Assembly (NCBI GenBank): GCA_004321885.1 | Contig: SCQK01000007.1 | Span: 32,001 to 96,000, forward strand | Direction of reading: 5' to 3' | Length of the DNA: 64,000 nt | DNA from: Patescibacteria group bacterium | GTDB lineage: Bacteria > Patescibacteriota > Patescibacteriia > Magasanikbacterales > GWA2-37-8 | Shown: positions 1-64,000 of the stretch, one piece after another | How the letters are laid out: the number at the start of each line of letters is the position of its first letter | How positions within the stretch are numbered: the stretch's first letter is position 1 | Program-made: the position numbers and the translations under genes | The notes under the pieces: generated by a model | Seen by the model: the letters and a program-made list of their open reading frames with translations, nothing else | Databases searched by the model: none | Told to the model about the DNA's origin: nothing

Positions 1-50
1 ATTCGCCTTGGCAATGGCGATTTTGTACTTGGCGCCGTATAGTTTTTTCC

Positions 51-632
51 TTATTTTTTTGTTTCGCATAATTTTTCTAAATATCTGGCTATCACGTCCA
101 CCTCAATATTCACCCTATCCCGGACTTTTATATTTTTCAAATTCGTTATCTCGCGCGTGTGGCTAATGAGCGCCACGCGAAACCGCTCGCCCATGTCCTC
201 GGCAATAGTCAAACTGATGCCGTTTATCGCCACCGTGCCCTTGCGCGCCAAGTAAACGCGCAATTCCGGCGGCGAACTTATCACCAACTCGGCGTACTCG
301 CCGACTGTTTTAATTTCTTCCACCGCGCCCACGCCGTCCACATGCCCCAGCACAAAATGCCCGTCCAGCCGCTCGCCGACTTTTAGCGACTTTTCCAGAT
401 TTACGTCATCTCCAACTTTCAGCGCGGAAAAATTGGTCACGCGAAAGGTCTCGGGCATGATTTCTATTTGAAAACTGTCGCCGTCTAACGCGATTACTGT
501 CGTACACACCCCGTTTACCGCGATGCTGTCGCCGATTTTTATATCCGCCAAAAAATTCTTCACGGTAATCGTAAAGATATGGTTGGAAATTTCTTTTACT
601 ACGCCGACTGTTTCAATAATGCCGGTAAACAT
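51..632 (-). CDS. ribE: Riboflavin synthase alpha subunit. The ORF extends to 677, but the canonical N-terminus MFTGIIETVG begins at 632. The upstream 15 codons (MVDGFPRLSRGNDNC) are a translated copy of a palindromic element.
   Basis: MFTGIIE..VGVVK N-terminus, with two lumazine-binding repeats visible in the translation (..GDS.AVNGVCLTV.. twice). The palindrome cccccgacttagtcggggg lies at 646-664. Confidence 0.8.
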   Translation of the reverse strand: MFTGIIETVGVVKEISNHIFTITVKNFLADIKIGDSIAVNGVCTTVIALDGDSFQIEIMPETFRVTNFSALKVGDDVNLEKSLKVGERLDGHFVLGHVDGVGAVEEIKTVGEYAELVISSPPELRVYLARKGTVAINGISLTIAEDMGERFRVALISHTREITNLKNIKVRDRVNIEVDVIARYLEKLCETKK

Positions 633-677
633 ACAATTGTCATTCCCCCGACTTAGTCGGGGGAATCCATCAACCAT

Positions 678-2264
678 TCAAAACAACGTTCGCTCGGCCC
701 GCTGTTTGCTAAGCTCGGACAAAAACCGGCCCACAAATTCCTGGGGACTGCGGCCAAGCGCCACGAAATCGTATAGCAGAAGCGCCACCACCATGGCCGC
801 GTGAAGCTCTTCCCAGCGCTGTTCTCGCGCGCGCGTCCAGGCCGGATGGCTGGTGTTGATATAGGCCGTGTCTTCAAAAATTCGGCCGAGCTGGTCTTTA
901 TCAGCGCCGGTAAACGGCTCCAGCGCCAGCTTCAGGCCGGGCTTGCTTACCCGCTTTTGCCGCTCGCCATCGGGGTCGGATTTTAGGACTGAATTTTTTT
1001 CCCGCTCGCTATTTTTTTGTGCCGCATCGCCCAAACCCAAACGCAGCGTTTCTTCTTTTCCTTTTTTTTTCGCCTTTGAAGCATCAGCCCCAGCCGCCGC
1101 TTTTACCGTTAAGCGCCTCACACCGATGACGTCTTCCAGCTCCGGAAAATCACCGGCCAGATTTCCCAAAACATCTTCAATGCGCCTGGCTAGGGGTTTC
1201 ATGTTCGCCGGCGCTTTCACCGCGGCCTCGGTCGCGCTGTCTTCACCAAACATTTTAAGGATAGGTAAAATCGCTCCCTGAATCGCTTTACGGAAGCGAT
1301 AGTATTTTTTCAAACTGGCCGCGTCGGTCAAAAAACCGTCCTTGTTGGTGGTAAGCAACGTGGACAAAGCCGGAATTTCCACCAGCCCCACCAACTGATA
1401 GGCTGACTTGGGAGATACGCCCGCCCATTCCCAGCCGGTTTTAATCACTTTGCCGTAGGTGGAAACGGCCAGACCCGAAGCCAGGGAAAGCGGCGCCGGC
1501 TTGCCGCCGGTGATTTTATCCAGCCAGCCCGCCTCGCGGTCTTTGAAGGCGATAAATCCATACCCGATTGGTCTTCTTTGTTTGGGCAGGCGCACTTCAA
1601 ACCATTTGTCATTATGGCGGCCGATGTCATCGGGCAAAACCACGCGCCGGCCGTTCACGAAAAACTCCACGCCTTTTTTGTAAACGTGCCGCAAAATTTT
1701 TTCATTCATCCCATGGTTGAGCAGGGGATAAAAATGTTTGATGATGGCGCGTTCTATGAACCCTTCGCCCAAAATCTTTTCCGTCGGCGAACGCCCGCCG
1801 GCCGGACGAGCAGGTAAAACAATGCTCACGCTGGAGCCGCGCGGGTGCGGAATAGTATCGCTGGAGGGAACAAACTTCCACGGCGCGCGAAACAGACCCG
1901 ACAGCCGCCACTCCGAGGCGCAGCGGCCGCCATGGGGACCGCGCGTTTCCGTCACCACGCTGTCGGCTAAAATCAAAGACAGTTTGGCCCCCACGCCGGC
2001 AAAGCCGATGCCTTCGCCGCGCACTTTGTCCGAAGAAGCGATGTTGTGATATTCGCGAAACTGCGGCCGGCTCATGCCGCGCCCGTTGTCCACGCAGGTA
2101 ACGCGCGCCTGCCCCAGGTCGGTAAAAAAATCCACCCGCGTGGCGCCCGAATCCAGGGCGTTGGCCACTAACTCGGTGATAATCACTTCTTCTATCGGCG
2201 AACTATAGCTGTCGCGGATGTCTTCCAAGAGGTGCTTCAAATTTATCCGTGTTTCATTGGACAT
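678..2264 (-). CDS. GHKL-superfamily ATPase (HATPase_c-like N-terminal domain; MutL/Hsp90/MORC-like) with a long C-terminal region of unknown function. The gene is GC-rich relative to its neighbours.
   Basis: Motifs ELVANALDSGATRVD (N-box), DNGRGMS (G1 box) and IGFAGVGAKLS (G2-like). A 528 aa ORF with no frame conflicts. Confidence 0.6.
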   Translation of the reverse strand: MSNETRINLKHLLEDIRDSYSSPIEEVIITELVANALDSGATRVDFFTDLGQARVTCVDNGRGMSRPQFREYHNIASSDKVRGEGIGFAGVGAKLSLILADSVVTETRGPHGGRCASEWRLSGLFRAPWKFVPSSDTIPHPRGSSVSIVLPARPAGGRSPTEKILGEGFIERAIIKHFYPLLNHGMNEKILRHVYKKGVEFFVNGRRVVLPDDIGRHNDKWFEVRLPKQRRPIGYGFIAFKDREAGWLDKITGGKPAPLSLASGLAVSTYGKVIKTGWEWAGVSPKSAYQLVGLVEIPALSTLLTTNKDGFLTDAASLKKYYRFRKAIQGAILPILKMFGEDSATEAAVKAPANMKPLARRIEDVLGNLAGDFPELEDVIGVRRLTVKAAAGADASKAKKKGKEETLRLGLGDAAQKNSEREKNSVLKSDPDGERQKRVSKPGLKLALEPFTGADKDQLGRIFEDTAYINTSHPAWTRAREQRWEELHAAMVVALLLYDFVALGRSPQEFVGRFLSELSKQRAERTLF

Positions 2265-2312
2265 ATCTCGTTTCTCTTTTTAATTACCAAAAACTGACTC
2301 ATTTCTAATATG

Positions 2313-3116
2313 TTAGAAACTCTGCGCCAATACCTTCCGTACTTCATCAACCAACTCCGAGGCGCTGTAATTAAATCCGAACTTTTTCCAGAGCGCGTCG
2401 CCGGCCGCGCCATTTGCGTAAAGCCCGGCGCCGGCGGCGAGTAGCGGCTCGTTTTTTGCCAATAGTCCCACGATGAGTCCGGAGAGCACATCGCCAGTTC
2501 CGCCTTTGGTCATTCCTTGGTTGCCGATAACATTACACCAAACCTTGCCATTTTGGCAAACATAGCTTTGCCAGCCTTTTAGTACGATGACGCCGGGATA
2601 TTTTTTGGAAATCAGCCGCGCGTTTTGGGCGGTCGCTTTTTTCTTAAACATTGCCTGAAATTCTCCGGCATGCGGGGCAAGCACGCAATTTTTGTGCAGC
2701 AATTTCAAATCCACCACGCGTAAAGCGCCGGCGTCCAGCACAATTTTCTTTTCCGGAAAAGCGCGCAAAATTCCATTGACCAATTTTTTTGTTTTCTCGT
2801 TTGGCATCAGCCCGGGCCCCAGCAGTATCGCATCACTGTTCCACACTGTCATCCCGACTGAGTCGGGATCCCTTTCTTCAACACGAATAAACTCCGCCAA
2901 CCCCTCGCGCAATTTTTTTATCAACGCAAAATTTTCTTTACTCGCATACACATACACCAAATCAACTAACTTGGCCGCCATCGTCGCGCACAAAATTAGA
3001 GAGCCGTGATATTTTTCCGAGCCGGCGGCAATCAAAACAATCCCGTTCTCGCCCTTGCGGCTCTTTCGCGGCGGCTGGTACAATTTTTTCAACCAGTTTT
3101 TATCTATCTTAATCAT
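2313..3116 (-). CDS. nnr: ADP-dependent NAD(P)H-hydrate dehydratase (YjeF C-terminal domain). An in-frame palindromic element gives the insert RDPDSVGMT.
   Basis: GENGIVLIAAGSEKYHGS, APHAGEF and GGTGDVLSG motifs. The element cccgactgagtcggg lies at 2853-2867 inside the CDS. Confidence 0.8.
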   Translation of the reverse strand: MIKIDKNWLKKLYQPPRKSRKGENGIVLIAAGSEKYHGSLILCATMAAKLVDLVYVYASKENFALIKKLREGLAEFIRVEERDPDSVGMTVWNSDAILLGPGLMPNEKTKKLVNGILRAFPEKKIVLDAGALRVVDLKLLHKNCVLAPHAGEFQAMFKKKATAQNARLISKKYPGVIVLKGWQSYVCQNGKVWCNVIGNQGMTKGGTGDVLSGLIVGLLAKNEPLLAAGAGLYANGAAGDALWKKFGFNYSASELVDEVRKVLAQSF

Positions 3117-3122
3117 AACACA

Positions 3123-3155
3123 TTGTCATTCCGGCCCAAGAGCCGGAATCCAGTC
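3123..3155. repeat. Hairpin repeat of the TGTCATTCC..GGAATCC family (intergenic).
   Basis: The sequence cattgtcattccggcccaagagccggaatcc is a perfect stem-loop. Confidence 0.7.
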
Positions 3156-4248
3156 AATTTATTTTTCTCACAACTCCCTTCTCCGCGTCCACCTCCACCA
3201 TATCGCCGTCTTTGAAAACCTGCGTGGCGATTTTGGTGCCGATGACGCAGGGAATGCCGAGTTCGCGCGACAGAACCGCCGCGTGCGACAACACGCCTCC
3301 CTCGTCCGTTACTACTGCCGCGCTGTTTTTCACTATTTCCATCAGTTGAGGATTGGTAGAGCTGGCAACCAGAATATAATTATTTATTGCGATTTTTCCG
3401 GTGTTGTTCTCCAAAAGCAGAACCTTGCCTGCGGCTTTCCCGGCGCAGGCCGGATACCCTTTAATCAACTTCGGCGCTTCTTTTATCTTAAAAAATTCAT
3501 CGTCAATTTTTTTTACCATCGCCGGATTTGAAATAATAAGTTCGCGCTCGCCCCGCTCTACAAATAAATAAAAAAATCCGTTGCGCCGTTTATTCAGCTC
3601 ATTCAGTTCGCCCGCGCTCAATCGCTCTTTATCTAAAAATTTTTTCATTTCCGCGACAGAAAGCAAAGCCAGCAAATCGCCGCTAAACTTCTTTCGCCGC
3701 CCCACATTATTCGCCGCGTCCGCCAGCATTTTTTCTATTTCAGGATAAAATTGAGCCATTTTTTCGCGGTTACGACTAATAGTTTTTATATATTTCGGCA
3801 GGGCCTTTTCGTTATTCCCGACAAAACGCCAAAAACAATTGATAATGCCGATAGCGGCCATAAAATTCGGATACTGCGCGGTCAACGCTTTAAGAAATTT
3901 TTCCGGCCGTGAAGAAATATATCGCCTGTGCTTCAAAATTTCGTTTTGGCATCTGGCAAAAATTCTTTCTGCGGGTTCAAAAGCCATTTTAGTTAATTTG
4001 TCAAAATTCTTTTGCGCAAATTTTTTGGTGCGGTTGATTACTTTCTGCTCATCATACATGGAATGCCAAAAATTCACGCGCCCCTTGCCCGCCACGGCGC
4101 CATACGATATTTTTATCTGCTTTCTTAACAGCTTCGTGTAACCAAGCCCAACGGCGCTTAATGAAAACAACGACATGCATCTTTGAGTGGCAGGCCTCAA
4201 TTTATGCTTTTGAATCAATCTTTTTAGTTGGCCAAAATCAACGGCCAT
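3154..4248 (-). CDS. PEP-utilizing enzyme mobile (swivel phosphohistidine) domain protein. It has no ATP-grasp domain. Paralog 1 of 3.
   Basis: C-terminal motif AAVVTDEGGVLSHAAVLSRELGIPCVIGTK..DGDMVEVDAEKGVV, which matches the PEP-utilizers swivel domain. Confidence 0.65.
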   Translation of the reverse strand: MAVDFGQLKRLIQKHKLRPATQRCMSLFSLSAVGLGYTKLLRKQIKISYGAVAGKGRVNFWHSMYDEQKVINRTKKFAQKNFDKLTKMAFEPAERIFARCQNEILKHRRYISSRPEKFLKALTAQYPNFMAAIGIINCFWRFVGNNEKALPKYIKTISRNREKMAQFYPEIEKMLADAANNVGRRKKFSGDLLALLSVAEMKKFLDKERLSAGELNELNKRRNGFFYLFVERGERELIISNPAMVKKIDDEFFKIKEAPKLIKGYPACAGKAAGKVLLLENNTGKIAINNYILVASSTNPQLMEIVKNSAAVVTDEGGVLSHAAVLSRELGIPCVIGTKIATQVFKDGDMVEVDAEKGVVRKIN

Positions 4249-4278
4249 ATGCCGATAATATACACCACCCTGCTAAAT

Positions 4279-4307
4279 TTGACAAAAACGCGAATTTGTG
4301 CTATAAA
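4279..4307 (+). promoter_or_regulatory. Sigma70-like promoter (TTGACA, 17 bp spacer, TATAAA, with an extended -10 TG) upstream of the high-GC phosphatase gene.
   Basis: ttgacaaaaacgcgaatttgtgctataaa. This is nearly identical in architecture to the promoters at 20513 and 57328. Confidence 0.5.
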
Positions 4308-4552
4308 AAACTGCTTGTTTTGTGTGAATGAAACACCACGGGCTTACGCCCGGGGAACTGCGTTAGAATATTAGCCAATCTTGGCTAACTTTCCCTAAAC
4401 AAGAGCACTTTGAAAAGGGAAAAGTACTCTTGAAAAGCATTTTGATTGTCATTCTTGCCCGTGAGCAGGAATCCAGTCAGGATGCTTTTCAGGAGGATAG
4501 GAACCCCGATTAGTCCGGCAAGGAGCCGGACACCACTGACAAGGAGAGAGAA

Positions 4553-5149
4553 GTGAAGACAATCATCGTTGTGAGGCATCCCGAGAAGGACGGAGACAAG
4601 ATCACGGCACTCGGTGCCATGCAGGCCTTCGCGACCGCGCTGGCGCTCGGCGCCATGTTCCCGAAGATTACCCAGATCCTGTGGTCGGGCGCGAACCGCG
4701 CCTGGCAGGCAGCGATGGTGACCTTGGCCGCGCTCGGTGGCGATGGCCGCTGGCTCAAAGAGAGCCGCGGCTTCCACTTCGAACCGACATTCACGAACGT
4801 CTACGGCAAGGACGCCCCCGCGGCGTTCAAGGCCGAGACGGCCGCCATCAAGGAGCGACTCGGCAAGTCCGCCCTCACCGTCGCCGACGCATTGGAACAC
4901 AGCGAGTACGCGCGCCAGGGCCGAGTGGTTATGACGGACACACTCTTCAAGCTCGCCAGCACGATGAAGGACGACGACGTGGTGCTGGCCGTCAGTCACT
5001 CGCCGTGGTTGGAGCTCGCCGCACTCGACCCGGCGACCATGCCCTACGGCATCGGCGAGGCCGAAGCTGTGGCCTACCACATAGAGGACAGCAAAATCCT
5101 GACCATAGAGCGGGTGTTGTCCTCGCTGGCCGGCAAGGCCAACTGCTGA
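4553..5149 (+). CDS. Histidine phosphatase superfamily protein (phosphoglycerate mutase / SixA-like). It lies in a high-GC patch at about 4380-5260 that is probably horizontally acquired.
   Basis: IIVVRHPEKDGDKITALGAMQA resembles the RHG catalytic motif region. GC content is far above the flanking sequence. The patch splits a tandem paralog family. Confidence 0.55.
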   Translation: MKTIIVVRHPEKDGDKITALGAMQAFATALALGAMFPKITQILWSGANRAWQAAMVTLAALGGDGRWLKESRGFHFEPTFTNVYGKDAPAAFKAETAAIKERLGKSALTVADALEHSEYARQGRVVMTDTLFKLASTMKDDDVVLAVSHSPWLELAALDPATMPYGIGEAEAVAYHIEDSKILTIERVLSSLAGKANC

Positions 5150-5268
5150 CAGCGGACGTCTCCCTCCCTCGCCGGCCCCGCCCGGCGGCCCATTTCCCAA
5201 AACTCAAAGTGCAACGCGCCCACGGTTTCCCGCGGGCGCTTTGTTTTTTTAAAAAATTATCTATCAAT

Positions 5269-5721
5269 TCAGCTTAATCCCAAAGCCGGCTTCATTTTGC
5301 TTACGTCCACTTCCAATTTTTCAACACGCTCTTCCAGTTTCGTGGTCGCGTGGACGGTTAAAGTAAGCTCTTGGTCTTTCTTTTCCATCAGACCAACAAT
5401 CTTATCCAGTGAATTTGATAACTTGCCAATGTCATTCTTGGTCGCCATTGTCTCTTCCATACGTTCCAACCGTTCCGTATGGTCAACAACCGTGCGCGCG
5501 ATTAAATCAAGCCGCTCCTCATGATCCGCGAGTTTTTTATCAATCTTATCAAACCTCTCATCGTGCTCTTTGAATTTGGCATCATGCTCAATGAATTTTT
5601 GGTTAATTTTTCCAAAATTTCCATCATGCTCAACGAGTTTCTGATTCACTTTTTCAAGATTGCCTCCGAGCTCGTTGAGTTTTTGCATTATAGCGTCGGT
5701 CATATGGTCGTATTGTATCAT
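5269..5721 (-). CDS. Coiled-coil repeat protein of unknown function, with internal repeats (KxxEHDxxFxKINQKFIEHD).
   Basis: A 150 aa ORF. The nucleotide-level tandem repeats of about 45 bp at 5520-5660 encode repeated heptad-rich units. Confidence 0.45.
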   Translation of the reverse strand: MIQYDHMTDAIMQKLNELGGNLEKVNQKLVEHDGNFGKINQKFIEHDAKFKEHDERFDKIDKKLADHEERLDLIARTVVDHTERLERMEETMATKNDIGKLSNSLDKIVGLMEKKDQELTLTVHATTKLEERVEKLEVDVSKMKPALGLS

Positions 5722-5782
5722 TCACCAAAAACCGTGTCAAACTTGTCATGCTGAACTTGTTTCAGCATCTCCGTTCGCGGTT

Positions 5783-7258
5783 TCATATTTTTCTCACAAT
5801 CCCCTTCTCCGCGTCCACTTCCACCATATCCCCGTCTTTGAAAATCTTTGTAGCTATTTTTGTAGCAATAACGCACGGCTTTTTCATCTCGCGAGCCACA
5901 ATGGCCGCGTGACAAATGAGACCGCCTTCGTCCGTCACAATGGCGGCCGCCCTTTTCATCGCCGGCACCATATCCGGATCAGTCATGGAACTGACCAAAA
6001 TTTCTCCTTCCAACAAATTCTGCGCTTGGTATTCCATTTTTATCACTCTCACCCTGCCTTTTACTTTTCCGCGATAAGCCACAGCTCCTTTCACTTCCTT
6101 AACTTCTTCATGTCCAAGTCCCAGAAACTTATCAACAAATTTTCTCGCCTTATCTCCGCTGCCATCAACTATTTTTCCCCTACTAAGAAGGCAATAATAA
6201 TAGCCGAACCGTTCATTGATTACTTTTTTCAACCGCGGTCTACTTTTTTCATTCATCAGATAATCTCCCATCTGACGATAATTTAACTGCCGCAAAGATA
6301 TAACATCCATTCCAACTCGGTCGGCAATCGCCTGAAACAAAGGATAGGACCAAAGAATCGCGCGGCTCATTGCCGCCTTTCTGCCGTCGTTTGATATATT
6401 GATTCCTCGTAAATATTCTAAGATATTAAGTTCGGCGCGCGAAAATTTGTATTTTTTTAACAATTTTTGTCTTGCCCGCGAAATTTCACCCGGACCATTC
6501 AAAAGATTTTTCAATTCAACGGAAAAATTATTGTCTGAAAATGTTTTTCTAACCCCGGCGATAGCCAGGTTCAAATTTAAGGGTTGAACATGGTGGCTGA
6601 CCGGAACCCAATCAAAATTTCTAACGTAATTTTCAATTTGGCAATACAAAGCGGGGTGAAAACGTCCCAACTGTTCTATAACTTCTTCGTCGGTTTTTTT
6701 GAACAAAGATTCTAATTCATGTTGACGAACTTTCTTGGCAATATTTAATAAAGCAATCCGCTCGCGATTGTATTCTCCGAGCTCGGTGGAAGAAATCAAA
6801 ATTGACATGTCATCGGCCGGTACCGCGCACTTTAGTATGGTCGGCAATAGTGCACTAATCGCGCCATCCATAATTTTCGGAAAAGGATATAGCCCGAATT
6901 TTGCCGACAATAGCGCGACAAATTTATTAAGCAACCGGCTCAAAACATTTTTGTCAGCTTGGAAGCAATCCCGGAAACGAACTGAATGACAAAACTTAAG
7001 GAGTAGGGAGTCGGCACCTTTAATTACCGCGAGAATACGTGGAATTGAAGTCTTTTTTAACAGCCGCGCAATCCAATTCTTCGCGGCCAAATCATTTTTT
7101 GGATGATAATAAATTGATGTCAACTGCTTGTCCGTAATTGACACCCATCCGTCTAACTTTAAACCAACTCTCAATCCTTGCTCGCGAAAGCCCTTAACAA
7201 AAATGCTCATGTAAAAAGGCATTCTAATTCCGGCGGACATGAATTTTTTCCACTGCAT
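5783..7258 (-). CDS. PEP-utilizing enzyme mobile domain protein, paralog 2 of 3.
   Basis: C-terminus AAIVTDEGGLICHAAIVAREMKKPCVIATKIATKIFKDGDMVEVDAEKGIV. The 3' end shares nucleotide similarity with 3180-3260. Confidence 0.65.
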   Translation of the reverse strand: MQWKKFMSAGIRMPFYMSIFVKGFREQGLRVGLKLDGWVSITDKQLTSIYYHPKNDLAAKNWIARLLKKTSIPRILAVIKGADSLLLKFCHSVRFRDCFQADKNVLSRLLNKFVALLSAKFGLYPFPKIMDGAISALLPTILKCAVPADDMSILISSTELGEYNRERIALLNIAKKVRQHELESLFKKTDEEVIEQLGRFHPALYCQIENYVRNFDWVPVSHHVQPLNLNLAIAGVRKTFSDNNFSVELKNLLNGPGEISRARQKLLKKYKFSRAELNILEYLRGINISNDGRKAAMSRAILWSYPLFQAIADRVGMDVISLRQLNYRQMGDYLMNEKSRPRLKKVINERFGYYYCLLSRGKIVDGSGDKARKFVDKFLGLGHEEVKEVKGAVAYRGKVKGRVRVIKMEYQAQNLLEGEILVSSMTDPDMVPAMKRAAAIVTDEGGLICHAAIVAREMKKPCVIATKIATKIFKDGDMVEVDAEKGIVRKI

Positions 7259-7263
7259 ATTTT

Positions 7264-7932
7264 TTAGATTATTTCCACTGGCACGGTTGCCAGATTCTGA
7301 AATTTCTCGCCTTCTTCTTTGGCACCTATTACTTTATCATTGTAAACAAAATCTCCATAATGAATTGGCATCGCCATTTTTGGATTTATCATGGCCACGG
7401 CTTCGGCCGCTTCCTCGGCCGTCATCGTAAAAACGCCCGAAATCGGCAGCATGGCCACGTCAATGTTTTTTAGATTGGCCATCTCCGGTATTTTATCAGT
7501 ATCCCCGGCCACGTAAATTCGTTTTCCATCCAATTCAACAACGTAACCGACTTTATTTTCCTGGGGCGGATGAAATGGCACACCCGGAGAGCGAAATTTA
7601 TCAATATTATACGCCGGCACAGTCTCTATTTTAATTTTACCCAAGGATAAAAAATCCCCGGGCTTGACGTATTTTATTTCTTTTACCTCGAGACCGACTA
7701 ACTTCTCTTCACATTGCGCGGAAGCGATAACAGTGGTTTCTTCGTCGCAAATCTTTTTAATTTCATCAGGACTGCAGTGATCTTGATGTTCATGGGTGAT
7801 AAAAATATAATCCGCTTTTTCTATTTCCGACTCGGGCAAATTGAACGGGTCAAAAAATATGGTCACTCCTCCCCCTTTAATTTTTACTGCCGCGTGAAAT
7901 ACTTTTTTGATTTCCAATCCTTGATAGTCCAT
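7264..7932 (-). CDS. MBL-fold metallo-hydrolase.
   Basis: HEHQDH metal-binding motif. A 222 aa ORF. Confidence 0.7.
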   Translation of the reverse strand: MDYQGLEIKKVFHAAVKIKGGGVTIFFDPFNLPESEIEKADYIFITHEHQDHCSPDEIKKICDEETTVIASAQCEEKLVGLEVKEIKYVKPGDFLSLGKIKIETVPAYNIDKFRSPGVPFHPPQENKVGYVVELDGKRIYVAGDTDKIPEMANLKNIDVAMLPISGVFTMTAEEAAEAVAMINPKMAMPIHYGDFVYNDKVIGAKEEGEKFQNLATVPVEII

Positions 7933-7966
7933 ATGGGGGATGATTAAATTAATTTAGTATTTTCCT

Positions 7967-8200
7967 CACCACTCCCTTCTCCGCATCCACCCCAGCGCCA
8001 AAACTCGCTTCGCTCATTTGGTGCGGGGCATGCTTCCACCATTACTGTTCTATTCTCTTCACTATACCCTTGTTCGCATCAACTTCAACGAGGTCCCCGT
8101 CCTTAAAAACCTGCGTGGCGATTTTGGTGCCAATGACGCAGGGCTTTTTCATTTCGCGCGCCACAATTGCGGTACGCAAATAGTATACCTTCGTAGCAGT
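7967..8200 (-). pseudogene. Truncated remnant of a third PEP-utilizing swivel-domain paralog (C-terminal fragment only).
   Basis: The minus-strand translation ends ..KKPCVIGTKIATQVFKDGDLVEVDANKGIV. The nucleotide sequence is similar to the 3' ends at 3180-3260 and 5800-5880. There is no complete upstream ORF. Confidence 0.5.
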
Positions 8201-8517
8201 GTTTTTGCAACAAAAAACCGCCTTTACAGACGGCTTTTTGTTAAAAAATCATTGACTTCACAAATGTGACTCCGCCAGAGGCGGATTGATAACTGACACA
8301 AAATTTATTTCGCTTGCGCTCTTAAATTTTGGTCGTTATCAAAAAAACGCACAATGTCTATTCCTTCATCTTTGGCGACTGTTACCGCGATGGATTCCTG
8401 CTTGCGCAGGAATGACAGCGTGGACAATTTGCCAATCGACAGAGTATCACAGTGTTTCCACTGAGTATCTCCAGAAAGGAGGTGATCCATCCACAGCTTC
8501 CGCTACGGATGCCTTGT

Positions 8518-9285
8518 TCATGTTTCTCCCTATGTCGCCATAAGGCACGGACTATATCATCACCCGTTTTGAGAGAATTTTTTGCTTAGCCGGATGCCAT
8601 GAGCCGATAACTCGGATAAAATCTTGGAGCGAATTCGCTCTCACGAATATGCGCCAATAATCCGGGTCAACTCGCTTGCTGGGATTGTGAACTTTCCCGC
8701 AAACGATGCTCATTTTTTTCAACATCTGTTTAAGCTTGCATATCTTGGCTTTATCCTTTTGCACCAATTGTATATACAGCCGCGCTGTAATGTGGTGCGG
8801 AACGCCGCCTTCGGCGTCAAAGAATCCTCGAATATACGCTTTTTGTTCTTCGCGACTTTTTAGCCGCAATGGATCAAAACGGAAATCCAGAAATGACGCT
8901 AATGTTTCAAGAACATGGACATCTCTGTCTTTTCCTTCGCGATACATCCAAGACGAATAGCCAATCTTTTTTAGAAGTCGCTTTAGCGTTTTTAGCCAAC
9001 CGGTTCCCTTTTGTGAAAAACGGAATCTGCGGTTACTGCTAAATGTGCCGTCGTGCAATGCTCCTAAAAGATATGCTTTTATTTCTCCCCTTAACGGGGT
9101 TCGGCGTGTAGTCTCTGAGGGGTCAATCCCGACTAAGTCGGGACGACTTCCCTGCTGATTGACTGCACCGAAAACTTTTTCACTCATACTGCTATAGTGT
9201 AGCACAAGTAGTTTCGGATACACAGTGTTTCCAGCAAACAGCCGAATTTGTTTTTAGCGATTACTCGCTAAGAGTCGCAATTTGT
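8518..9285 (-). mobile_element. Insertion 1 in the 16S gene (near the 3' end, between CCTTGTT and ACGACTT). It carries a LAGLIDADG homing-endonuclease ORF and is probably a self-splicing intron.
   Basis: The exon sequence is interrupted and resumes at about 9285. The ORF 8552-9223 lies inside. Confidence 0.7.
8552..9223 (-). CDS. LAGLIDADG homing endonuclease, intron-encoded.
   Basis: Motifs YLLGALHDGTF and IRGFFDAEGG. An in-frame palindrome (SRPDLVGID) lies near the N-terminus. Confidence 0.75.
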   Translation of the reverse strand: MYPKLLVLHYSSMSEKVFGAVNQQGSRPDLVGIDPSETTRRTPLRGEIKAYLLGALHDGTFSSNRRFRFSQKGTGWLKTLKRLLKKIGYSSWMYREGKDRDVHVLETLASFLDFRFDPLRLKSREEQKAYIRGFFDAEGGVPHHITARLYIQLVQKDKAKICKLKQMLKKMSIVCGKVHNPSKRVDPDYWRIFVRANSLQDFIRVIGSWHPAKQKILSKRVMI

Positions 9286-9696
9286 TTACGACTTTACCCT
9301 AGTCACTGACCCTGCCTTAATTCCCCGAAGGAAACTTTGGGCATTGCCAGCTCCCGTGGTATGACGGGCGGTGAGTACAAGACCCGAGAACGTATTCAAC
9401 GCGCCGTGGCTGATGCGCGTTTACTAGCGATTCCGACTTCATGAAGGCGAGTTGCAGCCTTCAATCTGAACTGGGGCCGGTTTTGATGGGATTGGCTCCG
9501 CCTCGCGGCTTAGCGACCCATTGTACCGGCCATTGTAGCATGTGTGTAGCCCTGGACGTAAGAGCCATGCTGATTTGACGTCGTCCACCCCTTCCTCCCG
9601 GCCCGCTGTTCGCTTGCTTTCGCAAACGCCCAAAGGGCCGGGCGGTCTCGCGTGAATATTTAACACGCGACGTGGGTTGCGCTCGTTTCCCAACTT

Positions 9697-9985
9697 AATG
9701 GTACACCTCCGGATTATTATCTTCACGCAGACTATTCCTTCACCCTTTGCCGACTAAGTCGGCATGAGGGGCTGGCGTATTAGCGGAACTATAAATTCAA
9801 TCACATCCATGAATTCCGCTCTTGGCAAAATGCCTTAGTCGTTACAGGGTCAACCCACGATTTTATTTAAAATCGGGGCGACTTCCCTCGGAGTTCCCAA
9901 ATTCATATGGTATATTTTACCATTTTTACATGAATTTGATAATGAGGTTCTCCGATATGAGCCAGATTTCTCATATCTCTTTTCA
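9697..9985 (-). mobile_element. Insertion 2 in the 16S gene, about 290 bp with no ORF, interrupting the conserved region around position 1070-1100.
   Basis: GGGTTGCGCTCGTT..CCCAACTTAA is followed by about 290 bp of non-rRNA sequence before ATGTTCACGGCACGAGCTGACG resumes. It shares a cgacttccctcgg motif with the other two insertions. Confidence 0.55.
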
Positions 9986-10118
9986 GAGATAGGCCGCGAG
10001 ATGTTCACGGCACGAGCTGACGGCAACCATGCAGCACCTATCTAGCACCCTCGAAGGCGGCGGCCGTTTCCGGCAGCTTGCAGCTAGTAGTTGAGCCCAG
10101 GTAAGGTTCCTCGTTTGT

Positions 10119-10163
<45 letters not shown>

Positions 10164-10290
10164 TATTCCTTTGAGTTTTAACCTTGCGGCCGTACTCCCC
10201 AGGCGGCGCACTTAACGCGTTAGCTTTTTTGAACGGCACTGACAGGGTCGATACTGCCAATACCTAGTGCGCATAGTTTAGGGCGTGGAC

Positions 10291-11320
10291 TACCAGGGTC
10301 ATTTCACTTTACATTTCTGTAAAGATTGGACTATATCATTTTCTGTAAGCTTTCCACTTGCTTTTCTTGAGATTGACATACTCTCGTATTTTTTCCAAAG
10401 AAAAGCCCGTGTTTTTCGCTATTTCAGAAATCCAGCGTTCTTGAAGTTGAACATCGTTATACATCAGAATCACTTTGGGCAAAACTTCTTCAACCTTCGT
10501 ATAAGGCAGAATAATGCGAAGAAGTTTTTTTAGTTCCTCGGTGGAACGCAACCAAATTCTGAAGTATTTTTCTTTTTTTCCATTAACCTTTGTAATGGAT
10601 GCCACTCTGACCTTGATTTTCCAGACTGTTTGAAGATATTTGGCTAAAACTTGCACGGCTTTTTCATCAAAGCCATCGGTGCAGATGACGCCTTTTCTAC
10701 CATTTGAAATGATAGAACCGTCGTCAAACCACCAGATTGCCAGTGATAATGGGCTCATGAAATTTAACCACTTTCTTCGTATTTCCAATCTGTTGTTTTT
10801 ACAGGTCAGATTGTGCATTTCCGTCAATGCTTCCAGGGCCTTGCTTTGATAACGAAGTTTTGCTTGTTTGCTAAACCCGTTATCTTGTTCTTGAAGCCAG
10901 ACCGACTTATCCGAGGATATCTCGGACAGCTGCCTGACCTTCCAGTCAAAGTAGGCTTTCTGAATGACGGAGTGCCTGAAAGAAAATCTGGCGTTTTTGT
11001 ATGGCCGATGGATTTTTAACGACCCGTCGCCCAACAAAGAGCCGAGGATTATTTCTTTCACGCCATTTGACAAAGGCACATTAGAATAATTATTCATAAT
11101 TTATGAATGATAATTAAATGCGCCAACTATCTTTCATCAACTTCATAGTCTCTACGGGGTCGAACCGCATTTGGCGGACGACTTCCCTCGGGATTGTCCA
11201 AACTGATGGTAGTATTTTTTTGTTTGGAGTTTCCCCGATATAGCTGAATGCTCATCTCAACATTGCTGTTGAGAGGGACACCGTTTATGCCGACTTGTTC
11301 CGCCTTAGGCGAACAAGCGA
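10291..11320 (-). mobile_element. Insertion 3 in the 16S gene (around position 790-800), with a LAGLIDADG ORF.
   Basis: The exon breaks after GGACTACCAGGGT and resumes at ATCTAATCCTGTTCGCTCCCCACGC, 11322 onward. Confidence 0.7.
10336..11097 (-). CDS. LAGLIDADG homing endonuclease, intron-encoded.
   Basis: Motifs ILGSLLGDGSL and LAIWWFDDGS. Confidence 0.75.
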   Translation of the reverse strand: MNNYSNVPLSNGVKEIILGSLLGDGSLKIHRPYKNARFSFRHSVIQKAYFDWKVRQLSEISSDKSVWLQEQDNGFSKQAKLRYQSKALEALTEMHNLTCKNNRLEIRRKWLNFMSPLSLAIWWFDDGSIISNGRKGVICTDGFDEKAVQVLAKYLQTVWKIKVRVASITKVNGKKEKYFRIWLRSTEELKKLLRIILPYTKVEEVLPKVILMYNDVQLQERWISEIAKNTGFSLEKIREYVNLKKSKWKAYRK

Positions 11321-12493
11321 CAAAGGATCTATCTAATCCTGTTCGCTCCCCACGCTTTCGTCCATGAGTGTCAGAAACGTACCAGCAAGCTGCCTTCGCC
11401 TTTGGTGTTCTTGCGGATATCAACGCTTATTACGACTACACCCGCAATTCCGCTTGCCTCTTCCGTCCTCAAGTTTGGTAGTTTCAAAGGCAATCTTAGA
11501 GTTAAGCTCTAAGTTTTGACCCCTGACCCGCCAAACCACCTGCGGACGCTTTACGCCCAATAAATCCGGATAACGCTTGAGGTCTCTGTATTACCGCTAC
11601 TGCTGGCACAGAGTTAGTAACCTCTTATTCACGAAGTACCGTCACGAATTCTTCCCTCGTAAAAGCGGTTTACGACCCGAAGGCCTTCATCCCGCACGCG
11701 GCGTCGCTCCATCAGGCTTTCGCCCATTGTGGAATATTCTCGACTGCAGCCTCCCGTAGGAGTCTGGGCAGTGTCTCAGTCCCAGTGAGGCAGGTCACGC
11801 TCTCACGCCTGCTACTGATCATCGCCTTGGTGAGCCATTACCTCACCAACTAGCTAATCAGACATAGGCCCCTCTCCAAGCAGCTTGCGCTTTTAAATGC
11901 GAATGACTTTTGTCCCCGCATTGCCATCGGGTTTTAATTCGCCTTTCGGCGAGCTATCCCCGTCTCGGAGGTAGGTTACCAATGTGTTACTCACCCGTTT
12001 GCCGCTCGTAATTCCCTTGCGGGAACACGTCGCTCGACTTGCATGCCTTAAACACGCCGCCAGCGTTCATCCTGAGCTAGGATCAAACTCTTAAAAAGAG
12101 TTGATCTCGTTCTACCCGACTTCGCCAAAGCTACATCGGGTAAGATGAACGAGTTAATATATACGGATTTATTTATTTATACTCGGTCGCCTCTTCGGCA
12201 GCCGAGTTTCGAATAGACTTTATTTTGTGGTTTTTGTCACGTTTGTGTTGTCAATGAACTTCTTACCCTGTTCGCAGAGTAAGAAAAAAGAGTAATCAAA
12301 TCTTGATTCCTCTTTTCTCTTACCAGTATCCACCGAAGGCGGACTTAGAAGACAAGCTGAATTGTCGGAGGTGCTTTTGCTGAAGGATTTATATTAAATC
12401 TTAGCTTTCGCATTTTATCATATACCAAAATTTTGTCAAGGGGGTGGGTGTGGGCAGAATGTGGATAAAAAAACAATAAAAACCTGCTCTGTA

Positions 12494-12522
12494 TTGACAT
12501 CTGCGCTATTTTGATGTATGTT
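12494..12522 (+). promoter_or_regulatory. Sigma70-like promoter (TTGACA, 17 bp spacer, TATGTT), likely for the NUDIX gene.
   Basis: ttgacatctgcgctattttgatgtatgtt. Confidence 0.4.
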
Positions 12523-12591
12523 TATCGGTCCGCTAAAGTGGCCCACGATTAGCCGCTTGAGCGGCCCAAAACACACAAACAGGAGAACTTC

Positions 12592-13291
12592 TTTGAAAAC
12601 TGCATACGGCTACCCAATCGTAACCACCCGCAACATTCACCTGATTCTCAAGAAGCTTGGCATCAAACCGTGGGAAAAAACGGCCCCGGACACGACACTG
12701 GAAGAATACGCGAAGCGCGATCTGAACGATAAGCAGAGGGCGGAACTGCGCTTCGCGCCAAAACCAGACGTGGTTCGGTTCTACAAGAACCCCGCGACCG
12801 AGGAGCCCTTCACTGGCTTCTGCAATGTGGGGGATCCGTGGCTCACGGTCTTCGCGCTGGTGCCGTGGGACCCCGAGCCGTTGGTCGTCGTCACCGTGGA
12901 GTTCAAGCACGGCTTCGGGAAGGTCGTGCTGGTACCGCCCAGCGGAAACATCTCCCAGAAGGATCGCGGTTCATGGCCTCGCGCGGCCAAACGTGAGTTT
13001 GAGGAAGAGACCGGCTTCAAGCTGGCGCGGATTATCGCCCTCGCAAGTGGTAAGGAACAGGGAGCGAGCGTCCGCCAGTACACCGCGGGAATCTACTCCT
13101 TCCTGGGAATCCTAAAAGACCCGGTGGAGCGCCGGCCATCGCGGCTGGACGACAACGAACTGCTCAAGGTCGTCCTGGTACCCTTGTCGGATTGGCTAGA
13201 TATCATCGACAGAGGGGACACCTACGACATCGCGGCCGTCGTCCCCACCCACCTCGGCGTGCGCAAGCTCCAAAAACTCCGCATGCTATAG
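12592..13291 (+). CDS. NUDIX hydrolase, high-GC and probably horizontally acquired. The ORF opens at 12518, but a TTG start at 12592 preceded by AGGAG is more likely.
   Basis: Nudix box ..REFEEETGF... GC content is much higher than the genomic background. Confidence 0.55.
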
Positions 13292-13368
13292 TAACGCCGC
13301 GCCACTCCCCATACTCCTATGTGTGCTGTCCCCCCGCCGCAAGCGATTCCTCGCCCGGCGGATTTTTT

Positions 13369-14064
13369 TTAAGAAGAATGTCTCTTTCGCCACTCGGCGA
13401 TTTTTTTATGAGCGCCGGAGAGAAGAATTTTCGGCACTTTCCAGCCGTTGAAATCTTCGGGTCTGGTGTACTGCGGGTATTCAATCACTCCTTTAACAAA
13501 AGTTTCTTCCTTGAGAGAATCTTTGTTCCCCAAAACTCCCGGCGTCAAACGCGCGGTCGCTTCCACCACTGCCAGCGCGGCCAACTCGCCGCCGGCCAAA
13601 ACATAGTCCCCCACGGAAATTTTTTCGTCCGCGAGTTTATAGACGCGTTCGTCAAATCCCTCGTAGCGCCCACAAATCAAAATCAGGCGGTCAAGTTTGG
13701 AAAATTTCTCGGCCATCCGCTGGTCAAATTTTTTTCCTGCTGGATCTAAAACGATAATCCGCGTGTCATTGCGAGGAGCGGAGCGACGCGGCAATCCCAT
13801 GGGTTTGCTTCGGCCTTTCAGGCCTCGCAATGACAATGCGCCAATCGCTTTCAGACAATCAAAAATCGGCTGAACCTGTAAAACCATTCCCGCGCCGCCG
13901 CCATAGGGAGAATCGTCCACGTGGCCGTGCTTATCCAAAGTATGGTCGCGAAAATTACGCGCCCGCACCGAAATCGCGCCCGCTTTTTGCGCCCGCCCTA
14001 AAATACTCCGCGAGCAGTAGTCGTTTATTATTTCCGGAAAAATTGTGAGCACGTCAAATTTCAT
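13369..14064 (-). CDS. trmD: tRNA (guanine37-N1)-methyltransferase.
   Basis: MKFDVLTIFPE..YGGGAGMV..LICGRYEGFDERV is the characteristic TrmD signature. It lies downstream of rpsP and the KH gene. Confidence 0.85.
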   Translation of the reverse strand: MKFDVLTIFPEIINDYCSRSILGRAQKAGAISVRARNFRDHTLDKHGHVDDSPYGGGAGMVLQVQPIFDCLKAIGALSLRGLKGRSKPMGLPRRSAPRNDTRIIVLDPAGKKFDQRMAEKFSKLDRLILICGRYEGFDERVYKLADEKISVGDYVLAGGELAALAVVEATARLTPGVLGNKDSLKEETFVKGVIEYPQYTRPEDFNGWKVPKILLSGAHKKIAEWRKRHSS

Positions 14065-14122
14065 ATCTTTCTAACAAAACCGGCCGCCTGAGGCGACCGG
14101 TCTAAATGTCTATTGCTTCAGC

Positions 14123-14437
14123 TTAGATGTTCAAGCTGTCCACAGAGCTGGTGTCCACCGTTTGAGAAACGGGGTTGCGCGACATGCGGCCGCCTTCCGG
14201 TTCGTTGATTTTCAAGTTCACGCGGGCGTTGTTCTTGGCCCCCACGATCTTGAGCAACGTGCGGATGGAACGAGCCGTCTGTCCTTGGCGTCCGATCACG
14301 TATCCCATATCGGCTTGGTTGATGTCCAGAGTTATCAGGACTCCCCGTTCGTCTATGGTTCTCGTGGTCTTGACGTCACCAGGATTGTTGACTATCGCTT
14401 TCACGATTGTCTCCACAAACTGTTGGTCGGTTTCCAT
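14123..14437 (-). CDS. KH-domain RNA-binding protein (YlqC/KhpA-like).
   Basis: VIGRQGQTARSIRTLL carries the GxxG KH motif. It occupies the conserved position between rpsP and trmD. Confidence 0.7.
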   Translation of the reverse strand: METDQQFVETIVKAIVNNPGDVKTTRTIDERGVLITLDINQADMGYVIGRQGQTARSIRTLLKIVGAKNNARVNLKINEPEGGRMSRNPVSQTVDTSSVDSLNI

Positions 14438-14553
14438 AGTGTATCGGTATATCTTTATAATTCGCAGCCTGTCGACATGTGGTCGCCTTAGGCGGCCACC
14501 AGTGCTACTGTATAAAATATTAACACAAAAATTCTTTATCAGTCAATCTTGGT

Positions 14554-14922
14554 TTAAGCGGCCGGCTCGCCCGCCGGAGCTTCAGCGGAGGCGGGAGCGG
14601 CTTTTGGTTCGTTGGCCTTTTTCTTTTCCGCCAATTTGGCCGCACGCTTCTTGGAAATATACACGGCTTTTTTCTTCGGAGCGGCTGTGATTATCCCCTT
14701 GCTCAAAAATAAATTATGCACGGTGTCCGAGGTCTGCGCGCCCTGGCCGAGCCAGTATTTTATCCTGTCGGCTTTGACGACAAAACCATCCTCTTTGTGC
14801 GGATTAAAGTCGCCCAAATTCTCCAAAATTCTGCCCTGCGTGTCGCGGGCCTTTTCGGAAATTATCAGGCGGTATGTCGCGAAGTTTTTCTTTCCCACTC
14901 GTTGTAAACGGATTGTTAACAT
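14554..14922 (-). CDS. rpsP: 30S ribosomal protein S16, with a lysine/alanine-rich C-terminal extension.
   Basis: MLTIRLQRVGKKNFATYRLII is a bS16 N-terminus. Confidence 0.85.
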   Translation of the reverse strand: MLTIRLQRVGKKNFATYRLIISEKARDTQGRILENLGDFNPHKEDGFVVKADRIKYWLGQGAQTSDTVHNLFLSKGIITAAPKKKAVYISKKRAAKLAEKKKANEPKAAPASAEAPAGEPAA

Positions 14923-14930
14923 AAATAAAG

Positions 14931-14962
14931 ATATGGATTCCGGCTCTGCGGCCGGAATGACA
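14931..14962. repeat. GGAATGACA-family hairpin (intergenic).
   Basis: ggattccggctctgcggccggaatgacag. Confidence 0.6.
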
Positions 14963-15016
14963 GACGGAATTTGAGAGCGTGACTATCTTATTACAAAGCC
15001 GCTTGTTTGTCAACTT

Positions 15017-15062
15017 ACCCCTCCCTTACCCTCCCCTTATCAAGGGGAGGGGGCGGGAGGGG
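15017..15062. repeat. GGGGAGGG-family palindromic element overlapping the 3' end of smc.
   Basis: cccctcccttaccctccccttatcaaggggagggggcgggagggg. It supplies the terminal codons ..DTPPAPSP of SMC. Confidence 0.7.
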
Positions 15063-18000
15063 TATCGTATTGCTCGGCTTCTTCCATTTTCACGCTAAGC
15101 AGTTTGGAAACGCCGTCGCTGCCCATCACCACGCCGTAAAGCGCGTCGGCCGCGTGCATGGTCACGCGGTTGTGAGTGATGATAATAAACTGCGACTGCG
15201 ACGACAGTTCAGCCATAATCTGCGCGAAACGGCGAGTGTTGGTTTCGTCCAAAGCCGCCTCCACTTCGTCCAGTACCACAAATGGCGCCGGATTGAAATT
15301 GAGCACCGCGCAAATGAGGGCGATGGAGGCCAGGGTGCGTTCGCCGCCCGACAAAGCGTTGATATTGCGGATTTTTTTACCAGGTGGATTAATCGTGATA
15401 TCTATACCAGTAAGAACTTTTTTCACGCTGGATTCCTGCTCCCTGTTCGGAGCCAGGGACAAGTTTCGCGGGAATGACAATGTTGGGTCGGACTCAACTT
15501 GCCCTACTTCAACTACGTCTGCATTATTTTCTTCCTCGCCATACACTTCTTTCATATCAGCGCTGCCTCCTCCGAACAAGAGCTTCACGTAACGCTCAAA
15601 TTCTTTTCTTATTTTCTTAAACGCGGCGGCGCGTTTCTTTTTCATGATGTCGTCCAGTTCCTCTATCATTTTTTCCAAATCTTCAATAGCCGCGCGCAAA
15701 TCAGTAATCTGGCCGTCCAAAAAGTCAAACTTTTCCTTGGTGTCGGCGTGCTCTTTCACCACTTCCTCATCTATGCCGCCTATCAAACTTAATTGGTATT
15801 TTAATTTTTGTATCTCGGCCAGCGCCTCACCCATTTTTTCCGGCTCAATCTCTGGCGGACGGCGCTCAATCAACGCCTCCACCGACGCGTTCATTTCGGC
15901 GCGCGCCTCGGCAACAATGGCATCCTGGCGCGTGTCCAGTTTGGCCTGTTCTATTTTCAAATCATTACGGGTTGTCAAAATACCGTTAAGGGTATTCTGC
16001 TTTTTTTGCATTTCTTCCTGCAAAGAAAAGACGCGTTGTTTTTTCTCTTCTTCGCTCGCGTTAAATTTAGAAATTTTTTCCGCCAATTTGTCTATCTCAT
16101 CCTGTTTGGCGCTGATTTGCTTATCCAAAGCGGATTTTTCCAGAGACAATCCGGAAACAATCTCGCCATATTCTTTCGGGTCGGCTTCTTGCAGGGCCAA
16201 TTCTTGTTCCAAGCCCGCGATTTCCGCCTCCGCGGCGTTGGTTTCCGCGGCCAAAAGAGCGGCGCGGCCGTCGGCCGCGTCTTTTTTTGTCTGCGATTTG
16301 AGCGCCTCGGCCCGTTCGCTTTCTAGCCGCGTTTCCAGCTCAACCATTTTTTCTTTGGCCATTTTTATTTCCAATTGATATTCCGCGAATCTGTCCGGCC
16401 CCATGTAAAACTTGCGCGAAAAACCCAGCCCGGCCCTTTTCTGCTGGCGCCAGCCGCCCTTCATCACGCCGCTTTTTTCCACCAAATCGCCATCCAAAGT
16501 CGCCATACGCGCCCGGCCCACGCCCACGTGGTTGGCCGTTGCCAAATCATTCACAATAATGGTCTGTCCGAAAACAAAAGAAAAAATTTCGGCGAATTTC
16601 GCTTCGTATCTCACCAATTCGCTGGCCAGTCCCAAAACGCCGGCTTCTCGCAAAATCTTATCATCCGGCGGCGCTTCCCTGCCGGATATTTTTGTCAAAG
16701 GCAAAAAAGTGGCCACGCCCAGCCGGTTGGCGCGCAAAAATTCTATGGCCTGGCGCGCGGTCTCTTCGTCTTCCACTACAATGGCCGAGAGATACGAACC
16801 CGCGGCCACCTCCAAAGCCGGACGGTATTTTTCCTCGGCGCCGCCCAATTCAGAAATTAGCCCGTACACCTTGCCGAATTTATTTTTATTTTCCAAAACC
16901 GCCTGCACAGCCAAGAGGCCGGTGAACTGCCGGTAGTGTTTTTCCGACTGGTCGTCCAGCGCTTGTTTTTCCAGCCGCGTCACTTCCATCTGGGTATCCG
17001 CGCGCTCTTGCGCCAGCGCGTCCAGTTGTTTTTGTTTTTGCAAAAGCGCCCGCAGGGCCGCGGCCGACTCGCCGCGAATGGCGGCCAAGTCCTTGGTCAA
17101 AAAATCTTTTTTCAATTTCAGTTCGGCCAGCTTGTTCCGCAACCAACCCACGTTCTGCTTGCCAGCCAGGTTGTATTGCGCCTGCATCTGGCCTTCCTTG
17201 ATGGCGCGCTGGCGCTCCAAATCATTTTTTTCTTTGAGAACCATTTCGTAGCCGGATTGCAATTCGCCAAAAACTTCCTGACGTGATTTGGTGTGCGCCA
17301 AAGACGCCAGTTCGGTTTGCGCTGTTTCCAATTCACCAAAAGCCCGGCGGTATTCGCTTTCAACCCCGACCAACGAAGCGGCCAGCCGGTCAAGTTCTTT
17401 TTTATTCGCCAGATAAGCCGAGCTGTAATACCGTTCCTGCCACTCGCGCAAAGAGCGCTCCACTTCCTGCCTCTTCTCCAGTTTCTTCACCTGTCTGGAC
17501 AAAATTTTCAAGCGCGGCTCCACCTCTTGCATCAAGCGCCCGGCCTGTTCTATGTTCTCGCGCGTGCGCGCCAATTTAAGTTCGGCCTGGTGCTGTTTGA
17601 TTTGAAATTCTTTTATGCCCGAGGCTTCGTCCAAAAAATCCTTGCGCTCGGCCGGCCCCACGGTAAGCAAGCGGTCTATCATCCCCTGGCCGATGATGCT
17701 GTAAGAATGCTGGGCGAACTGGGCTTTGGCCAAAAGCAAATGCACGTCCAGCAAGCGCGCGGGGCGGTTGTTTATCAGATACTCGCCCTCGCCCGAACGA
17801 AACATCCGGCGCGTGATGGCGATTTCCGGATACTCGGACAATACTTTGCCGTCGCTGTTATCCAAAACCATGGTAACCTCGGCCGCGGATAACTGGCCTT
17901 TGGCTTCCGAACCGCCGAAAATTATGTCTTCATTTTTTTTGCCGCGCAAATTTTTCAAACTCTGTTCGCCCATCACCCAGCGCAAGGCGTCGGAGACATT

Positions 18001-18150
18001 GGACTTGCCGGCGCCGTTGGGGCCCACGATAGCTGTAACGTTGTTTCGCGCAGGCTCCCCAAAAGTGGCGCCAGTGGGCGCCATAAATTCAAAAACAGCC
18101 TTGTCGGCGAAAGACTTAAAACCTTTAATTTCCAGACGTTTCAGATACAT
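15040..18150 (-). CDS. smc: Chromosome segregation protein SMC.
   Basis: N-terminal MYLKRLEIKGFKSF with Walker A GPNGAGKSN, long coiled coils and a hinge. C-terminal LSGGERTLASIAL..VLDEVEAALD signature and Walker B. Confidence 0.9.
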   Translation of the reverse strand: MYLKRLEIKGFKSFADKAVFEFMAPTGATFGEPARNNVTAIVGPNGAGKSNVSDALRWVMGEQSLKNLRGKKNEDIIFGGSEAKGQLSAAEVTMVLDNSDGKVLSEYPEIAITRRMFRSGEGEYLINNRPARLLDVHLLLAKAQFAQHSYSIIGQGMIDRLLTVGPAERKDFLDEASGIKEFQIKQHQAELKLARTRENIEQAGRLMQEVEPRLKILSRQVKKLEKRQEVERSLREWQERYYSSAYLANKKELDRLAASLVGVESEYRRAFGELETAQTELASLAHTKSRQEVFGELQSGYEMVLKEKNDLERQRAIKEGQMQAQYNLAGKQNVGWLRNKLAELKLKKDFLTKDLAAIRGESAAALRALLQKQKQLDALAQERADTQMEVTRLEKQALDDQSEKHYRQFTGLLAVQAVLENKNKFGKVYGLISELGGAEEKYRPALEVAAGSYLSAIVVEDEETARQAIEFLRANRLGVATFLPLTKISGREAPPDDKILREAGVLGLASELVRYEAKFAEIFSFVFGQTIIVNDLATANHVGVGRARMATLDGDLVEKSGVMKGGWRQQKRAGLGFSRKFYMGPDRFAEYQLEIKMAKEKMVELETRLESERAEALKSQTKKDAADGRAALLAAETNAAEAEIAGLEQELALQEADPKEYGEIVSGLSLEKSALDKQISAKQDEIDKLAEKISKFNASEEEKKQRVFSLQEEMQKKQNTLNGILTTRNDLKIEQAKLDTRQDAIVAEARAEMNASVEALIERRPPEIEPEKMGEALAEIQKLKYQLSLIGGIDEEVVKEHADTKEKFDFLDGQITDLRAAIEDLEKMIEELDDIMKKKRAAAFKKIRKEFERYVKLLFGGGSADMKEVYGEEENNADVVEVGQVESDPTLSFPRNLSLAPNREQESSVKKVLTGIDITINPPGKKIRNINALSGGERTLASIALICAVLNFNPAPFVVLDEVEAALDETNTRRFAQIMAELSSQSQFIIITHNRVTMHAADALYGVVMGSDGVSKLLSVKMEEAEQYDTPPAPSP

Positions 18151-18297
18151 AACGCGTTTTATTATACCATAAATGCTTGCTGATAAAAAGGTCTTGTGAT
18201 ATAATATAAACAATGTTTTGCCATACAAAACACTATATCTCTAACTTAATTTTATATGAGAGGTCGTGAATCCGACGGTTTGCCAGGAGAAGAAACA

Positions 18298-18660
18298 ATG
18301 ATAACCAAAAAAGGTGATGACAAAAAGAATCCTTGGAAAAAACCACTAATCGCGGCGGGGATAGCGGCGGCAGGAGCAGCAGGAGCAATTGGCGGAGCGG
18401 AACTACATCGACATAGAGTAGATGCTGCCCATCAGCAAGGATTTCAGGAAGGAATTAAAGCAGGAATAAAACAAGAAAGGGAAGTAGTCGAAAAATCCAA
18501 GCAAGAGGCGGATTTGAAAGCGCTGAAAGAAGCTAACGTTGAAGTACCCTCTACGCGGCCAACTCAAGAAGCCGCCCTTAAAGTTCCTAAAAAAATCAAA
18601 CCCCGCCGCGCAACACCGCGGCCTGATGATGGATACGGTCCCCGCAAGGGTGGCTTGTAA
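18298..18660 (+). CDS. Small membrane-anchored protein of unknown function. An AGGAGA RBS precedes the ATG at 18298.
   Basis: A TM segment LIAAGIAAAGAAGAIGG followed by a charged coiled region. Confidence 0.45.
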   Translation: MITKKGDDKKNPWKKPLIAAGIAAAGAAGAIGGAELHRHRVDAAHQQGFQEGIKAGIKQEREVVEKSKQEADLKALKEANVEVPSTRPTQEAALKVPKKIKPRRATPRPDDGYGPRKGGL

Positions 18661-18671
18661 ACAATCGTTCA

Positions 18672-18712
18672 AAAGACAGCCACAAGCAACTGTGGCTGTC
18701 TTTTATTAACTA
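18672..18712 (+). terminator. Rho-independent terminator.
   Basis: gacagccacaagcaactgtggctgtc stem followed by ttttatt. Confidence 0.6.
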
Positions 18713-18770
18713 AATCACCCTTGACATCCCGCGCCAAGCGTAATATAATGAAAAATTCTGATTGACTTTA

Positions 18771-18804
18771 CCCCCTCTTAATCTCCCCCTTATCAAGGGG
18801 GAGA
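18771..18804. repeat. GGGGAGGG-family palindromic element (intergenic, upstream of the DHH gene).
   Basis: ccccctcttaatctcccccttatcaagggggag. Confidence 0.6.
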
Positions 18805-18817
18805 CAAACGACAAACT

Positions 18818-19807
18818 ATGCAGGCGAAATTTCAAGAACTAAACAATCTACTCCTTAAAGCTGAAAACATAGTTATCGCCATTCACCAAAATCCGGACGG
18901 CGATGCTTTGGGTTCGGCCGCGGCCCTGGCCGAGTATCTCTCTGACAAAGGAAAAAATTTCTCCATATATTGCGCCACCGCGCACCCGGAAAATTTCAAA
19001 TTTTTATCCCACGTCAATGCCATTACCGCGGAGGCCGCGGTTTTAAGCTTGGCTAATTTAATCGTGGTAATGGACTCAGGCGATTTGCGCTACGCCGGTC
19101 TGGATTCCCGCGATGGATTCCGGCTCCTGGGCCGGAATGACAGAAAGGGAGGGGGGAATGACAATCCAAAAATCATTAACATTGACCACCACATCAGCAA
19201 CGAGCAATTCGGATTTTTGAATATCACGGACAGCCAGGCCTCGGCCACGGCGCAGATAGTTTATGATTTTTTTCGCAGTGAGCGCGTGGCGATTTCACCG
19301 GCCATGGCCACGGCGCTACTCACCGGCCTGGTTTGCGATACGGACAACTTTACCAACGGCGGCACCACGCCCGCGTCTCTGGAAGCCGCCGGCCACCTCT
19401 TGCGCTCGGGGGCCAATCTGCCGCTGGTGCACAGATGGGTGATAAAAAATTCCTCGCTCAATCTGCTCAAACTCTGGGGCATTGTGCTGGAGCGGCTGGA
19501 AAAAATTGAGGAAAAAAATCTGGCCTACACCTATATCACCAACGAAGATTACTTGCGCTATGGCATCACCGAGCTAGGGGCCGAAGGCATTGCCAATTTG
19601 CTGAACAAGCTGGGCGGGGTGCAAATCTCCCTGCTTATCCGCGAAACCATGGACGGCAAAATCAAAGGCAGTTTTAGAACCACCTCGGACAATACCGACG
19701 TTTCGGCGCTGGCCAAAAAACTGGGCGGCGGCGGGCATGCCAAGGCGGCCGGTTTTACGACTGAAGGCACCATAGAAGACGTGCTCAACAAAATTTTGAC
19801 GATGTGA
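18818..19807 (+). CDS. nrnA: DHH-family phosphoesterase (NrnA-like oligoribonuclease / pAp phosphatase). It has an in-frame hairpin-repeat insertion (..RDGFRLLGRNDRKGGGND..).
   Basis: NPDGDALGS, DHH and GGGH motifs. The repeat ggattccggctcctgggccggaatgacag at 19116-19144 lies inside the CDS. Confidence 0.75.
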   Translation: MQAKFQELNNLLLKAENIVIAIHQNPDGDALGSAAALAEYLSDKGKNFSIYCATAHPENFKFLSHVNAITAEAAVLSLANLIVVMDSGDLRYAGLDSRDGFRLLGRNDRKGGGNDNPKIINIDHHISNEQFGFLNITDSQASATAQIVYDFFRSERVAISPAMATALLTGLVCDTDNFTNGGTTPASLEAAGHLLRSGANLPLVHRWVIKNSSLNLLKLWGIVLERLEKIEEKNLAYTYITNEDYLRYGITELGAEGIANLLNKLGGVQISLLIRETMDGKIKGSFRTTSDNTDVSALAKKLGGGGHAKAAGFTTEGTIEDVLNKILTM

Positions 19808-19868
19808 TAAAAATCTGCTAAACTAAACTAACGGATTCCCCCGACTAAGTCGGGAGAATGACAATTAT

Positions 19869-20459
19869 ATGGAACCAAAATCCCAATATCTTATCCCCAC
19901 GGTCATAGAAAAAACCCACTACGGCGAGCGGGCCTACGACATCTATTCGCGGCTCTTGCAAGACCGCATTGTTTTTTTGGGCACGCCCATAGACGACGGC
20001 GTGGCCAACACGGTCATTGCCCAGCTCTTGTTTTTGGACAATCAAAGCCCGGAAAAAGACATCAAGCTCTATATCAATTCCCCGGGCGGCTCGGTGACCG
20101 CCGGCATGGCCATCTACGATACGATTCGCTATATCAAAGCCGAGGTTTCCACCATTTGCATTGGCCTGGCCGCCAGCATGGCCTCGGTGATTTTGGCCGC
20201 CGGCGACAAAGGCAAGCGCTTTGCCCTGCCCAACGCCGAAATTATGATGCACCAGGTAATGGGCGGCATGGAAGGCCAGGCCAGCGACATCAAAATCCGT
20301 TCCGAGCGCATTTTGCGCATCAAGGACCGGCTAAACCAAATTTTGGCCAGCCACACCGGCAAAACCATACAGCAAATTGAAAAAGATACGGACCGCGACT
20401 ACTTTATGACGGCCCAAGAGGCCTTAAACTACGGCTTGATTGATAAGGTGATTGAATAG
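19869..20459 (+). CDS. clpP: ATP-dependent Clp protease proteolytic subunit.
   Basis: The catalytic Ser lies in [10 protein letters not shown] and the His in MMHQ. N-terminus [17 protein letters not shown]. Confidence 0.9.
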
Positions 20460-20512
20460 AAACGAATTTTTAGCTAAAATTAGCAAAATTTAAGCATTTC
20501 TGCCCTGCCCCC

Positions 20513-20541
20513 TTGACAAAAATAGCCATTTGTGCTATACT
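20513..20541 (+). promoter_or_regulatory. Near-consensus sigma70 promoter (TTGACA, 17 bp spacer, extended -10 TG with TATACT).
   Basis: ttgacaaaaatagccatttgtgctatact. Confidence 0.6.
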
Positions 20542-20548
20542 GTTTTGT

Positions 20549-20815
20549 TACGTACAATGAAAAGGCGGGTATATGAATTGCCCCGCCAACACAGTCGGAC
20601 ACGGATTTATGCATGCTATCCAGTTGTTCCAGACCCATATAGTATGTATCAACCCGTATCCACGACAAGCATGGAGGTGTGTTAGAGGGTGGCACTGGCG
20701 CAAGCTCGTCTGCTTCTTTAACACATCTTCTTGGATGCGGTTTCTAAGGGGGGGTTTCACTCCCCCAAAAACTATTAAAACCCCGTTGCCTTAATTGGCA
20801 ACGGGGTTTGTTTTC
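20549..20815 (+). ncRNA. Predicted orphan non-coding RNA of about 265 nt, class unknown. It runs from the consensus promoter to a strong intrinsic terminator.
   Basis: There is no credible ORF (only a Cys/Trp-rich 73 aa frame). It is GC-rich and hairpin-rich. The terminator is at 20777-20815. Confidence 0.4.
20777..20815. terminator. Bidirectional rho-independent terminator. It serves the putative ncRNA on the plus strand and the VanW gene on the minus strand.
   Basis: aaaaccccgttgccttaattggcaacggggtttgtttt, with a stem flanked by A and T runs. Confidence 0.65.
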
Positions 20816-20820
20816 GCGCA

Positions 20821-20864
20821 CTATGGCTCCACAGCCCCGACTAAGTCGGGGACTATGGAGCCAG
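20821..20864. repeat. Palindromic element of about 43 bp, identical to the copy at 39904-39944.
   Basis: ctatggctccacagccccgactaagtcggggactatggagccag. Confidence 0.8.
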
Positions 20865-22773
20865 CGGCTGTCGTTCCATCAATCGTACTGGTGGCTCCGC
20901 CAGCCGGCGGATCCGGCCCCACCATGCAAATCTGGGGCAAGGGCCGGTAATAGCTGTCAAACACCCGCTCAATCTGTTCCGAAGACGAGGTGACGCGCGT
21001 GTAAGTAAAACTGGCCACTGCCCCGCGGAACGCGTTCTGGCATTTTTTCTCGCCTGGTTTCAGCTTGTCGCTCTCAACTGTTTGCGGCTCGCCGGCCGGA
21101 ATCCACTTGCTTACCTTGGGGTGGTCATACCAGCCCTTGCGCCCGTCGCTCTTGCCCCACAAAGTAAAAACCAGACGCTGTTTCACATAGTCAATTTCGG
21201 TTTGCAAAAGCAGGTAGCCACCCGTGTCGTTTAAGAACCGAAAATCAATATCCGGCTCGTAAAGCGTGGCGTCCGTGCCCGGATTGCCGTTGACCGGGTC
21301 CGCGTAATAACCCACCACCAGGGAATGGTTGCGCCTTTGCGTTATCGGCATGCCCGAGTTCATGGCCATTCTAAAAAGCGTGGTGCCTATTTGGCACATG
21401 CCGCCGCCGATTTCGTTTTTTATTTCTTTGCCTTTTATCACGGCCTCGGGCAAAAAACCGACCGCGGCCGTGAACGGCCCGGCGAATTTAATGGCGGAAA
21501 ATTCTTCGCCGGGCGCGATGATAACCCCGTTTAGCCGCCGCACTGCCAAGGCGATATTTTTTATCCGGTTGGTGTGGCTGTCGCGAAAAGTGGAGACGCC
21601 GGCGCCGAGCCTGTCGGTGATGCCCAAATTGTTGGCGTCGGAAACTTTTATATCCGGCTCCATGATACTGACCGATAATGTCAGGGTCTGGGCCCGGCCT
21701 GCCCCTTCGTAATTGCGGGCGCGGAAAATAGCGTCAAGTTCGGCGTAGGTTTTTTCCATATCCAGACTGACGCCCGACTGACTGGCCTGAAATTCTTTCA
21801 CTTTGCCGTCCTCCATCAAAAATTTTGCGTTTTTGGCGGCCACATCCACCGCGGGCTTCACAAAATTCTCCAAATAGGCAAAAACCCTTTCTTTATTCAA
21901 GGCAAACACAAACTCATTGTCAGCCGCGCGCGTTTCCAGCCAATCGGCGTAAACGTTGTTTTTTATGTTCCAATCGCGCCGCTCCTTGGTGCGCGAATCA
22001 ATATAGTTCAAATTCAAATCTCCGGCTGTCAAAACCGCCGGTAATTTTGCCAGTATGGATTCCACGTCCGCTTTATTCACCGAGGGAGAAAAACCGCTTT
22101 GTTTTATTTCAATCGGCGCCAGGGTCAGAGCGGCCATTTTTTGCTCCATTTCCGCGCGCGCTTTGGCTATTTCAAAAATGGCGCCTTTTTTGGCCGGAAC
22201 AATTTCATAGGCGAGCGGCGACAGACTCGTAACTTTCACGTTGGCGTCGCGCGGATTTTCGGCCGCCGGGGCCAAATCGCTTTTAAGCTGTTCAACTAAT
22301 TTATTATCCGTCTGAATTTGCGCCTGAATTTTTTCCTTAAAAATCAAAAAAGAAGGCGGCAATAAAAGGTCTTTCCACCACGGCCCGCCCCGCCCGGCGC
22401 CGAACGCCAAGGCGGCGGTTTCGGCGCTTTTGACGCTGGCCAGCTCCACCGAAGAATCGCCGGCCGGCACCGCGTCTATTTTTAAATCAATTTTCTCGCC
22501 GCTTTTGGGATGATAATAAAAAAAATCAATGCCGTCTTTGGCGATTTTGTCGTTGTAAATTTCCAAAAATTCTGTCGCCTTTTCCGCGCTTAGGCCGCCC
22601 AAGTGATATTGGCCGATGTAAACGCCCGGATAAACTTTATTTTTATAAATCTGCTGATAGGCAAAAGCCGAGGCAACCGCAAAGAGCGCCAAACCAACCA
22701 GCGCAATGAGTGCGAACAGCGCGCTTTTGAGCATGGAATTTTTCTTTTCTGCGGGAGGATTTTTTTCAACCAT
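20821..22773 (-). CDS. VanW-family protein with an N-terminal membrane anchor. The C-terminal tail is encoded by a palindromic element.
   Basis: VanW core GGGMCQIGTTLFRMAMNSGMPITQRRNHS. N-terminal TM ALFALIALVGLALFAV. The last 30 codons overlap the element 20821-20864. Confidence 0.7.
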   Translation of the reverse strand: MVEKNPPAEKKNSMLKSALFALIALVGLALFAVASAFAYQQIYKNKVYPGVYIGQYHLGGLSAEKATEFLEIYNDKIAKDGIDFFYYHPKSGEKIDLKIDAVPAGDSSVELASVKSAETAALAFGAGRGGPWWKDLLLPPSFLIFKEKIQAQIQTDNKLVEQLKSDLAPAAENPRDANVKVTSLSPLAYEIVPAKKGAIFEIAKARAEMEQKMAALTLAPIEIKQSGFSPSVNKADVESILAKLPAVLTAGDLNLNYIDSRTKERRDWNIKNNVYADWLETRAADNEFVFALNKERVFAYLENFVKPAVDVAAKNAKFLMEDGKVKEFQASQSGVSLDMEKTYAELDAIFRARNYEGAGRAQTLTLSVSIMEPDIKVSDANNLGITDRLGAGVSTFRDSHTNRIKNIALAVRRLNGVIIAPGEEFSAIKFAGPFTAAVGFLPEAVIKGKEIKNEIGGGMCQIGTTLFRMAMNSGMPITQRRNHSLVVGYYADPVNGNPGTDATLYEPDIDFRFLNDTGGYLLLQTEIDYVKQRLVFTLWGKSDGRKGWYDHPKVSKWIPAGEPQTVESDKLKPGEKKCQNAFRGAVASFTYTRVTSSSEQIERVFDSYYRPLPQICMVGPDPPAGGATSTIDGTTAAGSIVPDLVGAVEP

Positions 22774-22774
22774 A

Positions 22775-23206
22775 CTATTCCCCTATCACCAAAATAGGGA
22801 TTTCGCGCTTGGCGCCGGCCTTGGGCAGGCGCACTGTCAAAACGCCGTTTTTGTATTCGGCTTTGGTCAGTTCCGCCTTCACGTCCACTGGCAAAACAAT
22901 GGTGCGCGAAAATTTTCCCCAATAGCACTCGCGGCAAAAATGCTCGGAACCGGCCGGAGACGGGTCGCGCCGCCAGCCGCGTATAGTAAGCAAATCATTG
23001 TGCAAATGCAACTCTATGTCGCCCGGCTCGGTGCCGGCCATGGTCGCTATTATTACCAGCTCGTCGTCTGTTTGCGCCACGTCCAAGACCAACTGGCCCT
23101 CGCTGTCCTGCTCTTCCCAGGCGCCGCTGTCTGGCGGACGCAAAAGAGAAAGGATGGACAGGTCGTCACCCTCGGCGCTAATCGGCAATTGTTTTTTTTC
23201 AAACAT
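22775..23206 (-). CDS. Hsp20 / alpha-crystallin family small heat-shock protein.
   Basis: Alpha-crystallin domain ..DVAQTDDELVIIATMAG..GVLTVRLPK. Confidence 0.75.
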   Translation of the reverse strand: MFEKKQLPISAEGDDLSILSLLRPPDSGAWEEQDSEGQLVLDVAQTDDELVIIATMAGTEPGDIELHLHNDLLTIRGWRRDPSPAGSEHFCRECYWGKFSRTIVLPVDVKAELTKAEYKNGVLTVRLPKAGAKREIPILVIGE

Positions 23207-23207
23207 A

Positions 23208-24107
23208 TTATTTTTGGCAGTTTCCACAAAAACTCGTTCCCCGGCCCGCAATTTTCCTTTTTTGAATTATACCCTTTTTGCACCGCAGGCACTTCATGCC
23301 CTGGCGGCCGTAGACTTTAAGAAACTCGGTAAACTTGCCTTTTTGCCCGCGCGCGTTCGCGTAATTCCTGAATGTCGTGCCACCGTATTTAAGGGCCTGG
23401 CGCAAAACCGATTTTATCGCCCTAAACAGCGCGGCCTTTTCTTTTTCCGTCAAACTCGCCGCCGGCCTTCCTGGCAAAACACCGGCGCTAAAACATATCT
23501 CATCGGCGTAAATGTTTCCGATGCCGGCGATAAGCGCCTGGTCCAAAAGCGCGGCTTTGAGCAGGGATTTTTCCCGGCCGGCCAGAATCCTCTTAAATTC
23601 CGCTAAATTAAACTTTTTTGAAAACGGCTCAATTCCGTAGGCGCGCTCAACTTTATTTTTCTCGGCTTCACCCGCCAAGCGCAAATAGCCGAAACGTCTC
23701 ATGTCATTAAAATACAACTTGGAGTCGTCGGAAAACACAAACGCGGCGCGCGTGTAAGCCGTTGGCAAAGTGTCCGGATTAATTACCGGCAAATTATGCC
23801 CGCCCCCACACCAAAATTTTTGGTGTGGGGGCCCGCCGGCTACTACTTTCTTCCCTGCCGCGTAGATTAGCTGTCCAGTCATTTTCAAGTGAACCAGCAA
23901 ATATTTTTTGGCCGACAGGCTAAATACCAACAGCTTTCCCAGCCGCTCTATTCTTACAAATTTTTTCCCTTTAATTTCAGAAACAAACTTTTCCGCATTT
24001 CCTTTTACCGGACTTTTTTTTGCAATCTCAATCTGCACGATTTTCTTGTTCAAAATACTCTTTTCCAGACCCTTGCGTATTGTTTCCACTTCGGGCAGTT
24101 CGGGCAT
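23208..24107 (-). CDS. mutM: Formamidopyrimidine-DNA glycosylase. It contains an in-frame palindromic insertion (..GGPPHQKFWCGGGHN..).
   Basis: MPELPEVETIRKGL N-terminus, C-terminal zinc finger CxxC..CxxC. The element cccgcccccacaccaaaatttttggtgtgggggcccgcc at 23796-23832 lies inside the CDS. Confidence 0.8.
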   Translation of the reverse strand: MPELPEVETIRKGLEKSILNKKIVQIEIAKKSPVKGNAEKFVSEIKGKKFVRIERLGKLLVFSLSAKKYLLVHLKMTGQLIYAAGKKVVAGGPPHQKFWCGGGHNLPVINPDTLPTAYTRAAFVFSDDSKLYFNDMRRFGYLRLAGEAEKNKVERAYGIEPFSKKFNLAEFKRILAGREKSLLKAALLDQALIAGIGNIYADEICFSAGVLPGRPAASLTEKEKAALFRAIKSVLRQALKYGGTTFRNYANARGQKGKFTEFLKVYGRQGMKCLRCKKGIIQKRKIAGRGTSFCGNCQK

Positions 24108-24229
24108 ATTTTTTCTGACTATAAGTTTGGCGAGCAAACTCATGTATTCCCGATAACTATATAATATCAAATATTGTTTCTGCCGTAAAGAAAAACTGGT
24201 CGCCTGCGGCGACCAGTTTTTCTTTTAGT

Positions 24230-26917
24230 TTACCAATCTTTCACCAGATAACTCCTCCACACGCTGGACTTGGCTTTGCTCGTCGTAATCACGCTTTGAA
24301 ACAGCGCCAACTGCGACGCAGGCCGGCGGAAGAAACTGGCCACGCGATAAGCGCGCAGTACCTGCTCCTCCACGGCCGGCACGTCAAACTTTTTCAAATT
24401 CGCCTTGTTCAAACCGCTGCGGAGCTGCTTTTCCAAATCCGATGGCACGCTTATCTTGAGCGAATCTTCTATCTGCTCCTGCAGGTTCGCGGCCGCGTCC
24501 CAATTATCCATCACATCGCTCGCGTTCATTTCGTCAAGCCTCACCTTGGCCGCTTCCCTTAAATTTTCAGTCCGGTCTTTCAAATCCTCAAGCAGGGCTT
24601 TCAGCTCGCTGACGTCTTTTTTGCTCTTGGCCAGGCGGTTAATTCTCGCCTCATAGCGCTTGATGGCGGCCGCCAATTTATTCACCGAAGCCTTCAAACT
24701 GGTCATGCCGCGCAAGCCGGACATAGACGCGTCGGCCTCTTGCAGCTTGTCAATAATCTGCTCCTGCACAAAATCAAACGGCTCTTGCTCCAGATAGTCG
24801 TTGGTTTTTAATTTGTCATAGGCCGTGCGCGCCTCGGCGATTTTATCGCCGATGACTTTAAGCTGGGCCTCGGCGTCCACGTTTAATTTTTCCATCAAAA
24901 CAACCACGCGCTTGTATTCTTTCTCGCGCCGCGCGATATTTTGCGTAATCATCGGGGCCACTTTCAGCAAACGGCTAAGCTGTTCCAGCCGCACCAGCCA
25001 TTCGTTCAGGCCGTCAAAAATATCAGCCAATGCTTCGCCGGCATCGCGCGCCTCTTCAAAGGTTTTGGCTTCTTTTATCTGCTCCACCAATTTCTGGCCG
25101 CTGTCCAGCAATTCTTTCAAAGATTGCGGCAGGCTGTAGCCGCGCTTTTCCAAGAGTGTGGCGCGATTTTTAAGCGATATGAATTGCCGCGACACCTCGG
25201 CCATCTTGCGCTTCAATTGCTTCAAGGCCTTCTCCTGCATTTCTCTGTCGCGCTCGGACATGTCGGTGTCGTTGTTGGAAATCAGCTCGTTCTTCAGGTC
25301 GCGCAAAATCTGCACATCGTCGCTAATCGCTTCCAAAGTGTCAAAGGCCGTCATATCCAGGGGCGTATTCTGTATTTTTTCGCGCAAGCCCGTGATTTTA
25401 TCCATGGACGCGGAGTCGCTCAATTTTTTGAACGTGCCCCACAAGGAATCCAATGTTCTGTTTAATGATTTCTTCTTTTGCTCTATGGTTTTAATTTGAT
25501 GCTCGGTTAATAGTTCTTTTACCTCAACCACAGTCTTGCACACGCCCGAAGACGAGCAATAGCCCGTACTGCCCTCGGTTTTATCCAGACACCAGGTGCC
25601 GCCCTTGGCCGCGCAAACCGCGATGGGGTCTTCGGTTTTTACCGGGCAGGCCGTGCCTTCGGTTACCTTTGAGCCATCGGAACAAATAATATAGGTAACG
25701 GGCTTGGGACAGACAGCCGTGCTTTCCACCGAAGAACCATCCGGACAAGTCTTGTAAGTGATGACCGGAATGATTTGAAGACTCGCGGTCGGACAGGCGG
25801 ATAATTTAGTTACCGCAGTGAAGTTATCCGGACAGATCATTTGGCCCGTTGGCGCGGCTTTCATGCAAACACTGCCGGCGCTCATGCACCAGCCGCTCAT
25901 GGCCGTACTACTATAGGTACCGGTAAATTCGCACCAAGTGGCGCCCTTGGCCTTGCAGTCCGTGGAATTAGACGGCGTCATCGGGCAAGCCCCCCAGCTA
26001 TCGGCAAAGCTGTTGTCCCAGCAGGTAACTTTGCCGCTGGGCGCGGCAGGCGCGCAAGTACTACCTTTTGGATTGCAGTAGCCGCCTGAACTCATGGAAC
26101 CGGAATAATTTGATTTGCACCAAACCCCCTGAAATTTTGTACAGTCAGATTCATTGCTGGGCCAGGTCATTGTTTCGTAATTCGTGGGGCATTTGGACCA
26201 GTCTGTCACTTTGGTAACTCCATCGGAACAAGTCATGGTAGTTGCCGGGCATTTAGAGCTGTCGGTTACCTTGGTGCCGTCGGAGCAAGTATAACTGTTG
26301 TCCGGACAAGAACTGCCCGCGGTTTGACACCAGCCCCCGCCATAAGAACTTGTACACCAACTTCGGCCCTTGGCCGTGCAGGTGGCCTGGTCATAAATAG
26401 GACAGGTGGTATTGTTTGTGGCGCACCAGCCAGTGCCGCCGCTGGTGCTCGCGCACCACTCCCCGTTTTGAGCCTTGCAGGACGCTTCATCATTGGCCGG
26501 ACAATTTTCGCCGGTATTCGCGCACCAGCCCGAACCGCCGTAAGAGCTCGTGCACCATTTTCTGCTTTTAGCCACGCAGGTCGCTTCGTCGTTTATCGGG
26601 CACCCATAGCCGCCGGTGGAACACCAGCCGCCCGTGGCCCCGCCGCTGTACGTGCACCATTCGCCGCTTTGGGCCGTGCACGAAGCCGCGTCATAAGCCG
26701 GGCACGGACTGGTGGAATATGAACACCAGCCAGTAACGCCGTCGGAATTCTTGCACCATTTACCATTGCCCGTGGTACAGGTGGTTTCCGGGCTCGTGGT
26801 GGTACCGCTGTTTGTGGAGGTGTCGGTTTGGGCCAAAACTACCCCGACCAAAAAAAGCGCTGACAAAATAAAACTTAGCGATATTAAAAAAAATCGCTTC
26901 CTGATGCCATTGTGCAT
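24230..26917 (-). CDS. Large secreted protein. It has a signal peptide, about 6 tandem Cys-rich repeats (C.A.xG.WC...GG.GWC....CP..D.A.C) and a long coiled-coil C-terminal half.
   Basis: An 895 aa ORF. N-terminal hydrophobic leader. GC-rich repeat region at 25850-26800. Heptad-rich C-terminus. Confidence 0.55.
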   Translation of the reverse strand: MHNGIRKRFFLISLSFILSALFLVGVVLAQTDTSTNSGTTTSPETTCTTGNGKWCKNSDGVTGWCSYSTSPCPAYDAASCTAQSGEWCTYSGGATGGWCSTGGYGCPINDEATCVAKSRKWCTSSYGGSGWCANTGENCPANDEASCKAQNGEWCASTSGGTGWCATNNTTCPIYDQATCTAKGRSWCTSSYGGGWCQTAGSSCPDNSYTCSDGTKVTDSSKCPATTMTCSDGVTKVTDWSKCPTNYETMTWPSNESDCTKFQGVWCKSNYSGSMSSGGYCNPKGSTCAPAAPSGKVTCWDNSFADSWGACPMTPSNSTDCKAKGATWCEFTGTYSSTAMSGWCMSAGSVCMKAAPTGQMICPDNFTAVTKLSACPTASLQIIPVITYKTCPDGSSVESTAVCPKPVTYIICSDGSKVTEGTACPVKTEDPIAVCAAKGGTWCLDKTEGSTGYCSSSGVCKTVVEVKELLTEHQIKTIEQKKKSLNRTLDSLWGTFKKLSDSASMDKITGLREKIQNTPLDMTAFDTLEAISDDVQILRDLKNELISNNDTDMSERDREMQEKALKQLKRKMAEVSRQFISLKNRATLLEKRGYSLPQSLKELLDSGQKLVEQIKEAKTFEEARDAGEALADIFDGLNEWLVRLEQLSRLLKVAPMITQNIARREKEYKRVVVLMEKLNVDAEAQLKVIGDKIAEARTAYDKLKTNDYLEQEPFDFVQEQIIDKLQEADASMSGLRGMTSLKASVNKLAAAIKRYEARINRLAKSKKDVSELKALLEDLKDRTENLREAAKVRLDEMNASDVMDNWDAAANLQEQIEDSLKISVPSDLEKQLRSGLNKANLKKFDVPAVEEQVLRAYRVASFFRRPASQLALFQSVITTSKAKSSVWRSYLVKDW

Positions 26918-27027
26918 ATTTCAATAAGTTAAATAAATACGCGTTCGCGAAAAGCGAACGGATATATTATACCACACTTTCCCGCGGCCTGCATGCAGGG
27001 TCGGATGACCCTGTGGATAAGTTTTAT

Positions 27028-27062
27028 CCCTCCCCTTGATAAGGGGAGGGTTGGGGAGGGGT
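27028..27062. repeat. GGGGAGGG-family palindromic element (intergenic).
   Basis: ccctccccttgataaggggagggttggggaggggt. Confidence 0.6.
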
Positions 27063-27064
27063 AA

Positions 27065-28363
27065 TCAATACCGGTAATGGCCGGGCTTATACGGCCCGTC
27101 CAGCGGCACGCCCAGATAATCGGCCTGCTCTTTCGTCATTTTAGTGAGTTTGACACCGATTTTTTCCAAATGCAAACGCGCCACTTCCTCGTCCATTTCC
27201 TTTGGCAGCATGTGCACGCCGATTTCATATTTTTTAGTCCAGAGTTCTATTTGCGCCAAAACCTGGTTGGAAAAAGAATTGCTCATCACAAAGCTGGGAT
27301 GGCCCGTGGCGCAACCCAAATTCACCAGCCGGCCTTCGGCCAATATATATATGGAATGACCTGGCCCGCCCGCCTTTGGCGGAAAATCATACCTGTCTAC
27401 CTGGGGTTTGATGTTGATTTTTTTCGCGTCCGAAGCGTTCAGTTCCGCCATTTGTATTTCATTATCAAAATGGCCGATGTTGCACACAATGGCCTGGTCT
27501 TTCATTTTTTTAATATGCTCCAGGGTGATGACATCGCGATTGCCCGTGGCCGTAACATAAATGTCGGCGCGGCCGAGCGTGTCTTCCACGGTCGCCACTT
27601 CATAACCCTCCATGGCCGCCTGCAAAGCGCAAATTGGGTCAATCTCGGTCACAATCACTCGGCACCCCTGCCCTCGCAAGGCCTGGGCGCTGCCCTTGCC
27701 CACTTCGCCGAAACCACACACCACCGCCACTTTACCGCCGATCATCACGTCAGTGGCGCGGTTGATGCCGTCTATCAAAGAATGACGACAGCCGTAAATA
27801 TTATCAAATTTGCTTTTAGTAACAGAGTCGTTGACATTAATAGCCGGGAAAAGCAACTTGCCTTGCTCAAAGCGCTGATACAAACGGTGCACGCCCGTGG
27901 TGGTTTCTTCAGACACGCCTTTTATTTCTTTCGCGAGTTCAGGGTGTTTTTCGTGCACAAGCAATGTCACATCGCCCCCATCATCTAAAAGCAAACTCGG
28001 CCCTTTGCCGCCGGTAAATTTCAACGTCTGCTCGGTGCACCACCAATATTCATCCTCGGTTTCACCTTTCCAGGCAAATACCGGCACGCCCGCCTCGGCC
28101 ATAGCCGCGGCCGCGTGGTCTTGGGTGGAAAAAATATTACAGCTGGCCCAGCGTACCTCGGCACCCAGCGCTCGTAGGGTTTCAATCAGCACAGCGGTTT
28201 GGATGGTCATGTGCAAAGAACCGGCAATGCGCGCGTTCGCGAGCGGCTTACTCGCCGAATATTTCTCGCGAATGGCCATCAGCCCGGGCATTTCTTTTTC
28301 CGCCATTTCAATTTCCTTTCTCCCCCACTCGGCCAACGAAATATCTTTTACTTTGTAATCGGA
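27065..28363 (-). CDS. ahcY: Adenosylhomocysteinase (S-adenosyl-L-homocysteine hydrolase).
   Basis: Diagnostic AhcY sequence throughout, including the NAD-binding [13 protein letters not shown] and the C-terminal ..PYKPGHYRY. Confidence 0.9.
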
Positions 28364-28374
28364 CATACGAAATT

Positions 28375-29316
28375 TTATTCTAATTTTAACTCCTCCCCAA
28401 ACGCTTTTTTGTAACGCTCGCAAAATTCTTTTTTGGTAAAATTATGCGCCTGGGTGCCGAAGGTTTCTATGGCGTAGCTGGCGGCCACGGCCCCCATCTG
28501 ACCGCACATTTTCCAGTTGTAGCCGCGCTCAAATCCGACTAAAAATCCGGCGCGATAAGCATCGCCGGCGCCGGTCGGGTCGTCAAACGACAACGGCGGG
28601 CAAGAACCTACTTTCACCTCCTCGCCTTCGGCTGTCTTGATGATAGACCCGCGCTCGCCCAAAGTGACAATCAGCACCTTGGCGTTTTTCAAAATCTCGT
28701 TCGCGTCCCAGCCCGTGCGCTCTTCCAATAATTTTATTTCATAGTCATTGCCAATCACGAAATGCGCCTGGCTGAGCATTTTTTGCAATTCTTCGCCGGT
28801 AAAGGCCGTGATTTGCTGACCCGGGTCAAACATGGCCTTGGCGCCGAAAGTGGCGCATTCGTGCATGTGCTTTTGCATGGCTTCTTTTTGCGTGGGCGAC
28901 ACGATGGCCAGCTCAAACTTTTCTTTCACCGCTTCCAGCGAATCCACGTTGGCCAGTGGGCCGTTGTAAAAAGCAGTAATCTGGTTGTCGTCGGCGTCAG
29001 TGGTGATATAGGCCGAAGCCGTGGATTGTTTTTTATCAATTTTAATATTGGCCGCGTCAATACCGTTTTTTTTCAAATAATCCAAATAATCACTACCGTC
29101 GGCGCCGACAGCCGACACCACCAACGGTTCCGCGCCGAGCAATTTCATGGTGTAAGCAATGTTACCGGCCGTGCCTCCCCAGCTACGTTCCAACCTATCC
29201 ACCACAAAACAAACATTCAAAATATGAATGTTGTCCGGCATGATGTGGTTCTTAAAGCTGTCCGGAAAATTCATGATGTTATCGTAAACCAACGACCCGG
29301 AAACGAGTATGGGCAT
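28375..29316 (-). CDS. PfkB-family carbohydrate/nucleoside kinase. Given the adjacency to ahcY, it is possibly an adenosine kinase.
   Basis: [13 protein letters not shown] PfkB signature 2. [10 protein letters not shown]-terminal motif. Confidence 0.7.
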
Positions 29317-29325
29317 AAATAAAAG

Positions 29326-29526
29326 TTAAGCTACTTTTTCTCCACTTTGCTCCTGCATTTCTTGTTGTGCTCTCCGCAAACGCTCTTGACCTTCAACTCT
29401 CATTTGTCTATCAATCGCTGTCTCGGGCTTCTCTTCCTTATGTCCTTGTTCTTCCGGCTCATGCCAGGCAGCGTCTTTTAACCTTATCCTTCTCATACCT
29501 TCGGGTGTAAATCTTTTTCCTATCAT
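29326..29526 (-). CDS. Small charged hypothetical protein.
   Basis: A 66 aa ORF that fits the gap between genes. No recognisable domain. Confidence 0.3.
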   Translation of the reverse strand: MIGKRFTPEGMRRIRLKDAAWHEPEEQGHKEEKPETAIDRQMRVEGQERLRRAQQEMQEQSGEKVA

Positions 29527-29552
29527 AAAAATTTAAGTTAAAAAATTAATAG

Positions 29553-30926
29553 CTATGGAATCGTAATGTCGCCAGACCAAATATTGTTCGGTCCGTATTC
29601 AAAATACGGCTGTTTGTCGGTCGTCACTTCTATATCAAAATGGTAGGTCTGCCCGGAAACAAACGGGTCAATGACGCGTGGCGCGCCTGAAGAGGACCGG
29701 CCGCGATAAAAGAAAAAAGACTTGGTTGAAAGGCGGTTTATTCTGGCCGCGAAAGTGGCGTCGTAATAATAGCAATCGCCGCACCCGCCATCAATGTCTA
29801 TCACGCCCAAAAAGTCGGCCCCGCCCGCATTACGCAAAATCATTTTTACATTGCCGTATCCCCTCTGCCCGCTAAACGTGCCCGGATTATCCGGCTCCAG
29901 GCGGTCAATAATAATATCCGGCAAAAGCACGCTGACGTAAATTTGACGGGTGACGGTCTGGCCGTAAAAATTTTTGGCGAATAGGCGATAATATCCGCTG
30001 TGGCTGGGACTGACTTCTGTATTGCCTGTGCCGGAAGTCGCCGATGAAGACGAATACACCTCTCTCGCTTCGCCGGCATCCCCAAGCCGGTCTTCTTCTA
30101 CGGCTATGCTTTGCGCGTCTCTCACTTCCCAAGACAAGCGCACCGGCCCGTATTCACGCTCCAACCGCTCGGGACTGGCGGAAAAAGACGCTATGGTCGG
30201 CACCGGATAATCCGGCAAACTGTATTCCTGCGGCGCGACCGCAATCATGAAAACGGCCCCGTCTTTATCATCTTTATCATAAACCGCGGCGGCGGAGGAA
30301 AGGCGCGCGCCAAGGGCCGCGTACCACGGCGATTTCTGGCTTAAAATCTTGCCGCTGTCCGCGCTCACCGCGTATTCTGTCTTGACGCTCCAAGGAATAA
30401 AATAAAACAGCTTAAAAGGTTCTTTGAGCGCCACTTTGTAAACCGGTTTGCCGTTTTGCGCGGCCAAAGACAGGCTGGCCACCTCGGCTTTGGCTTGTCT
30501 GGCTACGGCCAAAGCCCGGGCGTAAAATTCCGGCGGCGCGAGTTTCACCGCCATTTTCTTGCCGTCTTTGGTTAAATAAAGCTTGCCTTTTTCTATGGCC
30601 GCTGTTCCGTCAATCAATACCCCCGCTTCTTTGCCGGCAACATTAAATCGCGCGCTTGTTTGCCCGTTGTTTTTTGACACTGTCATTTCGTAAAACACAT
30701 TTTTATTCTGGGAAAGCAATAACGCCGGCCTGGGGGCTTGAACCGCCGCTACCGGCGCCGCTAACTTGGCCGCGGCTTTGATTTGAGCTCGTATCGGAAC
30801 CAGCGAAGGCGCCTTGGGCGCGAGGGTAATGGCAGACGCCAGACCGGGCGCGAATGCCGCCGCGAAAAATACGGATAAAATTATGATTGTCTGCATATAT
30901 TTTGTATATATCTTATATCTTACCAT
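29553..30926 (-). CDS. Secreted hypothetical protein with a signal peptide.
   Basis: N-terminal IIILSVFFAAAFAPGLASA. A 457 aa ORF. Confidence 0.5.
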   Translation of the reverse strand: MVRYKIYTKYMQTIIILSVFFAAAFAPGLASAITLAPKAPSLVPIRAQIKAAAKLAAPVAAVQAPRPALLLSQNKNVFYEMTVSKNNGQTSARFNVAGKEAGVLIDGTAAIEKGKLYLTKDGKKMAVKLAPPEFYARALAVARQAKAEVASLSLAAQNGKPVYKVALKEPFKLFYFIPWSVKTEYAVSADSGKILSQKSPWYAALGARLSSAAAVYDKDDKDGAVFMIAVAPQEYSLPDYPVPTIASFSASPERLEREYGPVRLSWEVRDAQSIAVEEDRLGDAGEAREVYSSSSATSGTGNTEVSPSHSGYYRLFAKNFYGQTVTRQIYVSVLLPDIIIDRLEPDNPGTFSGQRGYGNVKMILRNAGGADFLGVIDIDGGCGDCYYYDATFAARINRLSTKSFFFYRGRSSSGAPRVIDPFVSGQTYHFDIEVTTDKQPYFEYGPNNIWSGDITIP

Positions 30927-31018
30927 TAAAAGAAAAAATAGGCAAAAGGCGAATTTTGTGGTATATTATAGCCGCTCATTTTAACATATTTATTTCAACA
31001 TATTAAAATATCAATACT

Positions 31019-32671
31019 ATGGGGAGGAAAAAACACGGGGCGTTTGATAATTACAAAAAAATTGTTATTTTGAGCTGTCTGGCAGTGGCTTTAATCGCGG
31101 CGGCGGCCATCGCGACCAGATTTCTGACATACGGCGCCAACGCGAAAAGCGCGGCCGAATTCAGGGCAGCGGCCAACCAATATCTGGAAAGCGGCGACAA
31201 GTCGGCCAATCCGATTAATATCAGATACGGAAAGGCCTTTTATTATTACGTGCCGATACAAGTAAACGGCAAAATTAGTTTGGAATTTCCCGGCATCATG
31301 CTGGACAATAAAGCCAACCCCGTAACCAATGAATTGATTTTAAAAGAATTGTTCAAGTACCCGGCATTGGTGATGGAATTCGCCACTACGTTCAAAAAAT
31401 TTGACGCCGCGGCCAAAAGCAAAACAACGGCGGTCAGGCAATATTGCGGCATTGTCACGCGCGAAAAAATAAAACTCGGAGAAATAGTTTATTCCGGCAA
31501 TGTCGTAGGCGTTCTTTACCAGGGAACCAAACTATCTTTTGACGCCGTTTCTTTGGTTAAAAACGTGCCGGCCGGTTTGGCGGCCTTAGTCAAGGACCTA
31601 GCCAAAAGCGAGGTGCAGGACGCGATTGTTTCGTATTTTGTTCCGGCTGATTCCCGAGCGGCGTTGGACGCGGCTCAGAAAGCGTACGACAGCGCGGAAA
31701 AAGCCGCTAAGGCGTGCGCCGGATTGACTGACGCGTGGAACGTCATGCATTCAACCAGCGGCAAAATTGAAACCTTGAAAGCGGCGCTGGCGGTCCATAA
31801 TTTATCTGCAGTATTCAGCAATGAAGCCGAGGCAATGGCCAACCTGCGCGACGCGCTGGACAAAGTCAATAATTATCCGACTTTAATCACAAAAATAAGC
31901 AAAAAGGACTATGCGGCCGGAATGGCGGCGCTGGACAAATTGATAGAAAAGCTTGAGGCCGAACGGGATTATTGGCAAGCAAGAGACGTGAGCGTCGTCA
32001 GTAACGCCGAAACGTGGAAAGACGAACAATTAAGAAGAATCGCGCCAAAACCGGTCGCGACAGAGTCGAAAGCCGACACTCCTATTTTCCAAACCCCCGC
32101 TTCTCCGCCATCGCCGGTCACTTCTATTTTGAATCTATCCGACGATTATTCAACTTATACATACAGCAAACTGGCCAATTCCTGCTCTTCCTATAAAAAC
32201 AACATCTCTTCGAGCCAAGTGAGTTTGAGATGCGGAAACTCTTCGGCTCATTGGCGCGTGCATTGGGTTAAAAAAATCAACGTGTCCGGCTTTGACAAAC
32301 TGCAAGTAAAGGCCGACCTGGTTTTGGACGACCACACTTCGTTTTTTAGCGAATGCGACGGCCACGGAGTGAAGTATGATAATTATGTTGATTTGATAAT
32401 TGTCAATTCAGACCCCAACGCGACATTGAGCGCGGAATGCAATCGCGTCGTGTCAGACGCGGATTGGCCGAAATGCGCCGTCAATTATATTCATCCAACG
32501 GCGATAACACATTGCGGCGTGCCCAAATGCGGCACGAGCAAAAGCTGCGACTTTGAGGTTGATGTTGCGGGCCGGGACGCGGTGTACCTGGTTTTCTACA
32601 CCACCGACCCCTGGCTGGCTGACATTGAAGGAACCCTCTCTAACGCGAAAATTACTTTGATGTCAAAATAA
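31019..32671 (+). CDS. Membrane-anchored hypothetical protein with a Cys-rich C-terminal region.
   Basis: N-terminal TM IVILSCLAVALIAAAAIA. A 550 aa ORF. Confidence 0.5.
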   Translation: MGRKKHGAFDNYKKIVILSCLAVALIAAAAIATRFLTYGANAKSAAEFRAAANQYLESGDKSANPINIRYGKAFYYYVPIQVNGKISLEFPGIMLDNKANPVTNELILKELFKYPALVMEFATTFKKFDAAAKSKTTAVRQYCGIVTREKIKLGEIVYSGNVVGVLYQGTKLSFDAVSLVKNVPAGLAALVKDLAKSEVQDAIVSYFVPADSRAALDAAQKAYDSAEKAAKACAGLTDAWNVMHSTSGKIETLKAALAVHNLSAVFSNEAEAMANLRDALDKVNNYPTLITKISKKDYAAGMAALDKLIEKLEAERDYWQARDVSVVSNAETWKDEQLRRIAPKPVATESKADTPIFQTPASPPSPVTSILNLSDDYSTYTYSKLANSCSSYKNNISSSQVSLRCGNSSAHWRVHWVKKINVSGFDKLQVKADLVLDDHTSFFSECDGHGVKYDNYVDLIIVNSDPNATLSAECNRVVSDADWPKCAVNYIHPTAITHCGVPKCGTSKSCDFEVDVAGRDAVYLVFYTTDPWLADIEGTLSNAKITLMSK

Positions 32672-32672
32672 T

Positions 32673-34082
32673 TTAATATTCAAACGCCCCGACGTCAAAC
32701 CCGGCGCCGGCCGGACGCGCTTTGCCGGCAAAATCAACCGGCGGCGCGTCTGCGGCCGCTCCCTTGTCTATAGCCGGCGAGCCCGCAAGCAAACGAAAAT
32801 CCGCCGCGGCCGCGTTCACAAACAGCGGGTCGCCTTCAACATAACCGGCGCCCCTCACCTCGTTGTCTTCGGTGTCGGCTTTGTACTCGTGGATTAAATT
32901 ATTTTCCACGATAGTTTTCTGCGCCGCGGCGCTCAGCACGGATATTTCAAACGACCGGTTTTGACTGCATATATTGTTTCTAATGCGCACACCATCAGCC
33001 TCGGCGTTGTCCATCGCGATGCACCCGCCCCACTCGCCGCCGTTGTTGTAAAAAGTGTTGTTCGCGACAATGATGTCTTTCATCGGGTGGGGCCCGCCCT
33101 CGTCGCCGTTGTTCGTCACGGTCAGGCCGCGGAATTTATTGCCGTAGCCGATGTTGTTGTTAAAATTTATATTTTCCAAAAGTCCGCCCATTTCCGAAGC
33201 CACTTGATAGCCGTCGCTGTTGGAAATATTATAAACGACATTGCCGTACACTTTAATATTGTAGGTATGCTTCTCCCAGGCGTCTATATATATACCCGCG
33301 GCCGGTATATTATAAATCACGTTTTTATAAATCTTGCCGTTGCGCGAACCATCCTTTACAGTGATTCCCTCTTTATCTGTCGCAGCCGGAGAATCGTGCA
33401 CCTTATTATTAAAAATCGCGAACCCATCAGCGCCGCTTAGAGAAATCGCTTCCTGCATGGGCCCGACATTTGGTCTTACCACTTCATTGCCGCTGATAGT
33501 GATGTCCTGGCTATCCCACCAAACCCCGATACCCGAGGAGCGAGTATTATAGGTATAATTTTTTTCAATGATGACATGCGCGGAACGGCTGACAAAAATA
33601 CCGTTGCTCTCGTCGTCGCCTTTGGCGTTTATTATTCGCAGGCCAGAAACTTTGATATATGACTTGTCCACAATCTCAAACAATCCGTGCTGGTCCGAGG
33701 GCAGGGTGATGGAGGCGCCGTCTATGGTAACTTTTTCTCCCGGGTACGGCTTATAAGTGATATACTTATCGGCTGTTCCGGAATTTTGCGGCAAAACCCT
33801 TTCTTTATACGTACCTTTTCTGATGAGGACAGTGTCGCCGGCTTTTAGCTTTTTCGCGGCGTACGAAATAGTTTTCCAAGGTTTGGTCTTGGTGCCTGGA
33901 TTGGAATTTTTCCCGCCGGGCGAAACATAGTACGTCTTTCCGGTGGCGGCGACGGCAACCGCGCCGTTGGCCGGTTTGGGCTGCAGCACGAAAGAAAAAT
34001 ACAAAATCCCCAAAACGCCGGCGGCTAACAACGCGACACAAAATATGATGGTCTTTTTTTGCATATGATTGTATCTTATCAC
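32673..34082 (-). CDS. Secreted right-handed parallel beta-helix repeat protein (pectate-lyase-fold / glycoside-hydrolase-like).
   Basis: N-terminal TM/signal. Repeated ..I.NN.....G..I.... beta-helix rungs (ISGNEVV, IFNNKVHD, IYKNVIYN, VYGNVVYN, NFNNNIGYGN, ANNTFYNN, IRNNICSQN). Confidence 0.6.
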   Translation of the reverse strand: MIRYNHMQKKTIIFCVALLAAGVLGILYFSFVLQPKPANGAVAVAATGKTYYVSPGGKNSNPGTKTKPWKTISYAAKKLKAGDTVLIRKGTYKERVLPQNSGTADKYITYKPYPGEKVTIDGASITLPSDQHGLFEIVDKSYIKVSGLRIINAKGDDESNGIFVSRSAHVIIEKNYTYNTRSSGIGVWWDSQDITISGNEVVRPNVGPMQEAISLSGADGFAIFNNKVHDSPAATDKEGITVKDGSRNGKIYKNVIYNIPAAGIYIDAWEKHTYNIKVYGNVVYNISNSDGYQVASEMGGLLENINFNNNIGYGNKFRGLTVTNNGDEGGPHPMKDIIVANNTFYNNGGEWGGCIAMDNAEADGVRIRNNICSQNRSFEISVLSAAAQKTIVENNLIHEYKADTEDNEVRGAGYVEGDPLFVNAAAADFRLLAGSPAIDKGAAADAPPVDFAGKARPAGAGFDVGAFEY

Positions 34083-34153
34083 AGAAGCAAAAAAGAGTAA
34101 ATGTTTCCCGCTTTCATTGACTATCGCCCAATTTTTGCTATAATATCGCCGAT

Positions 34154-34245
34154 GGAGAGGTGGCCGAGTTGGCTGAAGGCGGCAGGTTGCTAACCTGTTG
34201 TAGGGCCTTAAAATCCTACCGTGGGTTCAAATCCCACCCTCTCCG
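34154..34245 (+). tRNA. tRNA-Ser (anticodon GCT), with a long variable arm.
   Basis: Acceptor stem GGAGAGG/CCTCTCC, anticodon loop cagguTGCTAAccug and T-arm GGGTTCAAATCCC. It is 92 nt. Confidence 0.85.
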
Positions 34246-34365
34246 CTCAATGAGATGGAATTGAACGTTTGAGAACAGTGCTTGGAATGCGCGTTTATGC
34301 GCTCTTTCCTGCACTTTCAGCGTCACTGATTGAATAGAGACTGGGACTTCGAACCCACGAGGTGA

Positions 34366-34593
34366 TCAGGGCACTTCATCGAGGAATGGCACCTCTATCT
34401 GTCCACCGTCTGGGCTGATCGCGCCGACGCGCCACCCTTCACGCTTCCTTTTCAACATCCAACGATAGACCCGCACAGCGTCGTAGACGCCCTGTGTGAG
34501 CGGTTTTTCTCCGGAATGTGTGAGTTCTTCAGCCTCGTTCTGTTTGAGCCGAAGGTGAAGATCTATTGCCTTCTTGTCAGTCTTCATGGGCAA
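34366..34593 (-). CDS. Small hypothetical protein within the island.
   Basis: A 75 aa ORF in the high-GC context. Confidence 0.3.
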   Translation of the reverse strand: MPMKTDKKAIDLHLRLKQNEAEELTHSGEKPLTQGVYDAVRVYRWMLKRKREGWRVGAISPDGGQIEVPFLDEVP

Positions 34594-34784
34594 AGACTTC
34601 TCCTAGAGTTATGTAGATCTCTCGATCGTAGTTCCAAGAAGTACCGGAGTCAAGCATATTTGTCACACCGGTGCGCGATGTGCTCCCTTGTGGGGGAGGA
34701 AATGGAACGCGCATGTTCGAAAATGTTCTTGACACATCCAATGCGGTTCCGGTACGGTAATACAAACAACCAAACGGAGGAGTC

Positions 34785-35678
34785 ATGGTCGGCAAGGTCG
34801 CGATCTTCGGGGTGTTTATGGGAACGTTCGCCGCTGGTTGTGGCGAACCGCTCGGCGGGAGCGATGACCAGGACGTCGAACAGGTCGTGCTTCAATATCT
34901 CCGGGATCACGATCCGGGCATCACGCGAGGGTCGCCGGAGTACATGGTCTTCCTTAAGGACATCCTGTGGGGTTTGCACCCCGACCTCTTGAATCACAGT
35001 CGCGGGACGAAGATTGGCGAGTTCGCCGCGGCGTATATTAGCAATGCTGTAGCGCCGCTATTGGATGATGAACAAGCTCCGAGGCCGACCATCCAGTCAC
35101 AGACTTCCGCCCTCACCAGCGGCTTCAACCGCAACGCCGTGGTGAACTATGCATATGCTTGGGCGAGCAACGGCGGCAAGAAAAGAAACGGTGCTTACGT
35201 CAGTTTCGACAATGACTGCACGAATTTCGCCAGTCAGGCGATCAAGGCCGGTGGAGTCCCGGCAATTGGTAGCGGCTCGTGCGGCTATGAGGAGACGACC
35301 TGGGAGTGGTACTCCCAGTTCTCCTTGGCTTGGTGGTGTCTCAAGAAGTGGGCCGTTTCCACCACGTGGGTCAGGGTCTCTGAGTTTTACCAGTACCACG
35401 TGCAGAACAAGCGTAACGCATCGACTGGCCTCTACTACCTTGGCAACCTGAACTCCTTGCGGTCTGCAGCTCGTCCGGGCGACATCATTCAGCTGCAGTT
35501 GGCTTCCAGCGGCACCCTGTTTCACTCGATGGTCGTGACCAAGAAGGACAGCACCGGCGAGATCTATTGCACCTATCACACCGGTCCCAACGGCTACGAT
35601 GTCGTTGACAAGCCGCTGGCCTCCATCGCAGCCAACTACGGGAACACGAGCTACTATCGTCTCAACAGGTTTGACTAG
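34785..35678 (+). CDS. Putative amidase-domain lipoprotein (Amidase_6-like cell-wall hydrolase).
   Basis: Lipobox FAAGCG. NAVVNYAYAWASNG...YVSFDNDCTNFASQAIKAGG is typical of the putative amidase domain. Confidence 0.55.
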   Translation: MVGKVAIFGVFMGTFAAGCGEPLGGSDDQDVEQVVLQYLRDHDPGITRGSPEYMVFLKDILWGLHPDLLNHSRGTKIGEFAAAYISNAVAPLLDDEQAPRPTIQSQTSALTSGFNRNAVVNYAYAWASNGGKKRNGAYVSFDNDCTNFASQAIKAGGVPAIGSGSCGYEETTWEWYSQFSLAWWCLKKWAVSTTWVRVSEFYQYHVQNKRNASTGLYYLGNLNSLRSAARPGDIIQLQLASSGTLFHSMVVTKKDSTGEIYCTYHTGPNGYDVVDKPLASIAANYGNTSYYRLNRFD

Positions 35679-35754
35679 CAAAGCGGCAACAACGCCCGCC
35701 CCGAAGCCCTATTCCACCTGCCCGTCGTCATTGTTTGTAAGTCGCACATATTCT

Positions 35755-36231
35755 ATGACATTTCGTCGTCGCATCGGTATCGTCTTCGTCTGCATCCTGC
35801 TCGGGTTCGTTGTTCTGTTCGTGGCAGGACCCGGTTTCATGGTGGTCGACAACAGGGACATCCGAGCCGCCGATGATGTCTCAGCGGAGGACATGGCCGC
35901 TTGGCTGGGAGATGCTGGCTGGCAGGCGGATGCTACAAAACATTACTATCTCATCAACGTATCGGGAGTTGTGCATTCTCTCTCGCCGCGATCGCTCAAA
36001 TACCTCGAGGCGCGCATCACAAATACCAAGGCGAATCTGCGCGTGTACGCCGTCACACCGTTATTGGGTTTTGTCGTTGAACCGTTTCGACTCGGAACGG
36101 TGAGCCTCCTGTTTCTGATAGAGACACCGGAAGAGCGAGACCTAGCGGACATCATGCGGCAGTTCAGCTTCTGTGTACGTCAAAGTGATCAGAGCGGGCT
36201 ATGTATGCCCGTGTTGTCGGGGACACGTTGA
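35755..36231 (+). CDS. Membrane hypothetical protein within the island.
   Basis: N-terminal TM IGIVFVCILLGFVVLFVAG. Confidence 0.35.
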   Translation: MTFRRRIGIVFVCILLGFVVLFVAGPGFMVVDNRDIRAADDVSAEDMAAWLGDAGWQADATKHYYLINVSGVVHSLSPRSLKYLEARITNTKANLRVYAVTPLLGFVVEPFRLGTVSLLFLIETPEERDLADIMRQFSFCVRQSDQSGLCMPVLSGTR

Positions 36232-37672
36232 ACTGGCCGGCTTCGGAGCGGAGCGACTGATCATACCCCGGCGCCAACGTGATCTGCGGCGATCCGGTGC
36301 TGAGCTCCACCTTGGCGACCACCGCCTCGATCACTGAGCGCCGTGTCACCGGGTCGTCGCTGGCCAGCTTGGCGTTCATGGATTCCACCACCTCAAGCAT
36401 GGTGGCTCCTCGCTCGTCATCCAACAGGTTCTCCGGTCTGTTCACCAAGAACCACTCGGTTGCCCGGATCTGCTGGAGGACTGCGCCGCGCTCCTGATCG
36501 TACTGGCTGTCGTCGACCAGGCCCCTGGCGTACTGACGAGCCAGATCCTTCAGCTTCTCGTCGAGCTCGCGCCGTTGCTGCCTGAGCAGGCGAATCCGCT
36601 CGCCCTGCTCCTTGCTTCTGGTCCGGCGTGCCTGGCGCTCCGCCCGGCGCAGGACAGGGACCATGGTGGCAGGCAAGTCCATTGCCAGCAGGTTGGCGCA
36701 GATCTCATTGTCAAGGTCGGCCGCTCGGGTGCAGAAGCTACAACCCTGCTGGTGGCAACGGTAGTAGTCGTGGATTCTGCCAGACTTCTTGATGTGTCGC
36801 TCGCCGGTCAGCGTCGCGGCGCACCTCGGGCATCTGACCTTGCCGGCCAGGACGAAGACCAGATGCTTCCGGCCGCCTCGCACACTGCCTCCGGCTTTTT
36901 GCCGAAAGACCTCCTGGCACCGGTCGAAGAGCTCTTTGGAAACCAAAGGTGGATGACTGCCCGGGTAGCTCCTGCCCCTGCTCATCATCACGCCGATGTA
37001 GAACGGATTCTTGAGCAGCCGGCACCATTGGTTAACCGGTACTTTCTTGCCGTGGACACCCACCAGGCCGCTGCTGTAGATCGTGTCCGCCAGCTGGCTG
37101 GCTGTCAGCTTTCCCGTAGCCCACAGTTCAAACGCTTCTCTCACCCTCGTTGCCCTCGCCGGATCCAGCACCACACGATCATTTTGCATCAAATAGCCCA
37201 GACAAGGGCGGCCGAACCATTTGCCCCGAAGAAGGCGCTCTTCGAGGCCCTTGCGAACCTCGGCCGAGAGGTTCGCGCTGTAGAACTCTGCTTGTGCTGC
37301 CATAATGTTTTCCAGAAACTCACCCATAGGGGTCGCTTCAAAGGATTCCACCACCGAAAACAGCTTTACTCCATATTCCTTGAGCTGGCCCTTCAAGATG
37401 AGATGATTAAAGACGTTGCGGGACAGCCGGTCGATCTTGTGGACGACGAGGCCACTGATGGACTTGTCCCGTTTGACGTGGCCGATGGCGGCCATGAGCC
37501 CCGGACGCCCGCGCAACTGCCTGCCCGAGCTGACGTCCTGGTACCTGGCGGCCACGATCAAACCACGTTCCTCGGCGTATCGCTGCATCAGCCGAAACTG
37601 AGCCGCGATGGAAAGCTCGCGTTCCGCCTGCCGAGTGGTGGAGACGCGAGCGTACAAAATGACTGCTGACAT
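36164..37672 (-). CDS. Large serine recombinase (resolvase catalytic domain, then a recombinase domain, a zinc ribbon and a coiled coil).
   Basis: N-terminal ILYARVSTTRQ catalytic-serine motif, DRLSRN, and a Cys cluster CPRC..C..C. It is 502 aa. Confidence 0.85.
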   Translation of the reverse strand: MSAVILYARVSTTRQAERELSIAAQFRLMQRYAEERGLIVAARYQDVSSGRQLRGRPGLMAAIGHVKRDKSISGLVVHKIDRLSRNVFNHLILKGQLKEYGVKLFSVVESFEATPMGEFLENIMAAQAEFYSANLSAEVRKGLEERLLRGKWFGRPCLGYLMQNDRVVLDPARATRVREAFELWATGKLTASQLADTIYSSGLVGVHGKKVPVNQWCRLLKNPFYIGVMMSRGRSYPGSHPPLVSKELFDRCQEVFRQKAGGSVRGGRKHLVFVLAGKVRCPRCAATLTGERHIKKSGRIHDYYRCHQQGCSFCTRAADLDNEICANLLAMDLPATMVPVLRRAERQARRTRSKEQGERIRLLRQQRRELDEKLKDLARQYARGLVDDSQYDQERGAVLQQIRATEWFLVNRPENLLDDERGATMLEVVESMNAKLASDDPVTRRSVIEAVVAKVELSTGSPQITLAPGYDQSLRSEAGQFNVSPTTRAYIARSDHFDVHRS

Positions 37673-37847
37673 AGGAGAGGGGTTAAGAGTAACTCCACCT
37701 ATGGTCGCAGCGCCCGAGCTGCTTTACAACCAAAAGAGAAACCACTATAATTGAAGTGTTTTTATGTTACTACATGCGGATAACACGCTGGGAGTCGGAC
37801 AACCGGAAGGAAACAACCGGGTACGAAGGACGTCCCAGAATCCCCGC

Positions 37848-39455
37848 ATGCGCGCAGTTGCAAAAATTTTTCTTCTTCTGGCCGGCTGGCTTATCGTCGT
37901 TTCCATTGTTTCCAATTCGTTTGACAACGACCTGGGCTGGCATTTGCGCTTTGGCCAAGACGCCCTAAGCGGCGATTTTCAGTACACCGACAGTTATACC
38001 TGGGGCTTTGCCGGGCGCGAGTGGGTAAACCACGAATGGGGGGCCGATATTTTATTTTGGATTATTTACAGCCGCGTCGGCTACTTCGCCCTGGCGCTTC
38101 TCATCGGCACGGTAATCTGGGCGGCATTTGTGCTGGCGCCTCTTATTTTTGCGCGTTTCAGTTTAGGCGCTCTCGCGATTTCGCTGCTCATGGCCCTGGC
38201 CGCGGGCTTTACTTTTGTCACGCGCGTCTCCATGGCGGCGCCGCTGTTTTTTGTTTTGCTCTGGTTTTCGCTGGAAAGAAAAAAATATTTTTTCCTGTGG
38301 CCGATTTTATTCTGGGCGTGGTCTTTTCTGCATGGTAGTTGGATACTGGGATTTATTTTAATAAACATTTATTTGGTTGGAGAAATAATTCCCTCCACTA
38401 TTAGAGCCTGCCCTGAACTTGTTTCAGGGGGAGGGACAAAAGGTGGAGTTGGCAAGAAGCTCTGCTGGCAAATCATTTCCGCGGCCGCGATTCTTCTCAA
38501 TCCGTACGGCATAAAACTCTGGCGCGAGGTGCTCTCCTATTTTATATACAGCGACTACAAGCGGCTGATTATTGAATGGCTGCCAAGCTACAGTTACCCC
38601 ATTCGCTGGTGGCCCATAATTATCGCGGGAGCGGCCGGCGTTTTGCTTTACCTGGGGTGGAAAAACAAAAAAGCGTCTTTGACCCACGTATTGTTATTTT
38701 TGGCCATATTTTTAGCCGCCATGCAATACAAGCGCAACAATATTTTGCTGACGCTCGTTTGCGCGCCGATTTTCGCAATAGCTTTGGAAGAAACAAAGAA
38801 GAAACTACTCTCAATTGCCATTCCGAACCCGAAGGGTGAGGAATCCCTTCGCCTTACGAGTAAGTTTAAGGGATTCCTCGCTCCGCTCGGAATGACAACG
38901 GCGATTGTCCTCTTCGCCGTCTCAGCCGTTTATTACCTTCCCCGCCTGCGGGCGCAAAATGACGTCTGGCAGGACAAAAATTTTTTGACCCGGCACGGCT
39001 TTCCGGTCAAAGCCGTTGATTTTGTAAAAAAACTACCGGCCGGAGCGAAAATTTTCAACGAATTCGGCTGGGGCGGTTTTTTTATCTGGCAAACGCCGCA
39101 AGTAAAAATGTATTTTGACGGACGGGGCGCGGCCACCTGGCGCGACGCCAATGGCGAATTCATGCTTAAAAAATATCTGCGCTACCTTGGCGAAAAAAAA
39201 CAGTTGCCCGAATTAAGCAAAACTCCGGCTGAATATATTTTGCTGGAAAAAAACAGGCTGGCCCTGCCGCCGCCCGGCTGGAGCGACAAACTGTTTTTCA
39301 AAAAAGAAAACTTGGCAAAAATAATGGAGCGCAAGCCGCCGTTGCTTGAAACCGACCTGACGAAAAGCAGTGATTGGAAACTGATTTACAGCGACGAGAT
39401 GACGAACATTTGGAAAAGAACCGCGGACATGAATTCCGGCTCAAGCCCGGAATGA
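37848..39455 (+). CDS. Polytopic membrane protein, possibly a GT-C-fold glycosyltransferase. It contains two in-frame palindromic insertions.
   Basis: More than 10 predicted TM segments. The elements at 38395-38445 (..RACPELVSGGGTKGGVG..) and 38866-38905 (..PKGEESLRLTSKFKGF..) are translated in frame. Confidence 0.5.
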   Translation: MRAVAKIFLLLAGWLIVVSIVSNSFDNDLGWHLRFGQDALSGDFQYTDSYTWGFAGREWVNHEWGADILFWIIYSRVGYFALALLIGTVIWAAFVLAPLIFARFSLGALAISLLMALAAGFTFVTRVSMAAPLFFVLLWFSLERKKYFFLWPILFWAWSFLHGSWILGFILINIYLVGEIIPSTIRACPELVSGGGTKGGVGKKLCWQIISAAAILLNPYGIKLWREVLSYFIYSDYKRLIIEWLPSYSYPIRWWPIIIAGAAGVLLYLGWKNKKASLTHVLLFLAIFLAAMQYKRNNILLTLVCAPIFAIALEETKKKLLSIAIPNPKGEESLRLTSKFKGFLAPLGMTTAIVLFAVSAVYYLPRLRAQNDVWQDKNFLTRHGFPVKAVDFVKKLPAGAKIFNEFGWGGFFIWQTPQVKMYFDGRGAATWRDANGEFMLKKYLRYLGEKKQLPELSKTPAEYILLEKNRLALPPPGWSDKLFFKKENLAKIMERKPPLLETDLTKSSDWKLIYSDEMTNIWKRTADMNSGSSPE

Positions 39456-39464
39456 CAATCGCGG

Positions 39465-40262
39465 CTAACCCCTGGCCAAAGTGAGCCAGTAAATTTTTTG
39501 CGCGCCGGCCGCTTTCAGCACGCGCGCGCATTCCTGCATGGTGGCGCCGGTGGTGTAGACATCATCAACCAGCAGAACGTATGCGGGCGCCGGAGCCGGT
39601 CCCTTCCACGCGAACGCGCCGGCCACGTTTTGCGTCCTTTCCTCTTTGCTTAACCTGGCTTGATGAGGAGTGTAGCGGGTGCGAACTAATACCCCCTCCT
39701 CTATCCTCCCCCTAATAGGGGGAGGGTTCTGTGTGAGTCCCTCCCCTTTTAGAGCCTGCCCTGAACTTGTTTCAGGGGGAGGGATACAGGGAGGGGTATT
39801 CAAAGAGTCCAAAAAAATTTTTGCCAACACTTTCGCCTGGTTAAAGCCGCGCTCGCGTTCGCGGCGCGGGTGCAGGGGAACTGGAAGAACTGACCAGCAT
39901 ATTGGCTCCACAGCCCCGACTAAGTCGGGGACTATGGAGCCAGCCACGCTAATTATCGTTCCGACCGAGCAGAGCGAACGGAGGAACCCCTTTTTCTCAC
40001 TTATTATTTTTTCAAAAACATTTTTAATGTCTTTGGCAAAGCCGTATTTGAATTGTTTTATCAGCCTGCCCACGGGCCCGTTTTCTTCATAAACAAAAAA
40101 AGACGCACCTCGGTCCAGGTGCGCGTCCGCGGGCCAAAGCGCGCACTCATTTTGGTGTTTGGCCCGGCAAAGCTTGCACCACCACTCCCCTTCCACGCCG
40201 CAATCCACGCACGAGACCGGGAAAAGAATATCTTTGAACCAGCGCGCGGAGGCGGCCAGCAT
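39465..40262 (-). CDS. comF: ComF-family protein (double zinc ribbon plus phosphoribosyltransferase domain), with two in-frame palindromic-element insertions.
   Basis: N-terminal CVDCG..C..C and C-terminal PRTase motif VLLVDDVYTTGATM. The elements at 39700-39805 and 39904-39944 are translated. Confidence 0.75.
   Translation of the reverse strand: MLAASARWFKDILFPVSCVDCGVEGEWWCKLCRAKHQNECALWPADAHLDRGASFFVYEENGPVGRLIKQFKYGFAKDIKNVFEKIISEKKGFLRSLCSVGTIISVAGSIVPDLVGAVEPICWSVLPVPLHPRRERERGFNQAKVLAKIFLDSLNTPPCIPPPETSSGQALKGEGLTQNPPPIRGRIEEGVLVRTRYTPHQARLSKEERTQNVAGAFAWKGPAPAPAYVLLVDDVYTTGATMQECARVLKAAGAQKIYWLTLARG
39904..39944. repeat. Copy of the 43 bp CCCCGACTAAGTCGGGG element inside comF.
   Basis: Identical to 20823-20864. 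Confidence 0.8.
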
Positions 40263-40263
40263 A

Positions 40264-40866
40264 CTATTGCCAGCTCACGGCGCCGACCAGCCACTCATTG
40301 CCGATTTTAAGCAAATTTACTTTATAGGAAACCTGTTTGGAAGACGTGGCGCCCGCTTTTTCCTCTACGCGCGTGGCCTGCAAAGCCACCCCGGCGCTGG
40401 CGCCGTCCCAGTCGCTAAGCGACGAAGCGATGACCTTGGTTGTAACGCCCAAAAATTCCACGGCCGGTTTTGTATTTTTAAGAGGCGCGCTGATTTTTTG
40501 CCACAAAACATCAGTTACCAAATTTTCCAGCTCGCGAATATTGTCATAATTATTGTCGGTGGAATATGTGCCATAGCGCTCCACGAAAATTTTGGCTATC
40601 TGCCTCACCCCGTTTTTTTGCGCTTCCAGCGACGTCGGTTTTTTCACCACCAGCGGCGTGGTGGTGGCCAAGGGATTTTGCACTCCCGCCGGCGTGCCGT
40701 CCGTGTAAGCCGCGGGTAAAACATTTTCAGTTTTGTTTTCTTCGGCCGGCGGCGCTGTCTCCGATTTTTTCTTTCCGGCATACGTTAAAAAAACGCTGAC
40801 ACCGATAATTATGATAACTATCGCTCCGACGAAAATGAAAATTCTGGCGCGTAGAGGCATATACAA
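40264..40866 (-). CDS. Membrane-anchored hypothetical protein.
   Basis: N-terminal TM IFIFVGAIVIIIIGVSVFL. Confidence 0.45.
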   Translation of the reverse strand: MYMPLRARIFIFVGAIVIIIIGVSVFLTYAGKKKSETAPPAEENKTENVLPAAYTDGTPAGVQNPLATTTPLVVKKPTSLEAQKNGVRQIAKIFVERYGTYSTDNNYDNIRELENLVTDVLWQKISAPLKNTKPAVEFLGVTTKVIASSLSDWDGASAGVALQATRVEEKAGATSSKQVSYKVNLLKIGNEWLVGAVSWQ

Positions 40867-40875
40867 AATTTATTA

Positions 40876-42747
40876 TCACTGATTTTCTTTTTCAAATTCT
40901 TTTTTGGCCGCTTCAATGTCCAGCAACTGCTGGGGATTGGTGGTCACAATCTGGTCTTCGGTGTAGGAGGCCACCACTTTAATGGCCGCGTGCTTGTTGC
41001 CGGCGAAAAAAATCCCCTCACCCACAGCGCTTTCCAAAAGCAGATATTTTTCGCCCTCGGTTAAAATAAACACTTTTTGCACCAAATCAATGGCCGCCGG
41101 CGACTGACGCAACAAAAGTTGCAGGGCCGAGTTCGTCACAATCGCCTGACCGTATTGCGAGCGCAAAAAATCATTCACATCCTGCGTGATGGTGGTAACG
41201 CCCAAAAAATATTTGCGGCAGCGCTTGACCAGGGCGAAAATAAAGCGAGCGCTGTCCTCGTGCTGCATCAGCCACCAGGCCTCGTCTATGGCCAGAATCC
41301 TTTTCTTGCGCTCCGAACGCACAACGTTCCAAATATAGTTGACGATGGCGTAAATGGCCAGGGGGCGCAACTCGTCTTCCAAATCGCGCACCGAAAAAAC
41401 CACCAGCTGATTTTTCACGTCCACGTTGGTGGGCGAATTAAACAGACCGCTAAACGTGCCCTCGGTAAATTTTTTCAATTTCAAGACCAGCTCGTTTGAC
41501 CCTTCCATGCCCTCCAAAATTTCCTCCAAATCCTGCATAATGGGCGGCGTCACCTTGGTCAAATCCGCGTCCGGCGTGATATCTTTTTTGGCGTAAGTTT
41601 CTATGAGCGCGCGGTCAATGATGGAATCCTGCTCGGTGGTAAGCCCGCCCAGCATGATGCGCAACAGCCCCTTCACGGTAATGACCGCCCCGCGGATAAT
41701 ATCATCCACGGAAATTTCCTGACCCACGGGCCGCGGCAAATCAAAGGGGTTCACCTTGCTTTCCGAAGATAAAGAAATATTTATATAGGTGCCGCCCACG
41801 GCATCGCACAAATGCTTGTATTCCATTTCCGGGTCAATCACGATAATGTCCGTGCCCATCATCATGGTGCGCAAAATTTCCAGCTTGATGGCATAACTCT
41901 TGCCGGCGCCGGAAGTGGCGAACACCACCATATTGGCGTTTTGCAAAGAAAAGCGGTCAAACAAAATCAGGCTATTGTTGTGTCGGTTGATGCCGTACAA
42001 GATACCGTCATCCGAGGTGAGCTCGGCGGAAATAAACGGAAAACTGGCCGCGATGGGGCTGGAGTTCATGTTGAAAGCGACCGCGATTTCATCGTTGCAT
42101 AAGGGCAGGGTGGAATTAAAACCCTGCTCGGACTGATAAAAAACCTTGCGCGAATAAATGAGCTTGCCGCCAAAAACATTTTCAATGTCTTCGCAGGTCT
42201 GGTCCAGCTCTTCTTTGGTTTTGGCGTAAACCGTAACATAAAACGCAAACTGAAAAAAATGCTCGGTGCCCTGGGTGAGATTGTCGCGCAGTTCTTCTAT
42301 GTCGCGCAGGGCGGTTTCGCGAATCGGGTCGCGCGGCGCGCCTTTTTCCGCGTCGGCGTTTATCTGCGCTTCCAGGGCGCCGACTTTATTGCGCAACTGC
42401 TTCAAAATTATAGCTGACTTGACCGGATAAAAAAACATGCCGATGTCCATGGTCACGGACATATTAAGAATGGGCGAACTCCAGCCCACCGAAATATAGC
42501 GCGGATAGGTGATGACAAAAATGGTGCGGCAAAAAATATCGCCCAGCTTCACGAAGCCGGTCTCCACGTTGAAAGCCGAGGGCGCGATGATGTCCTTAAT
42601 GGAAACCGTGCCCTCGCGATAAGCCCGCTCTTCGGCCAAAATCATGGTCTCGGCCGCGGCTTTCTTTTTTACCGCCTCTTCTTCTTTGCGCAGGCGGCTC
42701 TCGTCGGGCTGGCCGGTTGGTTTTACGATTTTTGGTGCAAAAGCCAT
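40876..42747 (-). CDS. virB4: VirB4/TrbE-family type IV secretion ATPase.
   Basis: Walker A VVFATSGAGKSY, with DUF87-like architecture. Confidence 0.75.
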   Translation of the reverse strand: MAFAPKIVKPTGQPDESRLRKEEEAVKKKAAAETMILAEERAYREGTVSIKDIIAPSAFNVETGFVKLGDIFCRTIFVITYPRYISVGWSSPILNMSVTMDIGMFFYPVKSAIILKQLRNKVGALEAQINADAEKGAPRDPIRETALRDIEELRDNLTQGTEHFFQFAFYVTVYAKTKEELDQTCEDIENVFGGKLIYSRKVFYQSEQGFNSTLPLCNDEIAVAFNMNSSPIAASFPFISAELTSDDGILYGINRHNNSLILFDRFSLQNANMVVFATSGAGKSYAIKLEILRTMMMGTDIIVIDPEMEYKHLCDAVGGTYINISLSSESKVNPFDLPRPVGQEISVDDIIRGAVITVKGLLRIMLGGLTTEQDSIIDRALIETYAKKDITPDADLTKVTPPIMQDLEEILEGMEGSNELVLKLKKFTEGTFSGLFNSPTNVDVKNQLVVFSVRDLEDELRPLAIYAIVNYIWNVVRSERKKRILAIDEAWWLMQHEDSARFIFALVKRCRKYFLGVTTITQDVNDFLRSQYGQAIVTNSALQLLLRQSPAAIDLVQKVFILTEGEKYLLLESAVGEGIFFAGNKHAAIKVVASYTEDQIVTTNPQQLLDIEAAKKEFEKENQ

Positions 42748-42752
42748 AGGTA

Positions 42753-43433
42753 TTATTCTACCTGCATCTGATTCGCCGGCGCCAGGTATTGGCTAAACGC
42801 CACGTCCGGATTATACGTTGAATAAAATAATTCTATCAGGGATTGCGTGTCCAGGCGCGCCACTTCCAGGTTCATTGAAGCCAAACCCCCTTCCACCTGG
42901 CGCACGCGCGCGTCTAAATCTTTTTTTCTCTGCAAAAACCGGTCTTCTTTGAGAGTGATGATAGTAGCCGGATTAATCGTCTCCATCGCGCGCGGCCAAA
43001 AGCCGCGTTTTTTGTTAGAAAGCGGGTCGTAGGGCACAATCACGAAAAACTGTTTGCTCATGATTTTGCCGAGCGACACCAGCTCGGTGATAAACGAGCG
43101 GTAATCGGCCGTCTGCGCGCGTAAAAGCTCGTTGCTTTGCTCGCGCTCTTTGGTTAGTAATTTTTCCAGATAGGGCTTGATATATAACTGACGCGATTGC
43201 ACCACCACCTGCAGGGGAAAATCCAGGGAGTTCAAAAAAGAAACATACGACGACACCAGCGCGTTTTGCTCTTCCTCGCTTTTGAGCGCGAAATTAACGC
43301 TGGAAACCATCAGCAGGGCGCGCAGGGTGCCGTCTTTCATGACAACAGTGTCTGATTTGATTTCAGAAAAAGGCAGATGATTCTGCGCGGACGGAATAGC
43401 TCTTTTTTTGGCCAGCGTTTTTTTATTTTGCAT
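42753..43433 (-). CDS. Hypothetical protein immediately upstream of VirB4 (possibly a split VirB4 N-terminal domain or a T4SS accessory protein).
   Basis: A 226 aa ORF tightly coupled to virB4. Confidence 0.4.
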   Translation of the reverse strand: MQNKKTLAKKRAIPSAQNHLPFSEIKSDTVVMKDGTLRALLMVSSVNFALKSEEEQNALVSSYVSFLNSLDFPLQVVVQSRQLYIKPYLEKLLTKEREQSNELLRAQTADYRSFITELVSLGKIMSKQFFVIVPYDPLSNKKRGFWPRAMETINPATIITLKEDRFLQRKKDLDARVRQVEGGLASMNLEVARLDTQSLIELFYSTYNPDVAFSQYLAPANQMQVE

Positions 43434-43441
43434 ATGTTTTT

Positions 43442-43476
43442 CCCTCCCCTTGCGAAGGGGAGGGTTAGGGAGGGGT
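43442..43476. repeat. GGGGAGGG-family palindromic element (intergenic).
   Basis: ccctccccttgcgaaggggagggttagggagggg. Confidence 0.6.
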
Positions 43477-43477
43477 C

Positions 43478-43906
43478 TTACTCGGGTTTGTAATATCCCC
43501 CGGTATTCACAATCAAAGACAAATCCCTGATTCTGTTATACGACAATCGCGGCATGGCCTTGGCCGCTTCTTCTATTTTTTTCTCCGCGTTCGCTTCGCG
43601 CAATTTTTTCAAATCGGCGTTGGAATATTTTTTCTGCCAGATGCGCAGGCTGGGCCGGCGCGCGGTGCCGGCGATATTTAGGATAAAATAATGAAACGGC
43701 TGGCCGTTGATTTTGACAAAAGCGAAGGTCAGCGACAAGCCGCCGAAAAGCGCGGTGAGGAAAATAAACAAAGCCATGTCGGCCAATTTGAAAGACAAAA
43801 ATATCAACAGACTGCCTGCGAGCAAAATGATAAACTGCCTGGTGGTGATGGGCCCAAAAATTTTGTCTTCCACGTCTATGAATTGCGGCACCGTGAATTG
43901 ATCCAT
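43478..43906 (-). CDS. PrgI/VirB3-like small membrane protein of conjugative type IV secretion systems.
   Basis: MDQFTVPQFIDVEDKIFGPITTRQFIILLAG followed by two TM helices resembles PrgI-family proteins. Confidence 0.55.
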   Translation of the reverse strand: MDQFTVPQFIDVEDKIFGPITTRQFIILLAGSLLIFLSFKLADMALFIFLTALFGGLSLTFAFVKINGQPFHYFILNIAGTARRPSLRIWQKKYSNADLKKLREANAEKKIEEAAKAMPRLSYNRIRDLSLIVNTGGYYKPE

Positions 43907-43907
43907 A

Positions 43908-45038
43908 CTATAATTCTTTCTCCATCGCCACTATCGCTTTTATTTCTTCTATCTTTATCCCGCCTTTTTCCGTCGCTGTCTGCGCCAGGGTTTTTCTGTC
44001 GGCCAACGCGCCGCACACCGCGTCCATGTATTCCAAATAAAGAGGGCTCTGTTTCCAGGCGGCCTGCGCGTCCATATATAATAGGTAGGATTCGTCGCGC
44101 AGGTTGATGAATTTTTGTTTCAGGCGCTGGCCCGCCTCGGCGCAGTTTTGCGCCAAACGGCGAAAATCCGTCAGACTAATATATTTTACCTCATCTATGG
44201 GTCCCATTTCAACAGGCGGAGCGGAAATATCCCGCATGCTCTGTTTTACCGGCGCGCTTCCTAACTTGAACGACGAGGATTGTGTAGCCCCCTCCCCTCT
44301 TAGGGAAACCGTCATCTTCCCCTCCCCTTGATAAGGGGAGGGCTCGCCACCACACCAAAATTTTTGGTGTGGTGGCGAGGGAGGGGCAGTCGCAACCGGC
44401 TTCTCTTCAGGCGCCAAAAGCGCGTGCAAAAGCTCGTTGGCTTTTTTCTTGCTCTCGGGCACAGTTGGTCCCCCCCCTCCTTTAGAAGGAGGGGGCAAGG
44501 GGGTGGTCTTGACCTTTTCTGAATGTTCAAACGGGTTAAACGGAGTTGCTGTCGCCGGCAACAATACCTCTTCGCACGCTCCCGCCGCTTTCTCGGCCTG
44601 ATTGGCCGTAAAACCCATGCCACCGTCTTTTATGGAACGCAATAAAATATTTTTCGTTTCTTCGGGCGAGCGCACGTCTTTGAGGCGCAACTGAATAATA
44701 CTGCGCAAGCGATTGATAAAGTTGGGCGGCACTGGAAAATTTATTTTTTTGAGCGCCTGGTCCACCTGGCTTAGGCGCGGCTCGCTCAATTTCGGCGCGT
44801 CGCCCTTGGCCGGCGCCGGCTCTTCCAAAGGCGACCGAAAATCATTATTCGCTTTCTTCGTTCCCATCATCGGCGCCGTGGGATACGGCGGTCGTTTTGG
44901 CGCTACTTTCACTCCCTCCCCTTTTAGGGGAGGGGCAGGGAGTGGGGTATTGTGCGCCGCTTGTCTTACCTGCGACAAAGGCATGCGCACAAAACTGCCG
45001 TCGGCCTTTTTTACCAAAATTGTTGGTTCGTTTGGCAT
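43908..45038 (-). CDS. Proline-rich hypothetical protein carrying at least four in-frame palindromic-element insertions.
   Basis: Translated elements: PLPAPPLKGEGVKV, PLPPPSKGGGGPT and SPPHQKFWCGGEPSPYQGEG. The ORF extends to 45101 through a further element. Confidence 0.45.
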   Translation of the reverse strand: MPNEPTILVKKADGSFVRMPLSQVRQAAHNTPLPAPPLKGEGVKVAPKRPPYPTAPMMGTKKANNDFRSPLEEPAPAKGDAPKLSEPRLSQVDQALKKINFPVPPNFINRLRSIIQLRLKDVRSPEETKNILLRSIKDGGMGFTANQAEKAAGACEEVLLPATATPFNPFEHSEKVKTTPLPPPSKGGGGPTVPESKKKANELLHALLAPEEKPVATAPPSPPHQKFWCGGEPSPYQGEGKMTVSLRGEGATQSSSFKLGSAPVKQSMRDISAPPVEMGPIDEVKYISLTDFRRLAQNCAEAGQRLKQKFINLRDESYLLYMDAQAAWKQSPLYLEYMDAVCGALADRKTLAQTATEKGGIKIEEIKAIVAMEKEL

Positions 45039-45093
45039 ATTATTTACCCCTGCCTCCCTCCCCCTTAAATAAAGGGGGGGACAGGAGGGGGTA

Positions 45094-46425
45094 TTATTCA
45101 CTAACTAATTTTAAGTCTTTCGCCACCTGCGCGGCCAAGGATTCCACGCTGTCAAATTTTTTGGGCAGGCGCAAATAACGTTCGGTGCGCGCTTCTATTT
45201 TTTTTCCATACAAATCGCCCGCAAAATTCAAAACATGAACTTCCAGGCAGTCTTTTTTTGTTAAAGAATTATATCCATAATATAGCAAGCCGGAATACCC
45301 CTTCCCCTGCCCCTCCCCTAAAAGGGGAGGGTGGCTATCGGTGGTTCCTCCCCTTTTTAGGGGGAGGACAAAGGAGGGGGTATTCGCAATGAAAGCGACG
45401 GAGCACGTATACAATCCCCTGGGCAAATTTTTGGCCAGCGCCACGTCCAAGTTGGCCGTGTGAATCCCTACTTTATCCCCTTGTCCATAGCCGGGCAAAA
45501 CCGCGCCGGCCACCACGCGCGAACGGTGTAAAAACACAATTCTGGTTACGGCCGCCGCCAGCGCCGCCGCTCCCAAAATTTGCGTGGCCGATAACGCGTT
45601 GCCATTTAAATAATAATCCAAAATAATGGCGGACACGGGCCAGGACAGCTCGCACAAAGTCGCCACCGAAGCGGTGATTTTTTTCAGGCCGAAATAGTAC
45701 AAAAACATGGCCGCGGCTCCGGATGTAAAAACTATAATGATTAAAGTCGTCCACTGGGCCGCGCCCACCGACGGCAGAGAGGAAAAATAGCGCGCCGCCG
45801 GAATCGCCATAATCAAAACCGTGAGCCCAAAGCGCAAAGCCGCCAGCAGGCCATAGCTGATATTTTTTAGGGAATATTTTCCAAAGGTGGTGGCCGAACC
45901 CCAGGCAAACGCGGCCAGCATGGAAAAACCGGCGGCAATGGGAACAGCCGACATCGCGCTAGAAACCGCGAACGGATTTTTGAAAGTAACAAAATATCCC
46001 GCGACCAGCGCGAGCGGGGCGTAAAAATAAAACGAGCGCGGAAATCGCTCGCGTAAAAATATGGCGGCCAAGATAATCGCGAAAATCGGCTGAAATTTTT
46101 GCAAAAGAATCACTACGGAAATATCTTTGAAGCCCGTGGCAAACAAGGCCTTGGTGATAAAAATCGTGCCCAAAGCCCCGCCAAACAAGGCCACCCAAAA
46201 AATTGCGACCCACTCTTTGCGTTTTATCAGTTTTAACTGGGCGCGGTAAACAACCAAAAACGGCAACAAGGCGACAAAACCGAGCAGGTGCTCCAAAAAC
46301 ACCAGCAAGGCCGGTTGCAAGGAATACAAACGGGGTCGCAAAAAAGTGCCGTCCAAACTCCACAGCAGAGCGGCCAGCGCCACGGCCATTGCCCCGATAA
46401 TCACGCTATTTTTTTTCATAATCAT
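45094..46425 (-). CDS. Putative fusion of an EamA/DMT-family 10-TM transporter with a C-terminal riboflavin kinase domain. The kinase domain carries an in-frame palindromic insertion.
   Basis: About 300 aa of paired EamA-like TM repeats, then GQGDKVGIHTANL...GLYTCSV..EVHVLNFAGDLYGKKIEARTERYLR (RFK motifs). The element at 45298-45385 encodes ..TTDSHPPLLGEGQGKGYSGL... Confidence 0.55.
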   Translation of the reverse strand: MIMKKNSVIIGAMAVALAALLWSLDGTFLRPRLYSLQPALLVFLEHLLGFVALLPFLVVYRAQLKLIKRKEWVAIFWVALFGGALGTIFITKALFATGFKDISVVILLQKFQPIFAIILAAIFLRERFPRSFYFYAPLALVAGYFVTFKNPFAVSSAMSAVPIAAGFSMLAAFAWGSATTFGKYSLKNISYGLLAALRFGLTVLIMAIPAARYFSSLPSVGAAQWTTLIIIVFTSGAAAMFLYYFGLKKITASVATLCELSWPVSAIILDYYLNGNALSATQILGAAALAAAVTRIVFLHRSRVVAGAVLPGYGQGDKVGIHTANLDVALAKNLPRGLYTCSVAFIANTPSFVLPLKRGGTTDSHPPLLGEGQGKGYSGLLYYGYNSLTKKDCLEVHVLNFAGDLYGKKIEARTERYLRLPKKFDSVESLAAQVAKDLKLVSE

Positions 46426-46481
46426 TTGTCATGCTGAACCACCAGCTGGCGGTTGTTTCAGCATCTTCGCTTTCTTCGTCA

Positions 46482-46593
46482 CCCCACTGTCATTCCGAGC
46501 GGAGCGAGGAATCCCTTATACTACGTTAACAGTTTCTATATCCCCCTTCTTCAAATGCAACACAATCGCCAGCGCCTCGCACAGCCACGAGGC
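46482..46593. repeat. 112 bp direct repeat (copy 1). It includes a MITE-like hairpin and a duplicated 3' gene tail.
   Basis: About 90 percent identical to 47237-47348. On the minus strand it encodes ..EALAIVLHLKKGDIETVNVV with a stop, as a remnant. Confidence 0.75.
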
Positions 46594-46723
46594 GCGTTGT
46601 CTCACACATTAATAATGATTGTGAATAAAAACTGTGGACAAAACGCCTTGACAAAAAACTCTTTTCTTGATATATTAGATTCGGATAGTAACGATGAAAA
46701 GACCCTCGTAAGAAGATACGTGC

Positions 46724-47218
46724 TTACGGGGTGCTTTTTTTATACTCAACTTTATTCCTCAAATCACTAACAAAACTAATTTTGCCGCCGGCCACTTTCC
46801 GCAATAAGTACGAGCAACTGGACGGCGCGGGCGCGATCAAGTGGCAAAACTTATTTTGTTTTCGCAAATAGTCAACTAAACAATGAAAATCACCATCGCC
46901 GCTGACAATTACGGCCTGATCATAATTCTGATATTCTATCATCGTGTGTAAAACCAATTCGGCGTCACAATTCCCTTTTACTTCACCGTCTTTCAATATT
47001 AGAGTTGGTTTAAATATCAAAATGTAACCAACCTCCTGAAGAAATTTATACAACTCCTCATTGCCAAATAAAAAACCAATGAACATAAACGCCTTCGCGA
47101 CGCTATATTTGTCTTTCAAATACCTGCGAAAACGAAAATAATCCAGCTTCCAACCAATGCGCTGCATACTGAAATATAGATTCTGACTGTCTATAAACGC
47201 GAAATTGTTTTCTTTCAT
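46724..47218 (-). CDS. NYN-domain (PIN-like, LabA-type) protein.
   Basis: AFIDSQNLY, DAELVLHTM and VIVSGDGDFHCLV motifs. Confidence 0.65.
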   Translation of the reverse strand: MKENNFAFIDSQNLYFSMQRIGWKLDYFRFRRYLKDKYSVAKAFMFIGFLFGNEELYKFLQEVGYILIFKPTLILKDGEVKGNCDAELVLHTMIEYQNYDQAVIVSGDGDFHCLVDYLRKQNKFCHLIAPAPSSCSYLLRKVAGGKISFVSDLRNKVEYKKSTP

Positions 47219-47236
47219 ACTTCGTTTCCCTCCCCG

Positions 47237-47348
47237 CCCCACTGTCATTCTGAGCGGAGCGAGGAATCCCTTACACTACGTTAACAGTTTCTATATCCCC
47301 TTTTTTCAAATGCAACACTATCGCCAGCGCCTCGCGCAGCCAAGAGGC
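47237..47348. repeat. 112 bp direct repeat (copy 2), overlapping the authentic 3' end of the gene 47271-48254.
   Basis: See copy 1. Confidence 0.75.
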
Positions 47349-48254
47349 ATAAGCCTCGCGCTCCTCTTGTCCGCGATAAATATTCTGCAAGAATTTTTCC
47401 GCCTCCAAAATTGCCGTGTCCTGATTGTAGCCACGGCCGGAAAAATCTTTGAGCAAAACCGATAATTTTCTGCTTTCATCTCCGGCATCGCTCGTCGGCA
47501 CGCTCTCGTTGCTTTGCTCCAACGATTGTATGATGTTCCGGCTCATGGCGTCAAAATCCGCGTCGCTCTTGCCGCCCAAAAATTCCCCCAGATAAAATCG
47601 CGCCGGCACGCCGGTCACGATGGCGCTATAAAAATAATTCTGCAATAAAAATTGTCTTTCATTCGCGCCAAACTGGCCAAACATCTTCCACACCGCCTGC
47701 AAGAGCATGGAAAAAATAAAAGCGTCATCCCAAAAATATTGTTTTTTAATATCTTCTGATTTCGAAACAGCGGGTAGTGTGCGCACAAACATTTCGCCGA
47801 TTTCTTTATCCGCGCCATTTCGCAAAAAATCCCCGAGCGTCGCCACAAAAACCAAATCATTATAAAATCCGCCTTCGCCTTTCAAAATAATTTTCAATTC
47901 TTCTTTTTCGTATGGCTTGACGCCAGCGCCCAAACCCAGAGCCGCTGAAATAAACGATAGCTGTAGCGCCAATGCGCCGGCGATTTCGCTATCGTCTGGC
48001 TTATCCATAAATTCGGCGACCAATTCGGAATCCAAAAACAAAATTATTTCTTTTTCAATCACGTCCATTGCTCCGGATAACTCTTCCTTAGTCGCTCGCG
48101 CGCCAATTTGCGAAGCGTAATCAAACATTTTCTCGTTTGCGCCCTTGGCAATCAAATCCGCTTTGGCTTTTTCCAATTCCAAAAACGCCTCGCGAACATC
48201 CTGCCACGAACACCTTCTAAACTCGCATACTTTGCGCCTGCCGAGGGTGAACAT
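47271..48254 (-). CDS. Hypothetical protein.
   Basis: A 327 aa ORF with no recognisable domain. Confidence 0.45.
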   Translation of the reverse strand: MFTLGRRKVCEFRRCSWQDVREAFLELEKAKADLIAKGANEKMFDYASQIGARATKEELSGAMDVIEKEIILFLDSELVAEFMDKPDDSEIAGALALQLSFISAALGLGAGVKPYEKEELKIILKGEGGFYNDLVFVATLGDFLRNGADKEIGEMFVRTLPAVSKSEDIKKQYFWDDAFIFSMLLQAVWKMFGQFGANERQFLLQNYFYSAIVTGVPARFYLGEFLGGKSDADFDAMSRNIIQSLEQSNESVPTSDAGDESRKLSVLLKDFSGRGYNQDTAILEAEKFLQNIYRGQEEREAYASWLREALAIVLHLKKGDIETVNVV

Positions 48255-48263
48255 AAAGCAATT

Positions 48264-48578
48264 TTATTCCTCTCCTTCGTCAGATTTATCAAAAAAATTT
48301 TCAACCAACTCTGACAAATCAAGACGCCTTCTTTCTTCTGCACTCTTTTTATTAAATTCTAAAACAGAATGCAAATCTTGTTGTTGCCTTGATGTCAAAT
48401 TTCGACTCTCCAGTTCTTTAACGACCAGTTCCGTCGGCGCCTTCAAATTATCATATATGTATCTTTCATTACTATTCGGGGCTACACGCGCGCATAACAT
48501 TCTAAAAACATCCTTAGTTGTATTTTTTTTGAGCTCTGATTTAAAATACCCTTCATTTTCTTTTGTATCGATAGTCAT
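48264..48578 (-). CDS. Small acidic hypothetical protein.
   Basis: A 104 aa ORF. Confidence 0.35.
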   Translation of the reverse strand: MTIDTKENEGYFKSELKKNTTKDVFRMLCARVAPNSNERYIYDNLKAPTELVVKELESRNLTSRQQQDLHSVLEFNKKSAEERRRLDLSELVENFFDKSDEGEE

Positions 48579-48600
48579 AATTATTTTTCATCTATAACTT

Positions 48601-49794
48601 TCAAGCAAGTGGTTGCGCGAAATTACTAAAAATAAAATCTTTCTTCTTTTCGTCAAAATATAATAATGGCTCTCCGGATTTATAATAATCCATATAAATA
48701 TCATTCACTTGCAGCAAATTTGAAAATAAAGGTTCGCTGTGGTAATCCGTTCCGTCCAATTTAATAACGGATTTAATGTAGGCCGCCGCCTGTTCGGCTG
48801 ACACCTTCGCGAACCATTTCTTTAAATTCCGCGTGTCTTCATCCGTAAGGGGAACATGCAAAATGGCATACGTTATGTCCGCAGTCAGATTTGATTTTGT
48901 TATATCAATGTTATTTATGTCAATCCCAATAATGCTTCCGTTCATTATATGCAAATATAACTTCAAGATAATTCCGATTATCAGGCCGTCCGCTTCGCTG
49001 GTCAAATTAAAATATTTATCATTACTCAAAAAATCTAAAAGTTGCATTTCGTTCAAATCCGACTGTGCAAAATTAACAAAGATGGTAATCCAAAAATGAA
49101 TCGTATATAAATCCATTTCATTCTGCGGACCGATTATTGTCTGATTGTCCAACAGAAAACCAGCTAATTCCAAACTGCGTTTGGTTCGAACATCAAACAA
49201 ACTGGAGTCGCTCTTAAGCATGTCCGCCAAAATCGCTTCAATATCAAACCCGATTTCAATCGCCAAGACGATCAAACTGCTATGTAAAAAATAATCTTGT
49301 TCCGTAGAATTAAGCCGGCCAAAAAAATAACAGCATAAAACGACATAAATCCGCCGCAAGAACGCGGCCAGTTCCGCATCTATTCCTTCAAAAAATAACC
49401 CGGCTGCGGAATTTTTTGCCAGCTGGCGTAATAAAATCAAAACCTCATTCTGCTTGCCGAAATTTATCGCTACATAAACCGTGCGAATTAATTTATCGCG
49501 CTGAAGCGAATCCTTCGTGTCGGTCGGTTTGAATTTTTTTATTTCTTCCAATGTCAATTCACCGACCGCGGGATTTCGGCCGCGCATTGTTTTTACCAGA
49601 TTTTCACAATCGCCAAAATTTTCCTTTTTCGTCGTGGAGGTCAGCGGATAAAACTGATACGCCAAAGCTTCTTCCCAGGGAAGTAAATCAAAACCTTTGA
49701 TTAGTTGCTCAAATTCGCTCTTGTCTTTCGCTGAAATATTAAGCAAACTAACAAAGGAAGACAGCGTAAAATTTTCTCTGACAATTTTAGCCAT
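48601..49794 (-). CDS. Hypothetical protein.
   Basis: A 397 aa ORF. Confidence 0.45.
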   Translation of the reverse strand: MAKIVRENFTLSSFVSLLNISAKDKSEFEQLIKGFDLLPWEEALAYQFYPLTSTTKKENFGDCENLVKTMRGRNPAVGELTLEEIKKFKPTDTKDSLQRDKLIRTVYVAINFGKQNEVLILLRQLAKNSAAGLFFEGIDAELAAFLRRIYVVLCCYFFGRLNSTEQDYFLHSSLIVLAIEIGFDIEAILADMLKSDSSLFDVRTKRSLELAGFLLDNQTIIGPQNEMDLYTIHFWITIFVNFAQSDLNEMQLLDFLSNDKYFNLTSEADGLIIGIILKLYLHIMNGSIIGIDINNIDITKSNLTADITYAILHVPLTDEDTRNLKKWFAKVSAEQAAAYIKSVIKLDGTDYHSEPLFSNLLQVNDIYMDYYKSGEPLLYFDEKKKDFIFSNFAQPLA

Positions 49795-49801
49795 AAATTA
49801 A

Positions 49802-51649
49802 TTATTTTCTCTTTCGCGATTTCGGCTTTTTAGGAGGCGTTTGAACTTTAATATTATCTAACAATTGCCTCTTGGCTTCCGCGGAAAATAATTTTAACAT
49901 CTTAATAATTGCACCAATGCCCTCCGGCGGGCTCAATTGCGATACGCGCAGTATTAAACTGTCGTCGGCCTTGCCCAATAATTTTTCCAGGTATTCTTCC
50001 AAAACATAACGCTGGTTGTCTATGGTAATTTCCCCGGCCACTCCTTTTTCAAAATAAATCTCGGCCGCTTGCGCCGCATCATCGCCGAATAGCTTATTGA
50101 ATAGCCCGGTAAAATTTGTTAGCAGCTCATGGGATAAACTTTTAATTTCTTCTTCGCCTGCCTGTTCCTCGCCTTCTTCTCCCTCCTCCAACGCCTCTCT
50201 GGCCTGCTCCTCATCAGTGGCGCCCTTATGTTCCACCATGGCCGCCGCGTCCTTAATATCTCCCATTTTTACCCTCGCGTTTAAATAGGCGACGAGCTCT
50301 TTAATGTTATAAAAATATTGTTCTTCCACCGGAAAGCCTTCTCTTTCTTTTTTCAAATTCCTGCATCTTATCTTTAAGCATATTTTTTTATTCCCCCAGT
50401 CAAATCTCTCGTTGATCGCTTCGCCAGCAGTGAAAAAATCAGTGCCAGCGGCCTTGGCCAAGCACATCAGCCAATCGCGCGGATTATTGTATAAAAAAGG
50501 CGCGATAATATCCGTAAATATTTTATCATCGGCTTCATCCTGCTCAAGACCATAGCCCCTTATATCTCTTAAGGCTTCGTCATACGTGCTGTGCAGGCCT
50601 TGATAAATCTGACCGCGACGATTATTTCCAATGTCAATGATACGATAATCTTCTTTCGGGCCGTTTGTCCCGTCTTCCTTCGGCCTTTCCAATTTTTGCG
50701 TATAAACGACAAAATTTTCCTTTGGCCCCAGGGCCACGGCCGCGTTCTGAGTGCGGGCGAGGGTTCTCTCATGCTGTCTTTCGTTGGAAATATTTTTCCT
50801 GTGCATTTGCAATAATGGCAATTCAAATTCCACCGTGGTGCCGGTATATTCGTTAAATTTCCCTATCTCGTGCACGTGGCCTTCGGCCAAAAATGGAATG
50901 CCTTTTTTTCTAAGATCGGTCCGAGCATCATTTTTGGACATGGTCTCGCAAACCGGCAGCCATAAAAATTCAGCCGCTCCGTTCACCTTGGTTTCTCCGC
51001 TGGCAAGAAATAACGTATGCGAAGCATTTTCAATGTGGTGCTTATCCAAAGCGCTATCGCGCAAGCCGCCAATGTACTGAAAGCCAATCTGATTTGCCCT
51101 GATTTTATCCAGATACCCCTGTGTATCAAAATCAACCAAAGTGTCAAGCGGACATTTTTCGCGCAGGTCAATCGGCCCTTTTTTTGATTGCACGACGAGC
51201 TCTTCACCGTTAAAATATTTTTCTATTAGCGTCTGGTCGTTAATCTTGTTCAGTCCAAGCATTCTATTCATTTCTCTTATGCACGCAAGCTGGGCCAATT
51301 GGCGCAGGTCTGCTTTTAGCTTTTTGCCCGCGACCTCAATCTTTACCGTCATTTCAGCTTTGTCGGCAATGCCTTGATATATATCCGCGGGGTTGTAGCC
51401 GCCGCGCCAGATTTCGTTCGCTTCTAAAAAGTCGCGCATGCGATGGTGCTCCACCAAAAAATCCGAATCATAGCCGGTCATTGATAATAATTCAACATCA
51501 GCCACTTTCGCCGTATCCGAGGTGGCGTTTTTCCAGCCTATTTTTTCGCCCAACTTATGATAAATATGGTCCATGATGGAACCGGTTTTCCCTTCCGATG
51601 CCGGGCGCTGTTTTTTTTCAACTTCTGGGTTATGTATTTCGCTAGCCAT
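49802..51649 (-). CDS. Hypothetical protein with an acidic Glu-rich C-terminal segment. A possible metallophosphoesterase-like GHVHE motif is low confidence.
   Basis: A 615 aa ORF, translationally coupled to the VirB6-like gene. Confidence 0.45.
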   Translation of the reverse strand: MASEIHNPEVEKKQRPASEGKTGSIMDHIYHKLGEKIGWKNATSDTAKVADVELLSMTGYDSDFLVEHHRMRDFLEANEIWRGGYNPADIYQGIADKAEMTVKIEVAGKKLKADLRQLAQLACIREMNRMLGLNKINDQTLIEKYFNGEELVVQSKKGPIDLREKCPLDTLVDFDTQGYLDKIRANQIGFQYIGGLRDSALDKHHIENASHTLFLASGETKVNGAAEFLWLPVCETMSKNDARTDLRKKGIPFLAEGHVHEIGKFNEYTGTTVEFELPLLQMHRKNISNERQHERTLARTQNAAVALGPKENFVVYTQKLERPKEDGTNGPKEDYRIIDIGNNRRGQIYQGLHSTYDEALRDIRGYGLEQDEADDKIFTDIIAPFLYNNPRDWLMCLAKAAGTDFFTAGEAINERFDWGNKKICLKIRCRNLKKEREGFPVEEQYFYNIKELVAYLNARVKMGDIKDAAAMVEHKGATDEEQAREALEEGEEGEEQAGEEEIKSLSHELLTNFTGLFNKLFGDDAAQAAEIYFEKGVAGEITIDNQRYVLEEYLEKLLGKADDSLILRVSQLSPPEGIGAIIKMLKLFSAEAKRQLLDNIKVQTPPKKPKSRKRK

Positions 51650-51650
51650 A

Positions 51651-54600
51651 TTATGTTAATTTTTTCAATTGTTCGCTGTCCAATCCTCTAATTAGCTTGA
51701 ATAGCTCCTGAATGTTCTTGATTCCCTGATCCCTTAGCCCCTGATCGTTTTGGGCGTTATTACGGTGCTGAAGTTCAATTTTACTGGACTCCGTCACATT
51801 AAATTCTTTAATATGCCTGACCGCCTCGGCCCCAAGATTATATTTTTGCAAGAAACCTTTAATGGCGGCGGCTTGTTCGTTATTAAGCAACGTAGCGCTG
51901 GCCCGCATTGTTTTGCGCACGCTTTCAATTACTTGTTGCGCTTCTCCACCAAAAGTAGTAGCGACTTCCTGCGCCAGCATATTCATTGTGGCGTCATCAA
52001 TCCAACTTTGTTCAAATAAGCCTTTCAAAATTGTCTGGGCCACCATTTTATCTTCCCAGGTCTGCTTGCCTTTCCCTTTAAGTGTAACATGGTTCATATG
52101 CCCGCGATGCGCCTGGAGCAACTGGTCGTAATTCATGTCCTTGAAATTCTTGAAAAATCCTTCCACCACGGCTTCTTCGGCGGCGGTGTTTGGCACATCA
52201 ATGCCCATATTGCCCCAAATATTCGCTTGCCCGGCCTTAGAAATCATGTCCTGGCGCGTGCCGCGATACAAAGTGTATTGATGATCGCGCAAGGCCAGCT
52301 GATGAGCCGCGTAAAGAGCGGGGTTGGCCGCGCCAGCTTTTCCCCAAACCGCGCTTAATTGTCCGCGCGACTGGGTGAGCGATCCCGACAAAGACTTGCC
52401 GATTTCTTCGACATTAGCCGCCGATCCGGCTTGCCGGAGCTGGCCCAATATTTGCTGTAATACATTGATTTCGGTTTTGGCTAAAAAATTTTCATCCATT
52501 TGCTGTTTGCCAAAAAGGACCTTAAAATTATTTTCAAGAGCGGTACCTTTCGTTGAACTAAGAAATGCTTGCGCGGCTGTTGCGTCAATTTTGCCGCCGA
52601 CTTTAATTTTTTCCATTGCCTTTGTCAGAGTTTCCAAACTCGCGGCCAATTCCTGTATTTTTTGTTGATTGGCGCCGCCGCTAAAAATACCGGCCGCGCT
52701 TTCCATCCCCTTCAATTTATTTTCATCAGCTTCTATTTCAGATTCTAAATTTCCAATCTCGTCAGCCAGCCTAACCCCTCTTTCAGTTTCATCGTCCGTC
52801 GGATTCGCTTTATTATTCAATACACCATACTCTCTTTTCATTTCTTCTAATGCACTCTTTTTAGAATCCAGACCAGTTCTCATTCCTTCAGCTTTTTCCC
52901 CGGCCGCCAACGCGGAAGCCACGCCCTGCAAAGATTGAATTCGCGTTTCGATGGGAGCCGATTCCGCTTCCAGCTTTCCCTTCCCTTTTTCATTTAACGC
53001 GCTTTGCGCGGCCAAAAGATTCTTCTCCTCTTCCGAACTTAATCCTTCTTGTTCAGACTTACTGCGCGCCAAGGCGCTAACATATTGTTCGCCCTGACTG
53101 GTATTTATCAGCCCGCCCCTAACGCTCGCTTCAATAAATTTAATCAGCTCCTCGGCAATTTGCCCGCCCAGTTCGCCCATTTTTTTAGCTTCCACTGTGT
53201 GCCGAAATCTTTGGAAAAACGCCGCCCTATTTCTCTTCGCTCCCATTTCTTCCAACCCGATTTCCGCCTCGGCCCGCGCTTTATGCGCCTGAATTTGTTC
53301 GCTGACTGTTCCCAAACCATATTTGTCTTTTTCACCAATTTGGAATTCGCCGTTCTTAAATCGCGCATTGCCTTTCACCGCGCGGCGGCCGTATGCCTTG
53401 TATTCGGTGGTTTTTTCTTCCGAACGCGCTTGTTCTGCCTCAAGCATGCCCTTTTCTATGCGATCCAACGCGTTAATGGACGGCCCTTCAAAGGCCTGAA
53501 ATAAATATTTTGGATCGGCGCTGATTCTTTTGTCCATCAATTCTTCGCGCACCTTGGCGAACTCCTGCACTCTCTTCAATTGTTTCCGGCTGCGCAAAAG
53601 CTTTTCGTGCCTCCCATGGAAGAAACGCTGAAACGGACCGCGACCCTCGTCAACGACCTGCTCTGTGTACCATTCATCCCCCTCTCGCACAAGCTTCGCG
53701 CCTTTTTTAATATCGGCCGCGGCCGCTTTTTTCGCCTCCTCTTCTGTCGCCACGGCTACTCCGCTTTTGTCGGTAATAAGATTTTTTTTCTTCTTAAAAT
53801 CATACTTCATCTGCGTTATCGCCTTACCATTCTCATCATATAATTTTCCGCTCTCATCGGCTGTTACACGAGCATTTTGTTCATCTTCGGTCAAAGCGTC
53901 TTTAGAATCTACTATTTTATTATTCTCGTCACGCTTAACTTTATGCCATGCTTTGCTTTTTTCGTCATATTCCATCTTATAACCCATCAATTCTTCATTT
54001 CTGGACAACCTGGATTTAATGTTCAATTCTTCCTCCTTCGTTTCCAACCGCGGCCCGCCGGCACGCCAGGCTCGCCAGCCCTCCACAATTGACCTTTGCA
54101 AATCGCCTTTGATTCTTTCAACTCTATTAGCCAATAAACCCTGATACAATCCTTTTCCTGTTAATTTTGCCAAACCAATCCCCGCTTTCTTAGCCCCCTC
54201 AACCCCCTTTTTCGCCGCCCAGCGCGCCGCGGTGTACCCGCTCGCCACCGCCGCCACCTTCTTGCCGAAGTCCGTCACTTTGCCCATCATGGCCCCGCCG
54301 GTTACGCCCAGCGCCTGGGTCACTTTCGCCCCAATCAAAAGCATGCCAATGGCAATGGCGAAGTTGGCCATGGCCGGCCATGTCATTGCCGCCGTAATTC
54401 CGGCGCTCTGGCCGCCAACTTTAATGTTTGACGCGCCCGCTGATTCAATGCCCTCATCGGTAATTTGAACCGGAACCGAATTATTGCTGGGGTCAGCTAT
54501 CTCTTTGCTTACTGTCCCGGACCCCACCACGGCAAAAGACAACCAAAGAAAAAACGCCAAAATCGGCCCGACAATCACGTGATTGCCAAACTCGGTCCAC

Positions 54601-55415
54601 CACTGGCTGGCGTATTTTTGCGTTTGCGGTATGACATTCAAAACAAAAGCCAAAGGGGATAAAATGATAAGCACCCAAAGCACAATCATACGCGCCAAAA
54701 GAATCACCAGATAAACACCCATGGTCACCATAGCCATCCCCGCAAAAGCGACTGCGGCAACCGAAGCCATAAATATGCCGGACATCTTGTAATTCTCCGG
54801 TTGCGTGCCGCCGGCAAATCTTTGTATATCATTAAAATTGAAGGCGTTTATAAGATTGCCGCCGGCCGTGGCCGCCACGCCATTGATAAAAGTTATCATC
54901 ACCACCTGGGCCAGGTCTATAATCAACCCGGCAATGGTGCGGCTGAAATTTACAAGTATCGCGGCAAACAATAATTTCACCAGTAATTTTTTGTATTCAT
55001 ATTGCTCTATGCCCAAAATTGTGCCAAAGGCGATAACGAGCAGGATAATTACAAAAAACATGTTGGTAACATCGCGCACCAACACCCACCCAGTAGTTAC
55101 CGCCGTTGAATCTATAAATCCATTGTATCCCCCAATTTGAATGGTAAAACGCAGAATGAAAATTGTAATCTTCATGAACAACGCCGCCATCCACATGGTA
55201 AAAGTAGTGCCGGCGCTCATTATGGCATCAAAAAATCCATCAGCCTGCGCCACTTCGGCGCCCATCACCCACATCAACAAAACAGTCGTGGCCACCATCA
55301 CAAACGAAACCATGCCCAACTTCCTGCTGGGTTTCAAAAATCGCAAAACAGCGCTCGCGGCCGCGCGCGCTTTTACGCAAACTTTACTCGCCTTTTTCCA
55401 AAGGGAGACAAGCAT
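51651..55415 (-). CDS. Giant VirB6/TrbL-like polytopic membrane protein with a long C-terminal coiled-coil domain (1254 aa).
   Basis: The N-terminal region of about 450 aa has more than 8 TM helices, followed by about 800 aa that are heptad-rich. Confidence 0.55.
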   Translation of the reverse strand: MLVSLWKKASKVCVKARAAASAVLRFLKPSRKLGMVSFVMVATTVLLMWVMGAEVAQADGFFDAIMSAGTTFTMWMAALFMKITIFILRFTIQIGGYNGFIDSTAVTTGWVLVRDVTNMFFVIILLVIAFGTILGIEQYEYKKLLVKLLFAAILVNFSRTIAGLIIDLAQVVMITFINGVAATAGGNLINAFNFNDIQRFAGGTQPENYKMSGIFMASVAAVAFAGMAMVTMGVYLVILLARMIVLWVLIILSPLAFVLNVIPQTQKYASQWWTEFGNHVIVGPILAFFLWLSFAVVGSGTVSKEIADPSNNSVPVQITDEGIESAGASNIKVGGQSAGITAAMTWPAMANFAIAIGMLLIGAKVTQALGVTGGAMMGKVTDFGKKVAAVASGYTAARWAAKKGVEGAKKAGIGLAKLTGKGLYQGLLANRVERIKGDLQRSIVEGWRAWRAGGPRLETKEEELNIKSRLSRNEELMGYKMEYDEKSKAWHKVKRDENNKIVDSKDALTEDEQNARVTADESGKLYDENGKAITQMKYDFKKKKNLITDKSGVAVATEEEAKKAAAADIKKGAKLVREGDEWYTEQVVDEGRGPFQRFFHGRHEKLLRSRKQLKRVQEFAKVREELMDKRISADPKYLFQAFEGPSINALDRIEKGMLEAEQARSEEKTTEYKAYGRRAVKGNARFKNGEFQIGEKDKYGLGTVSEQIQAHKARAEAEIGLEEMGAKRNRAAFFQRFRHTVEAKKMGELGGQIAEELIKFIEASVRGGLINTSQGEQYVSALARSKSEQEGLSSEEEKNLLAAQSALNEKGKGKLEAESAPIETRIQSLQGVASALAAGEKAEGMRTGLDSKKSALEEMKREYGVLNNKANPTDDETERGVRLADEIGNLESEIEADENKLKGMESAAGIFSGGANQQKIQELAASLETLTKAMEKIKVGGKIDATAAQAFLSSTKGTALENNFKVLFGKQQMDENFLAKTEINVLQQILGQLRQAGSAANVEEIGKSLSGSLTQSRGQLSAVWGKAGAANPALYAAHQLALRDHQYTLYRGTRQDMISKAGQANIWGNMGIDVPNTAAEEAVVEGFFKNFKDMNYDQLLQAHRGHMNHVTLKGKGKQTWEDKMVAQTILKGLFEQSWIDDATMNMLAQEVATTFGGEAQQVIESVRKTMRASATLLNNEQAAAIKGFLQKYNLGAEAVRHIKEFNVTESSKIELQHRNNAQNDQGLRDQGIKNIQELFKLIRGLDSEQLKKLT

Positions 55416-55428
55416 TCCAGTGTGATTA

Positions 55429-55791
55429 TTATGCGACTATATTATACCACAAAAAAAGCTCCGTAACAACGAAGCTGGGGATAAAAATACACGGGAAGCA
55501 GCCCGAGAGCTGAATGGGAGACGAGCCGTCGTTCCAGTCAATCTTTACATCTCGTATGGGCATCTGGTTCATGTCGGCATAAGCGTAAAATTTGAGGGTA
55601 ACGCGGGAGGGAGAGACGGGTATTGTTACGTCAGCGCTGGTTTTGTCGTTGATGGTGAGGCCTTCGGCGCCCTCAAAACAGATGCCGTTCCGGCAATTTA
55701 CCGCATCCAAGCTGTATACATTGTTTAATTTGGCAAACAAATAATTCAAATCGTTAAACAACCCTTTTTCCACCTGGCACTGGCTTTGCAC
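55429..55791 (-). pseudogene. Internally deleted fragment of the Cys-rich secreted paralog family.
   Basis: ..EKGLFNDLNYLFAKLNNVYSLD[deletion]AVNCRNGICFEGAEGLTINDKTSADV.IPVSPSRVTLKFYAYADMNQMPIRDVKIDWNDGSSPIQLSG is nearly identical to a segment of 58457-59842 but lacks both ends. Confidence 0.6.
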
Positions 55792-55885
55792 GCAGAGGTT
55801 GTTTCTACAAATACCGGTGATGATGTCACGATCGGATTTGCTTTTTTGAAAAAATAATGTATAGTATAATTACTGTTAAAATTTT

Positions 55886-56284
55886 ATGACTGATTTAGCC
55901 AGGCAACTGGAATTTTGGCTTTCGTCGGCCTCAAAAAATTGGCAGACCGCACTTTCTCTGTATAAATTAGGCCATTATGACATGTGCTTATTTTGCTGTC
56001 ATTTGACTTTAGAGAAAAAACTTAAAGCTATTATTGTCTACCTATTGAAAAAAGTACCACCGCCGATTCACGATTTAAATCGTTTAGCGCAAATCGCGGG
56101 GTTAAATGTTTCTCTCACACAACAAGAACAGCTTAATGAAATAACGAAATTTAATATCCAAGCCCGTTACGATGATATAAAATTGGCTTTTTACAAAAAA
56201 GCTACCAAATTATTCGCAAAAAAATATTTGGAAATAACACAAGAATTAATTTTATGGCTGGAAAAAAAATCGGGCGAGAAGTAA
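55886..56284 (+). CDS. HEPN-domain protein, the toxin-like partner of a HEPN/MNT pair.
   Basis: A 132 aa ORF. It overlaps the downstream nucleotidyltransferase gene. HEPN-like helical content with ..ARYDD.. near the C-terminus. Confidence 0.55.
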   Translation: MTDLARQLEFWLSSASKNWQTALSLYKLGHYDMCLFCCHLTLEKKLKAIIVYLLKKVPPPIHDLNRLAQIAGLNVSLTQQEQLNEITKFNIQARYDDIKLAFYKKATKLFAKKYLEITQELILWLEKKSGEK

Positions 56285-56592
56285 TGGAAAAAGTCGGTAA
56301 ATTAAAAAAATCTATTGAAGCGGACGGCATAAAAGTGCACAGTATATTTGTGTATGGCTCGTATGCGAAAGGGAATGCGCACAAATGGAGCGACATAGAT
56401 GTTTGTGTCGTTTCAAAAAATTTTGGGACAAAAATTAAAGAGCCGCAGAATTATTTATGGTCTAAGCGCGTAGTTTTACACGATTATTCTTTAGAACCGA
56501 TTGGATTTAGCTATAAAGATTTTAGATTTAGTAATTCACCTTTAATTAGCGAGGTACGTCGTACTGGCGTAAATATCGGCGATAAGGTATGA
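56254..56592 (+). CDS. Minimal nucleotidyltransferase (MNT) domain protein. The start may be at 56284.
   Basis: VYGSYAKG..SDIDV NTase motif. Confidence 0.6.
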   Translation: MAGKKIGREVMEKVGKLKKSIEADGIKVHSIFVYGSYAKGNAHKWSDIDVCVVSKNFGTKIKEPQNYLWSKRVVLHDYSLEPIGFSYKDFRFSNSPLISEVRRTGVNIGDKV

Positions 56593-56752
56593 ATCAACAA
56601 TTCTTGCGCCAGGTAATGATTGGCAGGGGCGACGGCTCGACACCGGTTCAACTTGACGGCTGCTTCCTCAATCATCTGTGGAAATTTATCCACCGAAATT
56701 ATGTATAGGCTAAGATACTCCCAAAATTCACAACCTCGTCAGACTTTTATTT

Positions 56753-56950
56753 TTGACGGAACTCCACATACCGCAGTATATCAAGTGTCAAATTGAGGAT
56801 TTAAATCCGCATTATCTTATACCTCGTTATCCTGATTTGGAATTCAAACCAAAATTTAGTTTTACCCACAACGAAAAGAACGCGAAAAAAATAATTAATT
56901 CCGCCGAAAAAATTGTAGTATGTCTAAAAAGCAAGTTAGAAAGATACTAA
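56753..56950 (+). pseudogene. C-terminal fragment of a second HEPN gene (N-terminus missing).
   Basis: Only 65 aa, with ..YLIPRYPD.. HEPN-like C-terminal motif, immediately upstream of a second MNT gene. Confidence 0.4.
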
Positions 56951-57249
56951 CAAAATTTGAAAATGAATTATCCAAAAAAATCAAAGTGGATAATATTTTT
57001 ATTTTTGGCAGCGCTGCCAGAGGCGAAATGACCAGAGACAGTGACTTGGATTTAATTGTCATTTCCAACAATTTCGACAAAATGGACTTCATGAAACGGT
57101 TGCAATTATTGTCGCGGGCCAGCGCGTGCTGCGCCGACAAGATTGCGATGGACGTGGTTGGATACACAATCAAAGAATTTAGGGACATGGACAAAGTTGA
57201 ATCGTTATCCTTAAAGAGAATCATGCGCGAAGGATATTTTGTGCGATGA
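56920..57249 (+). CDS. Minimal nucleotidyltransferase (MNT) domain protein, second copy.
   Basis: IFGSAARGEMTRDSDLDLIV. Confidence 0.6.
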   Translation: MSKKQVRKILTKFENELSKKIKVDNIFIFGSAARGEMTRDSDLDLIVISNNFDKMDFMKRLQLLSRASACCADKIAMDVVGYTIKEFRDMDKVESLSLKRIMREGYFVR

Positions 57250-57327
57250 GATAAGTTGTGAAACTCATTAAAAAACTTATCCACTCTTTTTTCTTGACAC
57301 CGCTTGGCTAAAAATGCGACAATACCC

Positions 57328-57356
57328 TTGACAAAAGGGTGTTTTTGTGTTATGTT
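57328..57356 (+). promoter_or_regulatory. Sigma70-like promoter (TTGACA, 17 bp spacer, TATGTT) within the left inverted-repeat arm.
   Basis: ttgacaaaagggtgtttttgtgttatgtt. A mirrored copy lies on the minus strand near 60560-60595. Confidence 0.45.
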
Positions 57357-57432
57357 GTATGGTTCTTTCACAAAGTGCTAAGTAGGCCAGTATATGGCCT
57401 GGTTAGCCACAAAAGAAGGTTTGGGTAAAGAG

Positions 57433-57572
57433 TGTCATTGCGAGAAGGGAGCGTAAGCGACCGACGCCTGTCCGCCTCTGGCGGAAAGCAATCCCAGTCA
57501 ATTACGAAAGGCCTGCCTGTCGGCAGGCAGGGATTGCCGCGTCGCTCACTGCGTTCGCTCCTCGCAATGACA
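57433..57572. repeat. MITE-like element of about 140 bp with imperfect terminal inverted repeats of about 30 bp (TGTCATTGCGAG...CTCGCAATGACA), in the 5' leader of a lipoprotein gene.
   Basis: tgtcattgcgagaagggagcgtaagcgac ... gtcgctcactgcgttcgctcctcgcaatgaca. A second copy lies at 60357-60496. Confidence 0.7.
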
Positions 57573-57613
57573 AACAACGTTTTTCCCCGCTTCGGCGGGG
57601 AAGGAGAAAGTCC

Positions 57614-58009
57614 ATGCTGAAGAAATTGATCGCCACCCTCCTCTGCGTCGCGTTCGCGATGCTCGCCGCGTCCTGCGGCGATGATGGCAAGACCCCGCCC
57701 CCGTCCGACGCGCGGGTCTCGCCCGAACTCCGCGCGGACGGTTGTCCGCCCGGACGAAAAAGGGACAACGTGTCCGGCGAGTGCGTGCTCGCCGACGGGC
57801 TTGTGCCAGACACGAAGAAACCCACGCCGGATACGGGTGTGTGCCCCACACTGCCGAAGGAGGAGGTTGCGTGCAAATTGGGCAAAACCACTGTCGTCAG
57901 TTGCACACTGACAAAGTGGAAACCTGGTGGCTGTGTCGACGTGTGGTGCGCGTGCAACACCGACCCTGGTTGTAACGGGTGGTGGCGCCGCGCTGACTGC
58001 GGCCTCTAA
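57614..58009 (+). CDS. Small Cys-rich lipoprotein (variant A), high-GC.
   Basis: MLKKLIATLLCVAFAMLAASCGDD with a lipobox. 13 Cys in the mature part. Confidence 0.6.
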   Translation: MLKKLIATLLCVAFAMLAASCGDDGKTPPPSDARVSPELRADGCPPGRKRDNVSGECVLADGLVPDTKKPTPDTGVCPTLPKEEVACKLGKTTVVSCTLTKWKPGGCVDVWCACNTDPGCNGWWRRADCGL

Positions 58010-58089
58010 CCTTCAAAAACTGCACTGAGCAAGACGTTCGGTGCAGTAAAAATTGTATTCTTTAAAAGAAGAACCTAAAAAGAAGAAAC

Positions 58090-58455
58090 TTACAAGACGA
58101 ACTTTAAAAGATTTTTTAATTCTTTTTCCTCTTCTATAAACTTTTTTTTCATCCTGCGAGCGGCGGCATAGCTGATTTGAAAGTCATTTTTTAATTGACG
58201 GGCGGTGTAATTTGAATCGCTTAAATAATTTTCAAACGCGGATAACCATTTTACCAAAGGTATTCTTGTCTTGTGGAATACTACCTCGGAGATGTCGGAA
58301 AATCTCCTTAAACAATTTTGACAAGTGTATTTTTTTATTTTCCTTTTATCTCTAATGGTGTAAACTCTCTTTGAGAAACAATCAGGACAAACCAGACCGC
58401 GAGGCCAATTCATTCTGCGCAGTGCCTGAAGGATTTGCGTTTCAGAATATATCAT
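58090..58455 (-). pseudogene. N-terminal fragment of an IS1595-family transposase (zinc-ribbon plus HTH only; DDE domain absent).
   Basis: CPDCFSKRVY....YTCQNCLRRFS zinc ribbon followed by PLVKWLSAFENYLSDSNYTARQLKNDFQISYAAARRM, typical of the IS1595 N-terminal region. It is only 121 aa. Confidence 0.5.
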
Positions 58456-58456
58456 A

Positions 58457-59842
58457 TCATTTCGGAGCTACAATGATGGATTTGGGAGAGGAGCCGCCGA
58501 AGGGGGTCCAGGCACCACTATCTAAAGGAAAACATTCATCATCGTAAGTATTCCCGGTGATTTGTCTTCTATCATAACACCCCGTCTTCCCCGGGCTATT
58601 CGCGTCACCGCACACCCCATTACACCACCCCCAATTATCCTTGACCTGTACCTTGGGGGTGTATTTGCAACAGCCTTCTTTGAAAGCGAGGTCGGACGGG
58701 CATTGAGAAGCCGGAACAAAGTTGGCGCTGTCTTTGACGCACTGATAGGAATAGTCGGCGCGGAAGTACGCGTTGTCGCAGGTTTTGTCCACAATCTGGC
58801 CGAAGTTGGGGGCGATGTTTTCCGGCAGGCATTGGTCTATGTTTTTGCAGTCATTCACTGACTGGCACTCTTTGTTTGTTGGTTTCTCAGTACCATACAC
58901 TTCTTTGTGCGTCACGGTATTATAAGAAGCTGTTTTTATATAGCAATATTTCTTGGCGTTAAATTCCCCGCCAACGGATTGGAAATCGCATTTCGTGCCT
59001 GTGGTTTTGCCTCGGTGATTGCGGAAGTAGCCCGAGAGCTGAATGGGAGACGAACCATCGCCCCAGTCAATTTTTACATCTCGTATGGGCATCTGGTTCA
59101 TGTCGGCATAAGCGTAAAATTTGAGGGTAACGCGGGAGGGAGAGACCGGTATTTTCACGTCATCACTGGTTTTGTCGTTGATGGTGAGGCCTTCGGTGCC
59201 CTCAAAACAAATGCCATTCCGGCAATTTACCGCTAAAATTTTCGGAGCCAAAGCCGCAGAAGATTGCTCGGTCGCATTGAAAAGATTATTTTGCGAAGAA
59301 ACGCGCGCCTGATAAACTCCAGCCTCATCCAAGCTGTATACATTGTTTAATTTGGCAAACAAATAATTCAAATCGTTAAACATCCCTTTTTCTATCTGGC
59401 TGTCCGAAAGCTGGCTTAGCAGCGGAGGCGCCGGCCTGGAAAAATCAAGCGTGCCGTCCACGGCGCCGCTCGCGGTCTTGTTCGTCTGCCCGCCTGGATT
59501 GATATTTTTGGAACTGTAAGGCGCGCCGGTCACAGTTTGGCTGGTGTTTTGCTGGCGAGGGCCGTACAGTAATTTAATATCTTCCTTATCCGTTAAAGGA
59601 GGATTAGTGATATTTAGACTGCCAAACGGAGACATCAGGGTTTTGAAAATATAGTCGGCCAATTTATCCACACCTGTCGGCGAGGTATGCAAATTAACAG
59701 TAAAATTTCCGCCTTCCCAAATTCTGTTTGTTTTGGCCGTATTGGCCCTGTAAGCCGCGTCCGCGATTTGCATAAATTTTCTTAAAGTAGTATTGCGTAT
59801 TCTCTTGAAAAGAGAAGGGATTCTCTGCTCAAGGGAACGCAC
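58457..59842 (-). CDS. Cys-rich secreted protein, a member of a paralogous family that also includes 60699-64000 and the fragment 55429-55791.
   Basis: It shares a C-terminal stretch of about 60 identical residues (NIAPNFGQIVDKTCDNAYFRADYSYQCVKDSANFVPASQCPSDLAFKEGCCKYTPKVQVKDNWGWCNG) with the large paralog. Confidence 0.6.
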   Translation of the reverse strand: MRSLEQRIPSLFKRIRNTTLRKFMQIADAAYRANTAKTNRIWEGGNFTVNLHTSPTGVDKLADYIFKTLMSPFGSLNITNPPLTDKEDIKLLYGPRQQNTSQTVTGAPYSSKNINPGGQTNKTASGAVDGTLDFSRPAPPLLSQLSDSQIEKGMFNDLNYLFAKLNNVYSLDEAGVYQARVSSQNNLFNATEQSSAALAPKILAVNCRNGICFEGTEGLTINDKTSDDVKIPVSPSRVTLKFYAYADMNQMPIRDVKIDWGDGSSPIQLSGYFRNHRGKTTGTKCDFQSVGGEFNAKKYCYIKTASYNTVTHKEVYGTEKPTNKECQSVNDCKNIDQCLPENIAPNFGQIVDKTCDNAYFRADYSYQCVKDSANFVPASQCPSDLAFKEGCCKYTPKVQVKDNWGWCNGVCGDANSPGKTGCYDRRQITGNTYDDECFPLDSGAWTPFGGSSPKSIIVAPK

Positions 59843-59893
59843 CGCGAGGCGATGCGTGAGAAGGTTAGGATGGGTGGGCGAGGTGGGGCGACG

Positions 59894-60316
59894 TCACTGC
59901 TTGGTGCAGGTGACATACTTGTCAGCTGTTTGACAAGATGTCGACTGTGCCGAAGCACAGGGAGCAACCGCCCCCCCCCCGTTCGTACAAGGGAAACGAC
60001 AGCCAGAGCCGTCTTTGTTCTCTGTCCCATCTGGAGAACATTGACGGATTTCTGATCCGGTGCACACCCACGTACCACCTTTCGGGCACTTCCCAGACGT
60101 GGTGTCCGGCGTGGGCGTTCCCTTGTCGCACTTCCCCTGCGCCGAGACGACGCAGGTAGGAAACGAGTCGCCGACGAGCCCGTCGGCGCGGAGAGTGTCC
60201 GCAATGCGCGCGTCGGACGGGGGGGCGGAGCCGGTGTCATCGCCGCAGGACGCGGCGAGCGTCGCGAACGCGACGAGCGTCGCGCAAAGGAGGATAGCGT
60301 TCAATTTCTTCAGCAT
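59894..60316 (-). CDS. Small Cys-rich lipoprotein (variant B), high-GC.
   Basis: MLKKLNAILLCATLVAFATLAASCGDD. The leader and 5' UTR mirror variant A, while the mature region is divergent. Confidence 0.6.
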   Translation of the reverse strand: MLKKLNAILLCATLVAFATLAASCGDDTGSAPPSDARIADTLRADGLVGDSFPTCVVSAQGKCDKGTPTPDTTSGKCPKGGTWVCTGSEIRQCSPDGTENKDGSGCRFPCTNGGGAVAPCASAQSTSCQTADKYVTCTKQ

Positions 60317-60356
60317 GTTCCTTCTCCTTCCCCACCGAAGCGGGGGTTTCGTTGTT

Positions 60357-60496
60357 TGTCATTGCGAGGAGCGAACGTAGTGAGCGACGCGGCAATCCCT
60401 GCCTGTCGACAGGCAGGCTTTTCGTAATTGACTTGGATTGCTTTCCGCCAGAGGCGGACAGGCGTCGGTCGCTTACGCTCCCTTCTCGCAATGACA
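60357..60496. repeat. Second copy of the MITE-like element of about 140 bp, in inverted orientation.
   Basis: tgtcattgcgaggagcgaacgtagtgagcgac ... ctcccttctcgcaatgaca. Confidence 0.7.
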
Positions 60497-60698
60497 CCCA
60501 TTACCCAAACCTTCTTTTTGTGGCTAACCAGGCCATATACTGGCCTACTTAGCACTTTGTGAAAGAACCACACCTTATACCACAAAACTGGGGTTTTGTC
60601 AACCTCGCCAAGAGGCCCCGCCTCCGGCAGGGTCAAGGGTATTGTCGCATGGCGGAGTGAACTCGTCAAGAAAAGATGTGATAAGTGACGATGTTTTT

Positions 60699-63600
60699 TT
60701 ATTTGGGAGCCACGATGATGGATTTGGAGAAAGAAGTAAATGCACCAGTATCATCTGTACACTCATCTTTTCCTCCATTCCAAAAACCCTGATAACACCC
60801 CCCGTCCTTCCCACCCGGACAACTCCCGTTACACCACCCCCAGTTATCCTTGACCTGCACCTTGGGGGTGTATTTGCAACAACCTTCTTTGAAAGCGAGG
60901 TCGGACGGGCATTGAGAAGCCGGGACAAAGTTAGCACTGTCTTTGACGCACTGGTAGGAATAATCAGCTCGGAAGTAGGCGTTGTCGCAGGTTTTGTCCA
61001 CAATCTGGCCAAAGTTGGGGGCGATGTTTTCCGGCAGGCATTGGTCGATGTTTTTGCAGTCGGTATCAGAACCGACTGTCTGGCAGGTTTTCGTCATGGG
61101 CCTCCTTATCTCGTGTTTATCTTCCGGCTGCACATAGGCGTCGGTTACAATGGTGCAGCGATTTTCTTTCACATCCTGATTAAGCGGATTGGGTACACTC
61201 TCACATTTGCCATCCACCTTCCCTCGGTGATTGCGGAAGTATCCATCAAGGACAACCGGCGCCGAGCCATCGTTCCAGTCTATCTTTACATTCCTGATGG
61301 GCATTTGGTTCATATCGGCATAGCCGTAAAATTTGAGGGTAACGCGGGAGGGAGAGACCGGTATTTTTACGTCAGCGCTGGTTTTGTCGTTGAGGGTGAT
61401 GCCGGCTGGCCCTTCGGTGCAAATGCCGCCCTGACAGTTGACAGACAGGACTTTGGGGGCTTTGAGAAAATTACTTAATGTCTCGGTGCGGTTAATTCCT
61501 TTGACTTCGTATGCATCTGAATTATATCGCTTATATATACCGAGATTATCTAGAGCAAATAAATTGTTGACTTTGGCGAATAGACTGTCAAGACGCGACA
61601 CGGAATTTATGCCTGCCGGCAAACCCGCGGGGGCTGGTTTGGTGAAATCAAGAGTGCCGTCCGGATTGCCACTAATTGTTCTGTTGACATAGCCGCCCGC
61701 ACCTGTGCTGCTTTTCGCGCCATACGGAGCGCCCACAATGCTCTGGATGGCATTCTGCTGGCGCGGGCCATAAAGTAACCGCAGGTCTTCTTTTTCCAAA
61801 GAAGGAGGATTGTTGATGTTGAGAGAGCCAAATGGTTCGGTGAGAGTTTTGAAGATGTAATCCGAGCCAGAGCCGGAAAAAGAGACGGAATATTTGCTTC
61901 CCTCCCAAATCCGGTTGGTCCAGGCCGTGCTCTGCCTGTCGGCAACATCGGCGATTTGGTCGCAGTATTCTCTTAATCGCGCCGTCACTTTTATATTTAT
62001 TGGAAAATAAGATTGGCCCGACTGCTCCTCATTTGGCCACCAGCCAGGACCGCCGCCGGCCAAACATTTTGCCACACCGACTTTAATCAGCTTTTTGTCT
62101 TTGTCAAACACCAAAACCACTTCCAAAGATTGCTGTCTGTCTTCTTTGCCGTTATCGCACAAATCGCCGGCGTCTTTGGCGGTCACCTGCATAACACTGT
62201 CTTTCAAACTATCTCCGTATTCGGGAAAAAATCCGGACTGGTCTTTAATGTAGTCGCGTTGCAGAACCCCGGCTCCCGCGTCCCGGTTATCGGAGAAAAA
62301 TCTCATTATGGTGTAATCGTTAAATTGTTTGATGCGCGTTTCCGCCAGCGGCGGCCGCGTGTTGATGGGTTTCTCAAATATTAAAGAATGTTCTTTTTCC
62401 GTATCACACAGTTCGGTTGAGTTGTAAGCGTCTCCTTTCAGCGAACCATCCGCGTTTTCTTCCGCCACCACGCATCCTGATTTGCCCGCCTGGTCAATGT
62501 AATTTTTTCCGTACAATGTTCTGACCCGTTTCGTAATATCGCTCTTGGCGCCATTACGGATAATATATGTGCCGCGCACCACATTATTGTCACCGCCGAT
62601 ATTTATGAACATGTCGGCCTCAATTTCCACCTGGTCTATATCATACAAATGAATGTCGTAATCAGCCACTTGTGAAAAAGTAACTCTGTTAAATAGACTG
62701 CCATATTTCCAAGACGCGGGATTGGGGTCTTTATGGCCGGGAAAATTAAACTCCTGCGGGTCATCTGCTTTGGCGAACGGCGTATAACCGACCATTTTTG
62801 ATGAAACAGAACCTGGTTTGATTATCGTCTCTGCCTTCAATGAATAAACAATGCCCTGGGGCACGAGTGTTCTGCTAAACGGAGACGGCATCAATGGCAA
62901 AAGAGACACGCCATAGCATTCTGACGGGTCGCAAAAATAATGTGCGTCATCGCTATTTGTAAAATATTGACGCGGCTGTTGGTCGCTGCCGGGGACTTGA
63001 TTATAGAGCGACTCTCCGATTTTTGGATTCACAGTGCTATTGATTGTAAGGTCGTTGGAATAAAAGGCGACTATTTGGCCTACTACACTTTTATAAATAG
63101 TGGCGCATCTTTGAATCTTTTCCTTGCTACAAAACCTTCCAAAAAAAGTCGGATAAGCGCTGTAATCGCCCCTATTCCCCGCTTCTCTGGCGCAATAATA
63201 CCGTCCATAGGCCGCGGGCTTGTAGCCGGCTTCGTCAAACTGGTTGTCCACGTCCAATGCCCCATTCAAGGTCTGCACCGGCAGCCAGGACAGGCACTGA
63301 AAGTTGGTCTGCTCGGAATTTATCGGGCGAGACATATCTTTTTCCAGACAAAAACCACGCCAGCCGATGAAGCGGTTTTCTTTTTTCTTGATTTCGCAAG
63401 TGCCGGATGTCTGGCCCGCGCAATCATCGTCAGTCGCGCAGGGCTTGGTGTCATAAGAGCCGCCCAGACAATAGCCCTGGGGCACGGCATTACCTTTGTT
63501 CGGATTGGTGTAGCCCCAGTATTTTACAGTGCTGTCTCCGTAATTTACCTTCGTGTAATCGCATTCGCAGGCAGAAGCGGTTTTGGTGTCCGTGGTTTCA

Positions 63601-64000
63601 ATAGCGCCGCTCTCATTGCACTTGTTGGCATTGACAAAGGCCTGGGATTTTACCAGATTGGCGGTGTTGGGATAGGGCGATTCTTTTTCCGGATAGGCGC
63701 GGCAGGTGTGGTTGGGCGCCTGGTCCATGATATTGCTGTCCGGGCCAGACGGGCTTTGCATACAGAGGTTGTTTTTGCAAATGCCGGCGCTGTTTTTGCC
63801 GCAGGGTTTGTTGTTGGCGCCCTGGGCGCAATTATAATCATTTGGCTTGGCCGGGTCTTTGCAGTTTAGCCCGCCGCAAGGAATCATTTTCACCAAACGC
63901 CAGTCCGGATTTTTGCTGTCGCCTAAATTGCGCTGGTCCAATTCTTCGGGCGGATACAAGCCCAGCAAACTAAAACCAGAATAGTCCAGTCCCTTCCACG
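60699..64000 (-). CDS. Large Cys-rich secreted protein of the same paralog family. The N-terminus lies beyond the window edge, so the CDS is partial.
   Basis: More than 1089 aa with no upstream stop before position 64000. The C-terminal domain is near-identical to 58457-59842. Confidence 0.6.
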   Translation of the reverse strand, partial: WKGLDYSGFSLLGLYPPEELDQRNLGDSKNPDWRLVKMIPCGGLNCKDPAKPNDYNCAQGANNKPCGKNSAGICKNNLCMQSPSGPDSNIMDQAPNHTCRAYPEKESPYPNTANLVKSQAFVNANKCNESGAIETTDTKTASACECDYTKVNYGDSTVKYWGYTNPNKGNAVPQGYCLGGSYDTKPCATDDDCAGQTSGTCEIKKKENRFIGWRGFCLEKDMSRPINSEQTNFQCLSWLPVQTLNGALDVDNQFDEAGYKPAAYGRYYCAREAGNRGDYSAYPTFFGRFCSKEKIQRCATIYKSVVGQIVAFYSNDLTINSTVNPKIGESLYNQVPGSDQQPRQYFTNSDDAHYFCDPSECYGVSLLPLMPSPFSRTLVPQGIVYSLKAETIIKPGSVSSKMVGYTPFAKADDPQEFNFPGHKDPNPASWKYGSLFNRVTFSQVADYDIHLYDIDQVEIEADMFINIGGDNNVVRGTYIIRNGAKSDITKRVRTLYGKNYIDQAGKSGCVVAEENADGSLKGDAYNSTELCDTEKEHSLIFEKPINTRPPLAETRIKQFNDYTIMRFFSDNRDAGAGVLQRDYIKDQSGFFPEYGDSLKDSVMQVTAKDAGDLCDNGKEDRQQSLEVVLVFDKDKKLIKVGVAKCLAGGGPGWWPNEEQSGQSYFPINIKVTARLREYCDQIADVADRQSTAWTNRIWEGSKYSVSFSGSGSDYIFKTLTEPFGSLNINNPPSLEKEDLRLLYGPRQQNAIQSIVGAPYGAKSSTGAGGYVNRTISGNPDGTLDFTKPAPAGLPAGINSVSRLDSLFAKVNNLFALDNLGIYKRYNSDAYEVKGINRTETLSNFLKAPKVLSVNCQGGICTEGPAGITLNDKTSADVKIPVSPSRVTLKFYGYADMNQMPIRNVKIDWNDGSAPVVLDGYFRNHRGKVDGKCESVPNPLNQDVKENRCTIVTDAYVQPEDKHEIRRPMTKTCQTVGSDTDCKNIDQCLPENIAPNFGQIVDKTCDNAYFRADYSYQCVKDSANFVPASQCPSDLAFKEGCCKYTPKVQVKDNWGWCNGSCPGGKDGGCYQGFWNGGKDECTDDTGAFTSFSKSIIVAPK

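Follow-up and report, generated by a model that had tools for sequence, protein, structure and literature searches.

The window, a 64,000-nt stretch from the metagenome-assembled genome of an uncultured ultrasmall Patescibacteria bacterium, contains the 3′ end of a giant gene (gene C), a shorter copy of that end (copy B), and two remnants (fragment A and remnant D), together with small lipoprotein genes, mobile DNA, and genes of a type IV secretion system (T4SS)-like locus. The features are as follows, in window coordinates.

40876-42747, minus strand: VirB4-like ATPase (Pfam PF19044, PF12846, and PF01935 for the VirB4/TrsD pair, 40876-43433)
42753-43433, minus strand: TrsD/TraC-like protein (NCBIfam TrsD-like match below cutoff)
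51651-55415, minus strand: g1254, encoding a conserved protein of 1,254 aa, hydrophobic in its N-terminal region; the following gene in the T4SS-like locus
55494-55845, minus strand: fragment A, a remnant in frame but with multiple deletions, immediately upstream of g1254 (T4SS membrane-protein gene)
55886-57249, plus strand: two HEPN/MNT-type toxin-antitoxin modules (Pfam matches) inserted between A and B
55886-56284 and 56254-56592, plus strand: HEPN and NTase genes of module one
56753-56950 and 56920-57249, plus strand: truncated HEPN and NTase genes of module two
56589-56675, plus strand: remnant D, an inverted module piece, MNQQFLRQVMIGRGDGSTPVQLDGCFLNH (tblastn E = 7.6e-4; inverted repeat I5)
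57343-57714, plus strand: left arm of an inverted repeat, 88.5% identical to 60587-60207 over 384 nt (96% in a 169-nt core)
57614-58009, plus strand: L1, a paralog of L2, convergent with B
58090-58455, minus strand: stand-alone IS1595-type transposase zinc-ribbon fragment, 121 aa (Pfam PF12760, E = 6.8e-10)
58457-59842, minus strand: copy B, a 5′-truncated paralog of the last ~420 codons of C, with an open reading frame
58616-58852, minus strand: tract copy in B, partner of 60825-61061
59894-60316, minus strand: L2, an ORF between C and B for a small Cys-rich lipoprotein (lipobox LAAS|C), unannotated by NCBI
60207-60587, minus strand: right arm of the inverted repeat, comprising a MITE-like element (60358-60495) and the 5′ end of L2
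60699-64000, minus strand: gene C, the 3′ 1,099 codons of TAN33550.1 (EPN28_01925) that fall within the window
60825-61061, minus strand: tract copy in C, 94.1% identical to 58616-58852

Gene C, its partial copies, and the T4SS-like locus

Gene C represents the 3′ 40% of an intact gene encoding a 2,716-aa Cys-rich protein; its translation is 100% identical to residues 1618-2716 of protein P0006, and the start codon is located ~4.85 kb past the end of the window. The full-length product contains 102 Cys residues (3.8%), 6.1% Asn, and 9.0% Gly. A preliminary description of this DNA had proposed a paralogous family of large, Cys-rich, secreted proteins, and this was borne out for C, as signal peptide prediction on the complete N terminus found one (MKKISATILAVILLATTLAGSFLFPRTAQA). 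Copy B, which had been counted as a second intact gene, is a truncated copy that aligns solely to residues ~2292-2716 of the C product. No signal peptide or hydrophobic segment was found in B, and no obvious Shine-Dalgarno sequence precedes either candidate start. NCBI places the start at an ATG at 59773 (TAN33549.1, 438 aa), and the B translation was matched by identity to protein P0005. The frame is open over 461 codons and retains every family-invariant residue; in a relative-rate test on positions at least 80% conserved in 19 outgroups, B deviates at one position and C at two. By these measures, B is not degraded, and its constraint is not relaxed.

C and B are each paired with a small lipoprotein gene. 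C, L2, and B are codirectional, and L2 and B share one reading frame, separated by a single TGA and 17 codons. L2-like homologous neighbors are present in other loci, where the usual orientation relative to the giant gene is the convergent one seen for L1. Immediately downstream of B is the zinc-ribbon fragment, named by NCBI as an IS1595 family transposase. B is also bracketed by an inverted repeat absent from the preliminary description, the left arm of which contains a promoter-like site (57328-57356), a palindromic element of 138 nt that resembles a MITE (57434-57571), and the initial ~100 nt of L1. Two unitigs of an independent SRR8426592 assembly are 100% identical to window positions 60464-59353 and 58648-57465; thus, the L2/B and B/IS-fragment/L1 junctions are not artifacts of the metagenome assembly.

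Fragment A matches B in two blocks, 55494-55704 versus 59023-59233 (93.4%) and 55701-55778 versus 59323-59400 (94.9%), and matches C at 90% over 141 nt. The two B alignments overlap by 4 nt at their junction, where A carries a 93-nt in-frame deletion relative to B. A also abuts a short piece of the upstream region of C (55779-55845, resembling 63749-63815; GICRNNLCVQS versus GICKNNLCMQS) and lacks everything past "...LSGCF". The fragment is decayed, as had been suggested, and by more than the one internal deletion then recognized. The repeats shared by A, B, and C are real, but a fourth, inverted copy had been missed: remnant D, which lies between the first MNT gene and the truncated HEPN gene and is 58.6% identical in amino acid sequence to residues 2513-2541 of C over 29 aa. 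The mobile DNA separating the copies consists of the two HEPN/MNT modules, the IS1595 fragment, and the MITE-like palindromes.

Fragment A marks the position of the window within a wider gene order that the preliminary description had not linked to a T4SS. The VirB4-like and TrsD/TraC-like genes, 66 to 85% identical to those of other loci, are signature genes of a T4SS-like locus. Synteny of g1254 extends over >20 loci, and in >20 other genomes the giant gene is located directly upstream of the g1254 homolog, the slot occupied here by A; a promoter-like site for g1254 (55469-55441, from a promoter scan) falls within the tail of A. The giant-gene-first arrangement occurs in Magasanikbacteria-, Falkowbacteria-, and Parcubacteria-type genomes. 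The giant gene opens the conserved Patescibacteria MPF_FATA-like T4SS locus, with A in the ancestral slot. The locus resembles the MPF_FATA-like type IV secretion locus of Patescibacteria (Quinonero-Coronel et al., PMC12102498; 10.1101/2025.01.22.634366) in its chromosomal setting and in the conserved order of VirB4, a TrsD/TraC-like gene, and a large membrane protein, with PrgI present in homologous loci. It differs in that the conserved first gene is a giant secreted Cys-rich protein, which has no sequence similarity to PrgB.

The near-identical tract and mosaic divergence

Pairwise nucleotide alignment of the loci identified repeats far beyond chance. The longest ungapped match between B and C spans 237 nt at 94.1% identity (E = 4e-104; 247 nt at 93.1% if gaps are allowed). 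The ~95%-identical tract of ~250 bp reported earlier is thus real, with its limits (58620-58870 and 60830-61080) off by ~5 to 20 nt. The tract encodes DCKNIDQC...KDNWGWCNG, the second half of the C-terminal domain of C, and constitutes the conserved core of a PKD-like beta-sandwich. By our reading of the sequences, the domain displays landmarks of the PKD domains of secreted bacterial and archaeal proteins (...IDWGDGS..., ...Y.Y.C..., and ...V.V.DNWG...); unlike those domains, its sandwich is broken by two long Cys-rich insertions. No Pfam PKD match was found in it, the structure model is of moderate confidence only (pLDDT 65), and Foldseek returned no significant match. Directly 3′ of the tract in C is a short, disulfide-rich, highly variable tail, a Cys framework of ~40 to 50 residues, and beyond it a conserved terminus (...IIVAPK). 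With this conserved-variable-conserved layout, the copies can readily exchange patches.

Two further blocks are shared by B and C, namely, the module (59007-59191 versus 61219-61403, 84%) and the last 27 nt before the stop codon (89%). Elsewhere, the two are strongly diverged, with a dN of 0.3 to 0.7, a pS of 0.8 to 0.9, and saturated synonymous sites. Within the tract, each of the 14 differences is synonymous, with none at the ~191 nonsynonymous sites (dN 0, dS ~0.39, pS 0.31), so that the 79 encoded amino acids are identical. With ~81% of sites nonsynonymous, we calculate the chance of such an outcome under neutrality as ~1e-10. Among columns with identical amino acids, the codon differs in 14/77 (18%) within the tract versus 73/137 (53%) elsewhere (Fisher p = 3e-7). 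The low dS of the tract against saturated flanks, together with this contrast in codon differences, indicates a mosaic history and supports gene conversion or recombination; the uniform divergence that would have argued against conversion is not what the alignment of B and C shows.

The conversion previously proposed is consistent with these data, but the label "recent" is not. Given 14 substitutions, the last homogenization is old, and since all of them are synonymous, identity was kept by purifying selection or reflects an origin as two functional alleles rather than recency. The tract appears to have been exchanged and then held under very strong purifying selection; its lower dS could in principle partly reflect selection on RNA or codon choice rather than a younger age. 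A second small exchange is suggested by fragment A, which is B-like at 40 sites and C-like at 8 clustered sites (A/B/C site pattern 40/8/5). Among the sites shared by A and C is the derived DWNDG (DWGDG in the family consensus), so that A is B-like overall but contains a C-like patch.

Origin of the copies and rival explanations

The giant-protein family comprises ~918 representative clusters, with the C-terminal domain at the end of proteins of 2,500 to 3,200 aa; the closest homologs of the protein studied here are ~42% identical. Partial 3′ copies on the same strand and downstream of the giant gene were found in five other genomes (L004, L054, L071, L080, and L083), and these recurrent copies share the block/tail/terminus identity pattern. 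In total, ~6/~115 loci (~5%) carry extra copies, usually one each; therefore, they are not a general property of the family. Locus L080 contains a clean ~1.74-kb tandem duplication (3′ tip 73% identical, lipoprotein 98.5%), and L071 is similar. These two loci show how partial copies arise: a unit comprising the 3′ tip and the small lipoprotein gene, not noted before, is duplicated in tandem. Such a lipoprotein gene is found immediately downstream of the giant gene in 34/61 loci. The offset between B and C (2,209 to 2,212 nt, ~2.2 kb) fits such an origin.

Taken together, the data indicate that the region, around the 3′ end of the giant gene heading a T4SS-like locus, is probably a hotspot of rearrangement, in which tandem copies have exchanged patches. 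B would have originated by tandem duplication of the giant gene's 3′ end with the lipoprotein gene. Insertions, deletions, and the inversion of a local segment would have come later, and the original copy beside the T4SS genes would have been reduced to fragment A. Gene conversion or homologous recombination would then have carried short patches between the copies, including the 237-nt tract, the A/C DWNDG patch, and the module. L2 is oriented opposite to the expectation for a simple tandem duplication, which requires at least one extra rearrangement. With the best homologs at ~42% and no close relative, the order of events (duplication, L2 inversion, and A deletion) is reconstructed rather than polarized, and the direction, number, and timing of conversions are not recoverable from one genome. 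The tract would last have been homogenized ~0.3 to 0.4 synonymous substitutions per site ago. No amino acid change seems to have been tolerated since in either copy, which implies that B was kept at functional quality. Either B is in use, whether as a protein or as donor sequence that is copied into C from time to time, or it served until recently as the working 3′ end of an allele that was functional.

A role of the copies as cassettes for tail variation is possible. It is, however, rather unlikely that B and the small orphans are maintained silent donors that swap the variable tail of C, and perhaps the cognate lipoprotein, which if true would give a host-attachment protein a different binding specificity. 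Such a system would account for an expressed gene followed by promoterless, signal-less partial copies on the same strand, for the lipoprotein gene paired with each copy, for the functional quality of B, and for the conserved-variable-conserved architecture in the window, L071, and L080. It would also account for orphan blocks that differ from the main copy almost only synonymously, as in the window, in L071 (28 identical amino acids, 7 nt differences), and in L004 (dN/dS of 0.11/0.52). Yet no recombinant or variant was observed, and extra copies in ~5% of loci, mostly one each, make a poor archive. Decay is plain in some copies (A, D, and, outside the window, that in L083, which contains stop codons), and displaced 3′ ends of once-functional alleles, with decay still pending, would explain the pattern equally well. 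Even less probable is that B is an independently expressed short paralog (438 to 461 aa), perhaps exported as an L2-B fusion by TGA read-through. Its open frame, tract dN of 0, and unrelaxed constraint are in keeping with expression, and the codirectional L2 shares its frame and would supply a lipoprotein signal peptide. The missing signal peptide, hydrophobic segment, and visible ribosome-binding site at either start argue against it, as does the otherwise terminal position of the domain in giant proteins. In addition, TGA is an ordinary stop here (14/35 genes), a shared frame has a 1-in-3 chance, and the equivalents in L071 and L004 begin abruptly inside the homology, with no start codon.

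An assembly artifact or another form of hypervariation is very improbable. Strain misassembly is a concern for any metagenome-assembled genome, but the junctions are reproduced at 100% by the independent unitigs, and the deeply diverged flanks are not strain-level variation. Two near-identical ~240-nt repeats at gene 3′ ends superficially resemble the template/variable repeat pair of a diversity-generating retroelement; the mismatches, however, are all synonymous and not adenine specific (C>T 6, T>C 4, others 4), and no reverse transcriptase was found among the proteins scanned. An invertible shufflon on the 384-nt inverted repeat would suit the bracketing of B, but because B and C are codirectional, flipping the segment between the arms cannot join B to C; there is no adjacent invertase gene, and the sole recombinase found is ~20 kb away. 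The favored account of duplication and patch exchange therein describes real yet fairly ordinary gene-family evolution, in a protein family otherwise uncharacterized.

Comparison with known systems

The rhs and cdiA polymorphic toxin loci of Enterobacteria carry orphan (displaced) C-terminal modules downstream of the full-length gene. The arrangement described here is similar in that a full-length gene is followed by same-strand, 5′-truncated copies, each with a small downstream gene, and in that a conserved coding stretch, a possible recombination substrate, precedes a divergent C terminus. It differs in having no Rhs/YD or hemagglutinin repeats, no toxin domain recognizable by Pfam, and no VENN or PxxxxDPxGL-type demarcation motif, and in that a conserved terminus comes after the variable Cys-framework tail. 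Because its product is an exported lipoprotein and its usual orientation is convergent, the accompanying gene bears little resemblance to a typical cytoplasmic immunity gene.

Silent-cassette gene conversion diversifies surface proteins in Neisseria (pilE/pilS) and Mycoplasma genitalium (MgPa repeats). Here, one to three partial copies are present rather than an archive, no variants at the population level are documented, and the copies originate from a simple tandem duplication that takes in a neighboring gene; several of them are clearly decaying. The likeness to those systems lies in one expressed gene accompanied by partial copies without a promoter and signal sequence, in short conversion tracts that yield mosaics, and in conserved segments that flank variable ones.

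Partial copies of a giant secreted protein gene

ORF listing, repeat finding, and pairwise BLAST in gene orientation confirmed that a module recurs on the minus strand. Gene C, which encodes a giant secreted Cys-rich protein, extends from 60699 to the window end with its reading frame open through base 63998, and its translation in the window is an exact match to residues 1618 to 2716 of P0006 (2,716 aa; TAN33550.1, locus tag EPN28_01925), encoded on a 214.5-kb contig of the "Patescibacteria group bacterium" MAG. C is therefore intact. The protein has 102 cysteines and, at its N-terminus, a classical Sec signal peptide (MKKISATILAVILLATTLAGSFLFPRTAQA). Copy B, the ORF at 58457–59842 (TAN33549.1, EPN28_01920, same contig), matches just the last ~420 residues of C, with homology starting at about B residue 21 to 30, and lacks a hydrophobic segment, a signal peptide, and any visible ribosome-binding site. 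B is a 5′-truncated copy, not a full family gene. The preliminary description, which had listed three loci (A, B, and C) sharing the module and a near-identical tract in B and C, was right on both counts and is corrected here in two respects: B is truncated, and a fourth, inverted remnant, D, had been overlooked.

Fragment A comprises a short ORF at 55429–55791, with homology running to 55845. It is 93.4% identical to B over 211 nt and 94.9% over 78 nt, and 90% identical to C over 141 nt; in frame, it is a patchwork of three pieces corresponding to C residues ~1689–1699, B residues ~148–172, and B residues ~204–273. A stretch of 93 nt is deleted from it, the alignments on either side of the deletion sharing 4 nt, and it ends at "...LSGCF" with nothing beyond. 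Over 95 codons, A and B show 8 synonymous and 8 nonsynonymous codon differences. When the three copies were compared over 211 nt, A and B agreed against C at 40 sites, A and C against B at 8 clustered sites, and B and C against A at 5. The patch in which A agrees with C holds the derived "DWNDG," where B and the family consensus read "DWGDG," and is a second small exchange between copies. Remnant D (56589–56675, plus strand), detected when the window was searched by tblastn with the full-length C protein (E = 7.6e-4), reads MNQQFLRQVMIGRGDGSTPVQLDGCFLNH. Both A and D are clearly decayed. The elements around the copies are as follows.

Lipoprotein ORFs, repeats, and mobile DNA around the copies
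55886–57249: two HEPN/MNT (nucleotidyltransferase) toxin-antitoxin-type modules, between A and B, together with D; second HEPN truncated
57614–58009, plus strand: L1, lipoprotein ORF, between A and B
58090–58455: stand-alone IS1595 zinc-ribbon fragment, between A and B
59894–60316, minus strand: L2, lipoprotein ORF and paralogue of L1, between B and C
57434–57571 and 60358–60495: 138-nt copies of a MITE-like element, in the 5′ leaders of L1 and L2
13765–13834: ~70-nt version of the MITE-like element

The HEPN of the second HEPN/MNT pair, cut to its C-terminal half (profile positions 70–115 of 117), adjoins D, an arrangement that suggests a link between the insertions and the rearrangement of the giant-gene copies. 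Copy B is bracketed by an inverted repeat of 384 nt (88.5% identity, with a 169-nt core at 96%) made up of what L1 and L2 have in common, namely, a promoter-like region, the 138-nt palindromic MITE-like element, and the first ~100 nt. The terminal inverted repeats of the palindrome read GTCATTGCGAG(G/A)AG...CT(C/T)CTCGCAATGAC, and the pattern is commoner than in shuffled sequence (8 matches versus 1.25 expected). An Rfam scan of 50000–64000 returned nothing meaningful, and the 138-nt palindrome matched no family.

Mosaic divergence and selection in copies B and C

Similarity between B and C is concentrated in three blocks: the tract (58616–58852 versus 60825–61061; 237 nt, 94.1%, gap-free), the module (...LNDKTS.DVKIPVSPSRVTLKFY.YADMNQMPIR.VKIDW.DGS...; 185 nt, 83 to 84%), and the final 27 nt ahead of the stop (89%). 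All 14 differences in the 237 nt of the tract (C>T 6, T>C 4, A>C 1, A>G 1, G>C 1, C>A 1) are synonymous, and 79/79 encoded residues are identical. By the Nei-Gojobori method, dS is 0.39 and dN is 0 in the tract; in its flanks synonymous sites are saturated (pS 0.8 to 0.9) and dN is 0.3 to 0.7. As a codon control, insensitive to alignment and to amino-acid constraint, B and C were compared solely at columns encoding the same residue.

Same-residue columns of B and C with differing codons
Tract: 14/77 (18%)
Module: 12/42 (29%)
Rest of B/C: 73/137 (53%)

The difference between the tract and the rest (18% versus 53%; p = 3e-7) is the opposite of the uniform divergence that had been named as evidence against recent conversion, so the history of B and C is mosaic, as gene conversion or recombination would give. 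The exchange proposed in the preliminary description thus stands; its recency does not, since ~0.3 to 0.4 synonymous substitutions per site have gathered in the tract since then. About 81% of tract sites are nonsynonymous, and by our arithmetic the probability that all 14 of 14 differences would be synonymous by neutrality is ~1e-10, which indicates either very strong purifying selection on both copies since the exchange or divergence inside functional alleles. Many tract positions differ among orthologues, and family-wide constraint alone is therefore insufficient to account for the identity of all 79 residues. B retains every family-invariant residue, all cysteines included; when relative rates were compared against 19 outgroup genomes, the changes unique to B and those unique to C were similar in number, and at positions at least 80% conserved in these outgroups B deviated once and C twice. 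The sequence of B is thus of functional quality, and selection weighs more than recency in the identity of the tract.

A protein family at the head of a T4SS-like locus

A profile of the last 266 residues of C, searched against 1.84 billion representative proteins, retrieved 918 relatives (the family forms ~918 clusters at 50% identity); among the long members (2,500 to 3,200 aa) the shared domain lies without exception at the extreme C-terminus. Pfam gave no family at E ≤ 0.01 for A, for B, or for the part of C inside the window, and for full-length C at E ≤ 1 the single match was a sub-threshold CBM_4_9 (residues 982–1067). There was no NCBIfam match to the 2,716-aa protein, no relative in a PDB sequence search, and no description of the family that we could find in the literature on giant or Cys-rich proteins of CPR bacteria. 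From a 12-sequence alignment, AlphaFold2 modelled the last 266 residues of C as mostly beta (mean pLDDT 65, pTM 0.53), and Foldseek found nothing significant for the model in the PDB. Together with the landmarks IDWGDGS, Y.Y.C, and V.V.DNWG, as we read them in the sequence, the model lends modest support to a PKD-like sandwich interrupted by two Cys-rich insertions and followed by a variable Cys-framework tail; the Pfam PKD profile was not matched above its gathering score by A, B, or C.

Across distant genomes the proteins keep a common C-terminal end, (K/G)x(I/V)I(V/L)(A/S)P(K/P/Q/E/R/N) (60702–60727 and 58460–58485 in the window). In these ~2,700-aa proteins the conserved terminal residues sit directly after the hypervariable tail and are not LPXTG-like; they may be a docking or sorting motif. 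Two loci elsewhere contain broken giant genes. At L001 (2290–3540), P0004 stops in frame right after "...DWGDGS" and same-frame homology runs on to 3540; at L044 (3726–11446), the giant gene is split into overlapping ORFs of 2,100 and 481 aa, and P0155 (481 aa), considered as a further orphan copy, was rejected as the 3′ piece of this split gene. The breaks may be sequencing errors or real disruptions of the same C-terminal region.

We fetched loci that encode relatives, 41 of them from genomes and 80 from metagenomes. The named genomes are all Patescibacteria (Magasanikbacteria, Falkowbacteria, Parcubacteria, Nomurabacteria, and Kerfeldbacteria), and some TPA bins are otherwise labelled. In more than 20 loci the giant gene is followed, a few hundred bases on, by a homologue of the membrane-protein gene g1254 and then by g397a, a TrsD/TraC-like gene, and VirB4; PrgI and NYN genes also occur in these loci, with Pfam matches to PrgI and TraC-like proteins in L001 and L044. 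The corresponding genes of the window are the following.

T4SS genes of the window
40876–42747: VirB4 (PF19044, E = 3e-28)
42753–43433: TrsD/VirB4 N-terminal-like gene (models matched below cutoff)

No PrgI gene was identified in the window itself; the window and the syntenic loci together give the VirB4, TrsD/TraC-like, and PrgI/VirB3-like order, and the giant-gene locus is the MPF_FATA-like T4SS of Patescibacteria, as in PMC12102498. In the window, the slot beside g1254 is occupied by fragment A, the tail of which contains a g1254 promoter-like site, and intact C sits 5.3 kb further upstream of that slot. The T4SS-like cluster also includes an EamA-transporter::riboflavin-kinase fusion ORF (45094–46425) and an NYN-domain gene (46724–47248), the latter at the same place in L001. 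A few kilobases from the VirB4 end lie a tRNA-Ser (34154–34246) and a large serine recombinase with Resolvase and Recombinase domains (36164–37672), a possible boundary of an integrated element.

Self-searches of all loci revealed extra copies in only one genome locus (L004) and in four metagenome loci (L054, L071, L080, and L083), always downstream of the giant gene, on the same strand, and covering the 3′ end. The orphans of L071 and L004 begin inside the homology. The window, L071, and L080 share a common profile: a block ending ...CCxFxPKVQVKDNWGWCNG (94%, 92%, and 79% nucleotide identity, respectively), then a ~100-nt tail without nucleotide similarity, and then a terminal 27 to 53 nt (...IIVAPK*) at 77 to 89%. 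In L071, 28 block residues are identical with 7 nucleotide differences; in the L004 pair, dN/dS is 0.11/0.52 and the first 37 codons are nearly identical. Each locus with an extra copy has a small Cys/Asp-rich lipoprotein gene, of no known family, between the giant gene and the copy, and, by a crude filter, 34/61 loci have such a gene, usually in convergent orientation, immediately downstream of the giant gene. The lipoprotein gene is itself tandemly duplicated in L113 (10434–11863), L117 (5931–7348), and L080 (5783–8260), with no extra giant-gene tip detected beside it in L113 and L117. Downstream of the giant and lipoprotein genes of the metagenome locus L111 (11611–12748) are dense direct and inverted short repeats in units of ~85 to 100 nt, 80 to 97% identical.

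Origin of the copies and comparison with known systems

The best-supported explanation, which we hold to be probable, is tandem duplication of the 3′ end with the lipoprotein gene, followed by rearrangements, patchy conversion, and purifying selection on the core. In L080, a ~1.74-kb unit comprising the 3′ tip (73% identical) and the lipoprotein gene (98.5%) is cleanly duplicated in tandem, and L071 is similar. In the window, B and C are offset by 2,209 to 2,212 nt, which is compatible with a tandem unit in which 1.39 kb of 3′ coding sequence is joined to the lipoprotein region. L1 is convergent with B, as is usual, and L2 is inverted with respect to C; at least one additional rearrangement must therefore have taken place. 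Under this explanation, duplication of the unit at the head of the T4SS locus would have produced the copies; insertions (the toxin-antitoxin modules, the IS fragment, and the MITE-like elements), a local inversion, and deletions would have followed. The copy in the ancestral slot would have been cut down to A and another piece left as D; conversion in patches between the copies, together with very strong purifying selection on the PKD-like core, would complete the account.

That the partial copies form a cassette system for tail variation is unlikely: the conserved-variable-conserved layout, its recurrence in other loci, the synonymous-only divergence, and the pairing of copies with a lipoprotein gene speak for it, and the rarity, low copy number, visible decay, and lack of observed variants speak against it. 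A functional version of the same idea, that the giant protein is a T4SS host-contact adhesin or fibre whose disulfide-rich tail and cognate lipoprotein make up a swappable specificity module, with tandem tip-plus-lipoprotein units as cassettes, is speculative, and we rate it as distinctly unlikely. If it were true, cassettes would recombine via the conserved "KVQVKDNWGWCNG" block and the conserved terminus, and an episymbiont could change the surface it recognizes or its docking partner. Expression of B as a short protein, perhaps by read-through from L2, is very unlikely. L2, which is not annotated by NCBI and was called by the gene caller of an independent assembly, lies in the same frame as B (59843–60316, minus strand) with one TGA and 17 sense codons between, and read-through of that TGA would yield a lipoprotein-signal::B fusion. 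Against this, B lacks translation and export signals, and TGA is a normal stop here, ending 14/35 genes, including those for SMC, AdoHcy hydrolase, and VirB4; an alternative code with TGA as a sense codon was rejected because of these normal TGA stops.

An artefact, a DGR, and a shufflon are essentially excluded. In an independent assembly of SRR8426592, two Logan unitigs are 100% identical to 60464–59353 and 58648–57465, both ending inside the repeats; the local junctions are therefore real, and mis-assembly was rejected. The template/variable-repeat hallmarks of a DGR are missing from B/C, where the mismatches are not adenine-specific and every difference is synonymous, and no reverse transcriptase was found among those ORFs that were scanned. 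An invertible switch altering C was rejected as well, as no invertase is adjacent and an inversion across the 384-nt repeat cannot fuse B to C, the two being co-directional.

That a surface-protein gene should be partly duplicated and undergo gene conversion in patches is familiar and, by itself, not surprising. The tie of the family to the T4SS locus and the co-duplication of tip and lipoprotein are of more interest than the tract itself: in several lineages of Patescibacteria, an uncharacterized family of 2,500- to 3,200-aa secreted Cys-rich proteins supplies the conserved first gene of a T4SS-like locus. For the MPF_FATA-like T4SS of this group, no PrgB-like adhesin was detected (PMC12102498), the T4SS is essential in a cultivated Saccharibacterium (PMC11665869), and no adhesin has so far been recognized for it (PMC12102498, PMC11665869). 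The PKD-like domain, the variable tail, and the neighboring lipoprotein stand out as the part under the most unusual evolutionary regime, with a core in which no amino-acid change is tolerated, a hypervariable tail, and repeated co-duplication of tip and lipoprotein, and they offer a concrete target for work on host attachment.

Among known systems, Rhs/CdiA orphans resemble the arrangement in that a full-length gene is followed by same-strand 5′-truncated copies with conserved sequence before a divergent C-terminus, a layout that holds for C and B in the window and also for L004, L071, and L080. They differ in that C has neither Rhs/YD nor filamentous-haemagglutinin repeats (Pfam, NCBIfam) and neither a C-terminal toxin domain nor a visible VENN/PxxxxDPxGL motif, and in that its C-terminus is conserved across the family, unlike that of polymorphic toxins. 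Where those modules have a cognate immunity gene immediately downstream, each copy here is accompanied by a small gene (L2 beside C and L1 beside B in the window; two such genes in L080), which encodes an exported lipoprotein and is usually convergent. The silent cassettes of pilE/pilS are comparable in two ways: partial copies, on sequence evidence devoid of promoter, start, and signal sequence, lie beside one putatively expressed gene, and mosaic tracts are present, as seen in the heterogeneous synonymous divergence and the patchy A/B/C site patterns. The phenomenon is of a known kind, in which genes for surface proteins have orphan copies of their 3′ ends and show conversion in patches.

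Follow-up and report, generated by a model that had tools for sequence, protein, structure and literature searches.

Modules that pair a HEPN protein of family PF05168 with a minimal nucleotidyltransferase (MNT) of family PF01909 (COG2250 and COG1708, respectively) were predicted by Makarova et al. 2009 (PMC2701414). In Class I, the HepT/MntA type, the MNT gene lies upstream and the HEPN, which belongs to PF01934 or PF08780, carries an RX4HXY motif (PMC7641770). Class II is the name that Yao et al. 2020 (PMC7641770) gave to PF05168/PF01909 pairs in which RX4HXY is absent and GSX10DXD and a conserved Tyr are present; they counted 9,583 such pairs and stated that no biochemistry exists for them and that their status as toxin-antitoxin (TA) systems needs validation. 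We found no characterization of Class II in the literature after Yao et al. 2020. The 'HEPN-T (PF05168)' proteins of Anantharaman et al. 2013 (PMC3710099) are often without the canonical His and have a conserved His elsewhere.

Two modules among surface-protein genes

The window analysed here, a stretch of 64,000 nucleotides, belongs to a metagenome-assembled genome of Patescibacteria that carries two HEPN/MNT modules. A preliminary description had reported two HEPN and minimal-nucleotidyltransferase pairs; all four of its open reading frames were recovered where it placed them, and the assignments to PF05168 and PF01909 were confirmed, all above gathering scores. The features of the locus are as follows.

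55429-55791, minus strand: truncated surface-protein paralogue, left boundary of the AT-rich insert, with direct repeats D1 and D3
55865-55870, plus strand: perfect TATAAT hexamer, read from the sequence, 15 nt upstream of the HEPN1 ATG
55886-56284, plus strand: HEPN1, intact, 132 aa, Class II (Pfam PF05168)
56254-56592, plus strand: MNT1, intact, 112 aa (Pfam PF01909)
56589-56684, plus strand: host surface-protein gene fragment of 32 codons (MNQQFLRQVMIGRGDGSTPVQLDGCFLNH), located by tblastx and blastn
56714-56950, plus strand: HEPN2 pseudogene remnant, last ~76 of 133 codons and stop, located by tblastn, Pfam and the clade HMM
56920-57249, plus strand: MNT2, intact 'orphan', 109 aa (Pfam PF01909)

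A separately assembled Logan contig (L001, SRR8426592) was 100% identical over 55731-57389; since this independent contig reproduces all of the junctions, they are not an assembly artefact. HEPN1 was found on one other contig only, where its sequence is 100% identical. The GC content of the four module genes was 33-39%, compared with 49% for the window; the inter-module spacer, at 47%, resembles the host, as opposed to about 36% for the modules. Both modules are compositionally foreign, AT-rich islands in a recombination-scarred region of paralogous surface-protein genes.

The embedding of the modules between surface-protein genes, as first described, was borne out on the left flank, where the truncated gene at 55429-55791 (minus strand) is paralogous to the surface-protein genes at 58457-59842 and 60699-63968. 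Direct repeat D1 (55494-55704 versus 59023-59233) has 93% identity and D3 (55701-55778 versus 59323-59400) has 95%. The fragment between the modules, at 56589-56684, was recognized by 56% identity over 32 aa in tblastx (E=4e-6) and 74.5% over 55 nt in blastn. Its orientation is opposite to that of the copies at 55495-55572, 59006-59101 and 61218-61313, and the rearrangement junction between the two modules is marked by this fragment. Mismatches between copies of the flanking surface-protein repeats showed no specificity for adenine, and a diversity-generating retroelement acting on these repeats was therefore rejected.

Upstream of the modules lie a tRNA-Ser gene, a large serine recombinase, a VirB4/TraG-like ATPase and a 1,254-aa multi-pass membrane protein, a set that hints at an integrated element of the conjugation type. 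When all six frames of the window were searched with the clade HMM, no additional HEPN or MNT genes appeared, and a search for Rfam families across 54000-61000 gave nothing relevant.

Domains, motifs and gene order

HEPN1 matched the HEPN family PF05168 over profile positions 2-116 of 117 (E=3.2e-18, 66.4 bits, cutoff 22). Its AlphaFold2 model (pLDDT 90.3) is all-helical, an all-alpha bundle like the solved domains of the HEPN superfamily. Foldseek gave a probability of 1.00 to 1UFB, 1WOL, 2HSB, 4NQF, 3O10 and 1O3U, and the top PDB fold matches were TT1696 (1UFB, TM 0.76), ST0689, AF0298, the sacsin HEPN domain and TM0613. Classical HEPN structures as a group scored TM 0.66-0.76 against the model; HepT toxins scored only 0.31-0.58. 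The classical HEPNs of structural genomics (1UFB, 1WOL, 2HSB AF0298, 1O3U TM0613, 3O10), besides being the best folds, share with HEPN1 the E-x-x-x-K of helix 2 and R-Y-P/D-D, but they are only 13-23% identical to it and are without an established toxin function. TT1696 keeps R-Y-P-D-A-H (Rx4H), whereas the present clade has Lys at R+5.

The key residues of HEPN1 are E43, K44, K47, H62, R94, Y95, D97 and K99. An exhaustive profile search with the HEPN1 clade returned 3,638 clusters (50% identity representatives) at E<=1e-3, and conservation was counted over 159 aligned cluster representatives from this search: E43 was kept in 158, K44 in 150, K47 in 158, H62 in 159, R94 in 158, Y95 in 159, D/E97 in 138 and K99 in 136. 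Lys occupies position R+5 in 130/152 sequences of the clade, and only 5/152 have a His at R+5 to R+7. Within HEPN1 itself, where the local sequence is R94-Y-D-D-I-K99, the Rx4-6H motif is absent throughout. The preliminary description had looked to this motif as a test on alignment; its absence means that the canonical RNase-toxin reading fails, while membership of the HEPN domain stands. Canonical Rx4-6H (Arg/His) RNase chemistry cannot be the activity of this HEPN.

Both nucleotidyltransferases are intact at the catalytic site. MNT1 matched NTP_transf_2 (PF01909; E=2.8e-11, 44.1 bits, cutoff 21) and Polbeta (PF18765; E=1.8e-8); MNT2 matched PF01909 with E=3.3e-12 and 47.1 bits (cutoff 21), and its best PDB sequence match was 2RFF (E=2.9e-5). 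The two proteins contain the motifs quoted earlier, VYGSYAKG..SDIDV and IFGSAARGE..SDLDLIV, which conform to GSx10DxD: the residues are G35, S36, S46, D47 and D49, with E81 as third acidic residue, in MNT1, and G30, S31, S41, D42 and D44, with D78 as third acidic residue, in MNT2. The motif region of MNT1 aligns with that of the Legionella MNT (8XEH), MntA (5YEP) and HI0073. The G-S and D-x-D columns, kept in MNT1 and MNT2, are invariant in 96/96 partner MNTs, and across these 96 the catalytic columns, including the downstream acidic residue, are invariant or nearly so. No NCBIfam model was matched at or above its cutoff; the MntA_antitoxin equivalog NF047752 gave 31.2 and 37.3 bits for the MNTs against a cutoff of 60, and the ANT(4'), ANT(9) and Lnu models were matched weakly, far under the family cutoffs. 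In PADLOC the MNTs matched only the uncharacterised candidates PDC-S09 and PDC-M05A, so no named defence system was assigned, and the HEPNs had no match.

The HEPN and MNT reading frames overlap, as had been noticed, and the overlap is 31 nt in each module (HEPN1 with MNT1; the HEPN2 remnant with MNT2). For MNT1 an alternative in-frame ATG at 56284 would leave a 1-nt TAATG overlap, and with either start the two genes are translationally coupled. The TATAAT hexamer at 55865-55870 may conceivably be the -10 element of a short-leader module 1 transcript; a consensus scan omitted the hexamer, since it stands only 13 nt from the closest TTGAAA (55846-55851).

To place the locus among its relatives, one genome per GTDB species was scanned, giving 504 loci with HEPN1 relatives, of which the best 80 were examined. 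These were from Patescibacteria, Elusimicrobia, Smithella and other Deltaproteobacteria, Gammaproteobacteria, Bacteroidales, Scalindua and others. A GSx10DxD MNT was located directly downstream on the same strand, usually overlapping, in 80/80 of these best loci (77 by an ORF script, the remaining 3 by manual translation), and an MNT upstream of the HEPN in 0/80; the MNT frame was -1 relative to the HEPN in 78/80. The HEPN-upstream order first described for both pairs therefore extends to the relatives, and the pair is co-conserved. An MNT directly downstream on the same strand was also seen in the contexts of homologues P0008, P0009, P0013, P0014 and P0018. The general statement that the MNT is almost always 5' (PMC3710099) is qualified by the HEPN-first order of all of these best 80 loci. 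A programmed -1 frameshift fusing HEPN1 to MNT1 (A_AAA_AAA heptamer in the A8 run at 56262-56269) was rejected as a family feature: the slippery heptamer occurs in only 21/80 relatives, mostly AT-rich genomes, as against the 78/80 with their MNT in the -1 frame.

On Magasanikbacteria contigs, PF05168 modules (HEPN, then MNT) adjoin PF01934 modules of the opposite order, MNT then HepT, and the neighbouring PF01934 modules in L002-L006 and L017 have this opposite order too; gene order thus tells the two classes apart. Homologous modules occur in unrelated neighbourhoods (groEL, methyltransferase, AAA ATPases) and also in arrays with Class I modules, a pattern that would fit mobile TA-like two-gene modules. 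Relatives were absent from the phage and viral data searched (50,697 phage records and IMG/VR), and a plasmid search gave a single weak Bacteroides match; the link of the modules to mobile elements is one of composition and local context only, and carriage by phages or plasmids is unsupported.

The overlapping genes had been likened to HepT/MntA-type modules, that is, to the canonical type VII system in which an Rx4-6H RNase toxin is neutralised by oligo-AMPylation by MntA. The likeness extends to a HEPN that adjoins an MNT, to GSx10DxD in both MNTs and to their weak similarity to the NCBIfam MntA model. The Class I systems (Shewanella SO_3166/SO_3165, Aphanizomenon and the Legionella HEPN-MNT) also have in common with the present locus a helical HEPN with a Pol-beta-fold GSx10DxD MNT, a conserved Tyr near a conserved Arg of the HEPN, and an overlapping or tightly coupled operon. 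Their own HEPNs, however, are of PF01934/PF08780 with RX4HXY and have the MNT upstream, whereas the present locus is without the motif and has the MNT downstream; neither HEPN1 nor the HEPN2 remnant matched PF01934 or PF08780 at E<=1 in Pfam, both MNTs fall below the cutoff of the MntA model, and HepT structures are poorer fold matches than the classical HEPNs. A canonical type VII system here is thus very improbable, and the comparison in the preliminary description did not survive. Because PF01934 and Rx4-6H are absent, the MntA model is below cutoff and the gene order is reversed, both modules are Class II HEPN/MNT pairs and not Class I type VII HepT/MntA. None of the Class I features (PF01934/PF08780, RX4HXY/Rx4-6H, NF047752 above cutoff, MNT upstream) was found, and all of those of Class II were: a PF05168 HEPN, a PF01909 MNT with GSX10DXD, a Tyr without RX4HXY, and co-conservation.

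With Class II as described, the locus shares both Pfam families in adjacent genes, the MNT GSx10DxD, a HEPN without RX4HXY and with the conserved Tyr, lengths of 109-132 aa, and a mobile, patchy distribution. It differs in three respects: the present clade is mesophilic and uncultured (Patescibacteria and others), whereas COG2250 was first emphasised in thermophiles and archaea; the clade is HEPN-first in 80/80 of the best 80 of 504 loci; and one of the two copies at this locus is a natural HEPN truncation.

Truncation of the second HEPN gene

The HEPN2 remnant is the C-terminal 58% of the gene, residues ~58-133 of 133, with homology from 56714 to 56947 and a stop at 56948-56950. An in-frame TAA (56711-56713) directly precedes the homology, and the first possible start is a TTG at 56753. 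The preliminary description correctly recognized a C-terminal remnant, but the extent that it gave, 56753-56950, is that of the TTG-started ORF and understates the remnant, whose conserved His codon is at 56729-56731. This ORF matched PF05168 at profile positions 70-115 of 117 only (E=9.3e-6, 26.2 bits, cutoff 22), and the clade HMM matched the remnant at positions 58-129. In tblastn with the full-length partner HEPNs of L013, L017 and L014, identity to the remnant was 53%, 49% and 35%, respectively, with E-values from 2e-29 to 3e-12 and matches beginning at query residue ~56-58. The pattern of the HEPN2 lineage, K-I-H-N-L ... R-Y-P-D-M/L-Q/E-F-K, agrees with that of the HEPN1 clade, and the remnant is free of internal stops and frameshifts up to its own stop.

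At the N-terminal end ~57 codons are missing, which encoded helices 1-2 with their E-K-x-x-K motif. A tblastn search of 56400-57000 (E<=10) for N-terminal HEPN2 homology in any frame or on the other strand gave only spurious short matches, and the 121 nt between the MNT1 stop and 56714 are too short for 57 codons. A frameshift as the cause of the short HEPN2 is ruled out, since the missing half is in no frame and the gap is too short. The loss is therefore a clean 5' truncation rather than erosion by point mutation; of the 'decayed' HEPN first described, the survival of a C-terminal piece alone was upheld and decay by point mutation was not. As the host-like spacer holds an inverted surface-protein fragment, HEPN2 was cut by a rearrangement in which the paralogous surface-protein genes took part.

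Homologues of MNT2 are 51-63% identical to it, and those designated P0013, P0014 and P0018 each overlap an upstream HEPN gene that is 129-133 aa or cut by a contig end. Because the remnant (53%) is about as similar to its homologues as MNT2 is (59-63%), and lacks internal stops, the truncation looks recent, and the retention of MNT2 is for that reason weak evidence of selection. Between modules 1 and 2, identity is 21% for the HEPNs and 32% for the MNTs, which rules out a recent tandem duplication; the earlier term 'tandem' was apt for adjacency and not for duplication. The two modules are distinct, distantly related lineages set side by side.

The state of module 2 bears on which partner is harmful. 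In a reversed assignment of roles, the MNT would be the toxin (with tRNA or RNA as a possible target of nucleotidylation, as in MenT/AbiEii-type toxins) and the upstream HEPN its antitoxin, as was originally predicted (Makarova et al. 2009, PMC2701414). The HEPN-then-MNT order, 80/80 among the best 80 of 504 loci, matches the common antitoxin-first layout, and of the two partners only the MNT has a clear-cut catalytic site. At this locus, however, the would-be antitoxin HEPN2 is truncated while MNT2 keeps all of its catalytic residues and a conserved start; a toxic orphan MNT2 should be lethal or strongly counter-selected unless it is silent or cross-protected by HEPN1, which is only 21% identical to the remnant, and the homologous Class I MNT is experimentally the antitoxin (PMC7641770). 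We regard the reversed roles as improbable. A destroyed HEPN2 beside an intact MNT2 is a natural experiment that fits a harmful HEPN and a protective MNT and fits an MNT toxin poorly, although it is a weak clue.

Possible roles of the two partners

Our preferred reading, with a probability of roughly 0.55, is that the locus holds two foreign Class II modules, one of them HEPN-truncated, in which the MNT restrains a growth-inhibiting HEPN by nucleotidylation of a Tyr, as a mobile TA-like system. The domain identities, motif content, gene order, truncation point and co-conservation of the pair are established above; nucleotidylation by the MNT of the conserved Tyr on a growth-inhibiting HEPN is probable by analogy. 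Each module is a PF05168 HEPN gene followed by a translationally coupled PF01909 MNT gene, of the COG2250/COG1708 type. On the preferred reading, the MNT site (GSx10DxD plus E/D) would transfer NMP to the Tyr of the invariant R94-Y95 pair of the HEPN, much as in type VII HepT/MntA, and the NMP would hold the HEPN dimer, with its growth-inhibiting or effector activity, in the off state. The module may then behave as a mobile addiction- or stress-type toxin-antitoxin-like element. The HEPN, if catalytic, would have to use the invariant set of the clade, H62, R94, K99 and E43/K47. In module 2, the HEPN lost its ~57 first codons in the rearrangement that placed the surface-protein fragment before the remnant, and the orphan MNT remained. 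Against the preferred reading, the HEPN-first order is opposite to that of Class I and to the usual layout with the antitoxin first, and the canonical RNase motif is absent.

A serious rival, which we nevertheless judge unlikely, is a split nucleotidyltransferase, in which the HEPN, as a subunit, would bind the nucleotide or substrate and complete the active site of the MNT, and the target would be a small molecule, a protein or RNA. HEPN was originally proposed to be such a binding subunit, and the alternative of antibiotic inactivation was left open by Makarova et al. 2009. The helical C-terminal domain works in this way in the kanamycin and lincosamide nucleotidyltransferases, in which the same two folds cooperate; the MNTs weakly match the aminoglycoside and lincosamide models, and the fold search weakly recovered the helical domains of LinB (3JYY) and of a nucleotidyltransferase-like protein (3C18). 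The HEPN is without the RNase motif, and a binding site could be made up of its strictly conserved residues E43-x3-K47, H62 and R94-Y95; E43/K47 may correspond to the catalytic residues of KNTase. Tight translational coupling in a fixed frame would likewise suit a stoichiometric enzyme complex. The resistance enzymes, however, are single chains of 250-290 aa with the nucleotidyltransferase N-terminal, and the present locus is without a resistance context. A patchy, multi-copy, context-independent spread, together with clustering with Class I TA modules, points to selfish modules and not to metabolic or resistance enzymes. The orphan MNT2 would, moreover, be useless if the heteromer were obligate, yet it is fully intact, though the truncation may be recent.

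We suggest only tentatively, as a possibility held at low confidence, that the HEPN-first clade (invariant E43-x3-K47, H62, R94-Y95 and Lys at R+5, with the MNT always downstream and in the -1 frame) is a mechanistically distinct system and not a degenerate HepT/MntA. The HEPN could then be an effector with a new catalytic arrangement of His62, Arg94 and Lys99, or it could be a non-nuclease whose sole role is to be, or to present, the substrate of the MNT. If the system were distinct, the orphan MNT2 would serve as a free-standing 'anti-addiction' or cross-protecting transferase.

The locus adds little that is new in kind; it is an ordinary member of the known, abundant and experimentally unexplored Class II. 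Class II pairs are very abundant yet biochemically uncharacterised. HEPN1/MNT1 is a compact, intact pair for testing, with a list of residues for mutagenesis: E43, K47, H62, R94, Y95 and K99 in the HEPN, and D47, D49 and E81 in the MNT. The locus also shows, for annotation pipelines and readers alike, that the HepT/MntA RNase mechanism should not be transferred to PF05168-type pairs.

Genes surrounding the modules

The gene set upstream of the HEPN/MNT modules (34154-55415) resembles an integrated element of the conjugative or type-IV-secretion-like kind, ending close to the modules:

34154-34246: tRNA-Ser gene
36164-37672 (-): large serine recombinase
40876-42747 (-): VirB4/TraG-like P-loop ATPase
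46724-47248 (-): NYN-domain protein
51651-55415 (-): 1,254-aa multi-pass membrane protein

Around the modules lies a family of genes encoding paralogous secreted or surface proteins, for which no Pfam match was found:

55429-55791 (-): truncated family copy
56589-56684 (+): inverted 32-codon fragment
58457-59842 (-): family member
60699-63968 (-): family member

The truncated copy and the inverted fragment flank HEPN1-MNT1, the intact overlapping pair. DNA segments common to the paralogues (direct repeats D1-D3) were 78-95% identical. The action of a DGR on these repeats was considered and rejected; because mismatches between the copies lacked adenine specificity, the DGR signature was judged absent.

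An inverted repeat and a leader predicted to fold

To the right of the modules, two paralogous Cys-rich lipoprotein genes are associated with a large inverted repeat:

57328-57741 and 60180-60602: arms of the ~415-nt inverted repeat, 79-96% identity
57357-57613 (+): leader 5' of the first lipoprotein gene, with a second copy inverted at about 60320-60570
57614-58009 (+): Cys-rich lipoprotein gene, first paralogue
58090-58455 (-): IS1595-type zinc-ribbon ORF, between the lipoprotein genes
59894-60316 (-): Cys-rich lipoprotein gene, second paralogue

The core of the repeat (57411-57579 versus 60350-60518) is 96% identical. Besides a promoter-like sequence, TTGACA-17-TATGTT, the repeat takes in the 5' ends of both lipoprotein genes. 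These genes, with a GC content of 62-64% compared with 49% for the window, are convergent, pointing toward the zinc-ribbon ORF and the surface-protein gene at 58457-59842. With this arrangement, the 2.4-kb segment between the arms would be free to invert.

Folding of the leader was far stronger than that of shuffled sequences (MFE -124 kcal/mol, z = -8.8), and its two copies are 96% identical, conserved above the level of the adjacent coding sequence. An imperfect palindrome of ~145 nt lies in the leader at 57432-57575 (GTCATTGCGAG...CTCGCAATGAC), with a GC-rich hairpin after it. Elsewhere in the window there is also a partial copy, at 13764-13798. An Rfam scan of 54000-61000 returned no match to the leader, which could be either a palindromic repeat element or a structured RNA.

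Overlapping frames and module arrays

Within the HEPN1/MNT1 overlap lies an A8 run (56262-56269) that reads as A_AAA_AAA in the HEPN1 frame, a heptamer at which slippage by -1 would yield a HEPN1-MNT1 fusion. Slippery heptamers of this type were present in only 21 of the 80 related loci (the best 80 of 504 loci with a HEPN1 relative), and thus the heptamer probably arises incidentally from Lys-Lys codons in AT-rich DNA. All of MNT2, the intact gene behind the truncated HEPN2 remnant, is spanned by an antisense ORF:

56895-57371 (-): 158-aa antisense ORF

This ORF is most likely spurious, given the strong Pfam match of MNT2 on the opposite (plus) strand.

Homologous modules in five Magasanikbacteria contigs (L002-L006) form arrays of three:

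L002-L004, about 2500-4700: three consecutive HEPN/MNT modules
L005-L006, about 1600-3900: three consecutive HEPN/MNT modules

The order in each array is Class II (PF05168 HEPN then MNT), Class I (MNT then PF01934 HepT), and again Class II. The first Class II MNT is uncalled in some assemblies, which suggests further partial decay in these arrays.
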